Notes: generated from the sequence alone by a model not told the origin. DNA of 64,000 nt from Candidatus Eiseniibacteriota bacterium (GCA_963762255.1 CAVXKA010000003.1:288001-352000), one strand, 5' to 3'. Counted from the stretch's first letter, positions 1-64,000 are shown. Numbers and translations are program-made.

Positions 1-589
1 TCGCGTCATCCAACGAGTAGCGCTTGGCCAGCGCGCCGAAGTCGGCGCCGGTCTCGGCCTCCCGAGCCACCCGGCGGGCTTCCGCCTCGCTCCCCAGGAG
101 GATGTGGCGCACCGCCACCCGCGATGGGGTGAGATAGAGATCCTGGTGCTGCATGTAGAACTCCTCGACCTCGGAGCGGGTCGGGGTGGCCTTGTCCTGC
201 AGCACGGTCTCCATGTAGTGGGTGGAAAGGAACTGCGACTCCAGAGCCGCGACCTGGTGCCGCTCGCCCTGGGTGAGCTTGAATCCTTCCTGGCGCGCGA
301 TCTCCGCCCACACGAACTGGTCGACCAGGCTCGCGAGTGCGACCTGAACGATGTCCGGATTCTTCATGTAGTTCTCGGTGTTCTCCGGGCTGCTGACCTT
401 GAGCATGTGGTTTCTCAGGTCTTCGGCGGTGACCGTCATGTCCCCCACCCGGGCCAACACGAGGCTCATCCGACCGGTGCTGTCCGGAGACTCCGTCCGG
501 GCCGCGGCCGACCCGCCGGTCTCCGGCTTCCGTCCGCATCCGGTCGCGATCAGGATCAAGAGCGCCGTCAGAACTGCATAGCGTTTCAT
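1..589 (-). CDS. PpiC/parvulin-type peptidyl-prolyl isomerase lipoprotein (PrsA/SurA-like), truncated by window edge
   Basis: Not in the ORF track (no stop in window). Manual translation from ATG at 589 gives MKRYAVLTALLILIATGC (lipobox), then VLARVGDMTVT and VRHILLGSEAEA...GADFGALAKRYSLD, typical of rotamases. Confidence 0.8.
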   Translation of the reverse strand, partial: MKRYAVLTALLILIATGCGRKPETGGSAAARTESPDSTGRMSLVLARVGDMTVTAEDLRNHMLKVSSPENTENYMKNPDIVQVALASLVDQFVWAEIARQEGFKLTQGERHQVAALESQFLSTHYMETVLQDKATPTRSEVEEFYMQHQDLYLTPSRVAVRHILLGSEAEARRVAREAETGADFGALAKRYSLDDA

Positions 590-608
590 GAGCACCCCGC
601 AGTCGCCG

Positions 609-1052
609 TCACTTCTTGACGACCCAGACCTTCACTTTTCCTTCCACGTCCTGAAACAGCTTGACCGGCACTGTATAGACGCCGAGCTGCTTGAGCGGCT
701 CATCGAGGACGATCTTGCGCTTGTCGACCTCGATGCCCTGCGCGTTGAGCGCTTCCGCGATATCCGCGGAGGTCACCGACCCGAACAGGCGGTCCTCCTC
801 GCCGACTTCGACGGGAATGTGAACGGAGACGTTCTCGAAACGCTTCGCCGATTCCTCCGCCTTGCGGCGCGTCTTGGTCTCGCGATGAACGCGCTGCCGG
901 TCCAGCTCACTGAAGATCTTCGCTCCCGCACCGGCCGCAGAGATGGCGAGCTGGTTGGGGATGAGGTAGTTGCGGGCGTAGCCGGGCGACACGTTGACCT
1001 TCTGCCCGCGCTGCCCCATTCCCTTGACGTTTTCGAGCAGGATGATTTCCAT
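609..1052 (-). CDS. rplI: 50S ribosomal protein L9
   Basis: MEIILLENVKGMG, GYARNYLIP, RLFGSVT; follows rpsR. Confidence 0.98.
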   Translation of the reverse strand: MEIILLENVKGMGQRGQKVNVSPGYARNYLIPNQLAISAAGAGAKIFSELDRQRVHRETKTRRKAEESAKRFENVSVHIPVEVGEEDRLFGSVTSADIAEALNAQGIEVDKRKIVLDEPLKQLGVYTVPVKLFQDVEGKVKVWVVKK

Positions 1053-1070
1053 CTCGGCTTCCTCCCTCGC

Positions 1071-1313
1071 TCAGCGAAGCTGGTCGTTGGTGTACGGAAG
1101 AAGCGCGAGCACCCGCGCGCGCTTGATCGCGCGCGTGATCTGCGCCTGATGACGGGAGCAGGAACCCGACACCCGGCGCGGCACGATCTTCCCGTGGTCG
1201 GTGATGAACCGCTGCAGCTTGCGCTCGTCCTTGTAGTCGACAAACGTCACCTTCTCGAAACACAATTTGCAGTACTTCTTCTTCGGAATCCGGGGACCCT
1301 TGGTCTTGGGCAC
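1071..1313 (-). CDS. rpsR: 30S ribosomal protein S18 (Zn-binding C+ type)
   Basis: CKLC..VDYKD..GKIVPRRVSGSCSRHQ..AIKRAR. GTG at 1313 is better spaced from GGAGG than TTG at 1319. Confidence 0.97.
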   Translation of the reverse strand: MPKTKGPRIPKKKYCKLCFEKVTFVDYKDERKLQRFITDHGKIVPRRVSGSCSRHQAQITRAIKRARVLALLPYTNDQLR

Positions 1314-1347
1314 GATCAACCTCCCTTATATGCCGGGCTCTGCCGGC

Positions 1348-1716
1348 CTATTCCTCGCCGTCGCCGTCGGCATCGACGTCATCGCGGAGACCCTCTTCCC
1401 GCTCCGGCCCGAGCTCGCCCGCCGGCGGGGCCTCGTGCAGCACGGTCAGGAACCGGATCATGTTCTCGTTGAGCCGATAGCGGCGGTTCAGTTCGGCGGG
1501 CAATTCCGATGTGCTCTTGAAGCGGATGAGGGTGTAGATCCCCTCCTTGCGTCGGTTGACCTCGTAGGCCAGCTTGCGGCGTCCCCACTTCTGAATCTCG
1601 GTGATCTCTCCGCTACGTGTCGTGATGAACTCCCGGATCTTCTCGACCTCCACGTCCACGCGGGCGTCATCGACCGCCGGATCCAGGACGAAGATGCTCT
1701 CGTACTCTTTCATCAT
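1348..1716 (-). CDS. rpsF: 30S ribosomal protein S6
   Basis: YESIFVLDP, KWGRRKLAYEV, EGIY, IRFLTV, acidic tail. Confidence 0.98.
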   Translation of the reverse strand: MMKEYESIFVLDPAVDDARVDVEVEKIREFITTRSGEITEIQKWGRRKLAYEVNRRKEGIYTLIRFKSTSELPAELNRRYRLNENMIRFLTVLHEAPPAGELGPEREEGLRDDVDADGDGEE

Positions 1717-1726
1717 ATGTCTCTCC

Positions 1727-2308
1727 TCAGGTGGTCCTGGGAACGTTGAAACGGTTCATGGCTGTCTCCGGACCCTCCGAAAGGAAGGTCCTCACTCCCG
1801 CGGCGGCCGCCTCCAGCCAGGGCCCGATCGCCGCCTCTTCTTCGGGAGCGAATGGCTCCAAGACGTATTCGCGCAAGTCCCGACCATCCGGCGCGCCGCC
1901 GACCCCCAACCGCAGTCGCGGCACCTCCTCGGTGCCCAGTCGGTCCAGGATCGACTCCAACCCGCGGTGTCCGCCCGCGCTCCCCCGCGCCCGAAACCGA
2001 ATGGCGCCGAACGGAAGCGCGGCATCGTCGAGCACCACCAAGTGCCCGACCGGTCCTGCCGCGGCCGATTCCGGAAACCGAAGAAGCGCGTCGCCGCTTC
2101 GGTTCATCATGGTGGTGGGCCGGAAGAGTGCGACTCGCGTCTCCCCCTCCACGGCCCAACTCACCCGGTACCCGGCCTCCGCGTGTTCCGGCCCCGCTTT
2201 CATTTCCCGGGCCAGGACATCCAGGAGGCGGAAACCGATGTTGTGACGGGTCGGCGCATACCGGGGTCCAGGATTGCCCAACCCGACCACAACTCGAATC
2301 TCCGGCAA
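1727..2308 (-). CDS. pth: peptidyl-tRNA hydrolase
   Basis: VVGLGNPG..YAPTRHNIGF, MNRSG, GSAGGHRGL, RLRLGVG. Confidence 0.96.
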   Translation of the reverse strand: MPEIRVVVGLGNPGPRYAPTRHNIGFRLLDVLAREMKAGPEHAEAGYRVSWAVEGETRVALFRPTTMMNRSGDALLRFPESAAAGPVGHLVVLDDAALPFGAIRFRARGSAGGHRGLESILDRLGTEEVPRLRLGVGGAPDGRDLREYVLEPFAPEEEAAIGPWLEAAAAGVRTFLSEGPETAMNRFNVPRTT

Positions 2309-2311
2309 GGG

Positions 2312-2980
2312 CTACTCCTTCTCGTCGCCCTTCCCTTCCTCGTCTTCCTTCTTCTTACCGACCAGCTCGGGCTCGACAGCGGTCTCCGTCGTCTCCCCGG
2401 CCACCGGCTCCTTGGTGATCGTCGGCGGCACCACCGAAGCGATCGCCACCGTCGTCTCCTCGAGGATCTCGACGTCGGGAATACTGAGATCGCTCACGTG
2501 CAGCGAGTCGCCGATCATGAGCTGCGACACGTCCACGGTGATTTGGTCGGGGATGTTCGCCGCGAGACACTTGATGAGGAGCGAGCGCACCGCGTGCTGC
2601 AGGATGCCCCCGAACTCCTTCACCCCCACCGGCATCCCCGTCACGTTGACCGGCACTTCGACTTCAATGCGCTCGGTCATCGAGATGCGATTGAGGTCCA
2701 CGTGGACTACTTCCTGGGTGAGGGGATCGACCTGGACCTCGCGGATCAGGGTCTTCACCGCTTCCGACTCTCCGCTGACCATGAAGTCGATGATCAGGTT
2801 GGAGATGGTGTGCCCCTTTACGAGACGCAGGAACTCACGCCCGTCGAACTCGACGAGCACCGGATCCTTGCGCTCGCCGTAGAGGATTCCGGGCACCCCG
2901 CCGTTCTGGCGGATCTTGCGAGCCGCGCCCTTCCCGGTGCCGGTGCGGACCTTTGCGTTCAGCTGGACCGTCGTTGACAT
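2312..2980 (-). CDS. rplY: 50S ribosomal protein L25/Ctc (long form)
   Basis: GKGAARKIR, VPGILYG, EVQVDP..HVD, GVKEFGG; sits in prs-rplY-pth synteny. Confidence 0.96.
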   Translation of the reverse strand: MSTTVQLNAKVRTGTGKGAARKIRQNGGVPGILYGERKDPVLVEFDGREFLRLVKGHTISNLIIDFMVSGESEAVKTLIREVQVDPLTQEVVHVDLNRISMTERIEVEVPVNVTGMPVGVKEFGGILQHAVRSLLIKCLAANIPDQITVDVSQLMIGDSLHVSDLSIPDVEILEETTVAIASVVPPTITKEPVAGETTETAVEPELVGKKKEDEEGKGDEKE

Positions 2981-3041
2981 CTTGGTTCTCTCCTTCTCGC
3001 TGCGCGCCCGTCCCGGAAGGGACGGACCGGTTCCGCCCGCG

Positions 3042-3986
3042 TCAAATGAAAAGCGAGCTCAAAGACTCTTCCTGATGGATGCGGTGAATGGCCTCGCCGA
3101 GGATCCTCGCCACCGAGAGTATCTCCACTCGATCGGTGTGCGCCGCCAGCTCGGCCGGGTCGCGATAGATGGTGTCGGTCACTGCGAGGCTGGAAATGTC
3201 CGAACGGTTGAGTTTCTCGTAGGCGCTTTCGGAGAAGACCGCGTGGGTCACGCAGGCCATGATCTTCTGGGCGCCGCGCTCCTTGAGGGCGCGGGCCGCC
3301 TTGATCAGCGTTCCCCCGGTCGAGATGATGTCGTCGAAGATCACCACGTTCTTGCCGTTCACGTCGCCGATGACGTTCATCACGTCGATCTCGTCGTGGC
3401 GGGGACGCCGTTTGTCGATGAGGGCGAGCGGGGCCTCGAGCCGGGTGGCGTAGGCACGGGCCATCTTGACGCTGCCGATGTCGGGGGCCACCACCACGAG
3501 ATTGGACGGGAAGCGCGACTTGACGTGCTCCACAAACACCGGGGACGCGTAGAGATGGTCGAAGGGGATGTCGAAGAACCCCTGGATCTGGGCCGAGTGC
3601 AGATCCATGGTGAGTACCCGCTCCGCCCCCGCCGTGGTCATGAGATTGGCCATGAGCTTGGCGGTGATGGGCACCCGCGGCTGATCCTTGCGGTCCTGTC
3701 GCGCGTAGCCGAAGTACGGAATCACGGCGGTAACTCGGCGGGGCGACGCGCGTCGGATCGCGTCGAGCATGACGAGCAACTCCATGATGTTGCGGGCGGG
3801 GGAATTCGTGGACTGGATGACGAAGACGTCGTGTCCGCGGATGTTCTCCGTGATCTTGACCCAGGTCTCCCCGTCCGCGAAGTCACGCACGTCCGCCTCC
3901 CCCAAGGGTCGCTTGAGGTAGCGGCAGATCTCCTGCGCGAGCGGACGGTTCGCGTTTCCGGAGAAGATCTTGAGCATGCTGTCCAA
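3042..3986 (-). CDS. prs: ribose-phosphate pyrophosphokinase
   Basis: FADGE, PYFGYARQDRK, DLHSAQIQGFF, VAPDIG, DKRR, DDIISTGGT. Start is TTG 3986 or ATG 3977. Confidence 0.98.
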   Translation of the reverse strand: MDSMLKIFSGNANRPLAQEICRYLKRPLGEADVRDFADGETWVKITENIRGHDVFVIQSTNSPARNIMELLVMLDAIRRASPRRVTAVIPYFGYARQDRKDQPRVPITAKLMANLMTTAGAERVLTMDLHSAQIQGFFDIPFDHLYASPVFVEHVKSRFPSNLVVVAPDIGSVKMARAYATRLEAPLALIDKRRPRHDEIDVMNVIGDVNGKNVVIFDDIISTGGTLIKAARALKERGAQKIMACVTHAVFSESAYEKLNRSDISSLAVTDTIYRDPAELAAHTDRVEILSVARILGEAIHRIHQEESLSSLFI

Positions 3987-4294
3987 GGCGGTCTCCCCCC
4001 GGCGGCGTCCTCGGGAGCCGAGGCTCTCGCGGACGGCGGCCATGTGCGGACACGGATCGCCCGGCGCTCGCGCCGCGCGCAGTGTCGAATGTCGAATCAA
4101 GGAATGCGGGCGCGCCCGGCGCCCTAGGCTCGACGTATCCGGAAGTCCCGAAGCCGGCCTGTCCCGAGTCTCGCTCGAACGGCACGCACGCGGCAGTGGA
4201 TAAGCCGCGGATCTAAGGTGAGATACGACCTCGGATACGTCCGCTCGTCCCCGATCACTTAGCCCGGGGCATGCTGCGAAACTCGCTGGAGTCC

Positions 4295-4582
4295 CTAGGA
4301 CTCCTGGCTCGGCCGGGGAACTCCGGCACGAAGCATGCGATTGTACTCGGCCAAGACCGTGTCTTCAACGACTTTTCTGAACTCCGGCAGGATGGGGTGG
4401 GCCACGTCCTGGAAGGACCCATTCCGGCGCCGGCGGTTGGGCATGGCCAGGAGAAGGTGCCCCTCGTCCGTCACGATCACCTTGATCCCGTGGACGACAA
4501 AGGAGTCATCAAAAACCAAGCTCACGTAGGCCCGCACGCGCGGGTCGTGTCTGAGGCTTACGCGAACCTCGGTGATAGTCAT
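4295..4582 (-). CDS. spoVG: SpoVG family nucleic-acid-binding protein
   Basis: ITEVRV, AYVSLVFDDSFVVHGIKV, LAMPNRR, FQDVAHPI. Confidence 0.93.
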   Translation of the reverse strand: MTITEVRVSLRHDPRVRAYVSLVFDDSFVVHGIKVIVTDEGHLLLAMPNRRRRNGSFQDVAHPILPEFRKVVEDTVLAEYNRMLRAGVPRPSQES

Positions 4583-4705
4583 CAGATCTCCGCCGGGAGG
4601 GTGGGACGGTGAACGCCCGGACGGGCGCTACCGTTCCAACCTGGCCAGTCACGCCTCCACGGGCGGTGGCCCACCGGGACCCGGTAGGACAGCCGCGCGT
4701 ATCGG

Positions 4706-5629
4706 CTATGAAATGACCCTGGCCCCGTGCCTCACCGGAGCACAGGCCGAAAGCCTGCACCCCGTGCACGTCCCCTCTGCGGCGAGCCATCGTTCGGCGG
4801 TCCCCTGGGTCTCATGGAGAGCGAACTGAGTCGAGCCGCTCCCCGTGAGACTTACCGCCATGGCGCCGCGCGCGAGAAGTTCGTGCCGGATCGTGGCCAG
4901 CCGGGGTTCTATCCGGACTACCCCGACGTACAGGTCGTTGACTAGATGGTCGACGAACCGCTTGCGATCGCCCTGCATCAGGGCATCGAGCAGCAGATTG
5001 ATGCTCGCGTCCGAAAAAGTCAAGTTTTCTGACAGTTGTTGAAAGGCCGCAGCGGTGGAAATCCGAAAGGGCGGGACGGCAAGGAGCCAGCCGAAATCCG
5101 GGGGTGGAGGCAGCGAGATCAGACGCTCGCCCCGGCCCTCCCCCAGCGCCGTGCCTCCCATCAGGAAGAAAGGCACGTCGGAGCCGAGCGCCAACGCGAG
5201 GCGGGCGGTCTCCTCCGGGTCCGGGTCCAGGCCCCAGATGCGTTCCAGACCCAGGAGCGCCGCCGCGGCATCGCTGGACCCCCCGCCCAGGCCTCCCCCC
5301 ACCGGTACGTTCTTGACCAACCGCATCTGGACCCCTCGCCCGGGCGCACGTCGGCGGGCCATCAATTCCGCCGCGCGCCGCACGAGGTTCTGCTCCGGAG
5401 GGCCTGAGGCTTCGGCCTCGGGCCCTTCCACGAGGAGGTCCACCCCCGCACCTGGACGTCGGTCCCGCATGAAGAGGCGGTCAGCGAGGTCGATCGCCTG
5501 GAAGACGGTCCGCAGCTCGTGATAGCCGTCCTCGCGCCGCCCCGCGACGTGAAGAGCCAGGTTGAGCTTGGCCGGCGCTTCGGCCTCGAGATCCCAGGAC
5601 CCGCGCGAGGGATCAGAGCCGGCCGGCAT
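4706..5629 (-). CDS. ispE: 4-diphosphocytidyl-2-C-methyl-D-erythritol kinase
   Basis: APAKLNLAL, DGYHEL, PVGGGLGGGSSDAA, LGSDVPFF, LTGSGS. Confidence 0.95.
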   Translation of the reverse strand: MPAGSDPSRGSWDLEAEAPAKLNLALHVAGRREDGYHELRTVFQAIDLADRLFMRDRRPGAGVDLLVEGPEAEASGPPEQNLVRRAAELMARRRAPGRGVQMRLVKNVPVGGGLGGGSSDAAAALLGLERIWGLDPDPEETARLALALGSDVPFFLMGGTALGEGRGERLISLPPPPDFGWLLAVPPFRISTAAAFQQLSENLTFSDASINLLLDALMQGDRKRFVDHLVNDLYVGVVRIEPRLATIRHELLARGAMAVSLTGSGSTQFALHETQGTAERWLAAEGTCTGCRLSACAPVRHGARVIS

Positions 5630-6509
5630 AGATCACCACAACCACGGTGGCGAGCCAGCCGAGCGTGGTGAGGAGAATCGGAAGATCGCGATAGAAGGTG
5701 CGGCTGGGGCTCCCTCCCTGCTCGCGCTCCCAGATGAGGTAGAGATAGCGAAAGACTCCGTACACCACGAAGGGAATCGTGTACACGAGCGACGGGGTGT
5801 GGAACTTCGAGACCGTGCCGGGTGCGACGGTGTAGATCGCGTACGCGAGAAGCGTCCCCGCGGTGACGATCGCAATGAGCTGATCGAGAAATCCCTTGGA
5901 GTACTCGCGCAGCGTCGCGCGATGCCCGGAGGCGTCGGTCTCCAGGAGAACGAGTTCATGACGGCGCTTGCCGAGTCCAAGGAAGAGCGCGAGGAAGAAC
6001 GTGCATACCAGGAGCCACGGCGAGATCTCTATCGTGGGGTCGAGCGGGCGAAGGGCCATGACCCCACCGATGGCGCGGATCACGAAGGAGATCGCGATCA
6101 GGAGCACGTCGAGAATCACCACGTTCTTGAGCCAGAGCGAGTACCCCACGTTGACTAGGTAGAACATCCCGAGCACGCCGAGAAACGACGCGCCGAGGCG
6201 TCCGCCGAGCACCGCGGAGGCGACGAGCAGCACCGCGAGAACCGTCAAGGCGGATCGCGGCCGCAGCCGACCCGACGCAATGGGGCGGTTCCGCTTGGTG
6301 GGGTGCAGGCGATCCCGCTCGACATCGCAGAGATCGTTGAGCACGTAGATGGCCGAGGACGCCAGGCAGAAGGTCACGAACCCACCGAGTGCGCGCAGTG
6401 CAAACGCCGGATCGAGAAGATGCACGGAGAAGACGAGCCCGGCGAAGAGGATGCCGTTCTTGCTCCACTGCCATGGGCGCAGGAGCTGCGCGACGTCGCG
6501 GAGGCTCAC
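5613..6509 (-). CDS. UbiA-family prenyltransferase (decaprenyl-phosphate phosphoribosyltransferase-like)
   Basis: LRPWQWSKN, YVLNDLCDVERDRLHPTKRNRPIASG, YSLWLK, KRRHE; many TM helices. GTG start overlaps the gmhA stop. Confidence 0.88.
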   Translation of the reverse strand: MSLRDVAQLLRPWQWSKNGILFAGLVFSVHLLDPAFALRALGGFVTFCLASSAIYVLNDLCDVERDRLHPTKRNRPIASGRLRPRSALTVLAVLLVASAVLGGRLGASFLGVLGMFYLVNVGYSLWLKNVVILDVLLIAISFVIRAIGGVMALRPLDPTIEISPWLLVCTFFLALFLGLGKRRHELVLLETDASGHRATLREYSKGFLDQLIAIVTAGTLLAYAIYTVAPGTVSKFHTPSLVYTIPFVVYGVFRYLYLIWEREQGGSPSRTFYRDLPILLTTLGWLATVVVVIYAGRL

Positions 6510-7102
6510 GCCCGGCTCCCTCCGAAGAAGGCACTCTCGACAAACTGGCAGAGGAGGTGCCCGGCGCAGATGTGCGCTTCCTGGATCCGGGCGACGTTTT
6601 CGCTCGGGACCACCAGAGCGGTGTCGCAAGCCCGGGCAAAGGCCCCGCCGAGGGCCCCGGTCATGCCGACAACCGCCAGTCCCTTCTCGCGAGCCTTCTT
6701 CACCGCCTCAACCACGTTGGCGCTGCCGCCGCTGGTGGAGATGGCGAGAAGCACATCCCCCTTTCGGCCGAGACCGTCGAGCTGGCGCGAGAACACTTCG
6801 CGATAGGCGTAGTCGTTACCGATGGCGGTGAGCGCGGAGGTGTTCACGGTCAGCGCCATCGCGGCCAACCCGGGACGCTCGAGATAGAACCTCCCCGAGA
6901 GTTCGGCCGCGATGTGTTGCGCATCGGCGGCGCTCCCTCCGTTCCCGCACGTGAACAGGGTGCCGCCGCCGCGCAAGGCCGCCTCCACGATCTCTGCCGC
7001 CCGCACCACGAACTCAGCCTGCTCGTCTCCCACTTGGCGAAGCACGCGGGCCGATTCCTCGAACTCCACACGCACCAGCGCGAGCGCCTGTTCCCGATTC
7101 AC
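6506..7102 (-). CDS. gmhA: D-sedoheptulose-7-phosphate isomerase
   Basis: CGNGGSAADAQH, TAIGNDY, ISTSGGS, ARIQEAH. GTG start overlaps the rfbD stop. Confidence 0.93.
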   Translation of the reverse strand: MNREQALALVRVEFEESARVLRQVGDEQAEFVVRAAEIVEAALRGGGTLFTCGNGGSAADAQHIAAELSGRFYLERPGLAAMALTVNTSALTAIGNDYAYREVFSRQLDGLGRKGDVLLAISTSGGSANVVEAVKKAREKGLAVVGMTGALGGAFARACDTALVVPSENVARIQEAHICAGHLLCQFVESAFFGGSRA

Positions 7103-7980
7103 GATGCCTCCTTGTCGGCGACCGGTGCGGCCGCGATCCCGCGCCCGCCTAGATAGTCCGCCAGCGCGTCGCGCCAGGGACGCAGCGCCACCCCGTAGCG
7201 AGCCTGGGCCCGCGAGCAGTCGAGCGCCGAATACGCGGGACGCGTGGCAGGACGACCGAGTCCGGCGGTGGTGGCGGGGCGGACCTTCGCCGGGTCGCCC
7301 CCGGCGAGGCGCACCGACTCCCGGGCGAGATCGCACCACGTAGCGCTCCCGGCGTTGGCCAGGTGCAGCAGACCCTCGGCGCGCGCATCGACGAGACACG
7401 CGAGGCCCTCGGCGAGGTCGGCGACGAAGGTGGGAGATCCGGTTTGATCGTTCACCACCACCAAGGTCTCCTGCCGGGCGGCGAGGTCGAGAATCGTATC
7501 CACAAAGTTCCTGCCGCCGGAGCCGTAGAGCCACGCGCTCCGCACGATCGCCCAGCGCGGGGCGCCCGCGCGCACCGCCTGCTCGCCGGCGAGCTTGCTC
7601 CCCCCGTACACGCTCAAGGGCGCGGTCGCGTCGTCTTCGGTGTAGGGCGATCGCTTCGCACCGTCGAAGACGTAGTCCGTGGAGAGCGCGAGAACCGAGG
7701 CGTTCACGCGTTGCGCTTCCTCCGCAACCGCGCGCGAGCCGATCTCGTTGACGCGAAACGCCTCCTCCGGCTCGGTCTCGCAGCGATCGACGGCGGTCAT
7801 CGCCGCCAGATGCACCACGCAGTCCGGCCGGAACGCACCGAGGCGATCCCGCAGGAAGGCGGTGTCGGTGATGTCGGCGTCGACGACGCTCATGCCGCTC
7901 ACCTCGTGGCCGTGCGCGCGTAGCGCCGGAACGAGGGCCGAGCCCAAGAGGCCATCCCAGCCGGTCACGTAGACCCGCAC
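7099..7980 (-). CDS. rfbD: dTDP-4-dehydrorhamnose reductase
   Basis: VTGWDGLLG, HLAAMTAVD, STDYVFDG, YGGSK, DQTGSPT, RPAYSALD. The track ORF 7099..9051 has a spurious N-terminal extension. Confidence 0.93.
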   Translation of the reverse strand: MRVYVTGWDGLLGSALVPALRAHGHEVSGMSVVDADITDTAFLRDRLGAFRPDCVVHLAAMTAVDRCETEPEEAFRVNEIGSRAVAEEAQRVNASVLALSTDYVFDGAKRSPYTEDDATAPLSVYGGSKLAGEQAVRAGAPRWAIVRSAWLYGSGGRNFVDTILDLAARQETLVVVNDQTGSPTFVADLAEGLACLVDARAEGLLHLANAGSATWCDLARESVRLAGGDPAKVRPATTAGLGRPATRPAYSALDCSRAQARYGVALRPWRDALADYLGGRGIAAAPVADKEAS

Positions 7981-9044
7981 TAGCACACCTCGATCCGGCC
8001 CAGGTCTCCGACCAGGAAGCGGTACGTGGCGGGTCGGCCTTCGCTGCGCAAGATCTCCACCGAGCGCCCGAGAAGGCTCGACTCCATGCGATGGCCGAGG
8101 CCGATGACCTTGGCGTTCTCGAGAAGGATCGAGTGCTCGACCTCGCTCCCCCGGATCTCCACGCCGTCGTGCAGGGAGGTGAACGGGCCCACGAAGGCGT
8201 CCTCGATGACGCAGTTCCTGCCCACGATGAGGGGCCCGCGCAGCGTGCTCTTCACGATGCGGGTGCCGGCGCCGATCACGACGTCCCCCTCGATGCGGCT
8301 CGCCGAGTCCACGTCGCCCTCGATGCGCGTGCCCAGGCCCGTGAGCACGATGCGATTGGCCTCGAGCATGTCCTCGAGCTTGCCGGTGTCCTTCCACCAC
8401 CCGCCGATGATGTGGCTGCGCACGTCCATCTTCTGATCGATGAGGTACTGGATCGCGTCGGTGATCTCCAGCTCGCCGCGGGCGGAGGGCCGGATGGCGT
8501 CCACCGCGTCGAACACGGTGGCGTCGAACATGTAGACGCCGACCAGCGCGAGGTCGGAGCGCGGCGTCTTCGGCTTCTCCTCCAGACGCACCACGCGGTT
8601 CCCTTCGAGTTCGGCGACCCCGAACTCCTGCGGGTTCTTCACGTGGGCGAGCAGGATCTGGCAGTTGGGGCGTTCCTTCTGGAACTCCCGGACGAGCGGG
8701 GTGATGCCGTCCTTGATGAGGTTGTCGCCGAGGAACATCACGAAGGGATCGTCGCGCAGGTAGTCGCGGCTCATCTTCACCGCGTGCGCGAGCCCGAGCG
8801 GGGCGTCCTGGTGGATGTAGGTCACGCGGATGCCGAACCGCGAACCGTCCCCCACCGCGGCGCGGATCTCCTCGTGAGTGTCCCCGACCACGATGCCGAC
8901 GTCGGTGATGCCGGCGTCGCGGATGGCCTCGATGCCGTAGAAGAGGATGGGCTTGTTGGCCACCGGCACGAGCTGCTTGGCGCTCGTGAAGGTGATGGGA
9001 CGCAGTCGCGTCCCCTTGCCGCCGCTCAGGATGAGGGCCTTGAT
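7980..9044 (-). CDS. rfbA: glucose-1-phosphate thymidylyltransferase (long RmlA form); apparent ATC start
   Basis: The frame extends upstream of the track start to (I)KALILSGGKGTRLRPITFTSAKQLVPVANKP, with GGAGG 6 nt before ATC. Also contains LGDN, EEKP, SARGELEITDA and WWKDTG. Confidence 0.93.
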   Translation of the reverse strand: MKALILSGGKGTRLRPITFTSAKQLVPVANKPILFYGIEAIRDAGITDVGIVVGDTHEEIRAAVGDGSRFGIRVTYIHQDAPLGLAHAVKMSRDYLRDDPFVMFLGDNLIKDGITPLVREFQKERPNCQILLAHVKNPQEFGVAELEGNRVVRLEEKPKTPRSDLALVGVYMFDATVFDAVDAIRPSARGELEITDAIQYLIDQKMDVRSHIIGGWWKDTGKLEDMLEANRIVLTGLGTRIEGDVDSASRIEGDVVIGAGTRIVKSTLRGPLIVGRNCVIEDAFVGPFTSLHDGVEIRGSEVEHSILLENAKVIGLGHRMESSLLGRSVEILRSEGRPATYRFLVGDLGRIEVC

Positions 9045-9115
9045 GGTGCACCTCCGGGAGTGTGGGGGGGTCGAGCCGGCTCCGACCGAGGCCAGCGCGG
9101 CACGTGCAAGCGATG

Positions 9116-9145
9116 AAGCTATCAGAGCGGCGGAATCACGGTCAA
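9116..9145 (-). promoter_or_regulatory. putative sigma70 promoter for the rfbA operon
   Basis: TTGACC-N18-TAGCTT with TG extended -10 on the minus strand, about 70 nt upstream of rfbA. Confidence 0.45.
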
Positions 9146-9196
9146 CGCGGGGAGTTGCGGGGCACCGAGGATGAATGGGCCACGGAGTGGATGCGC

Positions 9197-10231
9197 CTAC
9201 CGGTCACCCGCGCCCTCCACCCTCCGGATCATCGACTGCACGCTCGACCCCGCATTTATCGGAATGACCGTCACGTCCGGATGCTCACTGCGAAAGACGC
9301 GAAACACCTCATCTGCGAAGGCCTGGCCGATCATGTCGACGTCCGAGAAGTCCAGGATCACCGTCCGAAACCTGTCCACCCGGGCCATGAGCCGCTTCGC
9401 CTGGGACCGGGAAATGAGCTTCTCCGGGTCTTCCCTCGCCAGTCGCACCGGTACGACGGTCTTCGTGAACGCAAAGTCATCCTCCTCGGAGGCGAACCGC
9501 GCGAAGACTTCTCCAGTCGTTCGTTCGGTTCGATCCTGCAGTTCCATGAAGACCGACGTTCCCCGTTGTTCCTGATCCCGATCGAGGATCCAGTCTTCAT
9601 CCTCTTCGATGTGGTGCGAGAAATACACTCCTCCCGACAGAATGGCGAACCGGTCGAACATGCGGGACGCGAAGAAGATCCCCTCACCCGTGTGATGCGC
9701 CGGATCGGTCGTGAGCTTCCCTTTCGCAAGCTCCAGCAGCGCGTGCCTCTCGTCATCCAGCCCGTAGGCGTCCTTAATCTTGCGGAAGATGCCGACGCCG
9801 TCGTCGTGGAGAGAGATCTCGGTCGTCACTGCGGTACGTTTCAGCAAGACCATGATCTTGCCGCCGCTCGAGTGGTCGACGGCGTTGTTGACCATCTCGG
9901 TGAACCCGTAGCTCCAGATATCGAGCGCGTTCTGCGGCAAACCGTCCAGCTCCGGCAACACGCTGTAGCGCCAGAAGCGGTCTTCCTGAAGACCGATGAG
10001 CGCACTCTCGACCGAACGCTCTCTTAGGACCCTCAGCGAGTACCGCCGACTGCGCGTCCTCCCGGCCGCGTCGACGAGACCCTCTGCCACCAAGCGCTGC
10101 ATGTGCCGGCTGAGCGCTTGCCGCGAGATTCCGAACTCACGCGCCGTCGCCCCCATGGCACCGCTCGCATCCTCGTAGAGCTGCTGCAGCAGGAACTGCC
10201 GAATGTCGAGCTTAGGGCTCACTGATTTCAT
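9197..10231 (-). CDS. winged-HTH + HATPase_c + STAS-like (DUF4325) domain protein
   Basis: N-terminal HTH (FGISRQALSRHMQRLVAEG); GHKL boxes TEMVNNAVDHS, DDGVGI, GEGIF; C-terminal SRSQAKRL..VILDFSDVDMIGQAFADEVF. Confidence 0.85.
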   Translation of the reverse strand: MKSVSPKLDIRQFLLQQLYEDASGAMGATAREFGISRQALSRHMQRLVAEGLVDAAGRTRSRRYSLRVLRERSVESALIGLQEDRFWRYSVLPELDGLPQNALDIWSYGFTEMVNNAVDHSSGGKIMVLLKRTAVTTEISLHDDGVGIFRKIKDAYGLDDERHALLELAKGKLTTDPAHHTGEGIFFASRMFDRFAILSGGVYFSHHIEEDEDWILDRDQEQRGTSVFMELQDRTERTTGEVFARFASEEDDFAFTKTVVPVRLAREDPEKLISRSQAKRLMARVDRFRTVILDFSDVDMIGQAFADEVFRVFRSEHPDVTVIPINAGSSVQSMIRRVEGAGDR

Positions 10232-10248
10232 CCTCCGCGGGCCGGCGC

Positions 10249-10302
10249 ATTGTCAACTTGTCAGAGGTGTATTGTCAACTTTCAAGGATATCATTGTCAA
10301 CT
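10249..10302 (-). repeat. three exact ATTGTCAACT direct repeats with 22-bp period (operator/promoter array)
   Basis: Copies at 10249, 10271 and 10293. The minus-strand form AGTTGACAAT contains TTGACA. AT-rich patch directly upstream of the DUF4325 gene. Confidence 0.85.
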
Positions 10303-10449
10303 ATACGGATTACTGGTGTGGTATCTTATTGCTAATAAATACGTTACACTGGCGTTGGCCGAGACGATTATCACGCTCTGCCGCGGCGAGTTCAGCCGGA
10401 TGGACCGCCGCCGCGCCGCTGCGCGGCGCGGCGGCCGACAGACCAGCGG

Positions 10450-12351
10450 CTACTTCTTCTGCCGCGCCAGAATCCCCTCCATCTCGTCCATCACCGCGTT
10501 CATCTCCCGCATGGCCGCGCTGAACGGCGCCGGCGTGGTCATGTCCACCCCCGCGGCCTTCAGGAGATCGATCGGGTACTTGGACCCGCCGGAGGAGAGC
10601 ATCTCCAGGTACGCATCACGATTGCGCGTCGACTGCGTCTCCTGAGCCGCCTCGTCCTGGATGGAGTTGGCGATGGCGGTCGAGGCCACCAGGCTCGTCG
10701 CGTACTGGAAGACGTAGAAGTTGTAGAAGAAGTGGTTGATGTACGCCCACTCCACCCCGTACAGCTCGTCCACGTTGCACACGCCCTCGGCGTGCCCGTA
10801 GTACTGACGCACGAGATCCAGGTAGATCTTGTTGAGCACGTCGCCGGTCAAGGGCTCCCCGCGCTCGGCCGTCTCGTGGATCGCCAGCTCGAATTCCGCG
10901 AAGAGCACCTGGCGGAAGAGCGTCGTGCGCAGGTTCTCCAGGTAGTTCCCGAGCAGGAAGAGCCGCACGTCGTCGTCCTGCGTCTTGTCCAGCATGGAGT
11001 GGAAGAGCAGGTTCTCGTTCAGGGTCGATGCGACCTCGGCGACGAAGGTTGCGTAGTCGTAGGTCGGATAGGGCTGGTTCTTGGACGACAGGTACGAATG
11101 CATCGAGTGGCCCGACTCGTGGGCCAGCGTCGACACCTCGTCGTAGTTCCCCGTGAAGTTCAGGAGCTGATAGGGATGCACACCGTACGCGATGGTGCTG
11201 TAGGCGCCCGAACGCTTCCCGGTCGTGGGGATCCAGTCCACCCACCCTCCCGTGGTGAGGCCGTCGCCCAGTACCTTCGCGTACTCCGGACCCAGAGGCT
11301 TCACCGCGTTCACCGTGAGATCGATCGCCTGCTCCGGCGTGTAAGTCAGATTCACCTCGTTCACGATCGGCGCGTAGAGATCCTCGTATCCCAGATCGTC
11401 GAGCCCCATCATGCGCGCGCGCAGCTTCAGGTAGCGGTGCAACGTGGGCAGGTTCGCGTGCACGTCGGCGATGAGCTGCTTGTAGACCGTGGTCGGGATG
11501 TTGTCGTTGTAGAGCGCGGCCTCGAGGCACGAGTCGAACTTCCGGACGTTGCGCGTGAAGATGTGATTCTTCATCTGACCGTAGAGGGACGTGCCGAGCG
11601 TGCGCCGGAAGTCCTGATGCGCCTGCCAGAACGCCTTGAACACCTTGAGGCGATCCTCGCGATTGCCGGAGGCGCGGTACTGCGTGTAGGCCTGCGCGTC
11701 GAGCCGCACGCTCTGTCCGTCGGAGAGGGTCACCGTCGGATAGGGAATCTCGGCGTTGACGAACACGCCGCGAATGTCCCCCGGCGCGCCGGCCAGGCGT
11801 CCCGCCTGCGCCACGATCTTTTCCTCGTCGGCGTTCAGCGTGTGCGGCGCCCAGCGCACGAGGTTCTCGAGATAGGGCCGGTAGTCGGCGAGCCGGGGCT
11901 CGGCGGCGAGGTACCGCTCCATCTTCTCCTTGCCCAGAGCGATGATCTCGGGGCGGACGAACGAGGCGGCGGTGCGCAGCTTCTGCCCGACCTCATCCGC
12001 CTCCTGCTCCATCTCCTGGCTCCGGCCCACCCGGGTGTCCTCGTCGAAGTGCTGGCTGGCATAGGTGTAGACGCGCTCGAAACTCTGACCGAGCTGCATG
12101 TACGTGCTCAGCCCCTCGTAGAGGGTCTGCGCGGACTCGCCGAGCCGCCCTTCGAACTTGGAAATGAGCGGGACATCGGCGACCAGCTTCTCCTTGGCCG
12201 CCGTCCAATCCGCCTCGCTCTTGAAGAGCGCGGTGAGGTCCCACTTGTACTGCGCGGGAACCTCGGAGCGTTCGGCGGCGTGGACCAGCATGGGCACGAT
12301 CAGGAGAACGGCCAGGGAGATGAGAATCCGGCGTGGACGGTGAGCAAGCAT
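10450..12351 (-). CDS. pepF: oligoendopeptidase F (M3B) with N-terminal signal peptide
   Basis: KWDLTALF, GKRSGAYS, TLAHESGHSMH (HExxH), FVAEVAS, FYVFQYAT; hydrophobic leader ending VHA. Confidence 0.93.
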   Translation of the reverse strand: MLAHRPRRILISLAVLLIVPMLVHAAERSEVPAQYKWDLTALFKSEADWTAAKEKLVADVPLISKFEGRLGESAQTLYEGLSTYMQLGQSFERVYTYASQHFDEDTRVGRSQEMEQEADEVGQKLRTAASFVRPEIIALGKEKMERYLAAEPRLADYRPYLENLVRWAPHTLNADEEKIVAQAGRLAGAPGDIRGVFVNAEIPYPTVTLSDGQSVRLDAQAYTQYRASGNREDRLKVFKAFWQAHQDFRRTLGTSLYGQMKNHIFTRNVRKFDSCLEAALYNDNIPTTVYKQLIADVHANLPTLHRYLKLRARMMGLDDLGYEDLYAPIVNEVNLTYTPEQAIDLTVNAVKPLGPEYAKVLGDGLTTGGWVDWIPTTGKRSGAYSTIAYGVHPYQLLNFTGNYDEVSTLAHESGHSMHSYLSSKNQPYPTYDYATFVAEVASTLNENLLFHSMLDKTQDDDVRLFLLGNYLENLRTTLFRQVLFAEFELAIHETAERGEPLTGDVLNKIYLDLVRQYYGHAEGVCNVDELYGVEWAYINHFFYNFYVFQYATSLVASTAIANSIQDEAAQETQSTRNRDAYLEMLSSGGSKYPIDLLKAAGVDMTTPAPFSAAMREMNAVMDEMEGILARQKK

Positions 12352-12486
12352 GAGAATGCCTCCAGTGGAACGCGAAGCCGCGTCTGCCTTCCGGAGAAGC
12401 GGCGTGGAACGGATGTGACCCGGTGGGACTGGGGGGGGCGAACAGCAACGAAGGTCGGAGTATACCGCACTCGCGGCGAGACGGGG

Positions 12487-15144
12487 CTAGCCACCGGCGG
12501 AGGCTCCCGCCAGCATCCGCTCGAGCGCGGCACGCCCTTCGCGGAGCGCTTCCGGGATGCGCTCCGGGTCCTTGCCCCCCGCGGTGGCCAGTTGCGGGCG
12601 GCCTCCACCGCCTCCGCCGAGAACCTTGGCCGCCTCGCGGACCAGCACGTCCGCGCGCAGGCCGCGGGAAGCGACGAGGTCGTCTGTCACAAAGGCGAGC
12701 AGGAGCACCTTGCCCTCGGCGCGCGCCGCGAGAATGCCCGCCCCGCTCTTCATGCGATCGCGCAGCTTGTCCGCGGCTTCCCGTAACGCCTTGGCGTCGT
12801 CGGTCGGGAACTCCACGGCGAGGAACCGAACGCCTGCGACATCGACCGCCTGATCCAGGATGTCGCCGGAGGACTTGTTGAGCATCTCCGATCGGAGCCG
12901 CGAGACCTCCTTGCGGAGGCGGTCGTTCTCGTCGACCACCCCCTGCACGCGGGCCTCCGCGTCGCGGACGGATCCCGCCTTGACCGCGGCCGCCAGCCGG
13001 TGCACGAGATCGTCCTCCTCTCGGAGGTGCGCGACCGAATTCCAACCGGTGGCCGCCTCGACGCGGCGAATCCCGGCCGCCACCGATTCCTCCGAGACGA
13101 TTCGGAAGAGCCCGATCTCGCCGGTCCGCCGCACGTGGCAGCCGCCGCAGAGCTCGCGGCTCACGTCGCCCTCTTCCGTGACGACGAACACCTGCCGCAC
13201 CCGATCGCCGTACTTCTCACCGAACATGGCGGTGGCGCCCGCCCGGCGCGCCTCGTCCATGCTCGTCACCGTCTTGTTGACGGGGTAATCGGCGAGAATC
13301 GCGCGGTTCACGTCGTCCTCGACGGCGCGGATCTGCGCGGGGGTAAGCGATGAGAAGTGATTGAAGTCGAAGCGAAGGCGGTCGGGGGCCACCAGCGAAC
13401 CGGCCTGGGTCACGTGCGTGCCCACGTTCCGCTTGAGCGCGGCGTGCAGAAGATGGGTGGCGGTGTGGTTGCGCTCGGTGGCATGGCGCGACTCCGCGTC
13501 CACGACGGCGCGGTACGGGCCGGCGCCGAGATCGCCTCCGGATAGAACCCGGCCGCGATGCACGTGCAGTCCGTCCATCCGTCCCACGGCGACGACATCG
13601 AGCACGAACCCGTGATCGCCGGTCAGACGGCCGCGATCTCCCACCTGCCCGCCCCCCTCCGCATAGAACGGGGTGACGTCCAGGAGGAACTCCCAGTCCT
13701 CCCCACGACGCCGGCGGGCCACGACCTTCGACTCGGTCTGCAAGCGCTCATACCCCACGTACTCCGAGTGCGGCGCGCTCTGCTCGGCGAGCCACTCCCA
13801 AGGCACGTCCTCACCCTGCACGTGGTCGAACTGCGCCGCGGCGCGGGAGCGCTTCACCTGAAGCTCCATCTCCGACTTGAAGCCCGGCTCGTCCACTTCG
13901 AGGCCGCGCTCCTCCGCCATCTCCTGGGTCATGTCGAACGGGAACCCGAAGGTGTCGTAGAGCGTGAACGCGTCCTTCCCCGAGATCGTCTTCTCTCCCC
14001 GTCCACGGGTGCGCTCCACGACCTCTTCGAAGCGGCGCATGCCGGTCTCCAGGGTCTGCAGAAAACGCGTCTCCTCCTCACGGCACACCATGGCGATGCG
14101 GTCCCGGCTCCGGTCGAGTTCGGGATACTGCTTGTGCAGCAAGTCCACCACGACACTCGTGAGCTTGTAGAGGAACGGATCGCGGATGCCCAGCACGAGG
14201 CCTCGGCGGGCGGCCCGCCGCAGGATGCGCCGCGCCACGTAACCGGGTCCTTCGTTGGAGGGATAGACCCCTTCGTTGAAGAGCATGGTCACCGCGCGCG
14301 CGTGCTCGGCGATGACGTTGAGGGCGACGCGGCGCTCCGCGGTGTCGGCGTCGTCCGGCGCCAGGTCCATCGCCGCTTCGCGAAGCGGAATGAACTCGTC
14401 GGTCTCGAACACCGACTTCTTCCCCTGAAGGAGTTGGGCGAGCCGCTCCAGCCCCATGCCGGTATCGATCCCGGTTCGCGGGAGCGGCGTCTGCACACCG
14501 TTCTCGTCCTGGAAGAACTGCGGGAAGACGAGGTTCCAGAACTCCTGATAGCGGTCGCAGTCGCATCCCGGCTTGCAGTCGGGGGCACCGCAACCGAACT
14601 CCGCACCCAGATCCATGTAGATCTCGCTGCACGGGCCGCAAGCGCCGCTGGAGCCGGCCGGTCCCCAGAAGTTGTCCTTCTTGCCCAGCCGCACGATGCG
14701 TCCGGCGGGGAGCCCCACTTCGTTCTCCCAGATCGCCGCGGCCTCGTCGTCGTCGAGGTACACCGAGGCCCAGAGCTTCTCGGCGTCCATGTGGAGCACG
14801 TCGATCACGAACTCCCACGCCCAGTGGATGGCCTCGCGCTTGAAGTAGTCGCCGAAGGAGAAATTGCCGAGCATCTCGAAGAAGGTGAGGTGGCGCGGGG
14901 TGTGCCCCACGCGCTCGAGGTCCGTGACCCGGAAGCACTTCTGCACGGTGGTGGCGCGCGTGTACTCGAGGATCCCCGTCGCCGCGTACATGGACTTGAA
15001 TTGCACCATGCCCGCGGAGGTGAACAGGAGCGTCGAATCGCCGATCGGCACCAGCGGCGACGATGCCACGTGGCGGTGCCCCCGTTCGGTGAAGAACCGG
15101 ATGTACTCCTCGCGGATCTCTTGCGTCGTCAGTGCTCTGGCCAT
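12487..15144 (-). CDS. alaS: alanine--tRNA ligase
   Basis: LLFTSAGMVQFK, HLTFFEMLGNFSFGDYFK, GPCSEI, DTGMGLER, HTATHLLH, ELCGGCH, GGGGGR. Confidence 0.98.
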   Translation of the reverse strand: MARALTTQEIREEYIRFFTERGHRHVASSPLVPIGDSTLLFTSAGMVQFKSMYAATGILEYTRATTVQKCFRVTDLERVGHTPRHLTFFEMLGNFSFGDYFKREAIHWAWEFVIDVLHMDAEKLWASVYLDDDEAAAIWENEVGLPAGRIVRLGKKDNFWGPAGSSGACGPCSEIYMDLGAEFGCGAPDCKPGCDCDRYQEFWNLVFPQFFQDENGVQTPLPRTGIDTGMGLERLAQLLQGKKSVFETDEFIPLREAAMDLAPDDADTAERRVALNVIAEHARAVTMLFNEGVYPSNEGPGYVARRILRRAARRGLVLGIRDPFLYKLTSVVVDLLHKQYPELDRSRDRIAMVCREEETRFLQTLETGMRRFEEVVERTRGRGEKTISGKDAFTLYDTFGFPFDMTQEMAEERGLEVDEPGFKSEMELQVKRSRAAAQFDHVQGEDVPWEWLAEQSAPHSEYVGYERLQTESKVVARRRRGEDWEFLLDVTPFYAEGGGQVGDRGRLTGDHGFVLDVVAVGRMDGLHVHRGRVLSGGDLGAGPYRAVVDAESRHATERNHTATHLLHAALKRNVGTHVTQAGSLVAPDRLRFDFNHFSSLTPAQIRAVEDDVNRAILADYPVNKTVTSMDEARRAGATAMFGEKYGDRVRQVFVVTEEGDVSRELCGGCHVRRTGEIGLFRIVSEESVAAGIRRVEAATGWNSVAHLREEDDLVHRLAAAVKAGSVRDAEARVQGVVDENDRLRKEVSRLRSEMLNKSSGDILDQAVDVAGVRFLAVEFPTDDAKALREAADKLRDRMKSGAGILAARAEGKVLLLAFVTDDLVASRGLRADVLVREAAKVLGGGGGGRPQLATAGGKDPERIPEALREGRAALERMLAGASAGG

Positions 15145-15243
15145 GGGAACCTCGCCTGCAAATGGAAAACGCACGAGTATACCCGATGCCGGCGCGTGCG
15201 GGCAGGGCGAGGCGCCGGACAGCTCCGGCCGGAGCCGTGTCCT

Positions 15244-17009
15244 CTAGTACTGCTTGGGGAAGTAGAGGAGCGAGATACCGAGGCTGGACACGTCCGCGTT
15301 CGCGTCGGTGGCGCCCTGCGCCACAAGGTAGAAAGTCGCGAATCCCTTCTCCACCGGGTAGAGCCGCTGCGAGAAGAGCGGCGCGCACTGGCGCACACCG
15401 ATCATCCCGAGCACCCGGTAGTTCAGTCGGGCCAGGCTGTCGAGAGTCCCCCCTCCCTGGACACCGAGAACGAAAGCACCAGCTCGCTGCCCGAACTGAG
15501 CGCCTCGATGCACCCCTGGCCGCTGCCCACCGCAAGCACGTACCCGTCGGCGGGAATCGTGATCGTCCGACTGAGCACGGTGACGGCCGACGTGCTTAGA
15601 TTCTGCGGGAGCAGGCTACCGGCGTAGGTGGCTCCGGGCACGTCGTCGAAGTCGGACAGATGAAGCGCGCCGGGGGCGATGTCGGCGCCGGTGATGGAGC
15701 TGTCGCGGATGGTGCGGCTCGTCACCGCGCCCGTGGCCAGCACCATGCTGTCCACCGATGCGGGGGCCAGCGCGACGCGATGTACCGCGCCCGCCGCGAG
15801 GTCAGTCGATGCGATGCCGCCGGCCTTGACGTGTGTGGAGTCCACCGAGGCCGGCGCGAGCTGAGCCGATTCCACCGTGCCCGCGCTGATGCGATTCCCG
15901 GCCACGCTCCCGGCGATGAGCCGGTCTCCGCTCACGCTCGAGGGAGCGAGGTCGCTCCCGGTGAGCGAAGCGTCCTCAACATGAGCCCCGGTGACGGCAT
16001 CGAGCGGCAGGCGCTCGGCGGCAAGCGTGCCGGCAGTCAGCTCCGACGCATCCACGGTCTTGGTGTGATGCGCCGAGGGGTTGGCGGCGTGGGCGAGGAG
16101 CTCGTCCTCGCGCGCCAGACCGGCATGCGCTGCCGCGCTCGTGTCGTGGGCGGCGAGCTCGGCATCGAGCGCGTACTGCGGATGATCGTCGTCCTCGAGC
16201 CCGGTCAGGTCACCGTGATCGTCCACCCCTCCCCCGTTGTCGGTGTCGTCCGCAAACCCGGTGGGGACACCTACGAGGTTCTCCCAGTTGACCAGGTTCT
16301 TCCCGGTGTTGGGACCCGCGCCCGAGCTCTCAGCGAGATCGGCCTCGCGGGCATACTGCGGATGATCGTCGTCCCCGAGTCCGGTGAGCAGCCCGTGATC
16401 GTCGGCGCCGGCGTCCACGCCGTCCGCGATCCCCTCGGGAACGCCGTTGAGGTTGTTCCAGTGGAGACGATTCGACCCCTGGTTGGGAGGATTGCCGTCG
16501 TTGACCGAGAGCGCGGCCGCCGTGCCCTTGAGCTCGAACTCGTCGGCGCTCTTCCCGCCCAGTTTCTCCGCTTGCAGCGCGTAGGGAACGCTGGCCAGGC
16601 GCAGCCGCGGGCTCATCTCCTCTCCGCCGTTGACGAGAACGGTCAGGTAGCGCACGTCGGAGCTGAAGGCTTCGAACGGGAAGGTGACGAGGGATCCCAG
16701 GAGCACCGAGGCGACGCCGTCCCGGAGCTCGACCCCGGTATGGGTCTCGGTCCAGATGACCGTTCCCGCCGTCGCGGCATTGTAGAGACGGAACACGAGG
16801 TTCACCGGTCCGGCGAGCGGCGTGCCCGAGGTCTGCGTGAAGCGCCCCTGGTAGTTGATGACGATCGGGGCCGTGGCCGGCGCGGCGGCGATCGAGATCT
16901 CGGGAGGCGCGGTCCCGTCCGCCACTTCCGGCCTCGGCGCGTCCTCGGCGTGCGCCGGCAGGGCGAACAACATCGCGACCGCGAGCACTAGAGCGGAAAT
17001 CCTTGGCAT
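15244..17009 (-). CDS. secreted fibre-like repeat protein (YQG-type N-terminal domain); apparent frameshift in a G6 run near 15450
   Basis: Signal peptide, INYQGRFT domain, two DDHGxLTGLxDDDHPQY repeats and ~10-aa periodic repeats. One extra G joins the 15423..17009 frame to ...TLDSLARLN..LLYFPKQY* ending at 15244. Confidence 0.7.
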
Positions 17010-17054
17010 GGTCTTCGTACGTCCTCTCGGCCAGTCCGCGCGCAGAACGCGCGA

Positions 17055-18578
17055 TCAGTACGGCCGGCTGATCGTGTAGCTGACCCTCACCGCCAGGAGA
17101 CGCAGGTCTTCTCCCTGCGGCTCCTCCGGGAACACGGCGGTGAGCCAGTAGACGCGGTCCGCGTTGTCCACGCCGGTCTCGGCGATCGTCAGGTCAGGGG
17201 TGGTCGTCCACACAGGCCCCTGACCGCCGGTCTGCACGGACGCGAGCTTCGACGCCTCTCCGGTCCCCACGCGGGCGCGCCAGAGCGCGATCTCGGCGAA
17301 CCCCGCGCTGTTGTCCCAATAGGTGACGTTGAACCCGGCGATGGCGGTGATCGTCGCCCCCTGCGGAAGCTGCACCGGCGCGGTGAACTCGTTCTCCGCC
17401 CCCGCATTGTCGACGTCGTCGACGAAGATGTAGCCCAACCCGGCTCGAACGGTGTACTTCCCGGTCGGTGTGGCGGGGCGAAACGCGGCGCCCGCCACGA
17501 CGACGTGCCCGGTCTGCGCTTGAAACGTGGGCAGCGACTGGAGCACGAAGCGCGAGTCGTAAGCGCTCCCCGAGAAGTACGACGGCGCAAGCCCGACGGA
17601 CGAGCCGGCGATCTGCAGGCCGGCCCCCGGCACCACCGAGAGGGTGACGTCTCCGGAGATGCCGCCGCCGGTCAGTCCCCCTCCCGAGATCACGCCGGTG
17701 ATGTCCCCGGCGGGAAAGGCCAGGTCTTCCTGAAGGATGGTACGGTTGGCGATCTTGAGGCTGGTCACGGTGCTGTCGGCGAGGTCGTCCGCAGTGATGC
17801 TTGCGTTCTTGATGTCCACGCCGGTGAGGGTCGCGTCGCGAACGTCGGCGCTGCGCACGCTGTCGTCCAGGATGTTGTCGCCCGTGATCGTCTCGATCGC
17901 GATCTCGTTGCCGGTGAGCGCGCGCGTCTTGACGTGGCTTGCGTCGAGCGTGCGCGCGGCTAGATCCGCGCCGGTGAGCGTGCTGTCGATCACGTCCGAC
18001 CCGGTGATGGGATCGCCTCCGCCGCTCCCGCCGTCATCCAGGCCGTCGGCGAACCCCTCGGGCATTCCCGCCAGATTGTCCCAGTGCACCCGGTTCGAAC
18101 CCTCGTTGGGGGGCGTCCCGTCCGAGGCCGCGAGCGCGCCCGCGACCGCCGTCGCCGCGCCGGCGGCGTCGAAGTCCGCAGCGTCCATGCCGTCGAGCCG
18201 GTCCGCTTCCATGGCGAACGGCACCGAGGCCACGAGAAGCCTCGGCGTGAGCGCCTCGCCGTTCACGCGAATCTCCATGTAGCGCGCGGGCGCTGCGAAC
18301 GCCTGCTCGGGAAACGCGGTCGTGCCGCCGAGCAGCATCTCGGCCACGCCGTCGCGCAACGCCACGCCGCCGTGGGCCTCCGTCCAGATCGGCGTCCCGC
18401 CTGCGGGCTCCGCGTAGATGCGAAACTCGAGGTTCACCGTATCGGTGATCGGCGCGCCCGCGGTATCGGTGAAGCGTCCCTGATAGTGGATGAGGGTGGG
18501 CACCGAGGCCGCGTGCGCGGCCGTCGGGAGCGCAAGCAGCAGCGTGGCGGCCAGGATTCCTCGGAGCGCGTGTCTCAC
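17055..18578 (-). CDS. secreted fibre-like repeat protein, paralogue of 15244..17009
   Basis: Signal peptide (AAHA), IHYQGRFTD domain, shared DGxPPNxGSNRxHWxNLxGxPEGxADG motif, (I/L)TGxD-type repeats, GDITGV..GGGLTGGG..GDVTL, C-terminal APVQLPQGATIT domain. Confidence 0.78.
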   Translation of the reverse strand: MRHALRGILAATLLLALPTAAHAASVPTLIHYQGRFTDTAGAPITDTVNLEFRIYAEPAGGTPIWTEAHGGVALRDGVAEMLLGGTTAFPEQAFAAPARYMEIRVNGEALTPRLLVASVPFAMEADRLDGMDAADFDAAGAATAVAGALAASDGTPPNEGSNRVHWDNLAGMPEGFADGLDDGGSGGGDPITGSDVIDSTLTGADLAARTLDASHVKTRALTGNEIAIETITGDNILDDSVRSADVRDATLTGVDIKNASITADDLADSTVTSLKIANRTILQEDLAFPAGDITGVISGGGLTGGGISGDVTLSVVPGAGLQIAGSSVGLAPSYFSGSAYDSRFVLQSLPTFQAQTGHVVVAGAAFRPATPTGKYTVRAGLGYIFVDDVDNAGAENEFTAPVQLPQGATITAIAGFNVTYWDNSAGFAEIALWRARVGTGEASKLASVQTGGQGPVWTTTPDLTIAETGVDNADRVYWLTAVFPEEPQGEDLRLLAVRVSYTISRPY

Positions 18579-19342
18579 GGCAGCATCACCACCTTCTGAA
18601 CATCACGTCGGGCCCCCGCCTGCACTTCGAGGAAGTAGAGGCCGTGGGCCAGCTCCTCCGGCGCGCGCACGGTGACCGCGTGGGTGCCGGCCGGCTTGGC
18701 GCCGAGGTCCTTCGCCGTCACCAGCGCGCCGCGCACATCGTAGAGCCGCCAGGCAACCTCGGCGTCGCGGGGGAGCGTGAACGCCAGCTCGAAGGCTCCT
18801 CGGAAGGGATTCGGCCGCGCGGGAAGCACCCGCAACACGGCGGAGACCGGGGTCTCGTCGAGGCTCACCGGCCAGGGTCCCAGGGTCTCCTGTTCGCCGC
18901 TGCGCAACCATGCAACGAGGCGATATCGATAGGAGGCGCCCGGCGTCACGTCGGAGTCGCGATAGGTGTGCGGGCCTGGACCGGCGAAGCGCGCGTCCAG
19001 CGGGGCAAAGGTGTCCCCCTCGGCGCCGTCCGCGCGCTCGATGCGGAAATCCACGATACCGGCGTCGTCGGGAGCCGACCACGCGAGGGTGACCGCGCCG
19101 TCGGCGGCGGTGATCTGGAGCGAGACGAGGGCGACCGGGGTCGGGATGGAGACCCCGTAGAGGAGGCCGGACCCGACCACGGTGGCCCCTGCCCCGGAGA
19201 GCCCGCTTATGGGCGCCCCGAGCACGTCGTGAACCTGGATCGCGCCCGCCGAGCGGACGCCGCCGCCCGCGTCGAGGCCGCCCCCCGCCCGAGCGGGCAC
19301 GGGGAGAAGAAGAGCAAGGAGGACGGGGATGAACCAGCGCAT
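18575..19342 (-). CDS. secreted protein with FnIII-like domain and C-terminal PNPF/FlgD-Ig (T9SS-CTD-like) domain
   Basis: MRWFIPVLLALLLPVPARA signal; PVALVSL..VTLAW..YRDSDV..YRYRL; RPNPF..LYDVRG..GLYFLEV..QKVVMLP. Stop overlaps the next start. Confidence 0.78.
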   Translation of the reverse strand: MRWFIPVLLALLLPVPARAGGGLDAGGGVRSAGAIQVHDVLGAPISGLSGAGATVVGSGLLYGVSIPTPVALVSLQITAADGAVTLAWSAPDDAGIVDFRIERADGAEGDTFAPLDARFAGPGPHTYRDSDVTPGASYRYRLVAWLRSGEQETLGPWPVSLDETPVSAVLRVLPARPNPFRGAFELAFTLPRDAEVAWRLYDVRGALVTAKDLGAKPAGTHAVTVRAPEELAHGLYFLEVQAGARRDVQKVVMLP

Positions 19343-19424
19343 GCGTTTCAGTCCAGGGTAAACGTTGGGCCGGTGCCGGGTGGGGAGCAAAGCACGGATA
19401 GTTTGAGTTTTGGCCCGCCCCATG

Positions 19425-19973
19425 TCAAGGCGAGGGGGAATCCTCGCTTTCCGTCCCCATGCTGGAAAGCGCCTCGCGCACCGTCCCGTAGTTGAACCCC
19501 CGCCGCAGGAGGAACTGCTCCGCCTTGCGCCGGATCTCCGCGGGGGGGCGCCCCGAGAGGCTCCGCAGCTTCGAGGCCACCGCGCGCCTTGCGGCCTCGA
19601 CGGGATCCTCCTCCTCGGCCACGTCGCCGAGCACACGATCGGCGATCTCGCGCGCGATCCCCTTCTTGAAAAGCTCGGCCTCCAACGCGCGGCGGCCGCG
19701 GGGGCGGGTGCGCTGGCGTGACGCCACGAAGGCACGGGCGAAGGCCTCGTCGTCGACGAGGCCGACTTCGGCCAGGCGGTCGAGCACCGGCGCGGAGGTC
19801 TCGCGGTCCACTCCCTTGCGCTGCAGGGACAGCTCCAACTCGCGGCGGCTGTGCATGCGCCGCTCCAGGGCGCGCAGGCAGATCTCGCGCGCACGGTCTT
19901 CGGAGCGCGGATCGCGGTCGGCGGGAACAGAAACGCCGGCGGAACGGGGTGAGCGTTCACGCCGGCGCATCAT
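19425..19973 (-). CDS. recX: regulatory protein RecX
   Basis: RMHSRREL, GLVDDEAFA, PRGRRALEAELFKKGI, FLLRRGF; directly downstream of recA. Confidence 0.9.
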   Translation of the reverse strand: MMRRRERSPRSAGVSVPADRDPRSEDRAREICLRALERRMHSRRELELSLQRKGVDRETSAPVLDRLAEVGLVDDEAFARAFVASRQRTRPRGRRALEAELFKKGIAREIADRVLGDVAEEEDPVEAARRAVASKLRSLSGRPPAEIRRKAEQFLLRRGFNYGTVREALSSMGTESEDSPSP

Positions 19974-19999
19974 GTTATCCAGTCTCGGGGCGGCGGGCG

Positions 20000-21157
20000 C
20001 TAGGCCCGCGCGCGGGCCCCGCGTTTGCCGTTGGTGGGCTCGTCGTCGTCGCCGTCCGCGTCGGCATCTCCCGCGTCCGTCGCGGCGGCCGCCGCCGGCT
20101 TCGATGCGGCCGGGGGCGGGGCCATGGCCTCCCGGACCCTCACCTCGAGTTCGTCGAGGGTCGCGGGGTGCTCCTTGAGGAACAGACGCGCGTTCTCGCG
20201 TCCCTGACCCAACCGTTCGCCCTTGTAGGAAAACCACGTCCCCGACTTCTCGAGAATATTCTTCTCCACCGCGATATCGAGGACCTCGCCGCTGCGCGAG
20301 ATGCCCTCGTCGTAGTAGATGTCGAACTCCGCGGTCTTGAACGGGGCGGCCATCTTGTTCTTGGCCACCTTCACCTTGACCCGGTTCCCCACCACGTTGT
20401 CGCGCTCCTTGATGCTGGCGATGCGACGGATGTCGAGCCGCACCGAGGCGTAGAACTTGAGCGCGTTGCCACCGGTCGTCGTCTCCGGATTACCGAACAT
20501 GACCCCGATCTTCATGCGAAGCTGGTTGATGAAGATGACGCAGGTGTTGGACTTGGCGACCGAGCCGGTGAGCTTGCGCAGCGCCTGGCTCATGAGCCGG
20601 GCCTGCAATCCCACGTGGCTGTCCCCCATCTCGCCTTCGATCTCGGCCTTGGGCACCAGCGCCGCGACCGAGTCGACCACCAACACATCCACCGCGTTGG
20701 AGCGCACGAGTTGGTCGGCGATCTCGAGCGCCTCCTCCCCTGTGTCCGGCTGGGAGACGTGAAGATCGTCCAGGTTCACGCCGATGGTCTGCGCGAACTC
20801 GGCGGGGAACGCATGCTCCGCGTCGATGAACACGGCGGTGCCGCCGAGCTTCTGCGCGCGGGCGACAATGGTGAGCGCGAGCGTGGTCTTGCCGCTCGCC
20901 TCCGGGCCGTAGATCTCCACCACGCGTCCGCGGGGAACGCCGCCGATGCCCAGGGCCAGGTCGAGGCCCAGCGATCCGGTGGGGATCGAGGGGATCTTCA
21001 CCGCCGCTCGCGCCGAGCCCAACTTCATGATGGATCCCTTGCCGTACGCCTTCTCGATCTGCGAGACGGCAAGCTCGAGCGCCTTCGCCTTCTCCTTGCT
21101 GGTTCCTTGACTCATACCCTGCTCCACCTTCGTGCCAATTACGGCGTCTATGGTCAT
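20000..21157 (-). CDS. recA: recombinase A
   Basis: [51 protein letters not shown]. Start is ATG 21157 or 21115. Confidence 0.99.
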
Positions 21158-21269
21158 GGTCGTCACTCCTCGACGGGCGTCACCACAAGACGGGTGCGTG
21201 CACCGACGGGCGTGCGTGAGTTGGCGGGAGAAGTCGGATGAAACTGTTTCCTGATGGGGTCTGAAGAGG

Positions 21270-21875
21270 CTAGGAGGTGGGGGCCGCCTTGTCAAGCCGG
21301 CTCTGGTGCATGACCTCGTAGATCGAGCCCCTGGGATCGAGCGTGCTCTTGATCACGCCGACCCGCTCGACGGTGAAGGCGGCGATGGGGCCCACCGCCT
21401 GGCACGCAACCTTGAGCGCATCCGGATCGAGGCCGTGAGAGTCGCGCCAGCGGCCGAGCGTGAGGTGCGCCTTGAACGGTTTGTCCGCCTTGCCGAGCCG
21501 CGCGTCGCGGAATCCATGTTCGAGAGTGCGGGCGAGCGCTTCGAGGGTCGCGCTCCCCCTGCAGCAGCCGACCCAGAAGACGCGCGGTGACCTCCAGTTG
21601 GAGAAGACGCCGCAGCCGTGGAGTTCGATCTCGAAGGGAACGGCTGCGGCGCAGGTTTGTTGAAGGACGGCGCCGGCGCGGTCGACTTCCTCCTGCGTGA
21701 GATCGCCGAAGAAGCGCAGTGTGAAGTGAAGGTTGCGGCGAGCGGTCCAACGCAGACCGGGGAGCTGGGGTTCGAGCCGTTGCTTGAGCTGGTCGAGCGC
21801 GCCGAGCACATCGTCGGGCGGGAACACCGCGACGAAGGTGCGAAGGGTGGCGGTCTGAGGTCCGGTATCCTTCAT
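21270..21875 (-). CDS. thpR: RNA 2',3'-cyclic phosphodiesterase (2H phosphoesterase)
   Basis: RTFVAV, two HxT motifs (LHFTL, AHLTL), PRVFW; upstream of recA. Confidence 0.92.
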
Positions 21876-21893
21876 GAATCTCGCGCCGGCGTG

Positions 21894-22397
21894 CTACTTG
21901 CTGCCGCGTTGCGTCATCAGCTCCAGGTCTTCCAGGAGGCTCTGCAGATCCTCTTCGTGCTCGACTTCCTGCTCGAGAATGGTGAGCGCCATGTTGTACG
22001 TCACCATGTCCTTGTCCTTCGTCGCATCCATCAGCCCCTTGTACGCCGTGATCGCGCACTGCTCGCCGGCGATGTTCTGTCTGAGCAGGACGGCCACGTA
22101 GGAATCCTCGGGCGCGTCGTACTTGCACGGGCTCAGCGCGCTCCACTCTTGCGGCGTAAGAACGGGGGTTCCGCCGAGCTGGATGATGCGGTTCGACACC
22201 AGGACCGCGTGATTCAACTCCTCGGTCGCATGCAGGGTCAGCTCTGCGGCAACGGCATCCTTCATCGGACCCTTGATGAGCTTTGCGCCGAGCCAGTACT
22301 GGTAGTAGGCGAGCCACTCGCTCGCGTAAGCCTGATTGAGCAGCTTGAGGAGCTGATCGATATCCATGCCGATGATCTCACGACCTCGAGTACCCAT
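21894..22397 (-). CDS. DPS-like/bacterioferritin-related ferritin-like protein
   Basis: AYASEWLAYYQY, EELNHA, RIIQLGG, GEQCAI, EVEHEE di-iron ExxH motifs. Confidence 0.88.
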   Translation of the reverse strand: MGTRGREIIGMDIDQLLKLLNQAYASEWLAYYQYWLGAKLIKGPMKDAVAAELTLHATEELNHAVLVSNRIIQLGGTPVLTPQEWSALSPCKYDAPEDSYVAVLLRQNIAGEQCAITAYKGLMDATKDKDMVTYNMALTILEQEVEHEEDLQSLLEDLELMTQRGSK

Positions 22398-22442
22398 TTC
22401 TCCCCTCTCCTTCCGGCGAGTGCCTGCCTCGAACACGGTGAT

Positions 22443-22480
22443 CCCCGGCGGCCGGCGGAAAAAGCCGCCGGCTGCCGGGG
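22443..22480 (-). terminator. strong GC hairpin downstream of the prolyl oligopeptidase gene
   Basis: CCCCGGCAGCCGGCGG-CTTTTT-CCGCCGGCCGCCGGGG on the minus strand (16-bp stem, one mismatch). No U-tract, so it may be a processing or stability stem. Confidence 0.4.
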
Positions 22481-22496
22481 CGCAGTCGATTCGCGT

Positions 22497-24569
22497 CTAG
22501 CGCAACATCGTCCACAGGTAAGCGAACTCCAGAGCCTTGATCTCCGCCTTCTGGCGGTTGGTCGTTCCCGAGCCGTGGCCCCCTTCGATGTTCTCGAAGT
22601 AGTAGACGGGATGCCCCATCTCCATCATCCGCGCCACCATCTTGCGGGCGTGGCCGGGATGGACGCGATCGTCTCGCGTCGTGGTCCAGAAAAACACCTT
22701 GGGGTACTTCACGTCACGCTTCACCAGTTGGTACGGCGACCAGGTCTGAATGAACTTCCAGTCCTCGGGAACGTCGGGGTTGCCGTACTCGGCCATCCAG
22801 CTCGCGCCTGCCAAGAGCTTGTTGAAGCGCTGCATGTCCAGCAGGGGGACCTGGCAGACCACCGCCTTGAACAGGTCGGGTCGCATCGTAAACGTCCCCC
22901 CGACAAGCAGGCCGCCCTGCGATCCGCCCATGATTCCCAGGTGCTCCGGCGTGGTGATCTTGCGGGCGATCAAATCCTCGGCAACCGCGATGAAGTCCTC
23001 GAACGACTTGATGCGGTTCTCGCGCAGCGCCGCTTCATGCCACCGAGGGCCGAACTCGCCGCCGCCGCGGAGATTCGCCAGGACGAACACGCCGCCCCGC
23101 GCGAGCCAGCCAGCGCCGTTGGTGCCGGAATAGTACGGTTCCATGGAGACCTCGAAACCGCCGTAGCCGTAGAGGAGCGTCGGGTTCTTGCCGTCGGCTT
23201 TGAAGTCCGGGGGGGTGACGAGGAAGTAAGGGATCTTGGTCCCGTCCTTGGAGGTCGCTTCGTGCTGGACGACCTTCATGCCGTCGGCCGGGAAGAACGC
23301 CGGCAGCGACCGGAGCTTCTCCTGCCGGCCGTTCTGGACGAGATAGAGCGAGCTTGGCGTCAGGAAGTCCTGGTACGTGAAGAAGAACGCCTCGTTGTCG
23401 GCCGCCGTACCGGACACGCTGACGGTGCCCATCCCTGGCAACGGCACGTCCTCACGGCTCCAGGTGCCGTTTTCGAATGCGAGCCGGACGAGGCGGGACT
23501 GCACGTTGTCGAGCGTGCTCATCAGGACGCGATCCTTGGTCGTCGCCAGGCTCGAGAAAGAAACCTTCTCCGAAGGCTCGAACAGAATCTCGAAGGTCGC
23601 CCCGCCTTTCAGCACATCATCCAGGTCGCCCGCGAGCAACGCGCCCTGCGGGTACGTGGCCTTGCCAACCGTCCAGTCGCTGCGCAGCGTGAACAGAAGC
23701 TGATTGCGGAAGATGCCCTGGAACTGGGCGTCCAGCGGAATCGGCACCTGCACGAGGCCGTCCCCCACGCTCAGATACACGTCGGCTTTGAAGAACTCCG
23801 GCGCGCGGACGATGACCTGGTAGGTTCGTTCCGCCGTTTCGACGGAAGTCGGGGACACGTAGGTGTCCTCGGGCCGACCCTCGAAGATCGTGCGGGCTTC
23901 AGTGAGCGGCGTGCCGCGCTTCCACTCCTTGACGATGCGCGGATACCCCGACGGAGTCATCGAACCCTCGCCGAAGTCCGTGGCGACCCAGAGTGTGTTC
24001 GCGTCCTTCCAGATGGTCTCCTGTTTGCCCACCGGCAGCGTGAAACCGCCCGACACGAAGGCCTTGTCCACGAGATCGAACTCGCGCATCTCGACGGCAT
24101 CGCTGCCGCCCGGGGAGAGCGAGACGATACAGCGGCGATAGTCGGGCGGGAGCACCGAGCGTCCCTTGTAGACCCACTGCTTGCCCTCCGCCTTGCACAG
24201 CGCATCGATGTCGAGCACGGTTTCCCATTCCGGCTGCGCGGTCCGGTAGCTGGCGAGTGTCGTGCGGCGCAGGATGCCTCGCTCGTGCCCAGGATCCTGC
24301 CAGAAGTTGTAGAGGAAGGCCCCCTCCTGGCCGGGCATGGGGATGCGTTCCTTCGAATCCATGATCTCGAGACACCGATCGAGGATGGGCGAGTATTCGG
24401 GGACGGCGCCCAACTCCCGGGTGGAGACGGCGTTTTGCGCCTTGACCCACTCGATCGCGCGCGGGCCGTCGACTTCCTCGAGCCACAGGAACGGATCGCT
24501 CTCACCGGCGATTGCCGCCGAGGCGGCCAGCCCGAGAATCACCGTCACCGCGCAAAAAATCCGGTGCAT
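22497..24569 (-). CDS. prolyl oligopeptidase (S9A), secreted
   Basis: Signal peptide, DPFLWLEE, SKDGTKIPYF, YGYGGF, RGGGEFG, GGSQGG nucleophile, DDRVHP, EGGH. Confidence 0.94.
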   Translation of the reverse strand: MHRIFCAVTVILGLAASAAIAGESDPFLWLEEVDGPRAIEWVKAQNAVSTRELGAVPEYSPILDRCLEIMDSKERIPMPGQEGAFLYNFWQDPGHERGILRRTTLASYRTAQPEWETVLDIDALCKAEGKQWVYKGRSVLPPDYRRCIVSLSPGGSDAVEMREFDLVDKAFVSGGFTLPVGKQETIWKDANTLWVATDFGEGSMTPSGYPRIVKEWKRGTPLTEARTIFEGRPEDTYVSPTSVETAERTYQVIVRAPEFFKADVYLSVGDGLVQVPIPLDAQFQGIFRNQLLFTLRSDWTVGKATYPQGALLAGDLDDVLKGGATFEILFEPSEKVSFSSLATTKDRVLMSTLDNVQSRLVRLAFENGTWSREDVPLPGMGTVSVSGTAADNEAFFFTYQDFLTPSSLYLVQNGRQEKLRSLPAFFPADGMKVVQHEATSKDGTKIPYFLVTPPDFKADGKNPTLLYGYGGFEVSMEPYYSGTNGAGWLARGGVFVLANLRGGGEFGPRWHEAALRENRIKSFEDFIAVAEDLIARKITTPEHLGIMGGSQGGLLVGGTFTMRPDLFKAVVCQVPLLDMQRFNKLLAGASWMAEYGNPDVPEDWKFIQTWSPYQLVKRDVKYPKVFFWTTTRDDRVHPGHARKMVARMMEMGHPVYYFENIEGGHGSGTTNRQKAEIKALEFAYLWTMLR

Positions 24570-24752
24570 GTTGTCTCTCTCCTTGGCAAAAGGGAAAGGT
24601 GAGGGGAAGCGCATTCTATCACTCGGCTGCGAGCTGTGGGGAGCGCGCGGCGGGCTTCCGACGAACGGATAGCGCCCTTTTCGTCGCTCTGATAGCATCT
24701 TCGGTCGGTTCCGGGATACCGAGCAGCATCTGTTGGAAGGAGTCGTTCAGAG

Positions 24753-25994
24753 ATGGCAGACGTCCGTCCGTTTCGAGCCTACCGACCTCCCCGCGATCTC
24801 GCCTCGCGGGTCGCCTGTCCCCCCTACGACGTGCTGAACACGGAAGAGGCACGCGAGCTGGCGCGCGGCAACGAGGTCTCGTTCCTCCACGTGAACAAGC
24901 CGGAGATCGATTTCCCCTCGGGCCATGATCCGTATGCGCCCGAGGTCTACACGAAGGGACGGGAGAACCTCAAGGCGATGATCGCGAAGGGGCTCCTCGT
25001 CAGGGACCCCGCGCCCTGCTTCTACGTCTATCGCCAGGTCATGGGCGAACACGCGCAGACCGGCCTCGTCGCCGGCGCCAGCATCGCCGAGTACGAGGAC
25101 GATCGGATCAGCAAACACGAGTTCACGCGCCCCGACAAGGAGGACGACCGGACCCGCCACATCGACGTGCTCGACGCGAACGACGAGCCGGTCTTCTTGA
25201 CCTACTTCGCACGTCCCGGGATCGACCGCCTCGTGGCGGAGGTTTGCGCGGCGGAGCCCGCTTACGACTTCACAAGCGCCGACGGCATCGGGCACACGCT
25301 CTGGGTCGTGTCCGACCCGGCGCAGGTTGACGCGTTCCGCCGTCTCTTCGCCGAGGTGCCCCGTCTCTACGTGGCCGACGGGCACCATCGCAGCGCGGCC
25401 GCGACCCGCGTCAGGCGCGCTCGGCGCGAGCGCGACGGATCGGCCGCGGGTGAGAAGGAGTACGACCACTTCCTCACCGTGATCTTCCCGCACGACCAGA
25501 TGAAGATCATCGCCTACAACCGGGTCGTCCACGACCTGCATGGAATGAGCGAGGAGGCGTTTCTGGCGCGCGTGCGCGAGCGCTTCGAGGTGACGCCGGC
25601 CCCGCAGGCCGAGCCGGAACGGGCGCGCTCGTACGGGATGTTCCTCTCCGGCCGCTGGCACCGTCTCGTGCCGAAAGCCGGCTCCGTGCCGGAGGACGAC
25701 CCGGTGAACTCCCTCGACGTCGCCGTCCTCCAGAACAACCTGCTGTCCCCCGTCCTCGGAATCGACGACCCGCGGCGGGACAAGCGGATCGACTTCGTGG
25801 GCGGAATCCGGGGCACGGCCGAGCTTCAGAAGCGCGTGCAGAGCGGGAAGGCGGCCGTCGCCTTCGCTCTCCATCCGGTGAGCATCGAGCAGCTGATCCT
25901 GGTGGCGGACGCCGGTCAGGTCATGCCGCCCAAGTCGACCTGGTTCGAACCGAAGCTCCGCTCGGGACTTTTCGTGCGTCCGTTCGGAGACTGA
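24753..25994 (+). CDS. DUF1015 family protein
   Basis: VACPPYDV, KHEFT, YVADGHHR, MPPKSTWFEPKLRSGL. Confidence 0.92.
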   Translation: MADVRPFRAYRPPRDLASRVACPPYDVLNTEEARELARGNEVSFLHVNKPEIDFPSGHDPYAPEVYTKGRENLKAMIAKGLLVRDPAPCFYVYRQVMGEHAQTGLVAGASIAEYEDDRISKHEFTRPDKEDDRTRHIDVLDANDEPVFLTYFARPGIDRLVAEVCAAEPAYDFTSADGIGHTLWVVSDPAQVDAFRRLFAEVPRLYVADGHHRSAAATRVRRARRERDGSAAGEKEYDHFLTVIFPHDQMKIIAYNRVVHDLHGMSEEAFLARVRERFEVTPAPQAEPERARSYGMFLSGRWHRLVPKAGSVPEDDPVNSLDVAVLQNNLLSPVLGIDDPRRDKRIDFVGGIRGTAELQKRVQSGKAAVAFALHPVSIEQLILVADAGQVMPPKSTWFEPKLRSGLFVRPFGD

Positions 25995-26012
25995 AGCGCG
26001 CAAGGAGGCAAC

Positions 26013-26892
26013 ATGAAGATCCTGCTTTCCGACTCGTTCGACCCGCCGCTGGCCGGCCGCCTGGCCCGGTTCGGCGAGGTGACCGCCGACAAGGCCGAGC
26101 TGCCCGAGTGCGACGTCGTGCTCATTCGCAGCAAGACCAAGGCGACCGCCGAGTACATCGCCGGCGCCCCCAAGCTCAAGATCATCATCCGCGGCGGCGT
26201 CGGCCTCGACAACGTGGACGCGGCGGCGGCCCGCGAGCGCGGCATCAAGGTCTTCAATACGCCCGAGGCGAGCAGCGTGGCCGTGGCCGAGCTGGCCTTC
26301 GCCTTCCTCCTCGCCATCCCGAGCAGGATCATCGACGGGCACATGTCGATGAAGGAAGGGAAGTGGCTGAAGAAGGAGCTGAAGCGCACCGAGCTCTTCC
26401 AGAAGACCCTCGGCATCATCGGGATCGGCCGCATCGGTACGGAGATCGCCCTGCGGGCCCACGCCTTCGGCATGAAGATCCTGGCGACCGATCTGGAGGT
26501 GAAGCATCACACCCTGGCCGACATGACGACCCTGGACGACCTCTGTGCGCGCAGCCGACTTCATCTCGCTTCAACACTGCCGCTCAACGACGCGACCCGC
26601 GGCATGGTCAACGCCCGCCTCATCGACAAGATGAAGAACGGGGTCATCCTCGTCAACACCGGTCGCGGCAAGATGCGTCGTCGAGGCCGACCTCGCCGCC
26701 GCGCTCGAGAGCGGCAAGGTCGGCGCCTACGGCACCGACGTCTGGGAGAGCGACCCACCGCCGGAGACCTCGCCCCTGCTCAAGGCCAAGAACGTCTACA
26801 TGTGCCCCCACATCGGGGCTTCGTCCAAGGAGAACCTGCTGCGGATCGGCGACCAGATCGTCGAGATCCTGGAGCGGGAGCTCGGCAAGTAG
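26013..26892 (+). CDS. serA: D-isomer 2-hydroxyacid / 3-phosphoglycerate dehydrogenase (short SerA type); apparent frameshifts
   Basis: RGGVGLDNVD, GIIGIGRIG, VNTGRG. ADFISL and YGTDVW..PHIGAS..TAG(26890-26892) lie in shifted frames; indels near 26550, 26574 and 26673. Confidence 0.75.
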
Positions 26893-26922
26893 TCACCACG
26901 AAACTGCGGAAGGAGTGACGCC

Positions 26923-28012
26923 ATGGCACGCACATACAACTTCTTCGCCGGACCGGCCGTGCTGCCGGTCGCGGCGCTCGAGCGGGCCCAGACGCGAAAT
27001 GCTCGACTGGGATAACACCGGCACCTCGGTCATGGAGACGAGCCACCGCTCGAAGGAGTACGAGGCCGTCCACAACGAGGCGATCGCCCTCGTCAAGGAG
27101 CTGATCGGCCTGCCGGAGAACTACCAGGTTCTCTTCCTGCAGGGCGGGGCCAGCCTGCAGTTCGCGATGGTCCCGATGAACCTGCTCTCGCCGGCCAGAC
27201 GGCCGACTACGATCAACACCGGCACCTGGGCGAAGAAGGCGATCGCGGAGGCGAAGCTCTTCGGCAACGTCAACATCGCCTGGGGCGGCGAGAAGGGGAA
27301 CGCCACGGAGATCCCGAAGAGCGGGCCGAGCTCAACCTCACCGCCGGCGCCCGCTACGTGCACATCACGAGCAACAACACGATCGAGGGGACGCAGTACC
27401 ACGCCTTCCCCGACACCGAAGGGCGTGCCGATCATCTGCGACATGTCCTCCGACTTCCTCTGGGCCCCCTTCGATCCGAAGCCGTTCGGCCTGATCTACG
27501 CCGGCGCACAGAAGAACGTCGGGCCGGCCGGGGTCACGGTGGTCGATCATCCGCTACGACCTGCTCGCACAGTGCAAGGACGAGATCCCGACCATCCTGA
27601 AGTACAAGACGCACGCGAAGGAGAACTCCCTCTACAACACGCCGCCCTGCTTCGGGATCTACATGATCCGAAACGTCCTCGCCACCGTGAAGGCGACGGG
27701 CGGGCTCAAGGCGATGGAGGCCACAACCGGAAGAAGGGCGGGATGATCTACGAGATCATCGACGGGCATTCCGACTTCTTCCGCTCGCCGGTGGCGCGCG
27801 ACGCCCGCTCGTACATGAACATCGTCTTCCGGCTGCCGAGCGAGGAGCTGGAGGAGAAGTTCGTGGCCGAGGGGAAGAAGCGCCGCTTCCTCGGGCTCAA
27901 GGGGCACCGCTCGGTGGGTGGGATCCGTATCTCGACCTACAACTCCTGCCCGATGGAGGCCTGCGAGGCGGTGACTTCGTTCATGAAGGAGTTCGTGAAG
28001 GCGAACGGGTAA
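26923..28012 (+). CDS. serC: phosphoserine aminotransferase; several apparent frameshifts
   Basis: MARTYNFFAGPAVLP from ATG 26923; METSHRS, QGGASLQF, HITSNNTIEG, CDMSSD, YAGAQKNVGPAG, LYNTPP and GHRSVGGIR are spread over frames. Confidence 0.85.
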
Positions 28013-28057
28013 GCGAGCCGCCAACCGAAGTTCTCCACGCGGAGGCCCCTGGACACG

Positions 28058-29245
28058 ATGAAGTACGCCATCGTTTTGCCTGACGGCGCGGCTGACGTCG
28101 CGCTCCCCGAGTTCGACGGCCGCACGCCGCTGGAGGTCGCCCGGATTCCGCACATGGACTGGGTTGCCTCCAACGGGCGCGCCGGCCGCATCGTGACCAT
28201 TCCCGAGGGGTTCACGCCCGGCACGGACGTGGGCACGCTGTCGCTGCTCGGCTACGACCCGCACGTCTACTACTCGGGGCGAGCGCCCATCGAGGCCGCG
28301 GCCAAGGGGCTTTCCGCGCGATCCGATCAGATGATCTTCCGCTGCAACTTCGTCACGATCCTCGACGGGATAATGAAGGACAACACAGCCGGCCACATTC
28401 GGCAGGAGGAGACCGACCTGCTGATCGGTGACCTCGAGGCCGCGCTGAGGGCGGAAGGGTGTGAGTTCCACGCCGGCGTCACCTATCGCAACCTGATGCT
28501 GCTCTCCGACGCCGCCGATATGCAGCTCCAGTGCGCCCCACCGCACGACATCATCGACCAGCCGGTGGCGGCGCACGCGCCTCGGGGAATGGGGGCGGAG
28601 CGGGTCGTGCGCATCGAGAAGCTGGCGCACGATCTGCTCGCCGACCACGCGGTTAACCGCGAGCGGCGGGGCCAGGGGCGGACGCCCGTCACCGACATCT
28701 GGCTGTGGGGGCAGGGGCGTCCCGTCCGATTCGAGCCGTTTGCGGAGCGCTTCGGGCCGCGCGGGGCGATCATCACCGGCGTGGACATCCTGCGCGGCTT
28801 CGCGCGCCTGATGGATATGCAGATCATCGAGGTGCCGGGAGCGACGGGGTATCTGGATACCAACTACGCCGGCAAGGGCGAGGCGGCGGCACGAGCGATC
28901 GACGAATTCGACATGATCGTGGTCCACGTCGAGGCCGCGGACGAGTCCGCGCATATGGGCAGCCCGTCCGAGAAGGTGAAGGCGCTCGAGTGCATCGACG
29001 AGCTTGTCGTCGGGCCTCTGTTGCGCAAGCTGCAGGCGGGCGGTGACTGGCGAATGCTCGTAGCCGCGGATCATCCGACCCTCTGCACGACCCGGGGCCA
29101 CTCGGACGTGCCGCCGCTCTTCGCCTTTGCCGGCACGGGAATCGCAGCCGTGGAGCAGGTTCCGTTCACGGAGGCGGCCGCCGATCGCGGCGGCTACTGG
29201 ATCCGCGAGGGACACCGGCTCATGGAGACGTTCCTGCGGGGCTGA
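28058..29245 (+). CDS. apgM: cofactor-independent phosphoglycerate mutase family (ApgM; proposed homoserine-kinase-like subfamily)
   Basis: DGAAD, GRTPLE, PGTDVG, GRAPIEA, YRNL, PPHD, IWLWGQG, GATGYLDTNY, HVEAADESAH, ADHPT, H. Confidence 0.85.
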   Translation: MKYAIVLPDGAADVALPEFDGRTPLEVARIPHMDWVASNGRAGRIVTIPEGFTPGTDVGTLSLLGYDPHVYYSGRAPIEAAAKGLSARSDQMIFRCNFVTILDGIMKDNTAGHIRQEETDLLIGDLEAALRAEGCEFHAGVTYRNLMLLSDAADMQLQCAPPHDIIDQPVAAHAPRGMGAERVVRIEKLAHDLLADHAVNRERRGQGRTPVTDIWLWGQGRPVRFEPFAERFGPRGAIITGVDILRGFARLMDMQIIEVPGATGYLDTNYAGKGEAAARAIDEFDMIVVHVEAADESAHMGSPSEKVKALECIDELVVGPLLRKLQAGGDWRMLVAADHPTLCTTRGHSDVPPLFAFAGTGIAAVEQVPFTEAAADRGGYWIREGHRLMETFLRG

Positions 29246-29264
29246 GCGTACCTGACGCGCGACG

Positions 29265-30698
29265 TTACCGCTTGCGCACTCCCGCCAGCGCCTGATCCAG
29301 ATCCGCGATGACGTCGTCGGGGTGCTCCCCGCCGACGCACAGGCGCACCAGATTCGGCGGGATATGCGCCAGCTTGCGGCCTTCATCGCCCTGCTGCTGG
29401 TGGGTCGAGATGGCGGGGATCGTGGCCACGCTCTTGATGCGTCCCAGGTCGGTTGCCCGCCAGATGCGCTGCAGGCCGTCGAAGAACTTCTGGGCCGCTT
29501 CCGCTCCGCCCTTGACGCAGAACGACATCAGGTGGCCGTAGCGATTGACCGGCCGACCGTACATCTCGTCGTGCTCGGCGTCGACGAGCCACATGTACTT
29601 GCTCGCCAGCTCGTGCAGCGGGTGGTTCTTGAGTCCGAGGTACGCGACGTTCTCGACCAACGGGTGACCGGACAGCCACTCCGCGACTCTCTGGGTGCTG
29701 CGGCTCATGAGGTCCATCTTGGAGCGCAGCGTGCGCATGTCGTTGAGGGTCAGAATGGCCTGCACCGGGTGCAGGTTGGGGCCGTAGTCCCGGTTGGGCA
29801 GGTACTTGATGTAGAGCGCGAAGTCGTCCTTGAGCTCGGCGACCGGGATGTTCGACGTCAGGCCCTTGCGGGCGATGACCGCCCCGCAAACGCCGAAGCC
29901 ACTCGTGGTGAGGCTCTTCGTCGCCGACTGCACGACGATGTCGGCGCCATGGCAGATCGGCCGCAGCAGCGCCGGCGAGGCGACGGTGCTGTCGACGATG
30001 AGCGGCAGATTGTGGGCGTGCGCCAGGTCCGCCACGGCGCGGATGTCGAAGAACCCCTGCCCCGGGTTGCTCGGCAGCTCGCCGTAGAGGAATCGGGTGT
30101 TCTTGTCGATTCGCGACTCCCAAGAGTCCAGGTTCGTCGGATCCTCGATCCAGCGGCACTCGATGTCGCGCTCCTGCTGCAAGCGGACGTTGAACTGCTG
30201 GAACGTGCCGCCGTAGCACTGGGCGGTCGCGAGGAAGTTGCGAGGCTCGTAGACATTGTGGTGCTTGTGCATCAGGAACGGCTGCACCGCCGTCATGATG
30301 GCCGCCATGCCCGACGAGGTCGAGCAGCACGAGGTTTCGCCGTCGAAGCCGTACCCCTCCAGGAGTGCCAGCGCCCATTCGTAGTAGTAGGTCGAGGGGT
30401 TGGCGATGCGGGAGTAGCACCAGGTCGGGATCAGGTAGGCCAGTGCCGCGGCCATCTCGTCGGAGTCGCGGTAGGCCTGGGACGTCGAGAGGAAGATCGG
30501 CTCGATGATCGAACCCTGGTAGTCCTCGATCGCGTCCTGGACCGAATAGAGACCGTGAACCGCGATGGTGTCGAACTTCCACTTCTTGACGACGTCGCGG
30601 ATGTACGCGGTGCGCCGGGCCAGATACTCGTTGTTCTTTTCGATGTAGCGTTGCATCCCGGGTGTGATCTGTTGGACGTCGACGTCTGACATGGGCAA
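29265..30698 (-). CDS. Cys/Met metabolism PLP enzyme (O-acetylhomoserine aminocarboxypropyltransferase-like)
   Basis: YSRIANP, SSGMAAI, YGGT, ELPSNP, VDSTVA, SATK (PLP Lys), PAISTH, LVRLCVG. Confidence 0.85.
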   Translation of the reverse strand: MPMSDVDVQQITPGMQRYIEKNNEYLARRTAYIRDVVKKWKFDTIAVHGLYSVQDAIEDYQGSIIEPIFLSTSQAYRDSDEMAAALAYLIPTWCYSRIANPSTYYYEWALALLEGYGFDGETSCCSTSSGMAAIMTAVQPFLMHKHHNVYEPRNFLATAQCYGGTFQQFNVRLQQERDIECRWIEDPTNLDSWESRIDKNTRFLYGELPSNPGQGFFDIRAVADLAHAHNLPLIVDSTVASPALLRPICHGADIVVQSATKSLTTSGFGVCGAVIARKGLTSNIPVAELKDDFALYIKYLPNRDYGPNLHPVQAILTLNDMRTLRSKMDLMSRSTQRVAEWLSGHPLVENVAYLGLKNHPLHELASKYMWLVDAEHDEMYGRPVNRYGHLMSFCVKGGAEAAQKFFDGLQRIWRATDLGRIKSVATIPAISTHQQQGDEGRKLAHIPPNLVRLCVGGEHPDDVIADLDQALAGVRKR

Positions 30699-30831
30699 CC
30701 TCCGGGAAGAGAACCTTGTTGAGCAACCGACCGCGCGCTAGCATACAGCAGCCTCGCGCGCGTTGAGAAGCGCTCGTCGGTTCGCGTTTCTCCGCCGCGA
30801 CTAAACGAAACGTCCAAGGAGCCCGCCGAAC

Positions 30832-32208
30832 ATGGCTGACGAGCCCGTTCTCTTCTACAGCACAAATCGAACCATCCCGAAAGCGGACCTCCGGACGGCC
30901 CTGCTCCAGGGGCAGGCGGCCGACAGAGGACTGTTCATGCCGGACCGCGTGCCGCCGCTCGATTCGGCCGACCTCGCCGCGCTTGCCGATAAATCCTATC
31001 CGGAGATCGCCCACTTCGTGCTGCGGCGATTCACGGCCGGAGTCCTCGAGGACGAGGAGTTGCGCGCGCTGTGCGAGGACGCCTACGACTACGAGGTGCC
31101 TCTCGAGCAGGTGACCGGCCGCCGTTGGCTGCTGCGCCTCGACCGCGGGCCGACAGCCTCTTTCAAGGATTTCGCCGCCCGCATGATGGCCCGCTGGATG
31201 GGAGCCTTCATGGCGGACGTGCGCGGCGAGCTGGTCATTCTCACCGCCACGTCGGGAGACACGGGGAGCGCCGTGGCCCACGCTTACCACGGCGTGCCCC
31301 GCGTGCAGAGCGTCGTGCTCTTCCCCGTCGCGGAGGTCTCGGCGCGCCAACGCCGGCAGATGACCACGCTGGGGGGAAACGTCACCACCTTCGCGGTGGA
31401 CGGCAAGTTCGACGACTGCCAGGCCATGGTCAAGCGCGCCTTCGCCGACCCCGACCTGGCGGGACTCCGCCTGAGCAGCGCCAACTCGATCAACATCGGC
31501 CGCCTGCTTCCGCAGTCCGTCTACTACGTCTATGCCTACGTGCGACTCGCCGACGTGCGCGCGCGCGAGCCGATCGTTTTCTCCGTGCCGTCCGGGAATT
31601 TCGGCGACATGATGGGTGCCGTGCTGGCGATGCGCATGGGACTGCCGATCTCGCGCATCGTCATCGCCACGAACGCGAACGACGAGGTGCCCCGCTTCTT
31701 CGCCAGCGGACACTACGAGAAGATCGTGCCGTCGCGCGTCTGCATCTCCAACGCGATGAACGTGGGCCACCCCTCGAACCTCGCGCGCCTGGTGGACGCG
31801 TACGGCGGCTGGATGGACGAGACGGGGATCCTGCGCGAGCCGCCCGATATGGCCGCGTTGCGCCGGGATTTTCACGTCGTGAGCATCTCCGACGAGGAGA
31901 CGCGCGCCACGATCCGGGAAACCTGGGAACAGCACCGGGTCCTGATCGAGCCGCACGGCGCGGTCGGTTGGGCGGGCTTGAAGCGCTTTCTGGCTGCGCC
32001 CGATGCGCCGGTCGACCCGCTCGCCGTCTCGGTGGAGACGGCGCACCCGGCGAAGTTCCCGGAGGAGATCCAGGAGCTGCTCGGCATCGACCCGCCGCTG
32101 CCGCCAAGCCTTGCCGGGCTCGAGTCCAAGCAGGAGGAGTACGGGCACTTGACGGGAGCGTACGAGCCGTTCCGGGATCTGCTGAAGGAGCGCTTCCTCG
32201 TTACCTGA
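30832..32208 (+). CDS. thrC: threonine synthase
   Basis: DRGLFMP, GPTASFKD, ATSGDTG, FDDCQ, SANSINIGRL, VPSGNFG, ETAHPAKF. Confidence 0.95.
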   Translation: MADEPVLFYSTNRTIPKADLRTALLQGQAADRGLFMPDRVPPLDSADLAALADKSYPEIAHFVLRRFTAGVLEDEELRALCEDAYDYEVPLEQVTGRRWLLRLDRGPTASFKDFAARMMARWMGAFMADVRGELVILTATSGDTGSAVAHAYHGVPRVQSVVLFPVAEVSARQRRQMTTLGGNVTTFAVDGKFDDCQAMVKRAFADPDLAGLRLSSANSINIGRLLPQSVYYVYAYVRLADVRAREPIVFSVPSGNFGDMMGAVLAMRMGLPISRIVIATNANDEVPRFFASGHYEKIVPSRVCISNAMNVGHPSNLARLVDAYGGWMDETGILREPPDMAALRRDFHVVSISDEETRATIRETWEQHRVLIEPHGAVGWAGLKRFLAAPDAPVDPLAVSVETAHPAKFPEEIQELLGIDPPLPPSLAGLESKQEEYGHLTGAYEPFRDLLKERFLVT

Positions 32209-32257
32209 GGCGGCGCAGTTCCCGCGCGAGTCGTCGGGAGCGGGATCCGTCGAGGCC

Positions 32258-33505
32258 CTACCGCTCCCCCAGCAGCACCAGCCGCAGCCGGTTGAGCTCC
32301 GTCATGGTGCTTCGGCGAATGACGATCTCCCGCGCGCCTGGATACGTGGAGCGATACGCCCGCGTGCCGTCGGGGGCGGCGATCGCGCTGTGGACGAGAC
32401 CCACCGGCTTCTCCGTGGTGCCGCCAGTCGGCCCGGCGATTCCCGTGGTGGCCACGACCACGTCCACACCGCTTCGCTCGCGAAGCCCTTCGGCCATGGC
32501 CCGCGCCACGTCTTCGCTCACCGCGCCGTGCCTCTCGATCAGCGCTTCCGGCACGCCCAGCAGCTCCACCTTCGCGCGGTTCGAGTACGCCACCACTCCA
32601 CGATCCACGTAGCGGCTCGCACCGGGGACCGAGGTCAGCATCGCCGCGATCGCCCCGCCGGTGCACGACTCGGCGGTTGCCACGCGCCATCCGAGTTGCA
32701 CGAGCAGTTCCCCCACCACCTGCTGGAGCGTCTCCCCCATCGTGCCGTAGATGTGGCTCTTGAGGTGCTCCCGCAGCACCGCCTCGGCAACGGCCAGGCG
32801 CGCGTCGGCCGCCACCGCATCATCCTCGCGCGCGGTGAGCTTGAGGTTCACGCCCGGCAACTGCGGGTAGAACGCGAGATCCACGCCCACAAGCGTGTCG
32901 AACACCGGCTGGAACCGCGCGATGAGCTCCGACTCGCCGATCCCGATCGTCTTGAGCACGCGAGTGTGCAGCGCGGTCAGCGGCCGGTTGGCGCGCAGCC
33001 AGGGGAGTATCGACTCCTCCAGGATGGCCTTCATCTCTCGCGGGATGCCCGGCACCGAGAAGAGCACGGATCCCCCCGACTCCATGCGGAAACCGGGCGC
33101 AGTGCCGGCGGGGTTGCGGACCGGCACCGCGCCCTCGGGAAGCGTAGCCTGGGTGAGGTTGGTCTGCGGCATCGTCGCGTGGCCGAAAGTCGCGAAGATC
33201 GCTCGCATCTCCGGCAGTAGTTCTTCGCGAAGCAAGCGTCCGACTCCGAACGCCAGCGCGATCCCGTCGCGGGTCCTGTCGTCGGGTGTGGGCCCGAGGC
33301 CCCCGGTCACGATCACGACTTCCGCGCGCGCCATGGCCTGGCGCACCGCCGTCGCGATCTCCTCGACGTCATCCCCCACCGTGACGTGGCGAGAGACGGC
33401 AATGCCCAGATCCTTGAAGGCCCGGGCGAGATCGCGGGCGTTGGTGTCGAGGATATCGCCGGCGAGGAGCTCCGCGCCGACGGTGAGGATCTCAGCGCGC
33501 AACAC
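32258..33505 (-). CDS. cinA: CinA (MocF-like + NMN deamidase PncC domain)
   Basis: VGAELLAGDILDTN, TGGLGPTPDD, GTAPG, PGIPRE, AESCTGG, HGAVS, TGIAGP. Confidence 0.94.
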   Translation of the reverse strand: MLRAEILTVGAELLAGDILDTNARDLARAFKDLGIAVSRHVTVGDDVEEIATAVRQAMARAEVVIVTGGLGPTPDDRTRDGIALAFGVGRLLREELLPEMRAIFATFGHATMPQTNLTQATLPEGAVPVRNPAGTAPGFRMESGGSVLFSVPGIPREMKAILEESILPWLRANRPLTALHTRVLKTIGIGESELIARFQPVFDTLVGVDLAFYPQLPGVNLKLTAREDDAVAADARLAVAEAVLREHLKSHIYGTMGETLQQVVGELLVQLGWRVATAESCTGGAIAAMLTSVPGASRYVDRGVVAYSNRAKVELLGVPEALIERHGAVSEDVARAMAEGLRERSGVDVVVATTGIAGPTGGTTEKPVGLVHSAIAAPDGTRAYRSTYPGAREIVIRRSTMTELNRLRLVLLGER

Positions 33506-33962
33506 TGGTGTCCGCAGCCGCTTTGCCCAGGGTGTCACCCACCGCAGCCCCGGTCGAATCCACCAGACCCTCCAGCACGATCCCATGCTCTTTCATGAAC
33601 TCCGGCCTCGCCGGCACAGGCAAGATCTCGCGCGCCTTGATGGGGTCCACCAGACCGCGGTGCATCGTGTCGGCCAGCGTCAGCACGAAGAAGATGCCCA
33701 GAAACGCCAGCGATCCCAGCAGGATCACCCCGTTGAACTTCTCGTCGTACTTGAGGTGCATGAAGAACAGCGCAACCAGGCTCGCTTTCACCGTCGCGAC
33801 GGCCATGGCCACGATCAGGTTCCAGGTTCCGAAGTTGAAGTAGGAGACCCGCACGGTGATGAAGGTGAGAACCAGAAGCGCGCCCCACACCAACAGATAG
33901 GTGCGCAGGGGCAGGACGTGGGGCTTGCGGGGTCCGCTCGCGGCGGCGTGCGCGTGGCTCAT
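33492..33962 (-). CDS. ctaF: cytochrome c oxidase subunit IV (caa3 type)
   Basis: LLVLTFITV, KASLVALFFMHLKY; follows subunit III. Confidence 0.85.
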   Translation of the reverse strand: MSHAHAAASGPRKPHVLPLRTYLLVWGALLVLTFITVRVSYFNFGTWNLIVAMAVATVKASLVALFFMHLKYDEKFNGVILLGSLAFLGIFFVLTLADTMHRGLVDPIKAREILPVPARPEFMKEHGIVLEGLVDSTGAAVGDTLGKAAADTSVAR

Positions 33963-33968
33963 GTTCGT

Positions 33969-34622
33969 CTAGCCCACCAGATAGAAGAGAGGGAAGAGGT
34001 AGATCCAAATGAGGTCCACCAGATGCCAGTAGATCCCGACCAGCTCGACCGGCGTGTGATACTCGGCGGAGAACTGCCGCTGGAGCGAACGACGAAGGAT
34101 CCACGCGATCACCACGATCCCCGCCACCACGTGAAGCCCGTGCAACCCGGTCATCATGAAGTAGAGCCCGAAGAAGATGTTCCCGTTCACCGGCTCGCCG
34201 GCGCCGTGCGGGTTGTACCAGAAACCGGGCAGGAGTCCGTGCTGGAACTTCTCCGCGTACTCGAAGTACTTGATCACCAGGAACGTCGCCGCGAACGCGA
34301 GCGTGAGGCTCAGGAACGTGATGAGCTTGGTCTGCTGACTCGTCTGCGCCGCCCGCACCGCCAGCGCCATCGTGAGGCTGGAGCAGATGAGCACCACGGT
34401 ATTGGTCCCGCCGAGAATCCGGTTCAGGTGGTGGTGCGATTCCAGGAACATCTTGGGGTGCATGTTCTGAAACACCACGAAGGCCACAAAGAGCCCGCCG
34501 AAGAGCAGGATCTCGGTGGCCAGGAAGATCCAGAAGCCGAGCTTGGCGGCGCTGAACTCCTGGTCGGCGTCGGCGTAGTGGTGCCCGACCTCATGCTTCC
34601 ACTCTCGCGACGGCGTCGTCAT
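33969..34622 (-). CDS. ctaE: cytochrome c oxidase subunit III
   Basis: [40 protein letters not shown]. Confidence 0.93.
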
Positions 34623-36253
34623 GCGCGGGCTTCCCCTCCGTAGACCTTCTGGTAGTCGTAGAGCCCGGGATCGAGCGTCGGAAGCACGTCGAAGTTCTCG
34701 ACCGGCGGCGGCGACGGGGTGCGCCACTCCAACCCCAGCGAGCCCCAGGGGTTGGCCGGCGCCGTCTCCCCGTCCCGCAGCGACTTCACCAGATAGGCCG
34801 CCATGATCAGAAAGCCCGCCCCGAGAATCCACGACCCGAAGGTCGAGAACTGGTGCAGCCCCTGAAACTGCTCGAGATAGTCGTAGTAGCGCCGGGGCAT
34901 CCCCTTGCTCCCCAGCACGAACTGGGTGAGGAACGTGACGTTGAAGCCCACGAACACGAACAGCGCGGCAACGCGCGCCATGCGCTCGCTGTACATCCGC
35001 CCCGTCATCTTGGGCCACCAGTAGTGGAGCCCCGCGAGGAACGCCATCACCGTGCCCCCCATCATCACGTAGTGGAAGTGAGCCACGACGAAGTAGGTGT
35101 CGTGGAGGTGCACGTCCACCGACAGCGCTCCGAGAAAGATGCCGGTGAGCCCGCCGATCGAGAAGAGGAACATGAAGGACAGCGCGTAGAGCATCGGCGC
35201 GTCCAACGCAATCGACCCTTTGTACAGGGTGGCGGTCCAGTTGAACATCTTGATCGCGGAAGGGATGGCCACGAAGAAGGTGAGGAAGGAGAAGATCATG
35301 GTCGAAAGCTCGGACTGGCCGGAGACGAACATGTGGTGGCCCCAGACCAGGAAGCCGAGCACGGCGATGGCGATCGAGGAGAACGCGATGAAGCGGTAGC
35401 CGAAGATATGGCGCCGCGAGAAGGTCGAGATGACCTCGCTGATGATGCCCATCCCCGGGAGGATCATGATGTACACGGCGGGATGCGAGTAGAACCAGAA
35501 GAAGTGCTGGAAGAGAACGGGGTCGCCGCCCAGAGCCGGGTCGAAGATACCAATGTGGAGCACGCGCTCCGCAACCAGCAACAGCAGCGTGATCCCCAGC
35601 ACCGGTGTGGCCAGCACCTGGATGAGCGCGGTCCCGTAGAGCGACCAGATGAAGAGCGGCATGTCGAACCAGCCCATCCCCGGCATGCGCAGCTTGTGGA
35701 TGGTGACCACGAAATTGAGCCCGGTGAAGATGGACGAGAACCCGAGGATGAAGATGCCGAGTCCCATCCAGATCACCGACGTCTGGCTCTGGACGCTGTA
35801 CGGCGTGTAGAACGTCCAGCCGGTGTCCACCCCCTTGGTGAGGATGGCGGTGATGGTGAAGATCGCTCCGATCACCCAGAGGTAGAAGCTGGTGAGGTTG
35901 AGGCGCGGGAAGGCGACGTCCTTGGCCCCCAGCATAATCGGCAGGAAGAAGTTTCCGAGCGCGGCGGGGATGGACGGGATGATGAAGAGGAAGATCATCA
36001 CGATCCCGTGCAACGTGAAGACCTGGTTGTAGGTCTCCGCCCCCATGATGGTGCGACCGGTGTGAATGAGTTCCAGCCGGATGAGCATGGCCATGATGCC
36101 GCCGACCAGGAAGGCCAGCGTGATCCCGCAGAGGTAGAGGATCCCGATCCGCTTGTGGTCGAGCGTGTAGAGCCAGCTCCGGATGCCCCTGGCCGCCGCC
36201 AGGTAGCTCACGCCGCCCGGATGCCCGGATGCCGCGGTGCTTTGAGTCGTCAT
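34619..36253 (-). CDS. ctaD: cytochrome c oxidase subunit I (A2-type heme-copper oxidase)
   Basis: [20 protein letters not shown] (YS motif indicates A2), [20 protein letters not shown]. Confidence 0.97.
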
Positions 36254-36284
36254 GAGACGCTGCCTCGCTCGGGAATGTCCCGCG

Positions 36285-37226
36285 CTACTTGAGAGACTTG
36301 ATGTACTCGATCAGGCCGTCGATGTCCTGCGGCTTGAGGGTTCCCGCATAGGTCGGCATGACCGGCTGGAAGCCCTTCACCACCTGCGATCCGGGATCGA
36401 GGATCGACTGGCGGATGTAGTTCTCGTCCGCGGTCACCGTGCCGCCGTCGGCGAGATCCACCGAGTGACCGAAGATGCCCTGGAACGACGGTCCGGTCTT
36501 CACGCTGCCGTCGATGGAATGGCACGTGACGCACGCCTTCGACTTGTAGAGCTGCTCCCCCCACTGGGCGAGCGACACCCCCGGCCCGGGCCCGCTTCCC
36601 GCCTCCAGCCACTTCTGGAAATCGCTCGCGGGCAGGACGTGCACCTTCCCCAGCATCTCGGAGTGCCCGGTGCCGCAGTATTCGGCGCAGAAGAGATCGT
36701 AGTCGCCGGGGATGGTGGCCTCGAACCAGAGAGTGGTGTAGCGATTGGGAAGGGCATCCTGCTTCACACGAAACGCGGGGATGTAGAAGCTGTGGATGAC
36801 GTCCTCGGAACGCAGCGTCACCTTGACCGGCTGCCCCACCGGCACCGTCATCTCGTTCACCGCCACGTTTCCGTTGGGGTGCGTCACCTCCCACAGCCAC
36901 TTCTTCCCGGTGACGTTGTACTGAAGCGAGTTCCCCGGCGCCACCGACAGGGTCATGTATCCCCGGAAGCCCCAGAAGAACACCAGAATGACCAGCGCGA
37001 GCGGAATGACCGTCCAGGCGATCTCGAGCGGCGTGTTGTGGGTCGTGCTGGGCTCAAGCTTCTGCCCGGCCCGCCGCCGGTAGCGCAGCACGAAGATCGT
37101 GGAGAGGCCCACGATCAAGACGAAGAAGAAGACGCTACCCCAGAAGATGAAGTAATAGAGGGAGTCCACCTGATGGGCGACGGTGGACGCCTGAGGGGGC
37201 AGTTGCAGCGTTCCGTTTCCGGTCAT
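36285..37226 (-). CDS. ctaC: cytochrome c oxidase subunit II with fused cytochrome c
   Basis: [24 protein letters not shown] CuA site, C-terminal CVTCH...MP. Confidence 0.95.
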
Positions 37227-38072
37227 GCCTGGATTCCTGATGCCGTCGCCGGGCGGTGGCGGCGCCGTTCCCTGGTCCAGAGGACCGCGAGTAGGGCGCC
37301 CAACACGATCAACGAAACGAGGCCGCCCGCCTTCATGACGTTCGCGGCGACCAGCGCGTACTTGTGCGTCTTGGGATCGTACTGGTAGCAGTACATCAGG
37401 AACTTGTCGAGCGGCGTACCCAGCCGACCCTGGGACGCTTCGGTCAGCGACAACCGAAGATCCTTGGGCGAGAACTCGATCCCGTAGAGGGTGCGGCTGA
37501 TCGTTCCCTCCGGGGTGAGTACGAACATGCCCGCCGGGTGCGCGTACTGCTTGCGAATCGGATCGTAGCGATAGCCGAAACCGAGCGCGTCGGCGAGCCG
37601 GTGCGTCTCGGTGGAGTCACCGACCAGAAAGTGCCATCCCGCCGCGACCTCGGGCTTTCCCAACTCCGCAACGTGGGTCGCCTTCTTCCCCGCCGCCAGC
37701 GCGGCCGTGTCGTGCGGGTCGAAGCTCACCGTGACCACGGTGTAGTCGCGTCCGGGGATCCAGTCCAGTTGCTTTGCGGCGGCCAGGTAGCCGTTCAGCA
37801 CCTGCGTGCAGAGCATCGGGCAACTGTAGTAGACGAGCTGCATCAGGACCGGCTGCTCGTGGTCCGAAGAACGCACCGAGCCGCACCGGCTGCCCGGTCT
37901 CGTCGACCAGTGCGATGTCCAACGGGATCGAATCCCCGGATCGGTCGATGAGATCGATCCCCTGGAGCTCGGCAGGAACCTGATCGGGCGCGTCCTGCGC
38001 CGTCGCGAGCGCCGGCCCCCGAAGCATGGAAAGGAGGATCGCCCCGAGGACGAACCGGGAAGTGCGCATCAT
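37223..38072 (-). CDS. SCO family copper chaperone; one apparent frameshift near 37864
   Basis: N-terminal half MMRTSRF..DETGQPVRLGAFF joins DHEQPVL..YYSCPMLC..SFDP..YAHP..CYQYDP if one G is removed. Confidence 0.85.
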
Positions 38073-38380
38073 CCGCCCTGCCGGGCGCTTCGGGCCGCGC
38101 GGGCTTCCCGGGTCATGATCTCCATGGCCTTGTCGACGGGGATGCGCACGATGCCCTTCTGTTGATCCACCCACCCGTACGAGTTCAGGATCTCCGCTTC
38201 CTGGGCCCGCAGCTCCGCCAGCTTGGGGTTGGAGAGCGAGAGCACCTTGCGGTAGACCTCCTGGTTTCGCGAGACGGCGAAGAACGAGTTGAGCCAGGCC
38301 ATCGCCGACACGAAGAGGATCGCGCCCACGATGCCGCTCGTCAGGATCCAGCCGGTGCGAATGCCGCTGCCCGAAGACAT
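38069..38380 (-). CDS. small membrane protein of ACIII-oxidase operons (ActG-like)
   Basis: One TM helix, then LNSYGWVD..GIVRIPVDKAM; lies between actF and SCO. Confidence 0.65.
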   Translation of the reverse strand: MSSGSGIRTGWILTSGIVGAILFVSAMAWLNSFFAVSRNQEVYRKVLSLSNPKLAELRAQEAEILNSYGWVDQQKGIVRIPVDKAMEIMTREARAARSARQGG

Positions 38381-38396
38381 GCTCAGCGCGCCTCCA

Positions 38397-39599
38397 TCAG
38401 TACGAGTGCTCCAGCGACAACGACTCGGGAAGCCGCGGGTCGCCCGCGGGGATGAGCGCGCCCGCGGCCAGGCGGCGGGCGTAGAAGTACAGGAACACCC
38501 CGCCGATCCCAAGCAGCGAGGCGAGATCGAGCCAGTGCGGCGCGAACCCCTCGTGGCGCAAGTTGGGCAGGATCAACCAGTGCAGATCGAGGTAGTGCAT
38601 GATCAGGATCCACGCCGCCATCACCGCCACGAATGCCGGCCGCCGCTTGGTGAAGCGGGACATGAGCAGCGCGAACGGCACGGCGAAGTGGCCGAACGCG
38701 AGGAAAAGGCTCACGGTCTTCCAGTTCCCCTCGATGCGGTGCAGGTACCAGATCGTCTCCTCGGGGATGTTCCCGTACCAGATGAGGAAGAACTGCGAGA
38801 AGGCGATGTAGGCCCAGAATACCGTGAACGCGAAGAGGAGACGACCGAGATCCTGATAGTGATCCACCCGGAAGGTCCCGCGCAGGTAGCCCGCTCCTAC
38901 CAGGGCGCGACCGGTCAATGTGATGAAGGCATAGGCACCGAGCACGCTCCCCGCCCAGACGTAAACACCGAAGATGGTGGAGTACCAGTGGGGATCCATC
39001 GACATGATCCAGTCGAAGGCCATGAAGGTCACCGTCACCGCGTAGGCGATCATCCCCGGCGCGGCGCGGCGTTGCATGGTCACGGTCAACCCGGGATCGC
39101 GGCTCGTGTCCTGGGCCACCGAGGTGCGGTGGAAGTACCGCGCCAGGAGCGTCCACACGAGGAAGTAGATCGCCGCCCGCGCGAGGAAGAAGGGGACGTT
39201 GAGAAAGCCCCGCTTCCCCTGCAGCAGGTGGTCGTGCGCCACCGCCTCGGCGTGCGTCCAGGGATAGAGACGGTCCAGTCCGGCCAGGAGCGGCAGGAAG
39301 AGAACGGCGAACACGGGCACGGTCCAGGCCGCGGTCTCGGCCAACCGGCGCACCGTCACGCTCCACCCCGCGCGGGTCAGGTGTTGCACCATGACGAAGA
39401 AGAGCGCACCGAGCGCGATGCTCAGGAAGAAGAGGAGTGCGGTGATCCAGGAGAAGAAGAACTGCTCGCGGTCTACCGCAAAACCTATGCCGGACAGGGC
39501 AAGACCCACGAGCGCCATGAGTCCGAAGCCCTGACGCGCGCGCGCCCAGCCTCCCGCCGGTACGTGGAACTGATCGTGAAAGGCGTGTTGATGTGCCAC
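38397..39599 (-). CDS. actF: alternative complex III subunit F
   Basis: AGWSVTVRR, LYPW, DWIMSMDPHWYSTIFG, DLGRLLF, FWAYIAFSQF..WYGNIPEE. Confidence 0.9.
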   Translation of the reverse strand: MAHQHAFHDQFHVPAGGWARARQGFGLMALVGLALSGIGFAVDREQFFFSWITALLFFLSIALGALFFVMVQHLTRAGWSVTVRRLAETAAWTVPVFAVLFLPLLAGLDRLYPWTHAEAVAHDHLLQGKRGFLNVPFFLARAAIYFLVWTLLARYFHRTSVAQDTSRDPGLTVTMQRRAAPGMIAYAVTVTFMAFDWIMSMDPHWYSTIFGVYVWAGSVLGAYAFITLTGRALVGAGYLRGTFRVDHYQDLGRLLFAFTVFWAYIAFSQFFLIWYGNIPEETIWYLHRIEGNWKTVSLFLAFGHFAVPFALLMSRFTKRRPAFVAVMAAWILIMHYLDLHWLILPNLRHEGFAPHWLDLASLLGIGGVFLYFYARRLAAGALIPAGDPRLPESLSLEHSY

Positions 39600-39603
39600 G
39601 GCT

Positions 39604-40230
39604 CTATTTCAACTCGTTGCGGGCGTCCGCGGGGACATCCGCCAAGGTGGCGTTCTGGCTGAGTTGGAGGGCCCGCACGTAAGCCACCACGGCCCAGCGG
39701 TCCTCCACCGGAATCTGCTTCCCGTAGGACGGCATGTTGCGGATCCCGTTGGTGATCACGTTGTAGAGATACCCGTCCGCGAATTGCCGCACCCGATCCG
39801 TGTGGAAGGACGGCGGCGGCACGAAACCGTAACCGATCACGATGCCCTTGCCGCTCCCCGACCGGTCGTGGCACGGCGCGCAGTAGATGTTGAACCGGCT
39901 GCGCCCCCGCTCCAGCAGCTCCGCGGTGATCTCGCGTGGGTTCACGCTCACAAAGGTCGTGTCTCCCTGGACTCGACCCAGATAGTAAGCGTCGTCGGCC
40001 TTCACGTCCCCCACCGGCACCGTTCCTTCAGGCGGGGTGCGCATCGAGCGCATGTCGGCGAAGAGCGGGTTCGCCGTCTGCGCCTTGTACTTCTTCTGGA
40101 ATTCCATGTCGGGGATGATGACGACCGGGCGCTGATCGCGCGGCTGCCCGCGCGCACAGCCGCCGGCGGCGATCAGGAGGCCGATCAGGGCGAGTGCGCA
40201 AAGAGCGCGAATCACGTGCGACACGCTCAT
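39604..40230 (-). CDS. actE: alternative complex III subunit E (monoheme cytochrome c lipoprotein)
   Basis: Lipobox AGGC, PDM..Q, RTPPEGTV, YCAPCH, MPSY, DRWAVVAYVRALQ. Confidence 0.9.
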   Translation of the reverse strand: MSVSHVIRALCALALIGLLIAAGGCARGQPRDQRPVVIIPDMEFQKKYKAQTANPLFADMRSMRTPPEGTVPVGDVKADDAYYLGRVQGDTTFVSVNPREITAELLERGRSRFNIYCAPCHDRSGSGKGIVIGYGFVPPPSFHTDRVRQFADGYLYNVITNGIRNMPSYGKQIPVEDRWAVVAYVRALQLSQNATLADVPADARNELK

Positions 40231-40790
40231 GCCTCCAGCACCTCCACGTGGGTCCCGCCGGCAGCCTCCAGCACGCGGCGGGCGGTGTCGGCGTCGAAGG
40301 CCGGGTCGGTCGCCTCGATCGCCAGGAAGAACCTGTCGTCGCTGGCGCGCTTGAACGTCGAGTGCTTGAACACCGGGTGATAGGGCTGCGGCAACCGGTT
40401 CAGGAAGAGCATGCCGAACACCGCTGCGAACGCGGAGAGGAGGATCGTCAGCTCGAATGTCACCGGGACGAAGGCGGGCACGCTGAAGTAGGGCTTTCCC
40501 GCGATCTTGATCGGATAGTCCACCGCGCTCGTCCACCACTGGAGCAGCAAGCCGCCGATGCCGCCGGCGATCGCTCCCGCGAGAACGATCCAGGGCACCT
40601 TGGAGCCGGGCACGCTCAGCGCCCGGTCGAGCCCGTGCACCGGGAACGGCGAATAGGCGTCTACGTTCACGTAGCCCTCGGCGCGCACCTTCTCCGCTGC
40701 GTGAAGCAGATCGCGGGGAGTGGCGAACTCGGCCATCACCCCGAACACTTCCGGCGCTACGGGGGCGGTCTTCACGTCGTGGGCGCTCAT
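40227..40790 (-). CDS. actD: alternative complex III subunit D (DUF3341)
   Basis: [36 protein letters not shown]. Confidence 0.9.
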
Positions 40791-42216
40791 CGCGGCGCCT
40801 CGCTGTGCCCGCCGCCGGCGGGATGATGATGAGGGTTCGCCTGTGGCATCACGTTCTTGATCTCGGCCATAGCAATCATGGGCAGAAAGCGCAGGAAGAG
40901 CAGGAAGCAGGTGAAGAAGAGGCCGAAGGTGCCGACGAACGTGCCGATGTCCACCCAGGTCGGCCTGTAATACCCCCACGACGAGGGGAGGAAGTCGCGG
41001 CTCAAGGTGACGATGATCACGAAGCGCTCGAACCACATCCCGACGTTGATAAGGACGGCGGCCACGAACATCACCGGGATGGATCGCCGGAAGCGCCGGA
41101 ACCAGAAGAGCTGGGGCACGAGCACGTTGCAGGAGACCATCGTCCAGTAGGCCCACCAGTAGGGGCCGAATGCGCGGTTGACGAAGGCGAACTGCTCGTA
41201 GGGATTGCCGCTGTACCAGGCGATGAAGAACTCCATCGAGTACGCGTAGCCCACCATCATGCCGGTCAACAACATGATCTTGTTCATGTTGTCCAGGTGC
41301 TCGATGGTGATGATGTCCTTCAAATTGAATATCCTGCGGGCGATGATGGCAAGGTTGAGCACCATCGCGAAGCCGGAGAAGATGGCTCCCGCAACGAAAT
41401 AGGGCGGGAAGATCGTCGTGTGCCATCCGGGCAGGATTGAGACCGCGAAGTCGAAGCTCACGATGGAGTGCACCGAGAGCACGAGCGGGGTCGAGATGCC
41501 GGCCAGGATGAGGTAAGCCTTCTCGTAGTTGGCCCAGTGCCGGTTGGAGCCTCGCCATCCACCCGCCATCACGCCGTAGACGAGCTGGCCGATGCGCCCC
41601 TTCGCGCGATCCCGCAGGGTGGCCAGATCGGGAATGAGGCCCGTGTACCAGAAGAGGAGCGAGACCGTGAAGTAGGTCCCCACCGCGAACACGTCCCACA
41701 GGAGCGGGCTTCGGAACTGGGGCCAGATCGCCTGCCAGTTCGGGATCGGAATCACCCACCAGATGAGCCAGATGCGTCCCACATGGATAGTCGGGTACAT
41801 GAGCGCGCAAATGACGGCGAAGATGGTCATCGCCTCCGCGAAACGGTTGATCGCGGTGCGCCACTTCTGCCGGAAGAGATAGAGGATCGCGCTGATGAGG
41901 GTTCCGGCGTGGCCGATGCCCACCCACCAGACGAAATTCACGATGTCCCATCCCCAGAAGACCGGGCTGTTGATACCCCAGACGCCGAGACCGGTGGCAA
42001 TCAGATAGCCCACCATCGCGAGGAGGAGGAGCAGGAGCGAGGACGAGATCCCGAACGCGATATACCAGGCCCTGGGCGTCTTCCGCTCGATCGGCGCGCA
42101 CACCAGATCCGTGATTCCGGCGAAGTCGTGCCCGCCCTGCACGAGCACCGTGCGGTGCCGCGGATCGTCGGGCATGGCGTGCGCCGCGTCGCCGGCGGGG
42201 AAGGTCGCGCTCGACA

Positions 42217-42217
<1 letters not shown>
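40787..42217 (-). CDS. actC: alternative complex III subunit C (NrfD-like)
   Basis: [49 protein letters not shown]. Confidence 0.93.
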
Positions 42218-45227
<3,010 letters not shown>

Positions 45228-45231
<4 letters not shown>

Positions 45232-45869
45232 CGATGGCACCCCGAGCAATTGGTCGTCGGATGAATGTTGCGGGCCGTCCTCAACTCGAGCCCCAGCGCG
45301 AGCTGATCACCCGGGGGTTGATACCCCATGGTGGTGACCTCGCTCACCGGGCGCAGGTACTTCTCGGGCGCGCGGTGGCAGTCGAGGCACCACGCCATGT
45401 TGAGCGGCTTCGCCTGATAGACCACCTCCATGCGGTCGATGCGACCGTGGCAGGTTTCGCATCCCACTCCCGAGTTCACATGAATGCTGTGGTCGAAGTA
45501 GACGAAGTCGGGCGAGTGATGGATGCGCACCCACGGCACCGCTGCGCCGGTGGCGACGCTCTCGCGGACCGGAACCATGTTGGGGCTGTCGGGCCTGATC
45601 TGGGTGTGACAGTTCATGCAGGTCTGCGAGGCGGGGACCATGGCCACCGGTGACCGCTCCACTCCCACATGGCAGTAGCGACAGTCCATACCCAGATCTC
45701 CCGCGTGCAGCTTGTGGCTGTATGGGACAGGCTGCTTCGGCGCGTAGCCCACCTGGGTGTTGGAGGGTGAAATGAAGTACACGAAGGCGGCGACAACCGC
45801 CACCAGGGCCATCGTCACCCCGGCTCCGATGAGGAGCGGCAATCTGTTGGCCCACTTTGGAAACAACAT
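45228..45869 (-). CDS. actA: alternative complex III subunit A (pentaheme cytochrome c)
   Basis: TM anchor, PKQPVPYSH, five CxxCH motifs (CRYCH, CMNCH, CETCH, CLDCH, CSGCH). Confidence 0.93.
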
Positions 45870-46075
45870 GTCTTGTTTCCGTCCCCCTCGGGGTCGGCCT
45901 GCGCGGAAGCCCGCTGGGCGGGGTGGGTCAGTGCGTACCCGGGACAGGCCCCCCGCAGATTCGCCGACAATTGCAGTTTGATGAACGGTGACCCATAACG
46001 GCAACCGATGGGTCGACAAGGGATTGGCAATGCAACCGGTCGCCGGGAGCGACCGCAGATGAAAACCGACGGCGG

Positions 46076-46127
46076 ATCATACCGAGGCTAACCGGCCATG
46101 TCAGCAACTTTGTGATGGAAATCACAA
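46076..46127 (-). promoter_or_regulatory. act/cta operon promoter with upstream Rex/CRP-like palindrome
   Basis: CTGACA(46104-46099)-N17-TATGAT(46081-46076); perfect TTGTGAT-N4-ATCACAA at 46110-46127. Confidence 0.65.
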
Positions 46128-46139
46128 TACCTGCCGAGG

Positions 46140-46511
46140 TCACAGCGTCCGCCCCCGCGTTTTCGCAACCCCGGAACCGGGAGCCCGGTACCGGTCGAGC
46201 ATCAATCCCAGAATCCCCAAGCCGAACGTGAACGACCCGAGCAGGATCATCGCCAGCCCGGGCCATGGGCGATAGGTCTGGAAATAGGGAGGCACGTGGC
46301 GCGCGAGAAGTGCGAGCCCTACCGCGCTCATCACGATCTGAGCCCAGGCCCGTCCGCGCAAGGTCAGCATCGCCGTGGCGAGAAGCACGATCCCGGCCAC
46401 CACCCCGGCAAGAAGCGACATCGCATTCCGACCGGCGACGATCTCTTGAAGGCCGGTGCCCAGAGCGATCAGACCGAGCACGAGTCCGACCCAGGCCGAA
46501 GCTCGAGTCAT
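46140..46511 (-). CDS. small hydrophobic membrane protein (TMEM14-like)
   Basis: About four short TM segments including MSLLAGVVAG; GGAGA RBS upstream. Confidence 0.6.
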   Translation of the reverse strand: MTRASAWVGLVLGLIALGTGLQEIVAGRNAMSLLAGVVAGIVLLATAMLTLRGRAWAQIVMSAVGLALLARHVPPYFQTYRPWPGLAMILLGSFTFGLGILGLMLDRYRAPGSGVAKTRGRTL

Positions 46512-46563
46512 GCGTGTCGTCTCCTCTCCCGGGTTTCGTGGTGGCCGCTCGGCGCGGCCCGCG

Positions 46564-47052
46564 CTAGATCAACCGAAGCACGATCCGCAGCGCGAGGTTC
46601 GCGTACACCCCGGCCAGGAGATCGTCGACCACGATCCCCTTCCCGCCGGGCAGCCGTTGCGAGCGCCCCGCTGGAAACGGCTTCACGACATCGAAGATGC
46701 GAAACAGGACGAAGCCGATCCCGAGCGCGACCCACCGCGCGGTCCCGTCACCGGCGGCCGTGACACCGAGCATGGTGACGATCATGCCCGCCACCTCGTC
46801 GATCGTGATCGCCTTGGCATCGTGACCGTAGGTCTTCTCGGCGCGGTCGCTCACGACAACCGCATAGCCGGTCACCACGGCGAGCAGCGCGACTTGTATC
46901 CAGAGCGGCCACGCCATGAACGGGTAGAGCAGCGGCACTACCGCCAGCGAGGTCCACGTCGCCGGCGCGAAGGGAGCGGCTTCGCCGATCAGGAAGAACG
47001 TCGCACCCAGTCGCACGCCGAGCGGCGTGGGCGCAGAGGGGGTGCGCTTCAT
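46564..47052 (-). CDS. pgpA: phosphatidylglycerophosphatase A
   Basis: PFAPATW, HDAKAITIDEVAG, FRIFDVVKP, GIVVDDLLAG. Confidence 0.92.
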   Translation of the reverse strand: MKRTPSAPTPLGVRLGATFFLIGEAAPFAPATWTSLAVVPLLYPFMAWPLWIQVALLAVVTGYAVVVSDRAEKTYGHDAKAITIDEVAGMIVTMLGVTAAGDGTARWVALGIGFVLFRIFDVVKPFPAGRSQRLPGGKGIVVDDLLAGVYANLALRIVLRLI

Positions 47053-47660
47053 TCGTCGTCGTCCATGGACTTGCGCCCCTGGAGCGCGCGGGCGAGCGTG
47101 GCCTGGTCGGAGTACTCGAGGTCGCCCCCGACGGGGATGCCGCGGGCGATCCGGGTCACCCGCACCGCGCTCTCCTTGAGAAGATCGGCGAGAAAGTGCG
47201 CGGTGGCCTCGCCGGGCGGGTTGGGATTGGTGGCGAGGATGACCTCACGAACCTCACCGTACTTGACGCGCTCGATGAGTTCGCGCGCCCGGATGTCGTC
47301 CGGTCCCATGTTCTCGAGCGGGTTAAGCGCTCCACGCAGCACGTGGTACTGCCCCCGAAACCCGCCGCTCGCTTCGACCGCGAGCACGTCCATCGGCTGC
47401 TCGACCACGCAGATGACGTCGCGCTGTCGTTTCTGATCGCGGCAGATAAGACAGGGATCGTCCTCGGTGAAGTTCCCGCAGACGGTGCAGGTATGCACCT
47501 GCTCCTTCACCGCGCGGATCGCTTCGGCGAGCGCCAGCGCCTCTTCACGCGGAGCCTTCAGAAGGAAGAACGCGAGACGTTGCGCGCTCTTGCGGCCCAC
47601 GCCGGGCAGCTTGCTGAGCTCGTCGACCAGGGTCTCCACGGAACGGCTTGAGAACTGCAT
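47049..47660 (-). CDS. recR: recombination mediator RecR
   Basis: KLPGVGRKSAQRLA, C4 zinc finger, CVVE, YHVL, EVILATNP, GEATA. Confidence 0.97.
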   Translation of the reverse strand: MQFSSRSVETLVDELSKLPGVGRKSAQRLAFFLLKAPREEALALAEAIRAVKEQVHTCTVCGNFTEDDPCLICRDQKRQRDVICVVEQPMDVLAVEASGGFRGQYHVLRGALNPLENMGPDDIRARELIERVKYGEVREVILATNPNPPGEATAHFLADLLKESAVRVTRIARGIPVGGDLEYSDQATLARALQGRKSMDDDE

Positions 47661-47678
47661 GGGCGGGTTTGCCGGCGC

Positions 47679-47999
47679 CTAGAACATGCCGGGGAGCCCC
47701 ATCCCCCCGGTTGCTTTGGCCATTTCCTTCTGCATGAGCTCCTCGGCCTGCCGGCGCGCTTCACTGAACGCGGCCATCAGCATGTCCTCGAGCATCTCGA
47801 CGTCCTCCGGATCGACCGCGTCCGGCTTGATCTTGACGGACAGCAACTCCTGCTTGCCGTTCATGCGCACGGTGACCATGCCTCCGCCGGCCGTGCCCTC
47901 CACCTCGCGGCCGGCCAGATCCTCCTGGACGCGCGCCATCTTGGATTGCATCTCCTGGGCCTGCTTCATCAGCTTGCCCAGGTCTCCCATCCCCTTCAT
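47679..47999 (-). CDS. ybaB: YbaB/EbfC nucleoid-associated protein
   Basis: MKQAQEMQ, GTAGGGMV, DPEDVEMLEDM; dnaX-ybaB-recR synteny. Confidence 0.95.
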   Translation of the reverse strand: MKGMGDLGKLMKQAQEMQSKMARVQEDLAGREVEGTAGGGMVTVRMNGKQELLSVKIKPDAVDPEDVEMLEDMLMAAFSEARRQAEELMQKEMAKATGGMGLPGMF

Positions 48000-48054
48000 G
48001 GTGTCGCTCTCCTGATCGTTTGGAAGTCCGTGTTGCGGCGCGCGGGCGAGCGCT

Positions 48055-49881
48055 CTAGGGAAGCACCTCGCCGTCGAACATGTCGAGGGCCTTTTGCAGC
48101 ATCGGCTCGTCGTTGAAGAGCTGCCCCATGCTGCGCGTGTCCTTCGCCGGGGGGGGAGGCGGCGGTTCATCCGCAGGGGCCGCCTCCTTCGTGACGGGGG
48201 CCGCCTCCTTTGCAGCGGGGGGCGCCTCCTTCGTCTCTTTCGCCTCTTTCGTCTCTTTCGCCGCCGCAGCCGGCTTCGGGGCGGACTTCGGCGCTACGGT
48301 CGGGCCCGCTTTCGGCGCTGCCCCCGAGGCCGCTTTCGGCGCGGCAGGTTTCGAGGCGCCCTCGATGCGCACCTCCGGCGTCTTCACGCCGAGGCCCCCA
48401 AGAAGCTCGCGGAAGAGCGTCTGCGTCTCGGGATCGCGCAGGATCTGCGTGAGCAGTCCTGCCCCCGAGCCGGCCCTGACCCGGAGCGCGCCGTCCGCGT
48501 CCGCTCCCGCGAACTCCGTTGCGTGGAGCGTTCCCCACAGCCGCATCGAGCGCGTGCGCAGCGCTTCGAGGAAGGCCCCCCACACGCCGCCCGGCTCCGA
48601 GGGGCGCGGCGGCGCGGGTGCGGGACGTGGCGCGGCGGGCGTTGCCACTGCCGCCTGGGCCGGCGCTTCCCCGCCCAATCGCGCCTCCAGATCCACCAGG
48701 CGCCGCGCGATCTCGGCGAGCGGCACCCGAGCCGCCGACTGCGCCATCTCAGCCAGCGCCAACTCCAACGTCAGCCGCGGATGATCGCTGCGCCGCAGGG
48801 ACACCGCGGTCTCGGCGGCGCGGTCCACCATCTCCACGAGCGTCTCGCGCGGGTACTTCTCGGCCTGGGCGCGATAGCGCGGAATCTCCGACTCCGGGAT
48901 GTCCAGGATGGAGGCAAGCGCCGGGTCGATGCGCAGGAGGAGCAGGTCGCGCCAGTGCGAGGTCAGGCTCTCGGCGACTTCACCCAGGTCGGCGCCTCTG
49001 GCGTATACCTCGTCGAGGAGCCGCAACGCTCCGGCAGCGTCGGCCGCAGCGAGGAGATCGCCGAGCACGAAGCAGAAGTCCGAGCCCACCAGGCCCAGCG
49101 TGCGCTCCACCACCGCGCGGTCCACCGGGCCGTCGGCGGCGGAGATGATCTGATCCATGAGCGAGAGCGCGTCGCGGAGCCCGCCGGCGGCGCGGCGCGC
49201 GACCAGGGCCAGCGCCTCGGGGGTGACCTCCACATGCGGCGTCTCTTCCCCGGTGGCCTTGTTCTGCTCGTCGATGGTCCGGTTCTCGCGCGCGAGGACC
49301 TCGGTCAACCGCGCGGAGATCTCGCGGGCCGGGATACGCGCGAAATCGAAGCGCTGGCACCTCGACAGGATCGTCCCCGGAACTTTGAAAGGCTCCGTGG
49401 TGGCGAAAACGAAGATCACGTGCTTGGGCGGCTCCTCGAGGGTCTTCAGGAGCGCGTTGAACGCCTCCGTGGTGAGCATGTGCACTTCGTCGATGATGTA
49501 GACCTTGTAGCGCATGCCCGACGGCGCGTAGCGCACGTTCTCGCGAAGCTCGCGCACCTCGTTGATGCCGCGGTTCGAGGCGCCGTCGATCTCGAGCACG
49601 TCGAGGCTGCGTCCGCTGGTGATGTCGAGGCAGGGCGTGCACACGTTGCACGGAGTGGCGGTCGGACCCTGCTCGCAGTTGAGCGCCTTGGCGAGGATGC
49701 GGGCGGCGGTGGTCTTGCCGACACCGCGAGGGCCGCAGAAGAGGTAGGCGTGGGCGACGCGATCGACCGCGATCGCGTTGGCCAGCGTCTGGGTGACGTG
49801 CTTCTGGCCGACGACGTCCTCGAAGGATTGCGGACGGTACTTGAGGGCCAGAACCCGGTACGACTCGGATGCCTTTGCCAT
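48055..49881 (-). CDS. dnaX: DNA polymerase III subunit gamma/tau
   Basis: KYRPQSF, GPRGVGKTT, EIDGASN, IDEVHML, NALLKTLEEPP, SRCQ, RDALS; Pro/Ala-rich C-terminus. Confidence 0.96.
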   Translation of the reverse strand: MAKASESYRVLALKYRPQSFEDVVGQKHVTQTLANAIAVDRVAHAYLFCGPRGVGKTTAARILAKALNCEQGPTATPCNVCTPCLDITSGRSLDVLEIDGASNRGINEVRELRENVRYAPSGMRYKVYIIDEVHMLTTEAFNALLKTLEEPPKHVIFVFATTEPFKVPGTILSRCQRFDFARIPAREISARLTEVLARENRTIDEQNKATGEETPHVEVTPEALALVARRAAGGLRDALSLMDQIISAADGPVDRAVVERTLGLVGSDFCFVLGDLLAAADAAGALRLLDEVYARGADLGEVAESLTSHWRDLLLLRIDPALASILDIPESEIPRYRAQAEKYPRETLVEMVDRAAETAVSLRRSDHPRLTLELALAEMAQSAARVPLAEIARRLVDLEARLGGEAPAQAAVATPAAPRPAPAPPRPSEPGGVWGAFLEALRTRSMRLWGTLHATEFAGADADGALRVRAGSGAGLLTQILRDPETQTLFRELLGGLGVKTPEVRIEGASKPAAPKAASGAAPKAGPTVAPKSAPKPAAAAKETKEAKETKEAPPAAKEAAPVTKEAAPADEPPPPPPAKDTRSMGQLFNDEPMLQKALDMFDGEVLP

Positions 49882-49958
49882 GGTTCTCTTCGCCCCCATC
49901 GCCTCATCCCGCCGCGGTCGGACACACCGACCGCGCCGGGCGGGCCTTCAGAAGAAAG

Positions 49959-50229
49959 GGGTCGTGCACCCGCTGTCGACCATCGCCGTACGCCGGCCGC
50001 AAGCAGCCAGCTCGGGCCAGGGACACCGACGGCACACCGAGCGTCTTGCTTACCGCTGCTACCTTCCGGTCCTCACGGGGTTCACAATGCTCGGTTGCGT
50101 CGGACCCGGCCTTCAACGCCGCCGTCTCTTACGGCCCGCACGCCCGACGAGGGCCTCGAACGGGAATTCAGCCCCGCTATAGCGGATTGCGGATGCAGGG
50201 CACCGCTAACTCCCCGCCTAGCACGACCC
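49959..50229 (-). ncRNA. ffs: large bacterial signal recognition particle RNA (with Alu domain)
   Basis: About 270 nt. The 5' GGGTCGTGC pairs with the 3' GCACGACCC; Alu-like GGGGAG..GCGGTGCCCTG; helix 8 GTGAGGACCGGAAGGTAGCAGC; upstream of dnaX. Confidence 0.92.
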
Positions 50230-50277
50230 GCAAACAGACCGGTTCCGATCGGCCACTGCGGCAGGCGCCGACAAGAT

Positions 50278-50353
50278 TGGTGGAGATGAGCGGGATCGAA
50301 CCGCCGACCTCCTCGTTGCGAACGAGGCGCTCTCCCATCTGAGCTACATCCCC
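50278..50353 (-). tRNA. tRNA-Ala(CGC)
   Basis: GGGGATGTAGCTCAG..CCTCG-TTCGCAA-CGAGG..GGTTCGATC..CTCCACCA, 76 nt, G3:U70. Confidence 0.96.
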
Positions 50354-50475
50354 AAAACAGCTTCGCGAGCCGGATTCGTCCCCGGGCGGGAGCCCGGGGA
50401 CGATCGCGAGCGACGTATTCTCCCACATCGGTGCGGGTGCGGGCAACAGCCGCAACACACGGCGTGCTGCGGCTA

Positions 50476-50567
<92 letters not shown>

Positions 50568-50643
50568 GCAAAACCATAGGGCGAGTGGGCGAACGAAACT
50601 GGCAAACCCACAGCCGGAGATCCACGACCGCCGCGCTATCTTC

Positions 50644-50842
<199 letters not shown>

Positions 50843-51000
50843 GCGAAAGCCGGAATACGAAACCCCGCAATCGGATGGGCCGCATGTCCTGCGGGGGCCG
50901 GCGACCCAGGTCCAAAGCGGGCGCCGGATTATAGCGGAAACGCTCCCCGTGGGGCGAGGGAGTTTGCGGCCACCGTCCACGAATCCGCCGCTGCCGCCCC

Positions 51001-51507
51001 CTACGAATCGGTGCGCGCGTCGCGACGCAGGCGCTCGAAGAAGGTCTTGAGCAGGAGACCGCATTCCTCCGCCAGCGGTCCGGGGACGATCTCGGTGTGG
51101 TGGTTGAGCGCCTCGTGCCCCGAGACGTCGATCACCGACCCCAGCACGCCCCGCTTGGGATCCCTGGCCCCATACACCAGGCGACTCACGCGGCCCAGGA
51201 AGATCGCCCCGGCGCACATGAGGCAGGGCTCCAGCGTCACGTAGAGCGACGACCCTTCGATCCGCCAGCTCTCGAGCGTGTTGGCGGCGGCGGTGATGGC
51301 CAGCACTTCGGCGTGGGCGGTGGGGTCCTGCAGCGCCTCGGTGCGGTTGTGACCGCGCCCGAGAATGCGTCCACCCGAGACCACCACGGCCCCCACCGGT
51401 ACCTCGCCCTCCTCCGCGGCCAACTGCGCCTCGGCAAGGGCGAGCTGCATCCATCGCAGATCCTCCTCAGGCGTTGGCACGATCGGGGAAGCGCCGGGAT
51501 CTATCAC
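51001..51507 (-). CDS. tadA: tRNA adenosine(34) deaminase
   Basis: EVPVGA, DPTAHAE, TLEPCLMC, GARDPK, FF..LRR. Confidence 0.94.
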   Translation of the reverse strand: MIDPGASPIVPTPEEDLRWMQLALAEAQLAAEEGEVPVGAVVVSGGRILGRGHNRTEALQDPTAHAEVLAITAAANTLESWRIEGSSLYVTLEPCLMCAGAIFLGRVSRLVYGARDPKRGVLGSVIDVSGHEALNHHTEIVPGPLAEECGLLLKTFFERLRRDARTDS

Positions 51508-51519
51508 GCGCAGGCTCGA

Positions 51520-52242
51520 TCAGGGGGTCTTGCCGCCCGCGGCGGGCGCGGCCGAGCCGGTCAGGTTCGGCATGGTCGCCACCGCCTCGTTCGCGGCTTC
51601 GATCGCCACTTTCTCGATCAGCGGCGGGTCCGGCACCGAGCTGGTGCTGGTCGTTCGCGCCTCGCCCGACATGGTGGAGCGGACGTTGAAATCGGGATTG
51701 TAGGGCGGCGATTTGGCGAGCTTCGTGTGGTTGGCCGCCCACAGGAGCGTCGCATCGGGAGCGTACATCTCCACGGTCAGCCCCACCGTGGTGTTGGAAG
51801 TGCCCTCCTGGGTCGGTTCGAGCTTGAGACGTTCCCACTTGCTGACGTCCATGCACAGCACCGCGTCGTTGCCGGTCGCGTCGAGCAACTTGCCGAGCGG
51901 GGCCGCGTCGATGAGCCGTCGCTTGCGCCAGCTCTCCGCCACCCGGCTGTAGTCCTCCTGGACTCCCGCCTGCCGCACCTCGGACTCGAACATCTCCACC
52001 GTCGAGATCACGTACTTGGTGTTGGCCCCCATCGCCTGAAGGATGTAGTTGTACATCACGTCGGCGTCCGGGTTGCCTGAGGTATTCGTGAAGGTGAGCA
52101 CGGCCACCTGCTGCACTTGATAGTCTTGAGCGTTCGGGGCGAGGTCCACCTTGACCTTCACTCCTGCGCTCCCGCCCCCGCTGGACGCCTGACATCCCGC
52201 CAACAGCAACGCCGCCGACATCATTCCGATCCATCGTCTCAT
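51520..52242 (-). CDS. hypothetical lipoprotein (possibly TolB-N/CsgG-like fold)
   Basis: Lipobox LLAGC; VAVLTFTN and ..LLW.. pattern. Function unknown. Confidence 0.7.
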   Translation of the reverse strand: MRRWIGMMSAALLLAGCQASSGGGSAGVKVKVDLAPNAQDYQVQQVAVLTFTNTSGNPDADVMYNYILQAMGANTKYVISTVEMFESEVRQAGVQEDYSRVAESWRKRRLIDAAPLGKLLDATGNDAVLCMDVSKWERLKLEPTQEGTSNTTVGLTVEMYAPDATLLWAANHTKLAKSPPYNPDFNVRSTMSGEARTTSTSSVPDPPLIEKVAIEAANEAVATMPNLTGSAAPAAGGKTP

Positions 52243-52336
52243 GAAGCCGCTTCCTCCCTGGGCCTTCAGCGGGGTGAACCAACGAGCAGATCCGGGACCA
52301 CGATACGCCTGGCGTGCAGTTCCGACAACAGCAGGC

Positions 52337-52855
52337 TCAGTCGCGAGGGTACGTCTCCTTGTAGTGGAGATAGTTCTCGACCCCGAAGAGGATGAGGTCT
52401 CTCACCTCGTCATCGGTGACTCGCCGGGCCACTCGGCCGGGCCGACCCATGACGAGGCTGCGCGGAGGCACCCGCGTACCCGGAGTGACCAGAGAGCCCG
52501 CGCCCACGATCGACTCTTCGCCGATGACCGCGCCGTCCATGATCGTCGAGCCCATCCCGATCAGAACGCGGTCCTTCACCGTGCAACCGTGCAGCAGGAT
52601 GTTGTGCCCCCCCACGACGTCGTTGCCGATGATCGTCGGCCACGTGTCGATGGAGACGTGGATCGTCGAATTGTCCTGGATGTTGGTGCGATCACCGATG
52701 CGAATGAAGTTCACGTCGCCGCGCACCACGACATTGAACCAGAGGCTGGCGTGCTCTCCGAGAACCGTGTCGCCGATCACGGTGGCGGTGGGAGCCAGAT
52801 ACGCGGATGCGGGAATGACGGGGGTCTTGCCGTGGTGCGGGAGAATGAGCGGCAT
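52337..52855 (-). CDS. gamma carbonic anhydrase family protein (YrdA-like)
   Basis: ATVIGD, VVRGD, TNIQDNSTIH, GHNILLHGC, hexapeptide repeats. Confidence 0.93.
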   Translation of the reverse strand: MPLILPHHGKTPVIPASAYLAPTATVIGDTVLGEHASLWFNVVVRGDVNFIRIGDRTNIQDNSTIHVSIDTWPTIIGNDVVGGHNILLHGCTVKDRVLIGMGSTIMDGAVIGEESIVGAGSLVTPGTRVPPRSLVMGRPGRVARRVTDDEVRDLILFGVENYLHYKETYPRD

Positions 52856-52878
52856 CGGTCGCTCCGTGCGAGAGGAGA

Positions 52879-52955
52879 TGGTGGGCCCAGAGGGACTCGA
52901 ACCCCCAACCTTTTGGTCCGTAGCCAAACGCTCTATCCAATTGAGCTATGGGCCC
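52879..52955 (-). tRNA. tRNA-Arg(ACG)
   Basis: GGGCCCATAGCTCAATTGGATAGAGC-TTTGG-CTACGGA-CCAAA..GGTTCGAGTC..GCCCACCA, 77 nt. Confidence 0.96.
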
Positions 52956-53024
52956 ATCCGTAGTTGTATGGCCGACAAGGAATTAGGTCCGCGGACGAAC
53001 CCGTTTTCCCCGCAGCGCCCGTGG

Positions 53025-53053
53025 ATTATAGGGGCGGTCCCCCGCGCTTTCAA
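53025..53053 (-). promoter_or_regulatory. near-consensus sigma70 promoter for tRNA-Arg
   Basis: TTGAAA-N17-TATAAT about 70 nt upstream of the tRNA. Confidence 0.75.
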
Positions 53054-53081
53054 CCAGTCATTGAGCGGAGCTCGAGGAGTC

Positions 53082-54158
53082 TTAGGAAGCCGGGCTTCTC
53101 GGCGGGTGCCGCTCGACGAGGCGCCCTTCGAGATCCGGCGTCATGGAGACATGCCCCGCGTCATCCACCAGCACCGCACCAACACCGAGGCTTTCCGCGA
53201 GCGCCAGACCGCGCTTAGCTCCGAGCACCATGATCGCCGTGGAGAGCGCATCGGCCAAGGTCGCGTCGGGAGAGACGGTGGTCACGCTGCGCAGTCCCTT
53301 CGAGGGCATCCCGGTCCTGGGATCCAGAATGTGGTGATAGCGCACGCCGTCCAGAACGAAGTAGCGCTCATAGTCGCCGCTGGTGGAGGTGGAGGCGTCG
53401 GTGACGTCGAGCGTGGCGAAGTAATCCTCCGGCTCCCCACGCGGGTCGCGAATGCCGACGCGCCAGGGCTTCCCGTCCTTGTGCCCCCCCGCCATCACCT
53501 GGCCGCCGCCGAGAATGAGAAAGTCTCGCACGCCGCGCGCACGCAAGAGCTCTGCGGCGCGATCGAGCGCGTAGCCCTTGGCGATCCCACCGAGGCCAAT
53601 CTTCATGCCCGCCACCGGGAGATAGACCGTGCCCAGGGAGTCGCTCACCACGACCTTGCGGTAGTCGACAAGCGCGATGCGGGCGGCCACGTCTGCGGGA
53701 TCGGGCCCGCGCGGCTCGGCCGCCTTGAAGTCCCACAGTCCCCAGAGCGCCGCCCACGAGATCTCGAACGCACCGTCGCTGAGCGCACCGATCTCGATCC
53801 CGCGCCGGATCACATCGCGAAGATCCGCCGGCACCGCCACCGGGCGCACGCCAGCCTCGCGGTTCACCGCAGAGAGGGGCGATGTGTCCTTCCACTCGCT
53901 CATCCGGGTGTCCACCTGCCGGAAGACGGCGAACACGGAATCAGCGAGCGCGGCGGCGGCGTCCCCTTCCGGCAAGGTCACTCGAAACGTGGTGGCCATG
54001 ACGTCGGCGGAGAAGGTCGTGAACCCGGAGGGCGCTGCTGCCTCCCGCGTGCGCGGCCACTTGGGAGCGATGAGCCGTCCTGGAGAGGTCAAGAAGAGAA
54101 CGAGGGCGGTCACCGCGCTGAACGCGAGAACCAGACCCAACGAGGCGGATCGTTTCAC
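53082..54158 (-). CDS. apbE: FAD:protein FMN transferase
   Basis: VMATT, LGGIAKGY, WRVGIRDP, STSGDYE, YHHILDPRTG, ADALSTA. Confidence 0.93.
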   Translation of the reverse strand: MKRSASLGLVLAFSAVTALVLFLTSPGRLIAPKWPRTREAAAPSGFTTFSADVMATTFRVTLPEGDAAAALADSVFAVFRQVDTRMSEWKDTSPLSAVNREAGVRPVAVPADLRDVIRRGIEIGALSDGAFEISWAALWGLWDFKAAEPRGPDPADVAARIALVDYRKVVVSDSLGTVYLPVAGMKIGLGGIAKGYALDRAAELLRARGVRDFLILGGGQVMAGGHKDGKPWRVGIRDPRGEPEDYFATLDVTDASTSTSGDYERYFVLDGVRYHHILDPRTGMPSKGLRSVTTVSPDATLADALSTAIMVLGAKRGLALAESLGVGAVLVDDAGHVSMTPDLEGRLVERHPPRSPAS

Positions 54159-54173
54159 GAGCGCCTGGGCTCC

Positions 54174-54345
54174 CTAGTGATGGTGGGAGTGTGCGTGGTG
54201 GGAATCATGGTGGTGGGTGCAGCGCCCGCACTTGCCCTCCACCCCGGGCTGGCCGGGATCGTGCTTGCCTACCCACCGCTGCACAACGACCCAGGCACCG
54301 CACAGAGCACCCCAGACCGAGTATGGGGAGGAGGAAATGAAGCAT
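54174..54345 (-). CDS. unannotated ~56-aa membrane-anchored CxxC/His-rich microprotein (NqrM-like?); one apparent extra G
   Basis: Removing one G from GGGG (54310-54313) gives MLHFLLPILGLGALCGAWVVVQRWVGKHDPGQPGVEGKCGRCTHHHDSHHAHSHHH*, which fills the rnfA-apbE gap. Confidence 0.65.
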
Positions 54346-54348
54346 GCT

Positions 54349-54927
54349 CTAACTCCCGCTGAAGAGGCCGGCGAAGCCCATGAAGGCCAGGGAGAGGATT
54401 CCCGAGATGAGGAGCACCATCGCCGTCCCTTTGAGCAGGGAGGGGATGTTGGACAACTCGGCCTCCTCGCGGATTCCCGCCATCAACACCAGCGCCAGGG
54501 CGAGCCCCGCGCCGCTGCCGATGGCGAAGACCAAACCCTCGATCAGATTGTACTCCCGGCTGGTCTGGAAGAGCGCCAGCGCCAGGATCGCGCAGTTGGT
54601 GGTGATGAGCGGCAGATAGATGCCGAGCGCGCGGAAGAGTCCGGGCGAGAGCTTCTTGATCACCATCTCCACGAACTGCACGGTGCTCGCGATGACCACG
54701 ATAAAGCTGATGAGGCGCAGGTACGAGGCGTCCCCGAGAATGTACTTGTTGAGCCCCCACACCGCAATCGAAGTGATGATCATCACGAAGATGTTGGCGA
54801 GGCCGAGGCGGAACGCGGTCTGCAGGTTGTTAGACACGCCGAAGAACGCGCACAGCCCCAGGAAGTACACCAGCGTGAAGTTGTTGATGAGGAGCGAACT
54901 CATGAGGATCCAGACGAGTCTGTCCAT
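54349..54927 (-). CDS. rnfA: Rnf complex subunit A
   Basis: NNFTL..FLGLC, VQFVEM, GIYLPLITTNCAIL, AGIRE, AFMGF. Confidence 0.94.
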   Translation of the reverse strand: MDRLVWILMSSLLINNFTLVYFLGLCAFFGVSNNLQTAFRLGLANIFVMIITSIAVWGLNKYILGDASYLRLISFIVVIASTVQFVEMVIKKLSPGLFRALGIYLPLITTNCAILALALFQTSREYNLIEGLVFAIGSGAGLALALVLMAGIREEAELSNIPSLLKGTAMVLLISGILSLAFMGFAGLFSGS

Positions 54928-54930
54928 GCT

Positions 54931-55578
54931 CTAGATCGCCTCCTGAGTCAGCTTTGCCGCCAGCTTCTGACGGCGTTCGATGATCGCCGAGATCGCATAG
55001 AGCAGAACACCGAGGCAGAGGAACCCGCCGGGAGGAAGGATCATGATGATCCATGGTTCGTAATTGGGCCCGAACAGGTTGACCCCGAAGATGGAACCAC
55101 TCCCGAGAATCTCCCGGATCGCCCCAAGGATGAGCAGGGCACCGGTGAACCCGATCCCGTTCCCCACCGCGTCGCCGGTGGATGGCAAGACCGGGTTATG
55201 GGCGGCGAAGGCCTCGGCGCGGCCCAGAATGATGCAGTTCACCACGATGAGGGCGATGAAGGCGGCCATCGACTTGTGGGCGGCGGGAGCGATCGCCTGC
55301 AGCGTGAAGTCCACCACCGTCACGAAGGTGGCGATGATGATGATGTAGGTCGAGATGCGCACCTGTCGGGGGATGAACCGGCGCAACGCCGAGATCATGT
55401 AGCTCGAACAGACAAGCACGAAGGTCGTAGCCACCCCCATGATGACCCCGTTGAGGGCGGTGTTGGTTACGGCAAGGGCGGGGCACATGCCGAGGATCTG
55501 GCGAAACGTGGGGTTCTCCGGCCCAATCCCCTTGATCATCTCGCTGTTGAAGGTCAGCTTCTTTCCCTGGGCGGACAT
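54931..55578 (-). CDS. rnfE: Rnf complex subunit E
   Basis: ENP..LGMCPALAVT, IIIATFVT, LIVVNCIILGRAEAFA, REILG, LPPGGF. Confidence 0.94.
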   Translation of the reverse strand: MSAQGKKLTFNSEMIKGIGPENPTFRQILGMCPALAVTNTALNGVIMGVATTFVLVCSSYMISALRRFIPRQVRISTYIIIIATFVTVVDFTLQAIAPAAHKSMAAFIALIVVNCIILGRAEAFAAHNPVLPSTGDAVGNGIGFTGALLILGAIREILGSGSIFGVNLFGPNYEPWIIMILPPGGFLCLGVLLYAISAIIERRQKLAAKLTQEAI

Positions 55579-55580
55579 GT

Positions 55581-56228
55581 TCAATCCCCTCCTGCCGAGG
55601 CGCTCTCCGCGCCGGCGAGCGGTGGTTCCTGCCCGGGCGCGGGAAGCCGGCCGAGCCATTCCGCGTTGCCGGCGTTGATGATCTTCACGATCGCCTTCGA
55701 GGAGATCGTTGCGCCGGTGATGGCGTCCACCTCGTTCGGGTTCGTCCCGTGCCCCTTGATGGCCACAACGTCCGGCGTCACGGCGAGATCGTGGAACTCC
55801 GCGAGGAACTTCTCGTCCTTGAGAATCTTGTCGCCGAGGCCCGGCGTCTCCCGGCTGTCCAGAACCTGCATTCCCACGATCTTCCTATCGCTGGTCTTGA
55901 AGCCGTAGATGAGCTGAATCGTGTCCTGGAAGCCCGGCCCTTCGCTGGGAATCGCATAGCCCACGAAGACCCCGGTCGAATCGTAGGCGGCGTAGATGAC
56001 CTTCTCTCCCTTGGCCGGTGCCTCGACCGAGATGAGCTTGGAGTCACGGAAGACCAGGGGCTGGAGCTTCGAGGAGCCGGGCAGCACGTTGAAGACCGCC
56101 AGCTCGAGGGCCGCCTGTTTGTTGGCGGTGATCTTGGGAAGGGTAATCAGATAGGAGCCGACGATGGCGAGGCCGGAGATCAGACCGGCGAAGGTGAGGG
56201 TGGCGACGAGTTTCCACATGCCGCTCAT
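55581..56228 (-). CDS. rnfG: Rnf complex subunit G (FMN-binding)
   Basis: N-terminal TM, GFQDTI, ETPGLG, DAITGATISS flavinylation motif. Confidence 0.93.
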   Translation of the reverse strand: MSGMWKLVATLTFAGLISGLAIVGSYLITLPKITANKQAALELAVFNVLPGSSKLQPLVFRDSKLISVEAPAKGEKVIYAAYDSTGVFVGYAIPSEGPGFQDTIQLIYGFKTSDRKIVGMQVLDSRETPGLGDKILKDEKFLAEFHDLAVTPDVVAIKGHGTNPNEVDAITGATISSKAIVKIINAGNAEWLGRLPAPGQEPPLAGAESASAGGD

Positions 56229-57235
56229 GCCGTGCGCCTCCCGTGCCCGAAGGCCCGCGATTGGTTCGAGCGCTCGATGAGCGGCGACACCGCGTTCATG
56301 ATGAGGATGGCGTACATGACTCCTTCGGGGAGACCGCCCCACAATCGGATCAACACGACGAGGACTCCGATCCCCATGCCGAAGAGCCACGCCCCGCGCG
56401 GCGCGATCGGCGAGGTGACCGGGTCGGTGGCCATGAACACCGCCCCGAACATGAGCCCGCCGGAGAAAAGCATGAAGAGGGCGCTCGGATACCGCTCGGC
56501 GTTCACCAGATGCATGATGCCGCTGAAGATGCCCACGGTGAGGATGATCGAGGCCGGGATGCGCCAGTCGAAGGTGCGCCGCATGACGAGGACCACGCCG
56601 GCAAGAAGGATCACCGCCGCGCTCGTCTCCCCCAGGGATCCTGCCACGTTTCCACGGAAGAGATCCATGGCGGGCGCGAACTGGTGCGCGAACTTCATGA
56701 AATTGAGCGGCGTCGCCGTGGTCACCACGTCGGGAGGCGCCTGAAAGAACGGCACCGCGAAGTTGCTGGCATGAATCGACGCGAGCCCGGTGGGCGGCGA
56801 CCACGTGGTGATGGCGGTCGGGAAGGCCGCCTGCAAAAAGGCCCGCCCCACGAGAGCCGGGTTGAACAGGTTGTGCCCGAGCCCTCCCCAGATCACCTTG
56901 CCGAGCGAGATGGCGATGATCCCGCCCAGGAACGCCATCCAAAGCGGGAAGCCCGGAGGGAGGGTGAGCCCGAGCAGGATGCCCGTCAGGATCGCGCTGC
57001 CATCCTTGAGGGTGCGGGAGCGAGGTTTCGTATTCGAAGCCATCCACTCGGTGGCCATCGTGCCCAGGGCCGCGCTCACGGTCACCAGGAGCGAGCTGAT
57101 CCCGAAGTACCAGATGGACACCAGCCACACCACACAGGCGGCGAGGATGACGTCCAGCATGAGCCGCGGCGTCGTCACCCCTTCGCGCAGGAACGGCGCG
57201 GTCTGGACAAGGAGCCGCGGAGAGCGATCGGTCAC
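56225..57235 (-). CDS. rnfD: Rnf complex subunit D
   Basis: DGSAILTG, GGLGHNLFNPA, TTATP, GSLGETS, FMATDPVTSP, PEGVMYAIL. Confidence 0.94.
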   Translation of the reverse strand: MTDRSPRLLVQTAPFLREGVTTPRLMLDVILAACVVWLVSIWYFGISSLLVTVSAALGTMATEWMASNTKPRSRTLKDGSAILTGILLGLTLPPGFPLWMAFLGGIIAISLGKVIWGGLGHNLFNPALVGRAFLQAAFPTAITTWSPPTGLASIHASNFAVPFFQAPPDVVTTATPLNFMKFAHQFAPAMDLFRGNVAGSLGETSAAVILLAGVVLVMRRTFDWRIPASIILTVGIFSGIMHLVNAERYPSALFMLFSGGLMFGAVFMATDPVTSPIAPRGAWLFGMGIGVLVVLIRLWGGLPEGVMYAILIMNAVSPLIERSNQSRAFGHGRRTA

Positions 57236-58569
57236 GTCGTCTTCCCCTTCTTCTTCTCCCGGATCGCCGACTTCGCCACCCGGATGAGCTGCACGATCGG
57301 GATGCCCGAGGGGCAGGCGAAGCTGCACGAACCGCATTCCACGCAATCCATGACGTGGAAGTCCGGCAGGTCGTCGAATCGCCGCGCCCGCGCGAGCCGG
57401 CCGAGGCGGGACGGGTTCAGGAACTGCGGGCACGCATCCACGCAGCGGCCGCAGCGGATGCAGGTGTACTCGTTGGGGATCGCGGCCTCGGCCTCCGTGA
57501 AGGCGAGGAGACCCGAGGTGCCCTTGAGCACCGGCACGTCCAGGCTGGCAAGCGGCGCCCCCATCATCGGGCCGCCCATGATGACCTCGCGGGTGTTCTC
57601 GTCGAGACCCCCGAGATGATCGAACACGGCCCGCACCGGCGTCCCCACCGGGACCAGGAGGTTGGCCGGCCGCTTCACTCCGGGGCCGGCGACGGTGACC
57701 ACGCGCTCGATGAGCGGGATCCCGTTGTCGAAGTAGTCGGCGATGGCCGCCATGGTGCCGACGTTGTTGACGACGATCTCGACGTCGATCGGGAGCTTGC
57801 CCGTCGGAACCTCGACGCCGAACACCGCCCGAATGAGCATCTTCTCCGCGCCCTGCGGGTACTTCACCTTGACCGGCACCACGCGCACCGCCGCGCCCGC
57901 CGGCACCGCACGTTGCAGCGATTCCACCGCGTCCGGCTTGTTCATCTCGATGCCAATCACGGTCTCGTCCACGCCGAGCCGCGCCGCCACGATTTCGATG
58001 CCGCGGAGGATCGCTTCCGGCCGCTCGATCATCACGCGATGGTCGGTGGTGAGATAGGGCTCGCACTCCGCGCCATTCACCAGGAGCCGGCGGATCTTCT
58101 TCCCCTCCGGCACCTTGTACTTGACGTGGGTCGGGAAGGCCGCGCCGCCCATGCCCACGAGTCCGGCGCGCTGGATGTGCGAGATGAACTCGTCGGCGGT
58201 GAGGCCCCGCCAGTCGATGGGAGGATGATGGGGCAGGCGCTGGGTAGCGAAGGGATCGGCCTCGATCTCGATCGCCTCGACCAGCTTGCTGTTGGGATGG
58301 TGCCGAGCCGCGATCGCCACCACCCGCCCGGTCACCGGACTGTGAAGCGTGGTGGAGACGAATCCCCCCGGCTCCGCAATCATCTGCCCGCGCATCACAC
58401 GCTCCCCCGCCCGCACCACGGGGCGGCAGGGCGCGCCGGTGTGCTGGCTCAACGGCAGCACATAGCGCTCCACGAACGGCATCCGCTCGATGGCGAGATC
58501 CTTGGTCTCTTCCTTGTGGCCGTCGGGATGCACCCCGTGGCGGAAGGTCTTGCCGAGAATGCTGGTCAC
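57232..58569 (-). CDS. rnfC: Rnf complex subunit C
   Basis: QHTGAP, HSPVTG, GMGGAAFP, NGAECEPY, KYPQGAE, GGPMMG, CIRCGRC..CP, CVECGSC..CP. Confidence 0.95.
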   Translation of the reverse strand: MTSILGKTFRHGVHPDGHKEETKDLAIERMPFVERYVLPLSQHTGAPCRPVVRAGERVMRGQMIAEPGGFVSTTLHSPVTGRVVAIAARHHPNSKLVEAIEIEADPFATQRLPHHPPIDWRGLTADEFISHIQRAGLVGMGGAAFPTHVKYKVPEGKKIRRLLVNGAECEPYLTTDHRVMIERPEAILRGIEIVAARLGVDETVIGIEMNKPDAVESLQRAVPAGAAVRVVPVKVKYPQGAEKMLIRAVFGVEVPTGKLPIDVEIVVNNVGTMAAIADYFDNGIPLIERVVTVAGPGVKRPANLLVPVGTPVRAVFDHLGGLDENTREVIMGGPMMGAPLASLDVPVLKGTSGLLAFTEAEAAIPNEYTCIRCGRCVDACPQFLNPSRLGRLARARRFDDLPDFHVMDCVECGSCSFACPSGIPIVQLIRVAKSAIREKKKGKTT

Positions 58570-58604
58570 GTTGAGTTCCTTATCGCGATCCGGGAGCGAG
58601 TCGC

Positions 58605-61600
58605 CTAGACCTCGTCCCCGCCGTTGCCCGACGGTCGCGAGACGATGGTCATGAGCTTCGTGCGGATCTGACGCGCAAGCTCGGCCTTGAGTTGATACTG
58701 CTGATTCGCGAGCCGTGCCTCATAGTCCCGCCGAAGCGCGTCGACCTGCGCGGCGTGCTCGATCTCCTTGGTGGCGAGTGCCTCGATATCCGCCTCCGCG
58801 GGCTCGACGCGCGGCGCTCCCATCCCGGCCAGAGCCTGGAGCGTGCGCCATGCGGCGAGCCGCTCACCGGCGGCGCCCACGAGCGCGGGATCGACCTGGA
58901 AGGTTCCGTCCGGACCGATGACGACCGGCGTCTTGTCTTCGCGATCCTCGGCGGAGAGAGCGAGATACTCGGCGAGCGGAGTCGGCTCCGAAGCGTTGCC
59001 CGCAACCGGCGAGAGATGGCCGGAGAGACGCCGCTCGCCGCGCGCCCACGATGCCGGCGTGACCGCGTTGCCGTCCGCATCCGTGCTCCAGATCGCCGCC
59101 GGATCGGGGTTGCCGTCCACGCTCACACGCAGCGCGGAGCCGCCAACCGGATCGTGCGCCGCGGTGAAAAGCGGACAGGTGCGCGAAAGGACCGCCCCCT
59201 GCGCGCGCTCGAGCGTGCGATCGGGGGCAAAGCCATGGCGCTCGGGACTCGGCGCGTACACGCGCACGACGGCGGGACCGTCATGGAGTACGGCCGCCGT
59301 GACCCCCGCGGCGAGATGGCGCGAGTGGGCGATGGAACTTTGCACCACCAGGGCACGACTCCCCGCCAACGCCAGGAGCCCGAATTCGGGCGCGGCCGGG
59401 GCCGGCTTGGTCCCCCGGGCGCCGCCGCCTTGCGAGATGCCAATCTCGCGACGGAAGGATGCCTCGGCGAGGAGCACCGCCTTCACCGGCAGATCGTCGT
59501 TCAGAAGCTCGGCGAATCCGGCGATGGCATCACCGGCGAGAGCGGTCTCGTCGGCCACGAAGAAGAGCGGCGGACAGGCGCGGCGTTCCTCGGCGGTCAG
59601 ATCGCGCCATGTGAGACGGGCCAGCGATGCGCCGGCCACCGCGGCCTCGGAGGGGCGTTCGACCTCGAGCCGCGCGCGGCGAACCGTTCGCATGCCGTCC
59701 AGCGCCTGACGGAGCTGCCCTTCGAGCACGCCGCGGGCCAGCGCGAGGCCGTCGGCCTCGCCGCGCAGGGTCACCGGGACGCCGAAGGGATTGTTCGGAA
59801 ACGCGCCCACCCACCCCGCGTCCGCGGAGGGAGCGAGCACCAGGCCGAACTTCGCCACGCCGGCTCCGGTCGCGCCCACCGTGAGCCGCTGGTGGAGATC
59901 GGCCAGGTCGCGGGCCACGTCAACGAGCCGCCGCATGCGCAGGACGTCCACGCGACCGGTCTCGAAGGCGGTCTCTACACGCGCGGTCAGCGCGGCGAGA
60001 TCGGTGTCGGGGCGCCCCATCGCGTCGAGTCCGTCGGCGAGGGCGTCGAGGTCGGTGGTGGGCAGCGCGGAGGCGAGCCCCTCGCGAATCGCCTCGCTCA
60101 GCTTCACGCGCAGCTCTTCGATTTCAGCGACGTACTGGTTGACGGCCGGAGCAATGGCATCGAGAGCGATCCCCAGGATCTGACGCAGCGCGATCTTCTC
60201 GCCGGAGCCGGCCTCGGCGCCGTCGCCGCCGATCATGGCCAGGTTCGCCTCGCGCCGCAGCATCGCGGCAGCCAGGGGCCCGACCTCGGCGTGCTCGCGG
60301 GCGCGCGCGCACGCGGCCTCGGAGGGCTCCGGCAACTCGTGGAGCAGCCGCCATCCCTCGCGTGAAGCGGCGGCACGAGCGGGCTCCTCGGCCGCGCGGG
60401 TCAACGCTTCGGGCTCGCAGACCGTCACGCAGAGACCGCATCCCTTGCAGGCATCGGGGTTGATCGCGAGCGAGAAGAGCTCTCCGCTCCCCTTCGCCGT
60501 TGCTTCTGGCTCCTCGAAAAACACTTGGGTCCGCGTGACGGGCAGCGCACCGACGGCGTCGCGCACCGCGCGGAACGCATCCTCCACGCCTTTGCGCCGG
60601 TCCTCGGTGAGCGTCATCTTGCTCGTGACGTGGGCAAAGGCCGCGTCGAGCAGAGCTCCGGCGCCGATACCGGGGGTGGCGGAGGCGGCGAGCTCTTCGC
60701 CCACGCGGGCGGCGAACTTGCCGAGCGTCATGCGAAGCCCTTCCGCGGAGCGACCGCTCCGCGCGGCCAGAGCCATTCCGCGCTCGACGAAGACCGAGGG
60801 GGACCACACCCCGGCGGCCAACGCACTGTCCGGACATCCGCTCCAGCACGCACCGCATCCGGTGCAGCGCGCGGCGTCGAAGGCGGGCAGCATCCGGCGC
60901 CCGCGCGACACGTCGTGGAACGACGACGAGAGCGCGGGGAGGGTGCCGGTCGCGAAGTACGGGTCGGGGTGGAAACCGCCCCCCGCACCCTCGCTCTCGG
61001 GCACTCCCACTTGATCCCAGAATCGGGGAAGACTGTCCACGGTTTCGTCGACGTGGCCTGCGCGGCGAACCGAAGCCGGGGGCTCCGCCTCGACCACGAC
61101 TTCCTCCCCCGCGGTCGGCGCCGGCAACCCGGTCGTCTCGACCCGCGCGGCGAAATCGAATCCCGCCTGCAGCTCGCGGATGCGCGCATCCGTCTCCGCT
61201 TCCGGCGCGTCTTCAAAGAGCTTCCGGCGGGCCGCGAGAAGCTTGCGCGGGTTGATCACGACCACGCCGAGCGTATTGAGCGCACCGAACACCGCGCCCA
61301 GCATCCGCTCGTCCCGCAGGGTCGACGCATCGAGCGGCTCCGGTGTCCCGGGGGCTTCATAGCCCTTGGCGGTGAAGAGATGCAGTTTGCGCCGGAGGAT
61401 GTCGCCGCGCACCCGCGCGGGAAGCGTCTTCCACACCGAGCCGATCGACGCGTCGTGCTCGAAGAGGATCGCGCCGTCGTCGCGCACCCGATCGGCAAAA
61501 TCCGCCGGCACCGCGATCCCGGCAGGAGCCGCCCACACGGCGAGGTGGGCGCGGAGGTCGTCGCCCGGATCCTTGAGCGGGATCGGCGCGTGAATCAGAC

Positions 61601-63122
61601 GCTCTTCCACGATCGTGTCGAAGCGCTCGGCAGGAAACGCGGAACGCACGCGGAGGTGCCCGCCGAAGAGTTGATGGAGAAGGAGCGCGGCCTCGCGCGC
61701 CTGCCCCTCGCCACCTTGTCCTGCGAGAGAGGAGACCTGGATCACGACTCCCCCCTTGGGGAGGAGATCGGGCGGCGCGTCCTTCGAACGCAGGCCGAGC
61801 CTCGCCGCCTGAGGGTAGCCGCGTTTGAGCGCGTCGTGGAGCACCTGCCGCTTCGGGTAGGGGCTCGCTGCAGAGGTCAGGTCGAGCCCCAAGAAAACAG
61901 GTGAAGTGGGAGCCTTATCCAATTGAAGACAAAGCGCTTCCAGATCCTGCAAGCGCACAGGGAAACCGCCCAATCCGGCGAGGACCGAGACGAGCCGCGG
62001 CCGATCCTTCTCGGAAAGGACGCCCGCACCGGGATGAGCCTCTTTGCCGTAACGGCCGTTCTCGATCGCCCGTTCCACCGTCGAACGCAGCTCGCGCACC
62101 AGCGGCGCCTCCGCACCTAACGGCAGCGAGACGCGCTCCAGAACCGCGACCGTCTTGCCGCCGAGGAGCGCGGCGAGTGCCTCGGCCGGGAAGGGGCGCA
62201 AGGTCCGAAGCCCGATCACCCCCACCTTGACCTTGTGACGATGGCGCAGATGATCGGCGGCCAGCTCCGCCGCCTCGATCACCGAACCCATGGCCACCAG
62301 CACCAGCGTCGCGTCTTCCACATGGTGGCTGCTCACCGCGGCGTGGCGGCGACCGGTCTCCTTGTAGAAACGCTCGAAGGCCTGCTCCAGGATCGCGGGA
62401 ACATGTGGATCGAAGTAGGCTGCCCGCCCTGCCTCGCCCAAGGCGAACGTGTCGGCGCGCTGCACCGCTCCGTTCAACACCGGTCGTTCGAGGTCGTGCC
62501 GGCGCGGCAGGCGCAGGCGGTGCTGGCCGAAGAGAAGCTCTTGCGACGGAGTGGGCGCGTGCCGCACCGCGTTCGCGCGGCCGAGGATCGCCTCGATGAG
62601 ATCGGGCGCGGGCATGCGCAGATCCTGCAGCGCCAGCGCGGTCTCGGCGGCGTCCATCGCCACCACGGCAGGGAGAAGCGCTTCCTCGGCGACCTGGCGG
62701 GCGATCAACGAGAAGTCCACCGCCTCCTGCGCGTTGGCCGCGACCAGGACGAGAGCGCCGGCGTCGGCCGCGGCGAAGAGCCCTGCGTGCCCGCTCCCCA
62801 CCCGCTCACCCGCGCCGGGAAGCGCGGTCGCGGTGACGTGCAGGACCATGGGCACCCTGCGTCCGGCAGCCTGAGCCAGCGCCGCGGTCCCGCGGGCCAG
62901 ATCGGCACCGTCGAGGAACGCGGTAGCGCGCACGCCGGAGAGGGCGAGGCCCATGGCCTCGCTCAGACTATCGGTGGCGTCGCTGATGAATCGCTCGGCC
63001 ACTTCCACGGCGTCCAGGCCGGTCTCCGCGCTCGGTTCACCCGCGCGCGCGCCGGGAGCGGTAGGGGGAACGCCGACCAAGCGGCGATACAGGCGGCGAG
63101 CGGACCCTGACAGGTCAGGCAT
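58605..63122 (-). CDS. 1505-aa pyruvate:ferredoxin oxidoreductase (NifJ-type) homologue with degenerate catalytic motifs
   Basis: PFOR domain order is recognisable (QEAVD, LVAMGS, LRPFP, YAP). Two intact ferredoxin motifs (CTGCGACWSGCP, CKGCGLCVTVC). YPITP, the GDG..NTGGQ motif and the proximal-cluster Cys residues are absent. Confidence 0.85.
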   Translation of the reverse strand: MPDLSGSARRLYRRLVGVPPTAPGARAGEPSAETGLDAVEVAERFISDATDSLSEAMGLALSGVRATAFLDGADLARGTAALAQAAGRRVPMVLHVTATALPGAGERVGSGHAGLFAAADAGALVLVAANAQEAVDFSLIARQVAEEALLPAVVAMDAAETALALQDLRMPAPDLIEAILGRANAVRHAPTPSQELLFGQHRLRLPRRHDLERPVLNGAVQRADTFALGEAGRAAYFDPHVPAILEQAFERFYKETGRRHAAVSSHHVEDATLVLVAMGSVIEAAELAADHLRHRHKVKVGVIGLRTLRPFPAEALAALLGGKTVAVLERVSLPLGAEAPLVRELRSTVERAIENGRYGKEAHPGAGVLSEKDRPRLVSVLAGLGGFPVRLQDLEALCLQLDKAPTSPVFLGLDLTSAASPYPKRQVLHDALKRGYPQAARLGLRSKDAPPDLLPKGGVVIQVSSLAGQGGEGQAREAALLLHQLFGGHLRVRSAFPAERFDTIVEERLIHAPIPLKDPGDDLRAHLAVWAAPAGIAVPADFADRVRDDGAILFEHDASIGSVWKTLPARVRGDILRRKLHLFTAKGYEAPGTPEPLDASTLRDERMLGAVFGALNTLGVVVINPRKLLAARRKLFEDAPEAETDARIRELQAGFDFAARVETTGLPAPTAGEEVVVEAEPPASVRRAGHVDETVDSLPRFWDQVGVPESEGAGGGFHPDPYFATGTLPALSSSFHDVSRGRRMLPAFDAARCTGCGACWSGCPDSALAAGVWSPSVFVERGMALAARSGRSAEGLRMTLGKFAARVGEELAASATPGIGAGALLDAAFAHVTSKMTLTEDRRKGVEDAFRAVRDAVGALPVTRTQVFFEEPEATAKGSGELFSLAINPDACKGCGLCVTVCEPEALTRAAEEPARAAASREGWRLLHELPEPSEAACARAREHAEVGPLAAAMLRREANLAMIGGDGAEAGSGEKIALRQILGIALDAIAPAVNQYVAEIEELRVKLSEAIREGLASALPTTDLDALADGLDAMGRPDTDLAALTARVETAFETGRVDVLRMRRLVDVARDLADLHQRLTVGATGAGVAKFGLVLAPSADAGWVGAFPNNPFGVPVTLRGEADGLALARGVLEGQLRQALDGMRTVRRARLEVERPSEAAVAGASLARLTWRDLTAEERRACPPLFFVADETALAGDAIAGFAELLNDDLPVKAVLLAEASFRREIGISQGGGARGTKPAPAAPEFGLLALAGSRALVVQSSIAHSRHLAAGVTAAVLHDGPAVVRVYAPSPERHGFAPDRTLERAQGAVLSRTCPLFTAAHDPVGGSALRVSVDGNPDPAAIWSTDADGNAVTPASWARGERRLSGHLSPVAGNASEPTPLAEYLALSAEDREDKTPVVIGPDGTFQVDPALVGAAGERLAAWRTLQALAGMGAPRVEPAEADIEALATKEIEHAAQVDALRRDYEARLANQQYQLKAELARQIRTKLMTIVSRPSGNGGDEV

Positions 63123-63966
63123 TGTGTCTCCCGGTCACTCCGACTTCTTCAACGGTCGAAAATTGGTCCCCGACGACCCACTGGATGGCTCCGGTGGGGC
63201 ATCGCAAGGTGGCCTTGACGCTGGCCGGCCCGCCCGCCGAATAGTCCACGACAGGCAGGTTGTTCGCCATTCGCACAAGACCGGGGGCTGCATCCTGAGC
63301 GCACCGCCCGCAGGCGTCGCAAACCACCTTGCAGACGCGGCGCGCTTCCTCGGCGGCGAGGGGCGCGGAGCACTGCACGATGAGGTGGTGACTCAGGGGA
63401 AGGATCTCGAAGAGATCGCGCGGGCAATCGTCCACGCAGTCGCCGCAGGCGGTGCACTTCGCGGTGTCCACCACCGGCAGCATCTCCGCGTTCATGTGGA
63501 TGGCGTCGAACGTGCATGAACGCTCGCAATCGCCATAGCCGAGACAGCCCCACGAGCACTCGAGCCCGCCGCCGCCCACGATGTGCGCGCCGCCGCAGTT
63601 CTCATAGCCCTCGTAGCTGGCCACCCGCAGCGCATGCCCGAGGCCCCCGGCGCAGTGGAGGCGGGCCACCCGCTTCTCGGCGGCGCCCGCATCCACTCCC
63701 AGGTAGTCCGCGATGAGCTCGATACGCTCGGCGTTCGATACCGTGCACTTGCTCGGCTTCGCTGCCCCGCTCACGATCTTCTCGGCCAGACCATGGCACC
63801 CCGGCTCCCCGCAGGCACCGCAGTTCGATCCGGGGAGCATCATCTCCACCTTCTCGATGCGCGGGTCCTCTTCCACCTGCAGGTACCGGTATGCAATGGC
63901 AAGCACGACCCCGAAGAAGAGGCCGAGCCCCCCCATGATCAGGCCGGCGGACAGGATGCTGTTCAA
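63115..63966 (-). CDS. rnfB: Rnf complex subunit B (polyferredoxin)
   Basis: TM, EEDPR, LPGSNCGACGEPGC, GCLGYGDC, CTACGDC..CP, CDACGRC; TTG start. Confidence 0.93.
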   Translation of the reverse strand: MNSILSAGLIMGGLGLFFGVVLAIAYRYLQVEEDPRIEKVEMMLPGSNCGACGEPGCHGLAEKIVSGAAKPSKCTVSNAERIELIADYLGVDAGAAEKRVARLHCAGGLGHALRVASYEGYENCGGAHIVGGGGLECSWGCLGYGDCERSCTFDAIHMNAEMLPVVDTAKCTACGDCVDDCPRDLFEILPLSHHLIVQCSAPLAAEEARRVCKVVCDACGRCAQDAAPGLVRMANNLPVVDYSAGGPASVKATLRCPTGAIQWVVGDQFSTVEEVGVTGRHNA

Positions 63967-64000
63967 GGCGTGACTCCCTTTGCTGCTGCGTTCCGCGGCC

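Follow-up and report, generated by a model that had tools for sequence, protein, structure and literature searches.

Between rnfB and rnfC in the rnf operon of a Candidatus Eiseniibacteriota bacterium, we identified a full-length PFOR paralogue, here called B, which to judge from its sequence can hold neither ThDP nor the proximal [4Fe-4S] cluster any longer. AlphaFold2 modelling indicates that the whole PFOR fold has been retained, and two ferredoxin-domain clusters are predicted to persist. Probably, B has no catalytic role and serves an OFOR-Rnf assembly as an Fe-S scaffold or wire.

In the window, the 64,000-nt stretch of DNA that was analyzed, the operon runs in the order rnfB-B-rnfCDGEA-apbE, entirely on the minus strand, as are all features of B given below. 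The rnfB gene (63115..63966) encodes 283 aa from a TTG start, with a membrane helix at the N-terminus, an FeS domain, and ferredoxin-type domains; it scored 51.4 bits against PF04060 and 79.3 bits against TIGR01944 (cut-off 68.7). The B reading frame (P0001; 58605..63122) begins with ATG and encodes 1505 aa without an internal stop over 4.5 kb. Its start shares 8 nt with the rnfB stop (ATGCCTGA), GGGAG stands 7 nt 5' of it, and 35 nt separate its TAG stop from the GTG of rnfC, so the uninterrupted frame and the placement reported in the preliminary description are both correct. The only rnfC copy in the whole genome (57232..58569; 445 aa) scored 529 bits against TIGR01945 (cut-off 246). It is followed by rnfD (56225..57235; 336 aa counted from the GTG at 57235; PF03116, 344 bits), rnfG (55581..56228; 215 aa; FMN_bind), rnfE (54931..55659, with a start that is not fixed; PF02508, 209 bits), rnfA (54349..54927; PF02508, 178 bits), and the flavin transferase gene apbE (53082..54158; PF02424, 277.6 bits). 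Just beyond the window edge, 33 nt upstream of rnfB, lies the gene for PFOR-A (P0123, 1669 aa), a complete PFOR paralogue, and a KorAB-type two-subunit OFOR is also encoded directly upstream, alongside it. Contigs from four RNA libraries of a relative about 92% identical span the stretch from the 3' end of A through rnfB to B as well as the junction of B and rnfC, although this evidence is weak, consisting of contigs only, with DNA carry-over possible.

The motifs of B were compared with PFOR-A and with an alignment to the D. africanus PFOR, and a family motif table was compiled from 34 B and 3 A proteins. B aligns collinearly with PFOR-A end to end (BLASTP E 5e-168, 1495 columns); because of this match and the more than 300 full-length homologues, chance resemblance to PFOR is excluded. 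According to the accessible text of PMC5020499, Mg-ThDP is bound in OFORs by a GDG...N motif, a conserved Glu activates ThDP N1', a CXGC loop ligates the proximal [4Fe-4S] cluster, and Thr31 and Arg114 hold the 2-oxoacid carboxylate in the D. africanus enzyme. In the alignment to the latter, the catalytic residues are missing from B. The former CxGC loop (residues 965-976; 60195..60230) reads GGDGAEAGSGEK as against GGDGSCMGCGEK in A, with AEAGSGE in place of SCMGCGE; both Cys are replaced in a form conserved family-wide, and neither B nor its family has a Cys at the position of GCSSVWG in A. The former ThDP/Mg motif (residues 1189-1225; 59448..59558) is lost: A has GGDGAM...SNTGGQ, whereas B has ADETAL...RR and a deletion opposite SNTGGQ, and GDG...N was not found in the consensus of the 34 B proteins. 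YAPSPERHG (residues 1289-1297; 59232..59258) corresponds to YTPCQAEHG in A, its Cys being lost in the family as well. All three motifs had been described as degenerate from the single sequence, and the comparison bears this out.

Two further losses in that description hold for this protein more than for its family. The YPITP loop and the segment with the activating Glu are indeed missing from B, through a 40-residue deletion common to its closest relative (L016), but the deletion is specific to this lineage, and most B proteins retain a degenerate segment (EGEH in A, gprg in the B family consensus). Similarly, HVTARA has become HVTATA, placing Thr99 (62826..62828) at the position of Arg114 in the D. 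africanus alignment, yet the Arg is still present in 22 of 29 other B homologues. Profile searches gave a similar picture: TPP_enzyme_C, POR, EKR, and PF02775 had no match in B, PF01558 and PF02775 were absent from all 120 B homologues listed, and the TIGR02176 score of B was 95.8 bits, under the cut-off of 911.35. Set against catalytic PFORs and OFORs (EC 1.2.7.x), B thus has the fold and lacks the ThDP motif, the Glu, the proximal Cys, the Thr/Arg, and a passing TIGR02176 score.

Both CxxCxxCxxxC motifs are intact, as had been noted: C753-x2-C756-x2-C759-x3-C763-P (60831..60866) and C892-x2-C895-x2-C898-x3-C902 (60417..60449), with all eight Cys invariant or at least 90% conserved among B proteins. 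PFOR and Fer4 were the only families matched, and no homology to the known Rnf subunits (A, B, C, D, E, G, H) was found. Domains I, II, and III (residues ~29-661; 61140..63038; Pfam POR_N and PFOR_II), of which domain I is shortened by the 40-residue deletion, were modelled at pLDDT 82 and matched 1b0p_A (Foldseek TMq 0.69, rmsd 4.5, E 2e-36) and PorC (2raa; TMt 0.73). Domains V and VI (pLDDT 80) matched 6ciq/6cin at E about 1e-11 (8e-12) and OFOR beta subunits at TMt 0.52. The best PDB folds were therefore the one-subunit homodimeric PFORs of M. thermoacetica (6CIN) and D. africanus (1B0P), with which B shares, over both its N-terminal and C-terminal halves, the domain order I-II-III-IV-V-VI and the medial and distal cluster motifs. 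Unlike them, B has lost the cofactor-binding residues described above, has an additional helical insert ahead of domain VI, is extended at the C-terminus by a segment that includes a long helix, and is encoded within an rnf operon.

The termini are also distinctive. A basic N-terminal helix (residues 5-16; 63075..63110; consensus SAxRLxRRLxG) is conserved in the family, is not found in PFOR-A, and was modelled as a helix at low pLDDT. The helical tail of the preliminary description appears in the AlphaFold2 model as one long helix of 54 residues (1441-1494; 58641..58802), preceded by an RL..W..LQ.LAG motif; motif and helix are common to B, PFOR-A, and a third protein, orf806. Many His, Trp, Arg, and Glu residues are invariant in the former domain VI and the extension (H1269, H1289, H1296, W1359, E1363, and R1365), which might point to a new catalytic activity independent of ThDP and the proximal cluster. 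We regard this as very unlikely, since no cofactor motif was recognised with Pfam and TIGR profiles and the conserved residues would be explained equally by folding and interfaces.

Homology searches recovered 312 B homologues at E<=0.001 from 8,000 scored candidates, at about 40% identity. B loci were distributed over Pseudomonadota (55), Acidobacteriota (4), and Planctomycetota (3), with 2 unassigned; all locus and genome counts derive from MAG contigs. In the phylogeny, A and B are sister clades, and A+B, A, and B were each separated from canonical PFORs with an SH-aLRT of 100. Measured against L016, dN/dS of B was 0.18 overall and 0.15-0.34 by domain, highest in the ferredoxin domain (0.21) and the tail (0.34), which indicates purifying selection rather than decay. 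The vanished catalytic motifs and the deletion in domain I could in themselves suggest a decaying gene copy, but this reading is refuted by the stop-free 4.5-kb frame, the low dN/dS, the conservation over three phyla with invariant cluster Cys, and the confidently predicted fold, and its probability is negligible. Catalytic residues lost family-wide, purifying selection, a conserved family, a single origin, and a retained PFOR fold together characterize B as a pseudoenzyme, as the preliminary description had proposed.

We then consider the linkage of B to rnf. The survey of synteny agreed with the earlier claim that the gene is built into the operon: B was preceded by rnfB in 50 of 54 loci and followed by rnfC in 47 of 58, while rnfA (41/49), orf806 (42/50), and OFOR alpha/beta genes (32/40) were found nearby. 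The order korAB-orf806-rnfB-B-rnfCDGEA recurred in Gammaproteobacteria, Planctomycetota, and Acidobacteriota, so that B is encoded inside rnf operons, as an Rnf subunit would be, in three phyla; RnfB identity across phyla in B-type operons was 55-62%. In three related genomes (G007, G047, and G044), an A-type catalytic PFOR is placed between rnfB and rnfC, and the same slot therefore holds either catalytic A or dead B. Rnf co-varies with its PFOR type: among 206 genomes of the phylum, in which kin are not independent, B was present in 10 of 11 with RnfC at least 59% identical, A was present in all three at 48-51%, and neither occurred in any of the 75 at <=47%.

B may instead be soluble, co-expressed with Rnf and unbound to it, acting as a large two-cluster carrier or as a CoA, acyl-CoA, or 2-oxoacid sensor that tunes OFOR or Rnf, with the ligand bound through the residual domain III and the Arg. 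Some loci do hold B apart from rnfCDGEA: two (L035 and L057) have unrelated genes on either side, and in three more (L073, L077, and L079) rnfB is near B but rnfCDGEA is not within 10 kb. The Arg that binds the substrate persists in most homologues, and domain III, which matches PorC, is predicted to be well folded; a ligand-binding or regulatory role is therefore conceivable. However, rnfB and B form a tight, translationally coupled pair that is conserved over three phyla, the RnfC sequence type follows the presence of B, and a diffusible carrier of 165 kDa would be odd where a tethered ferredoxin is already encoded; we therefore consider a soluble B unlikely.

That tethered ferredoxin belongs to the steady companions of B, which are KorAB and orf806. 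The latter is a third degenerate PFOR piece, corresponding to the C-terminal half (hhalign against A/B, probability 100, E 3.5e-49), and in 45 of its 47 homologues the C-terminus is formed by a Fer4_13 ferredoxin domain. The remaining two, which lack it, come from loci holding PFOR-A, and in the present genome it is PFOR-A that carries the domain. PFOR-A and B are collinear over ~1,450 residues and share insert, extension, and tail, whereas only A has the catalytic motifs and the tethered ferredoxin domain. In its clade (the present genome, G007, G044, G047, L045, and L054), every catalytic motif was found by pattern in six of six proteins and the C-terminal ferredoxin domain in frame in five of six, although PFOR-A scored 410 against TIGR02176, below the cut-off of 911. 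Two-subunit OFORs do not have domain V, and their pocket is open to an external ferredoxin, according to the accessible text of PMC5020499.

An active 2-oxoacid oxidoreductase had been proposed as the partner of B, and both PFOR-A and KorAB are indeed co-encoded upstream. In its narrower form, this proposal would pair B with an active PFOR paralogue (PFOR-A in this genome) in an asymmetric heterodimer that has one active half and docks on RnfB. PFORs of this kind are homodimeric (PMC13768988, accessible text), PFOR-A is the immediate neighbor of rnfB with the same tail motif and helix as B, and the RNA-library contigs bridge A, rnfB, and B. Nevertheless, of the 50 informative loci, just two, besides the present genome, have PFOR-A together with B, and in G007 A and B occupy two distinct rnf operons. 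Pairing of PFOR paralogues is therefore not the general mechanism and could be valid at most for the present lineage; as an account of B it is quite improbable.

All six core genes of a canonical RnfABCDGE are present together with apbE, and all are ordinary. The idea that accessory proteins can modify Rnf on its input or output side is familiar, and RnfH in Azotobacter and the cytochrome MmcA in Methanosarcina are known extras, but to our knowledge no described Rnf contains a PFOR-derived subunit. The closest functional analogue of the A- and B-type operons is the pyruvate:NADP+ oxidoreductase of Euglena and Cryptosporidium, in which a PFOR is covalently fused to a soluble flavoprotein reductase, so that PFOR is joined to its acceptor and free ferredoxin is unneeded; here, in contrast, the co-encoded partner is an ion pump in the membrane, and B is predicted to be non-catalytic. 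Enzyme-derived scaffold modules without their cofactor are also known from the molybdopterin-like part of NuoG and from ActB of alternative complex III. Like B, they have an oxidoreductase fold that lost its catalytic cofactor while its Fe-S clusters or its structural role persisted, but they belong to another fold family, and for B membership in a complex is a prediction. An ActB-like gene lies in the same window (42217-45249). Our literature search returned no description of the B-type arrangement, and a PFOR-derived Rnf subunit is not mentioned in the accessible parts of the Rnf/Nqr review PMC12174285 or the November 2026 PFOR review PMC13768988.

Returning to B as a scaffold or wire, we infer the physical association, the electron route, and the direction of flow as follows. 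On this reading, 2-oxoacid:ferredoxin oxidoreductases would be attached to a special subtype of Rnf, in which B would serve as a dedicated scaffold and as an electron wire with two clusters. Catalysis would fall to the co-encoded KorAB-type OFOR, with the complete PFOR-A as a further catalyst in this genome. A ferredoxin domain with a single cluster, tethered by a long linker rich in Ala and Pro, would swing back and forth from the OFOR cluster to B/RnfB; most genomes encode it in orf806, and here it is part of PFOR-A. Electrons could thereby move between 2-oxoacid/acyl-CoA and NAD(H) via Rnf without a free ferredoxin pool. We lean slightly toward gradient-driven reductive carboxylation as the direction, because pyruvate and 2-oxoglutarate dehydrogenases are already encoded in the genome. 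The conservation of a dead PFOR in a special type of Rnf operon suggests an undescribed complex that may join 2-oxoacid oxidoreductases directly to Rnf.

The partner of Rnf in electron exchange is taken to be a pool of soluble ferredoxin. In the genome analyzed here, the rnf operon is tightly packed on the minus strand (53082-63966, -) in the order rnfB-B-rnfCDGEA-apbE, where B (P0001) is a 1505-aa PFOR-like ORF (58605-63122, -). A GGGAG box precedes the start of B, which overlaps the stop of rnfB (63115-63966, -) by 8 nt, and 35 nt separate the end of B from the GTG of rnfC (57232-58569, -). These genes are followed by rnfD (56225-57235, -), rnfG (55581-56228, -), and then rnfE, rnfA, and apbE in that order on the same strand. 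Because rnfC is present as a single copy in the genome, this is the organism's only Rnf. The G+C content is approximately 68-73%, and the closest named relatives of B and of a second paralogue, PFOR-A, are Acidobacteriota MAGs.

The preliminary description regarded B as a full-length PFOR homologue, and this was borne out by end-to-end collinearity with PFOR-A and by PFOR-like structural models. Of domain I, Pfam recognized only a part in B (POR_N, profile positions 50-196 of 231); it also matched domain II and two Fer4 motifs, but not domain III, EKR, or the ThDP-binding domain, and the PFOR equivalog TIGR02176 scored 95.8 bits against a cut-off of 911. A PDB sequence search aligned residues 57-352 with residues 71-351 of the Desulfovibrio africanus PFOR (E = 1.9e-17), and residues 58-1503 were collinear with PFOR-A without rearrangement (29% identity, E = 5e-168). 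Both halves of B gave confident AlphaFold2 models (pLDDT 82, pTM 0.84 and pLDDT 80, pTM 0.79), and the solved structures that these matched best were the D. africanus and M. thermoacetica PFORs.

To examine the catalytic residues, 34 B-type proteins were compared with PFOR-A and two further A-type proteins, with the roles of the motifs taken from PMC5020499 and PMC13768988. The B family no longer has the ThDP/Mg motif GDG...N, its counterpart of the segment with the ThDP-activating Glu reads gprg, and the CxGC loop of the proximal cluster reads GGDGAEAGSGEK, a replacement that is itself nearly invariant; none of the 34 aligned proteins has Cys at the two further proximal-cluster positions. In P0001, the Glu segment is deleted along with the YPITP-equivalent loop. 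In P0001 and its closest relative, Thr (Thr99 in P0001) stands in place of the pyruvate-carboxylate Arg; 22 of the 29 other B proteins retain the Arg. This alignment agreed with all of the motif readings that had been made for B from its sequence. The degenerate YPITP/Glu region is shortened to 19-31 residues in P0001 (residues 40-58) and in the matching parts of two other B proteins (L032 and L045), and spans 55-60 residues in the other 25 aligned proteins (59 in most). Its shortening in several B lineages agrees with a segment without remaining function. Judged from these motifs, B and its whole family are catalytically dead, and B cannot act as a pyruvate synthase; motifs and model together point to a protein that keeps the PFOR fold but, of its clusters, only the outer two.

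A gene that has lost these motifs might be a decaying pseudogene; however, this was ruled out by the uninterrupted ORF, the many homologues, the conserved residues, and the dN/dS. A protein database search identified 312 B homologues at E <= 0.001 among 8,000 scored candidates. The 120 listed were almost all 1400-1600 aa long and 36-50% identical, and none of these 120 carried a precomputed POR or TPP_enzyme_C domain. Relative to the closest relative (L016, 77% identity), dN/dS was 0.18 for the whole of B and 0.15-0.34 for its individual domains, compared with 0.09 for rnfC and 0.05 for rnfB.

PFOR-A (P0123, 1669 aa; L015:1101-6110, -, on the sequence continuing beyond the window) lies directly upstream of rnfB and ends 33 nt before its start, its stop codon beginning at window position 64000. 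The full cluster in this genome is of a hybrid type, korAB-orf806-A-rnfB-B-rnfCDGEA-apbE, in which orf806 is a third PFOR-derived ORF and korAB encodes a two-subunit 2-oxoacid:ferredoxin oxidoreductase (OFOR). PFOR-A possesses every PFOR domain and every catalytic motif and appears catalytic; its C-terminal part comprises a helical tail, an Ala/Pro-rich linker of approximately 45 residues, and a single-cluster ferredoxin domain (Fer4_13). It scored 410 bits with TIGR02176, below the cut-off of 911, and is a member of an uncharacterised rnf-linked PFOR clade.

We scanned 206 genomes of the window's phylum, scoring two candidates per genome, so that absence here means not found with the query used. 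A-type proteins (55-62% identical to PFOR-A) were found in G007, G044, and G047, and B-type proteins in ten genomes besides the organism's own (G007, G009, G013, G014, G042, and G048-G052). The order rnfB-A-rnfCDGEA was observed in G007, G047, and G044, indicating that a sister enzyme, active by its motifs, holds the same rnfB/rnfC slot elsewhere; G007 carries both operon types. The accessory protein is tracked by RnfC sequence type, although related genomes are non-independent samples: B was found in 10 of the 11 genomes whose RnfC was at least 59% identical to that of the window, A in all three at 48-51%, and neither in the 75 at 47% or below. In G008, an rnfC of the B-linked type (59% identity; C5:32939-34252) carries a single TAA in frame, and the query used found no B in that genome; this rnfC may represent a decaying operon or an assembly error. 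At another locus (L054:8146-8634), the C-terminal ferredoxin part of an A-type PFOR is out of frame with the remainder, owing to a frameshift or a sequencing error.

In a maximum-likelihood tree of 6 A, 19 B, and 3 canonical PFOR outgroup sequences (1520 columns), A and B together formed one clade and each was monophyletic, all with an SH-aLRT of 100. B had the longer stem, and its subclades matched phyla, while the placement of the long-branched B_L099 and B_L104 is unsure; the outgroup locus L106 was left out, its longest ORF not being a PFOR. These operons represent a distinct Rnf subtype in which the place between rnfB and rnfC is always taken by a PFOR-derived protein, active (A) or dead (B), and to which an OFOR and a tethered ferredoxin also belong.

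Across phyla, we analyzed 64 loci from species-representative genomes: 55 from Pseudomonadota, 4 from Acidobacteriota, 3 from Planctomycetota, and 2 unassigned. The Pseudomonadota were nearly all Gammaproteobacteria (Chromatiales, Sedimenticolaceae, Thiohalomonadaceae, Thiotrichaceae, Woeseiaceae, and tubeworm and lucinid symbionts). Raw counts are given for stop-to-stop ORFs with matches of at least 60 bits within fixed distance limits, including only loci that extended far enough on the side concerned. The rnfB-PFOR-like-rnfC order, which the preliminary description had singled out for a survey, was kept in most loci and in several phyla: rnfB lay within 3 kb upstream of B in 50 of 54 loci, rnfC within 4 kb downstream in 47 of 58, and rnfA downstream in 41 of 49. 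Four loci were scored as lacking rnfB (L052 and L066) or rnfC (L043 and L045) because the ORFs overlap, the genes being in fact visible; L035 and L057, with B beside unrelated genes, are true exceptions. Further upstream, orf806 preceded rnfB in 42 of 50 loci, and a two-subunit OFOR preceded orf806 in 32 of 40. The earlier proposal that B pairs with an active PFOR paralogue could at most apply to the organism's own lineage and is unlikely; A was present in only 2 of 50 loci, which rules out this pairing as a general mechanism.

Three loci from tubeworm symbionts and their kin (L073, L077, and L079) contained korAB-orf806-rnfB-B, with rnfCDGEA not found within 10 kb. A NuoF-like gene (FMN-binding 51K domain and NADH_4Fe-4S) is located ahead of this cluster at L077:646-1935, and matching genes occur at L027, L068, L071, L073, L078, and L079 (Sedimenticolaceae and tubeworm symbionts). 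In three of the loci with a NuoF-like gene, rnfCDGEA is missing downstream; the arrangement may be a variant that has another kind of NADH module.

Although neither Pfam nor NCBIfam gave a match for the orf806 product (P0124; L015:6169-8589, -), it shows homology to PFOR A and B over their C-terminal half. In a comparison with A, residues 364-740 of orf806 correspond to domain VI, the extension, and the tail of that protein (E = 1e-46), and a profile of the orf806 family matches the C-terminal half of B across 628 columns (hhalign probability 100, E = 3.5e-49). It has neither the ThDP loop nor those portions of domain V that bind clusters, and by this homology constitutes a third PFOR-derived piece. 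Two further features of orf806 are a stretch of ~95 residues at its start and a conserved motif, LRHFHL...YDYPLFL; the motif RL..W..LQ.LAG followed by a long helix is common to A, B, and orf806. A Fer4_13 domain terminates 45 of 47 orf806 homologues, and the two without it come from loci that also hold PFOR-A; in the organism's own genome, it is present on PFOR-A and absent from orf806. This distribution suggests that each cluster has exactly one tethered ferredoxin. At the head of the cluster lie the OFOR genes (an alpha/gamma fusion and a beta subunit; L015:8478-11341 and 11441-12133, -), the alpha subunit exceeding the TIGR03710 (2-oxoacid:acceptor oxidoreductase alpha) cut-off with 500 versus 483 bits. 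A hemerythrin-domain gene located directly upstream could hint at oxygen sensing or protection. As judged from these comparisons, B is strongly conserved, resides beside rnfB, and is constantly accompanied by a tethered ferredoxin and by an OFOR that lacks domain V.

Contigs from four metatranscriptome libraries cover parts of B at ~92% identity, bridge the rnfB-B and B-rnfC junctions, and continue at the window end into the last codons of PFOR-A. They provide a weak hint of co-transcription in a close relative, as the contigs are strandless and DNA carry-over is possible; uncovered stretches of B (e.g., 59243-60377) are uninformative on expression. One joint (57782>62146), seen in only one contig, which extends just 21 nt to one side of it, was treated as a chimera or as derived from another organism.

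Elsewhere in the window, alternative complex III-like and oxidase genes (40787-46019, - and 34619-37876, -) encode a multihaem cytochrome c, an ActB-like protein of 1010 aa that has molybdopterin-binding and Fer4 domains, and a membrane subunit resembling NrfD. SCO1/SenC comes next, then cytochrome oxidase subunit II, to which a cytochrome c is fused, and finally subunit I. This gene content indicates that the organism respires oxygen. A housekeeping run (46564-51507, -) contains a TadA-like deaminase, dnaX, ybaB, recR, and pgpA, and three ORFs of 400, 147, and 240 aa without a Pfam match have high third-position G+C (38069-39599, - and 51520-52242, -).

We tentatively propose, as a possibility that falls somewhat short of being probable, that these genes encode a respiratory supercomplex that has gone unrecognised, in which an Rnf ion pump incorporates 2-oxoacid oxidoreductases, PFOR-derived pseudo-subunits, and a swinging-arm ferredoxin. 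The usual catalyst would be KorAB, with a catalytic PFOR in some lineages, and the pseudo-subunits B and orf806 would hold these oxidoreductases. More likely than not, B, and with it orf806, serves as a docking platform and two-cluster wire from oxidoreductase to RnfB; the ferredoxin domain would act as the swinging arm serving the oxidoreductases, and the tails common to A, B, and orf806 may keep the parts together. Two-subunit OFORs have an open pocket for external ferredoxin, according to PMC5020499. Co-folding of B residues 737-1439 with RnfB residues 38-283, using a separate alignment for each chain, gave a score of 0.01 and a mark of 0.32, a result that speaks in neither direction on binding. 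In the proposed supercomplex, the turnover of 2-oxoglutarate or pyruvate would be linked directly with NAD(H) and the membrane potential. Because the genome contains pyruvate and 2-oxoglutarate dehydrogenase E1 genes together with alternative complex III and cytochrome oxidase, we lean slightly toward gradient-driven reductive carboxylation as its direction.

No account of a PFOR-like gene within an rnf operon emerged from full-text literature searches, and the portions available of an Rnf/Nqr review (PMC12174285) and a November 2026 review of PFOR diversity (PMC13768988) do not mention one. The nearest match, from PMC11636981, is a "PFOR-like" gene of the Riftia symbiont that was down-regulated together with korAB; this putative B homologue agrees with the L077 cluster. 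No curated family model sets B apart: its existing names are "4Fe-4S binding protein," "pyruvate ferredoxin oxidoreductase," and "hypothetical," and the ESM Atlas returned generic names only. Several "PFOR" copies were counted in Kentron in PMC6593406, and the B homologues include proteins of Kentron, which the protein search names Candidatus Kentrum, so B-type genes may be miscounted as pyruvate synthases. What is new here, on the evidence of sequence comparison, is an Rnf with a putative PFOR-derived accessory module.

If the supercomplex exists, it would permit reductive carboxylation, or energy gain from 2-oxoacid oxidation, without an oxygen-exposed ferredoxin pool, possibly benefiting aerobic or microaerobic sulfur oxidisers, symbionts, Planctomycetota, and Acidobacteriota; cultured hosts of the cluster include Thiorhodococcus, Endothiovibrio, and Sedimenticola, among them T. 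mannitoliphagus DSM 18266 (locus L067) and, by the protein search, T. minor and Endothiovibrio diazotrophicus. Its assembly would give "PFOR" and "4Fe-4S binding protein" genes in metabolic reconstructions their correct meaning and provide a clear case of an enzyme turned scaffold in bioenergetics. It would also explain how oxygen-exposed bacteria, among them thiotrophs living in symbiosis with tubeworms, lucinid clams, and ciliates, are able to run ferredoxin-dependent 2-oxoacid synthases.
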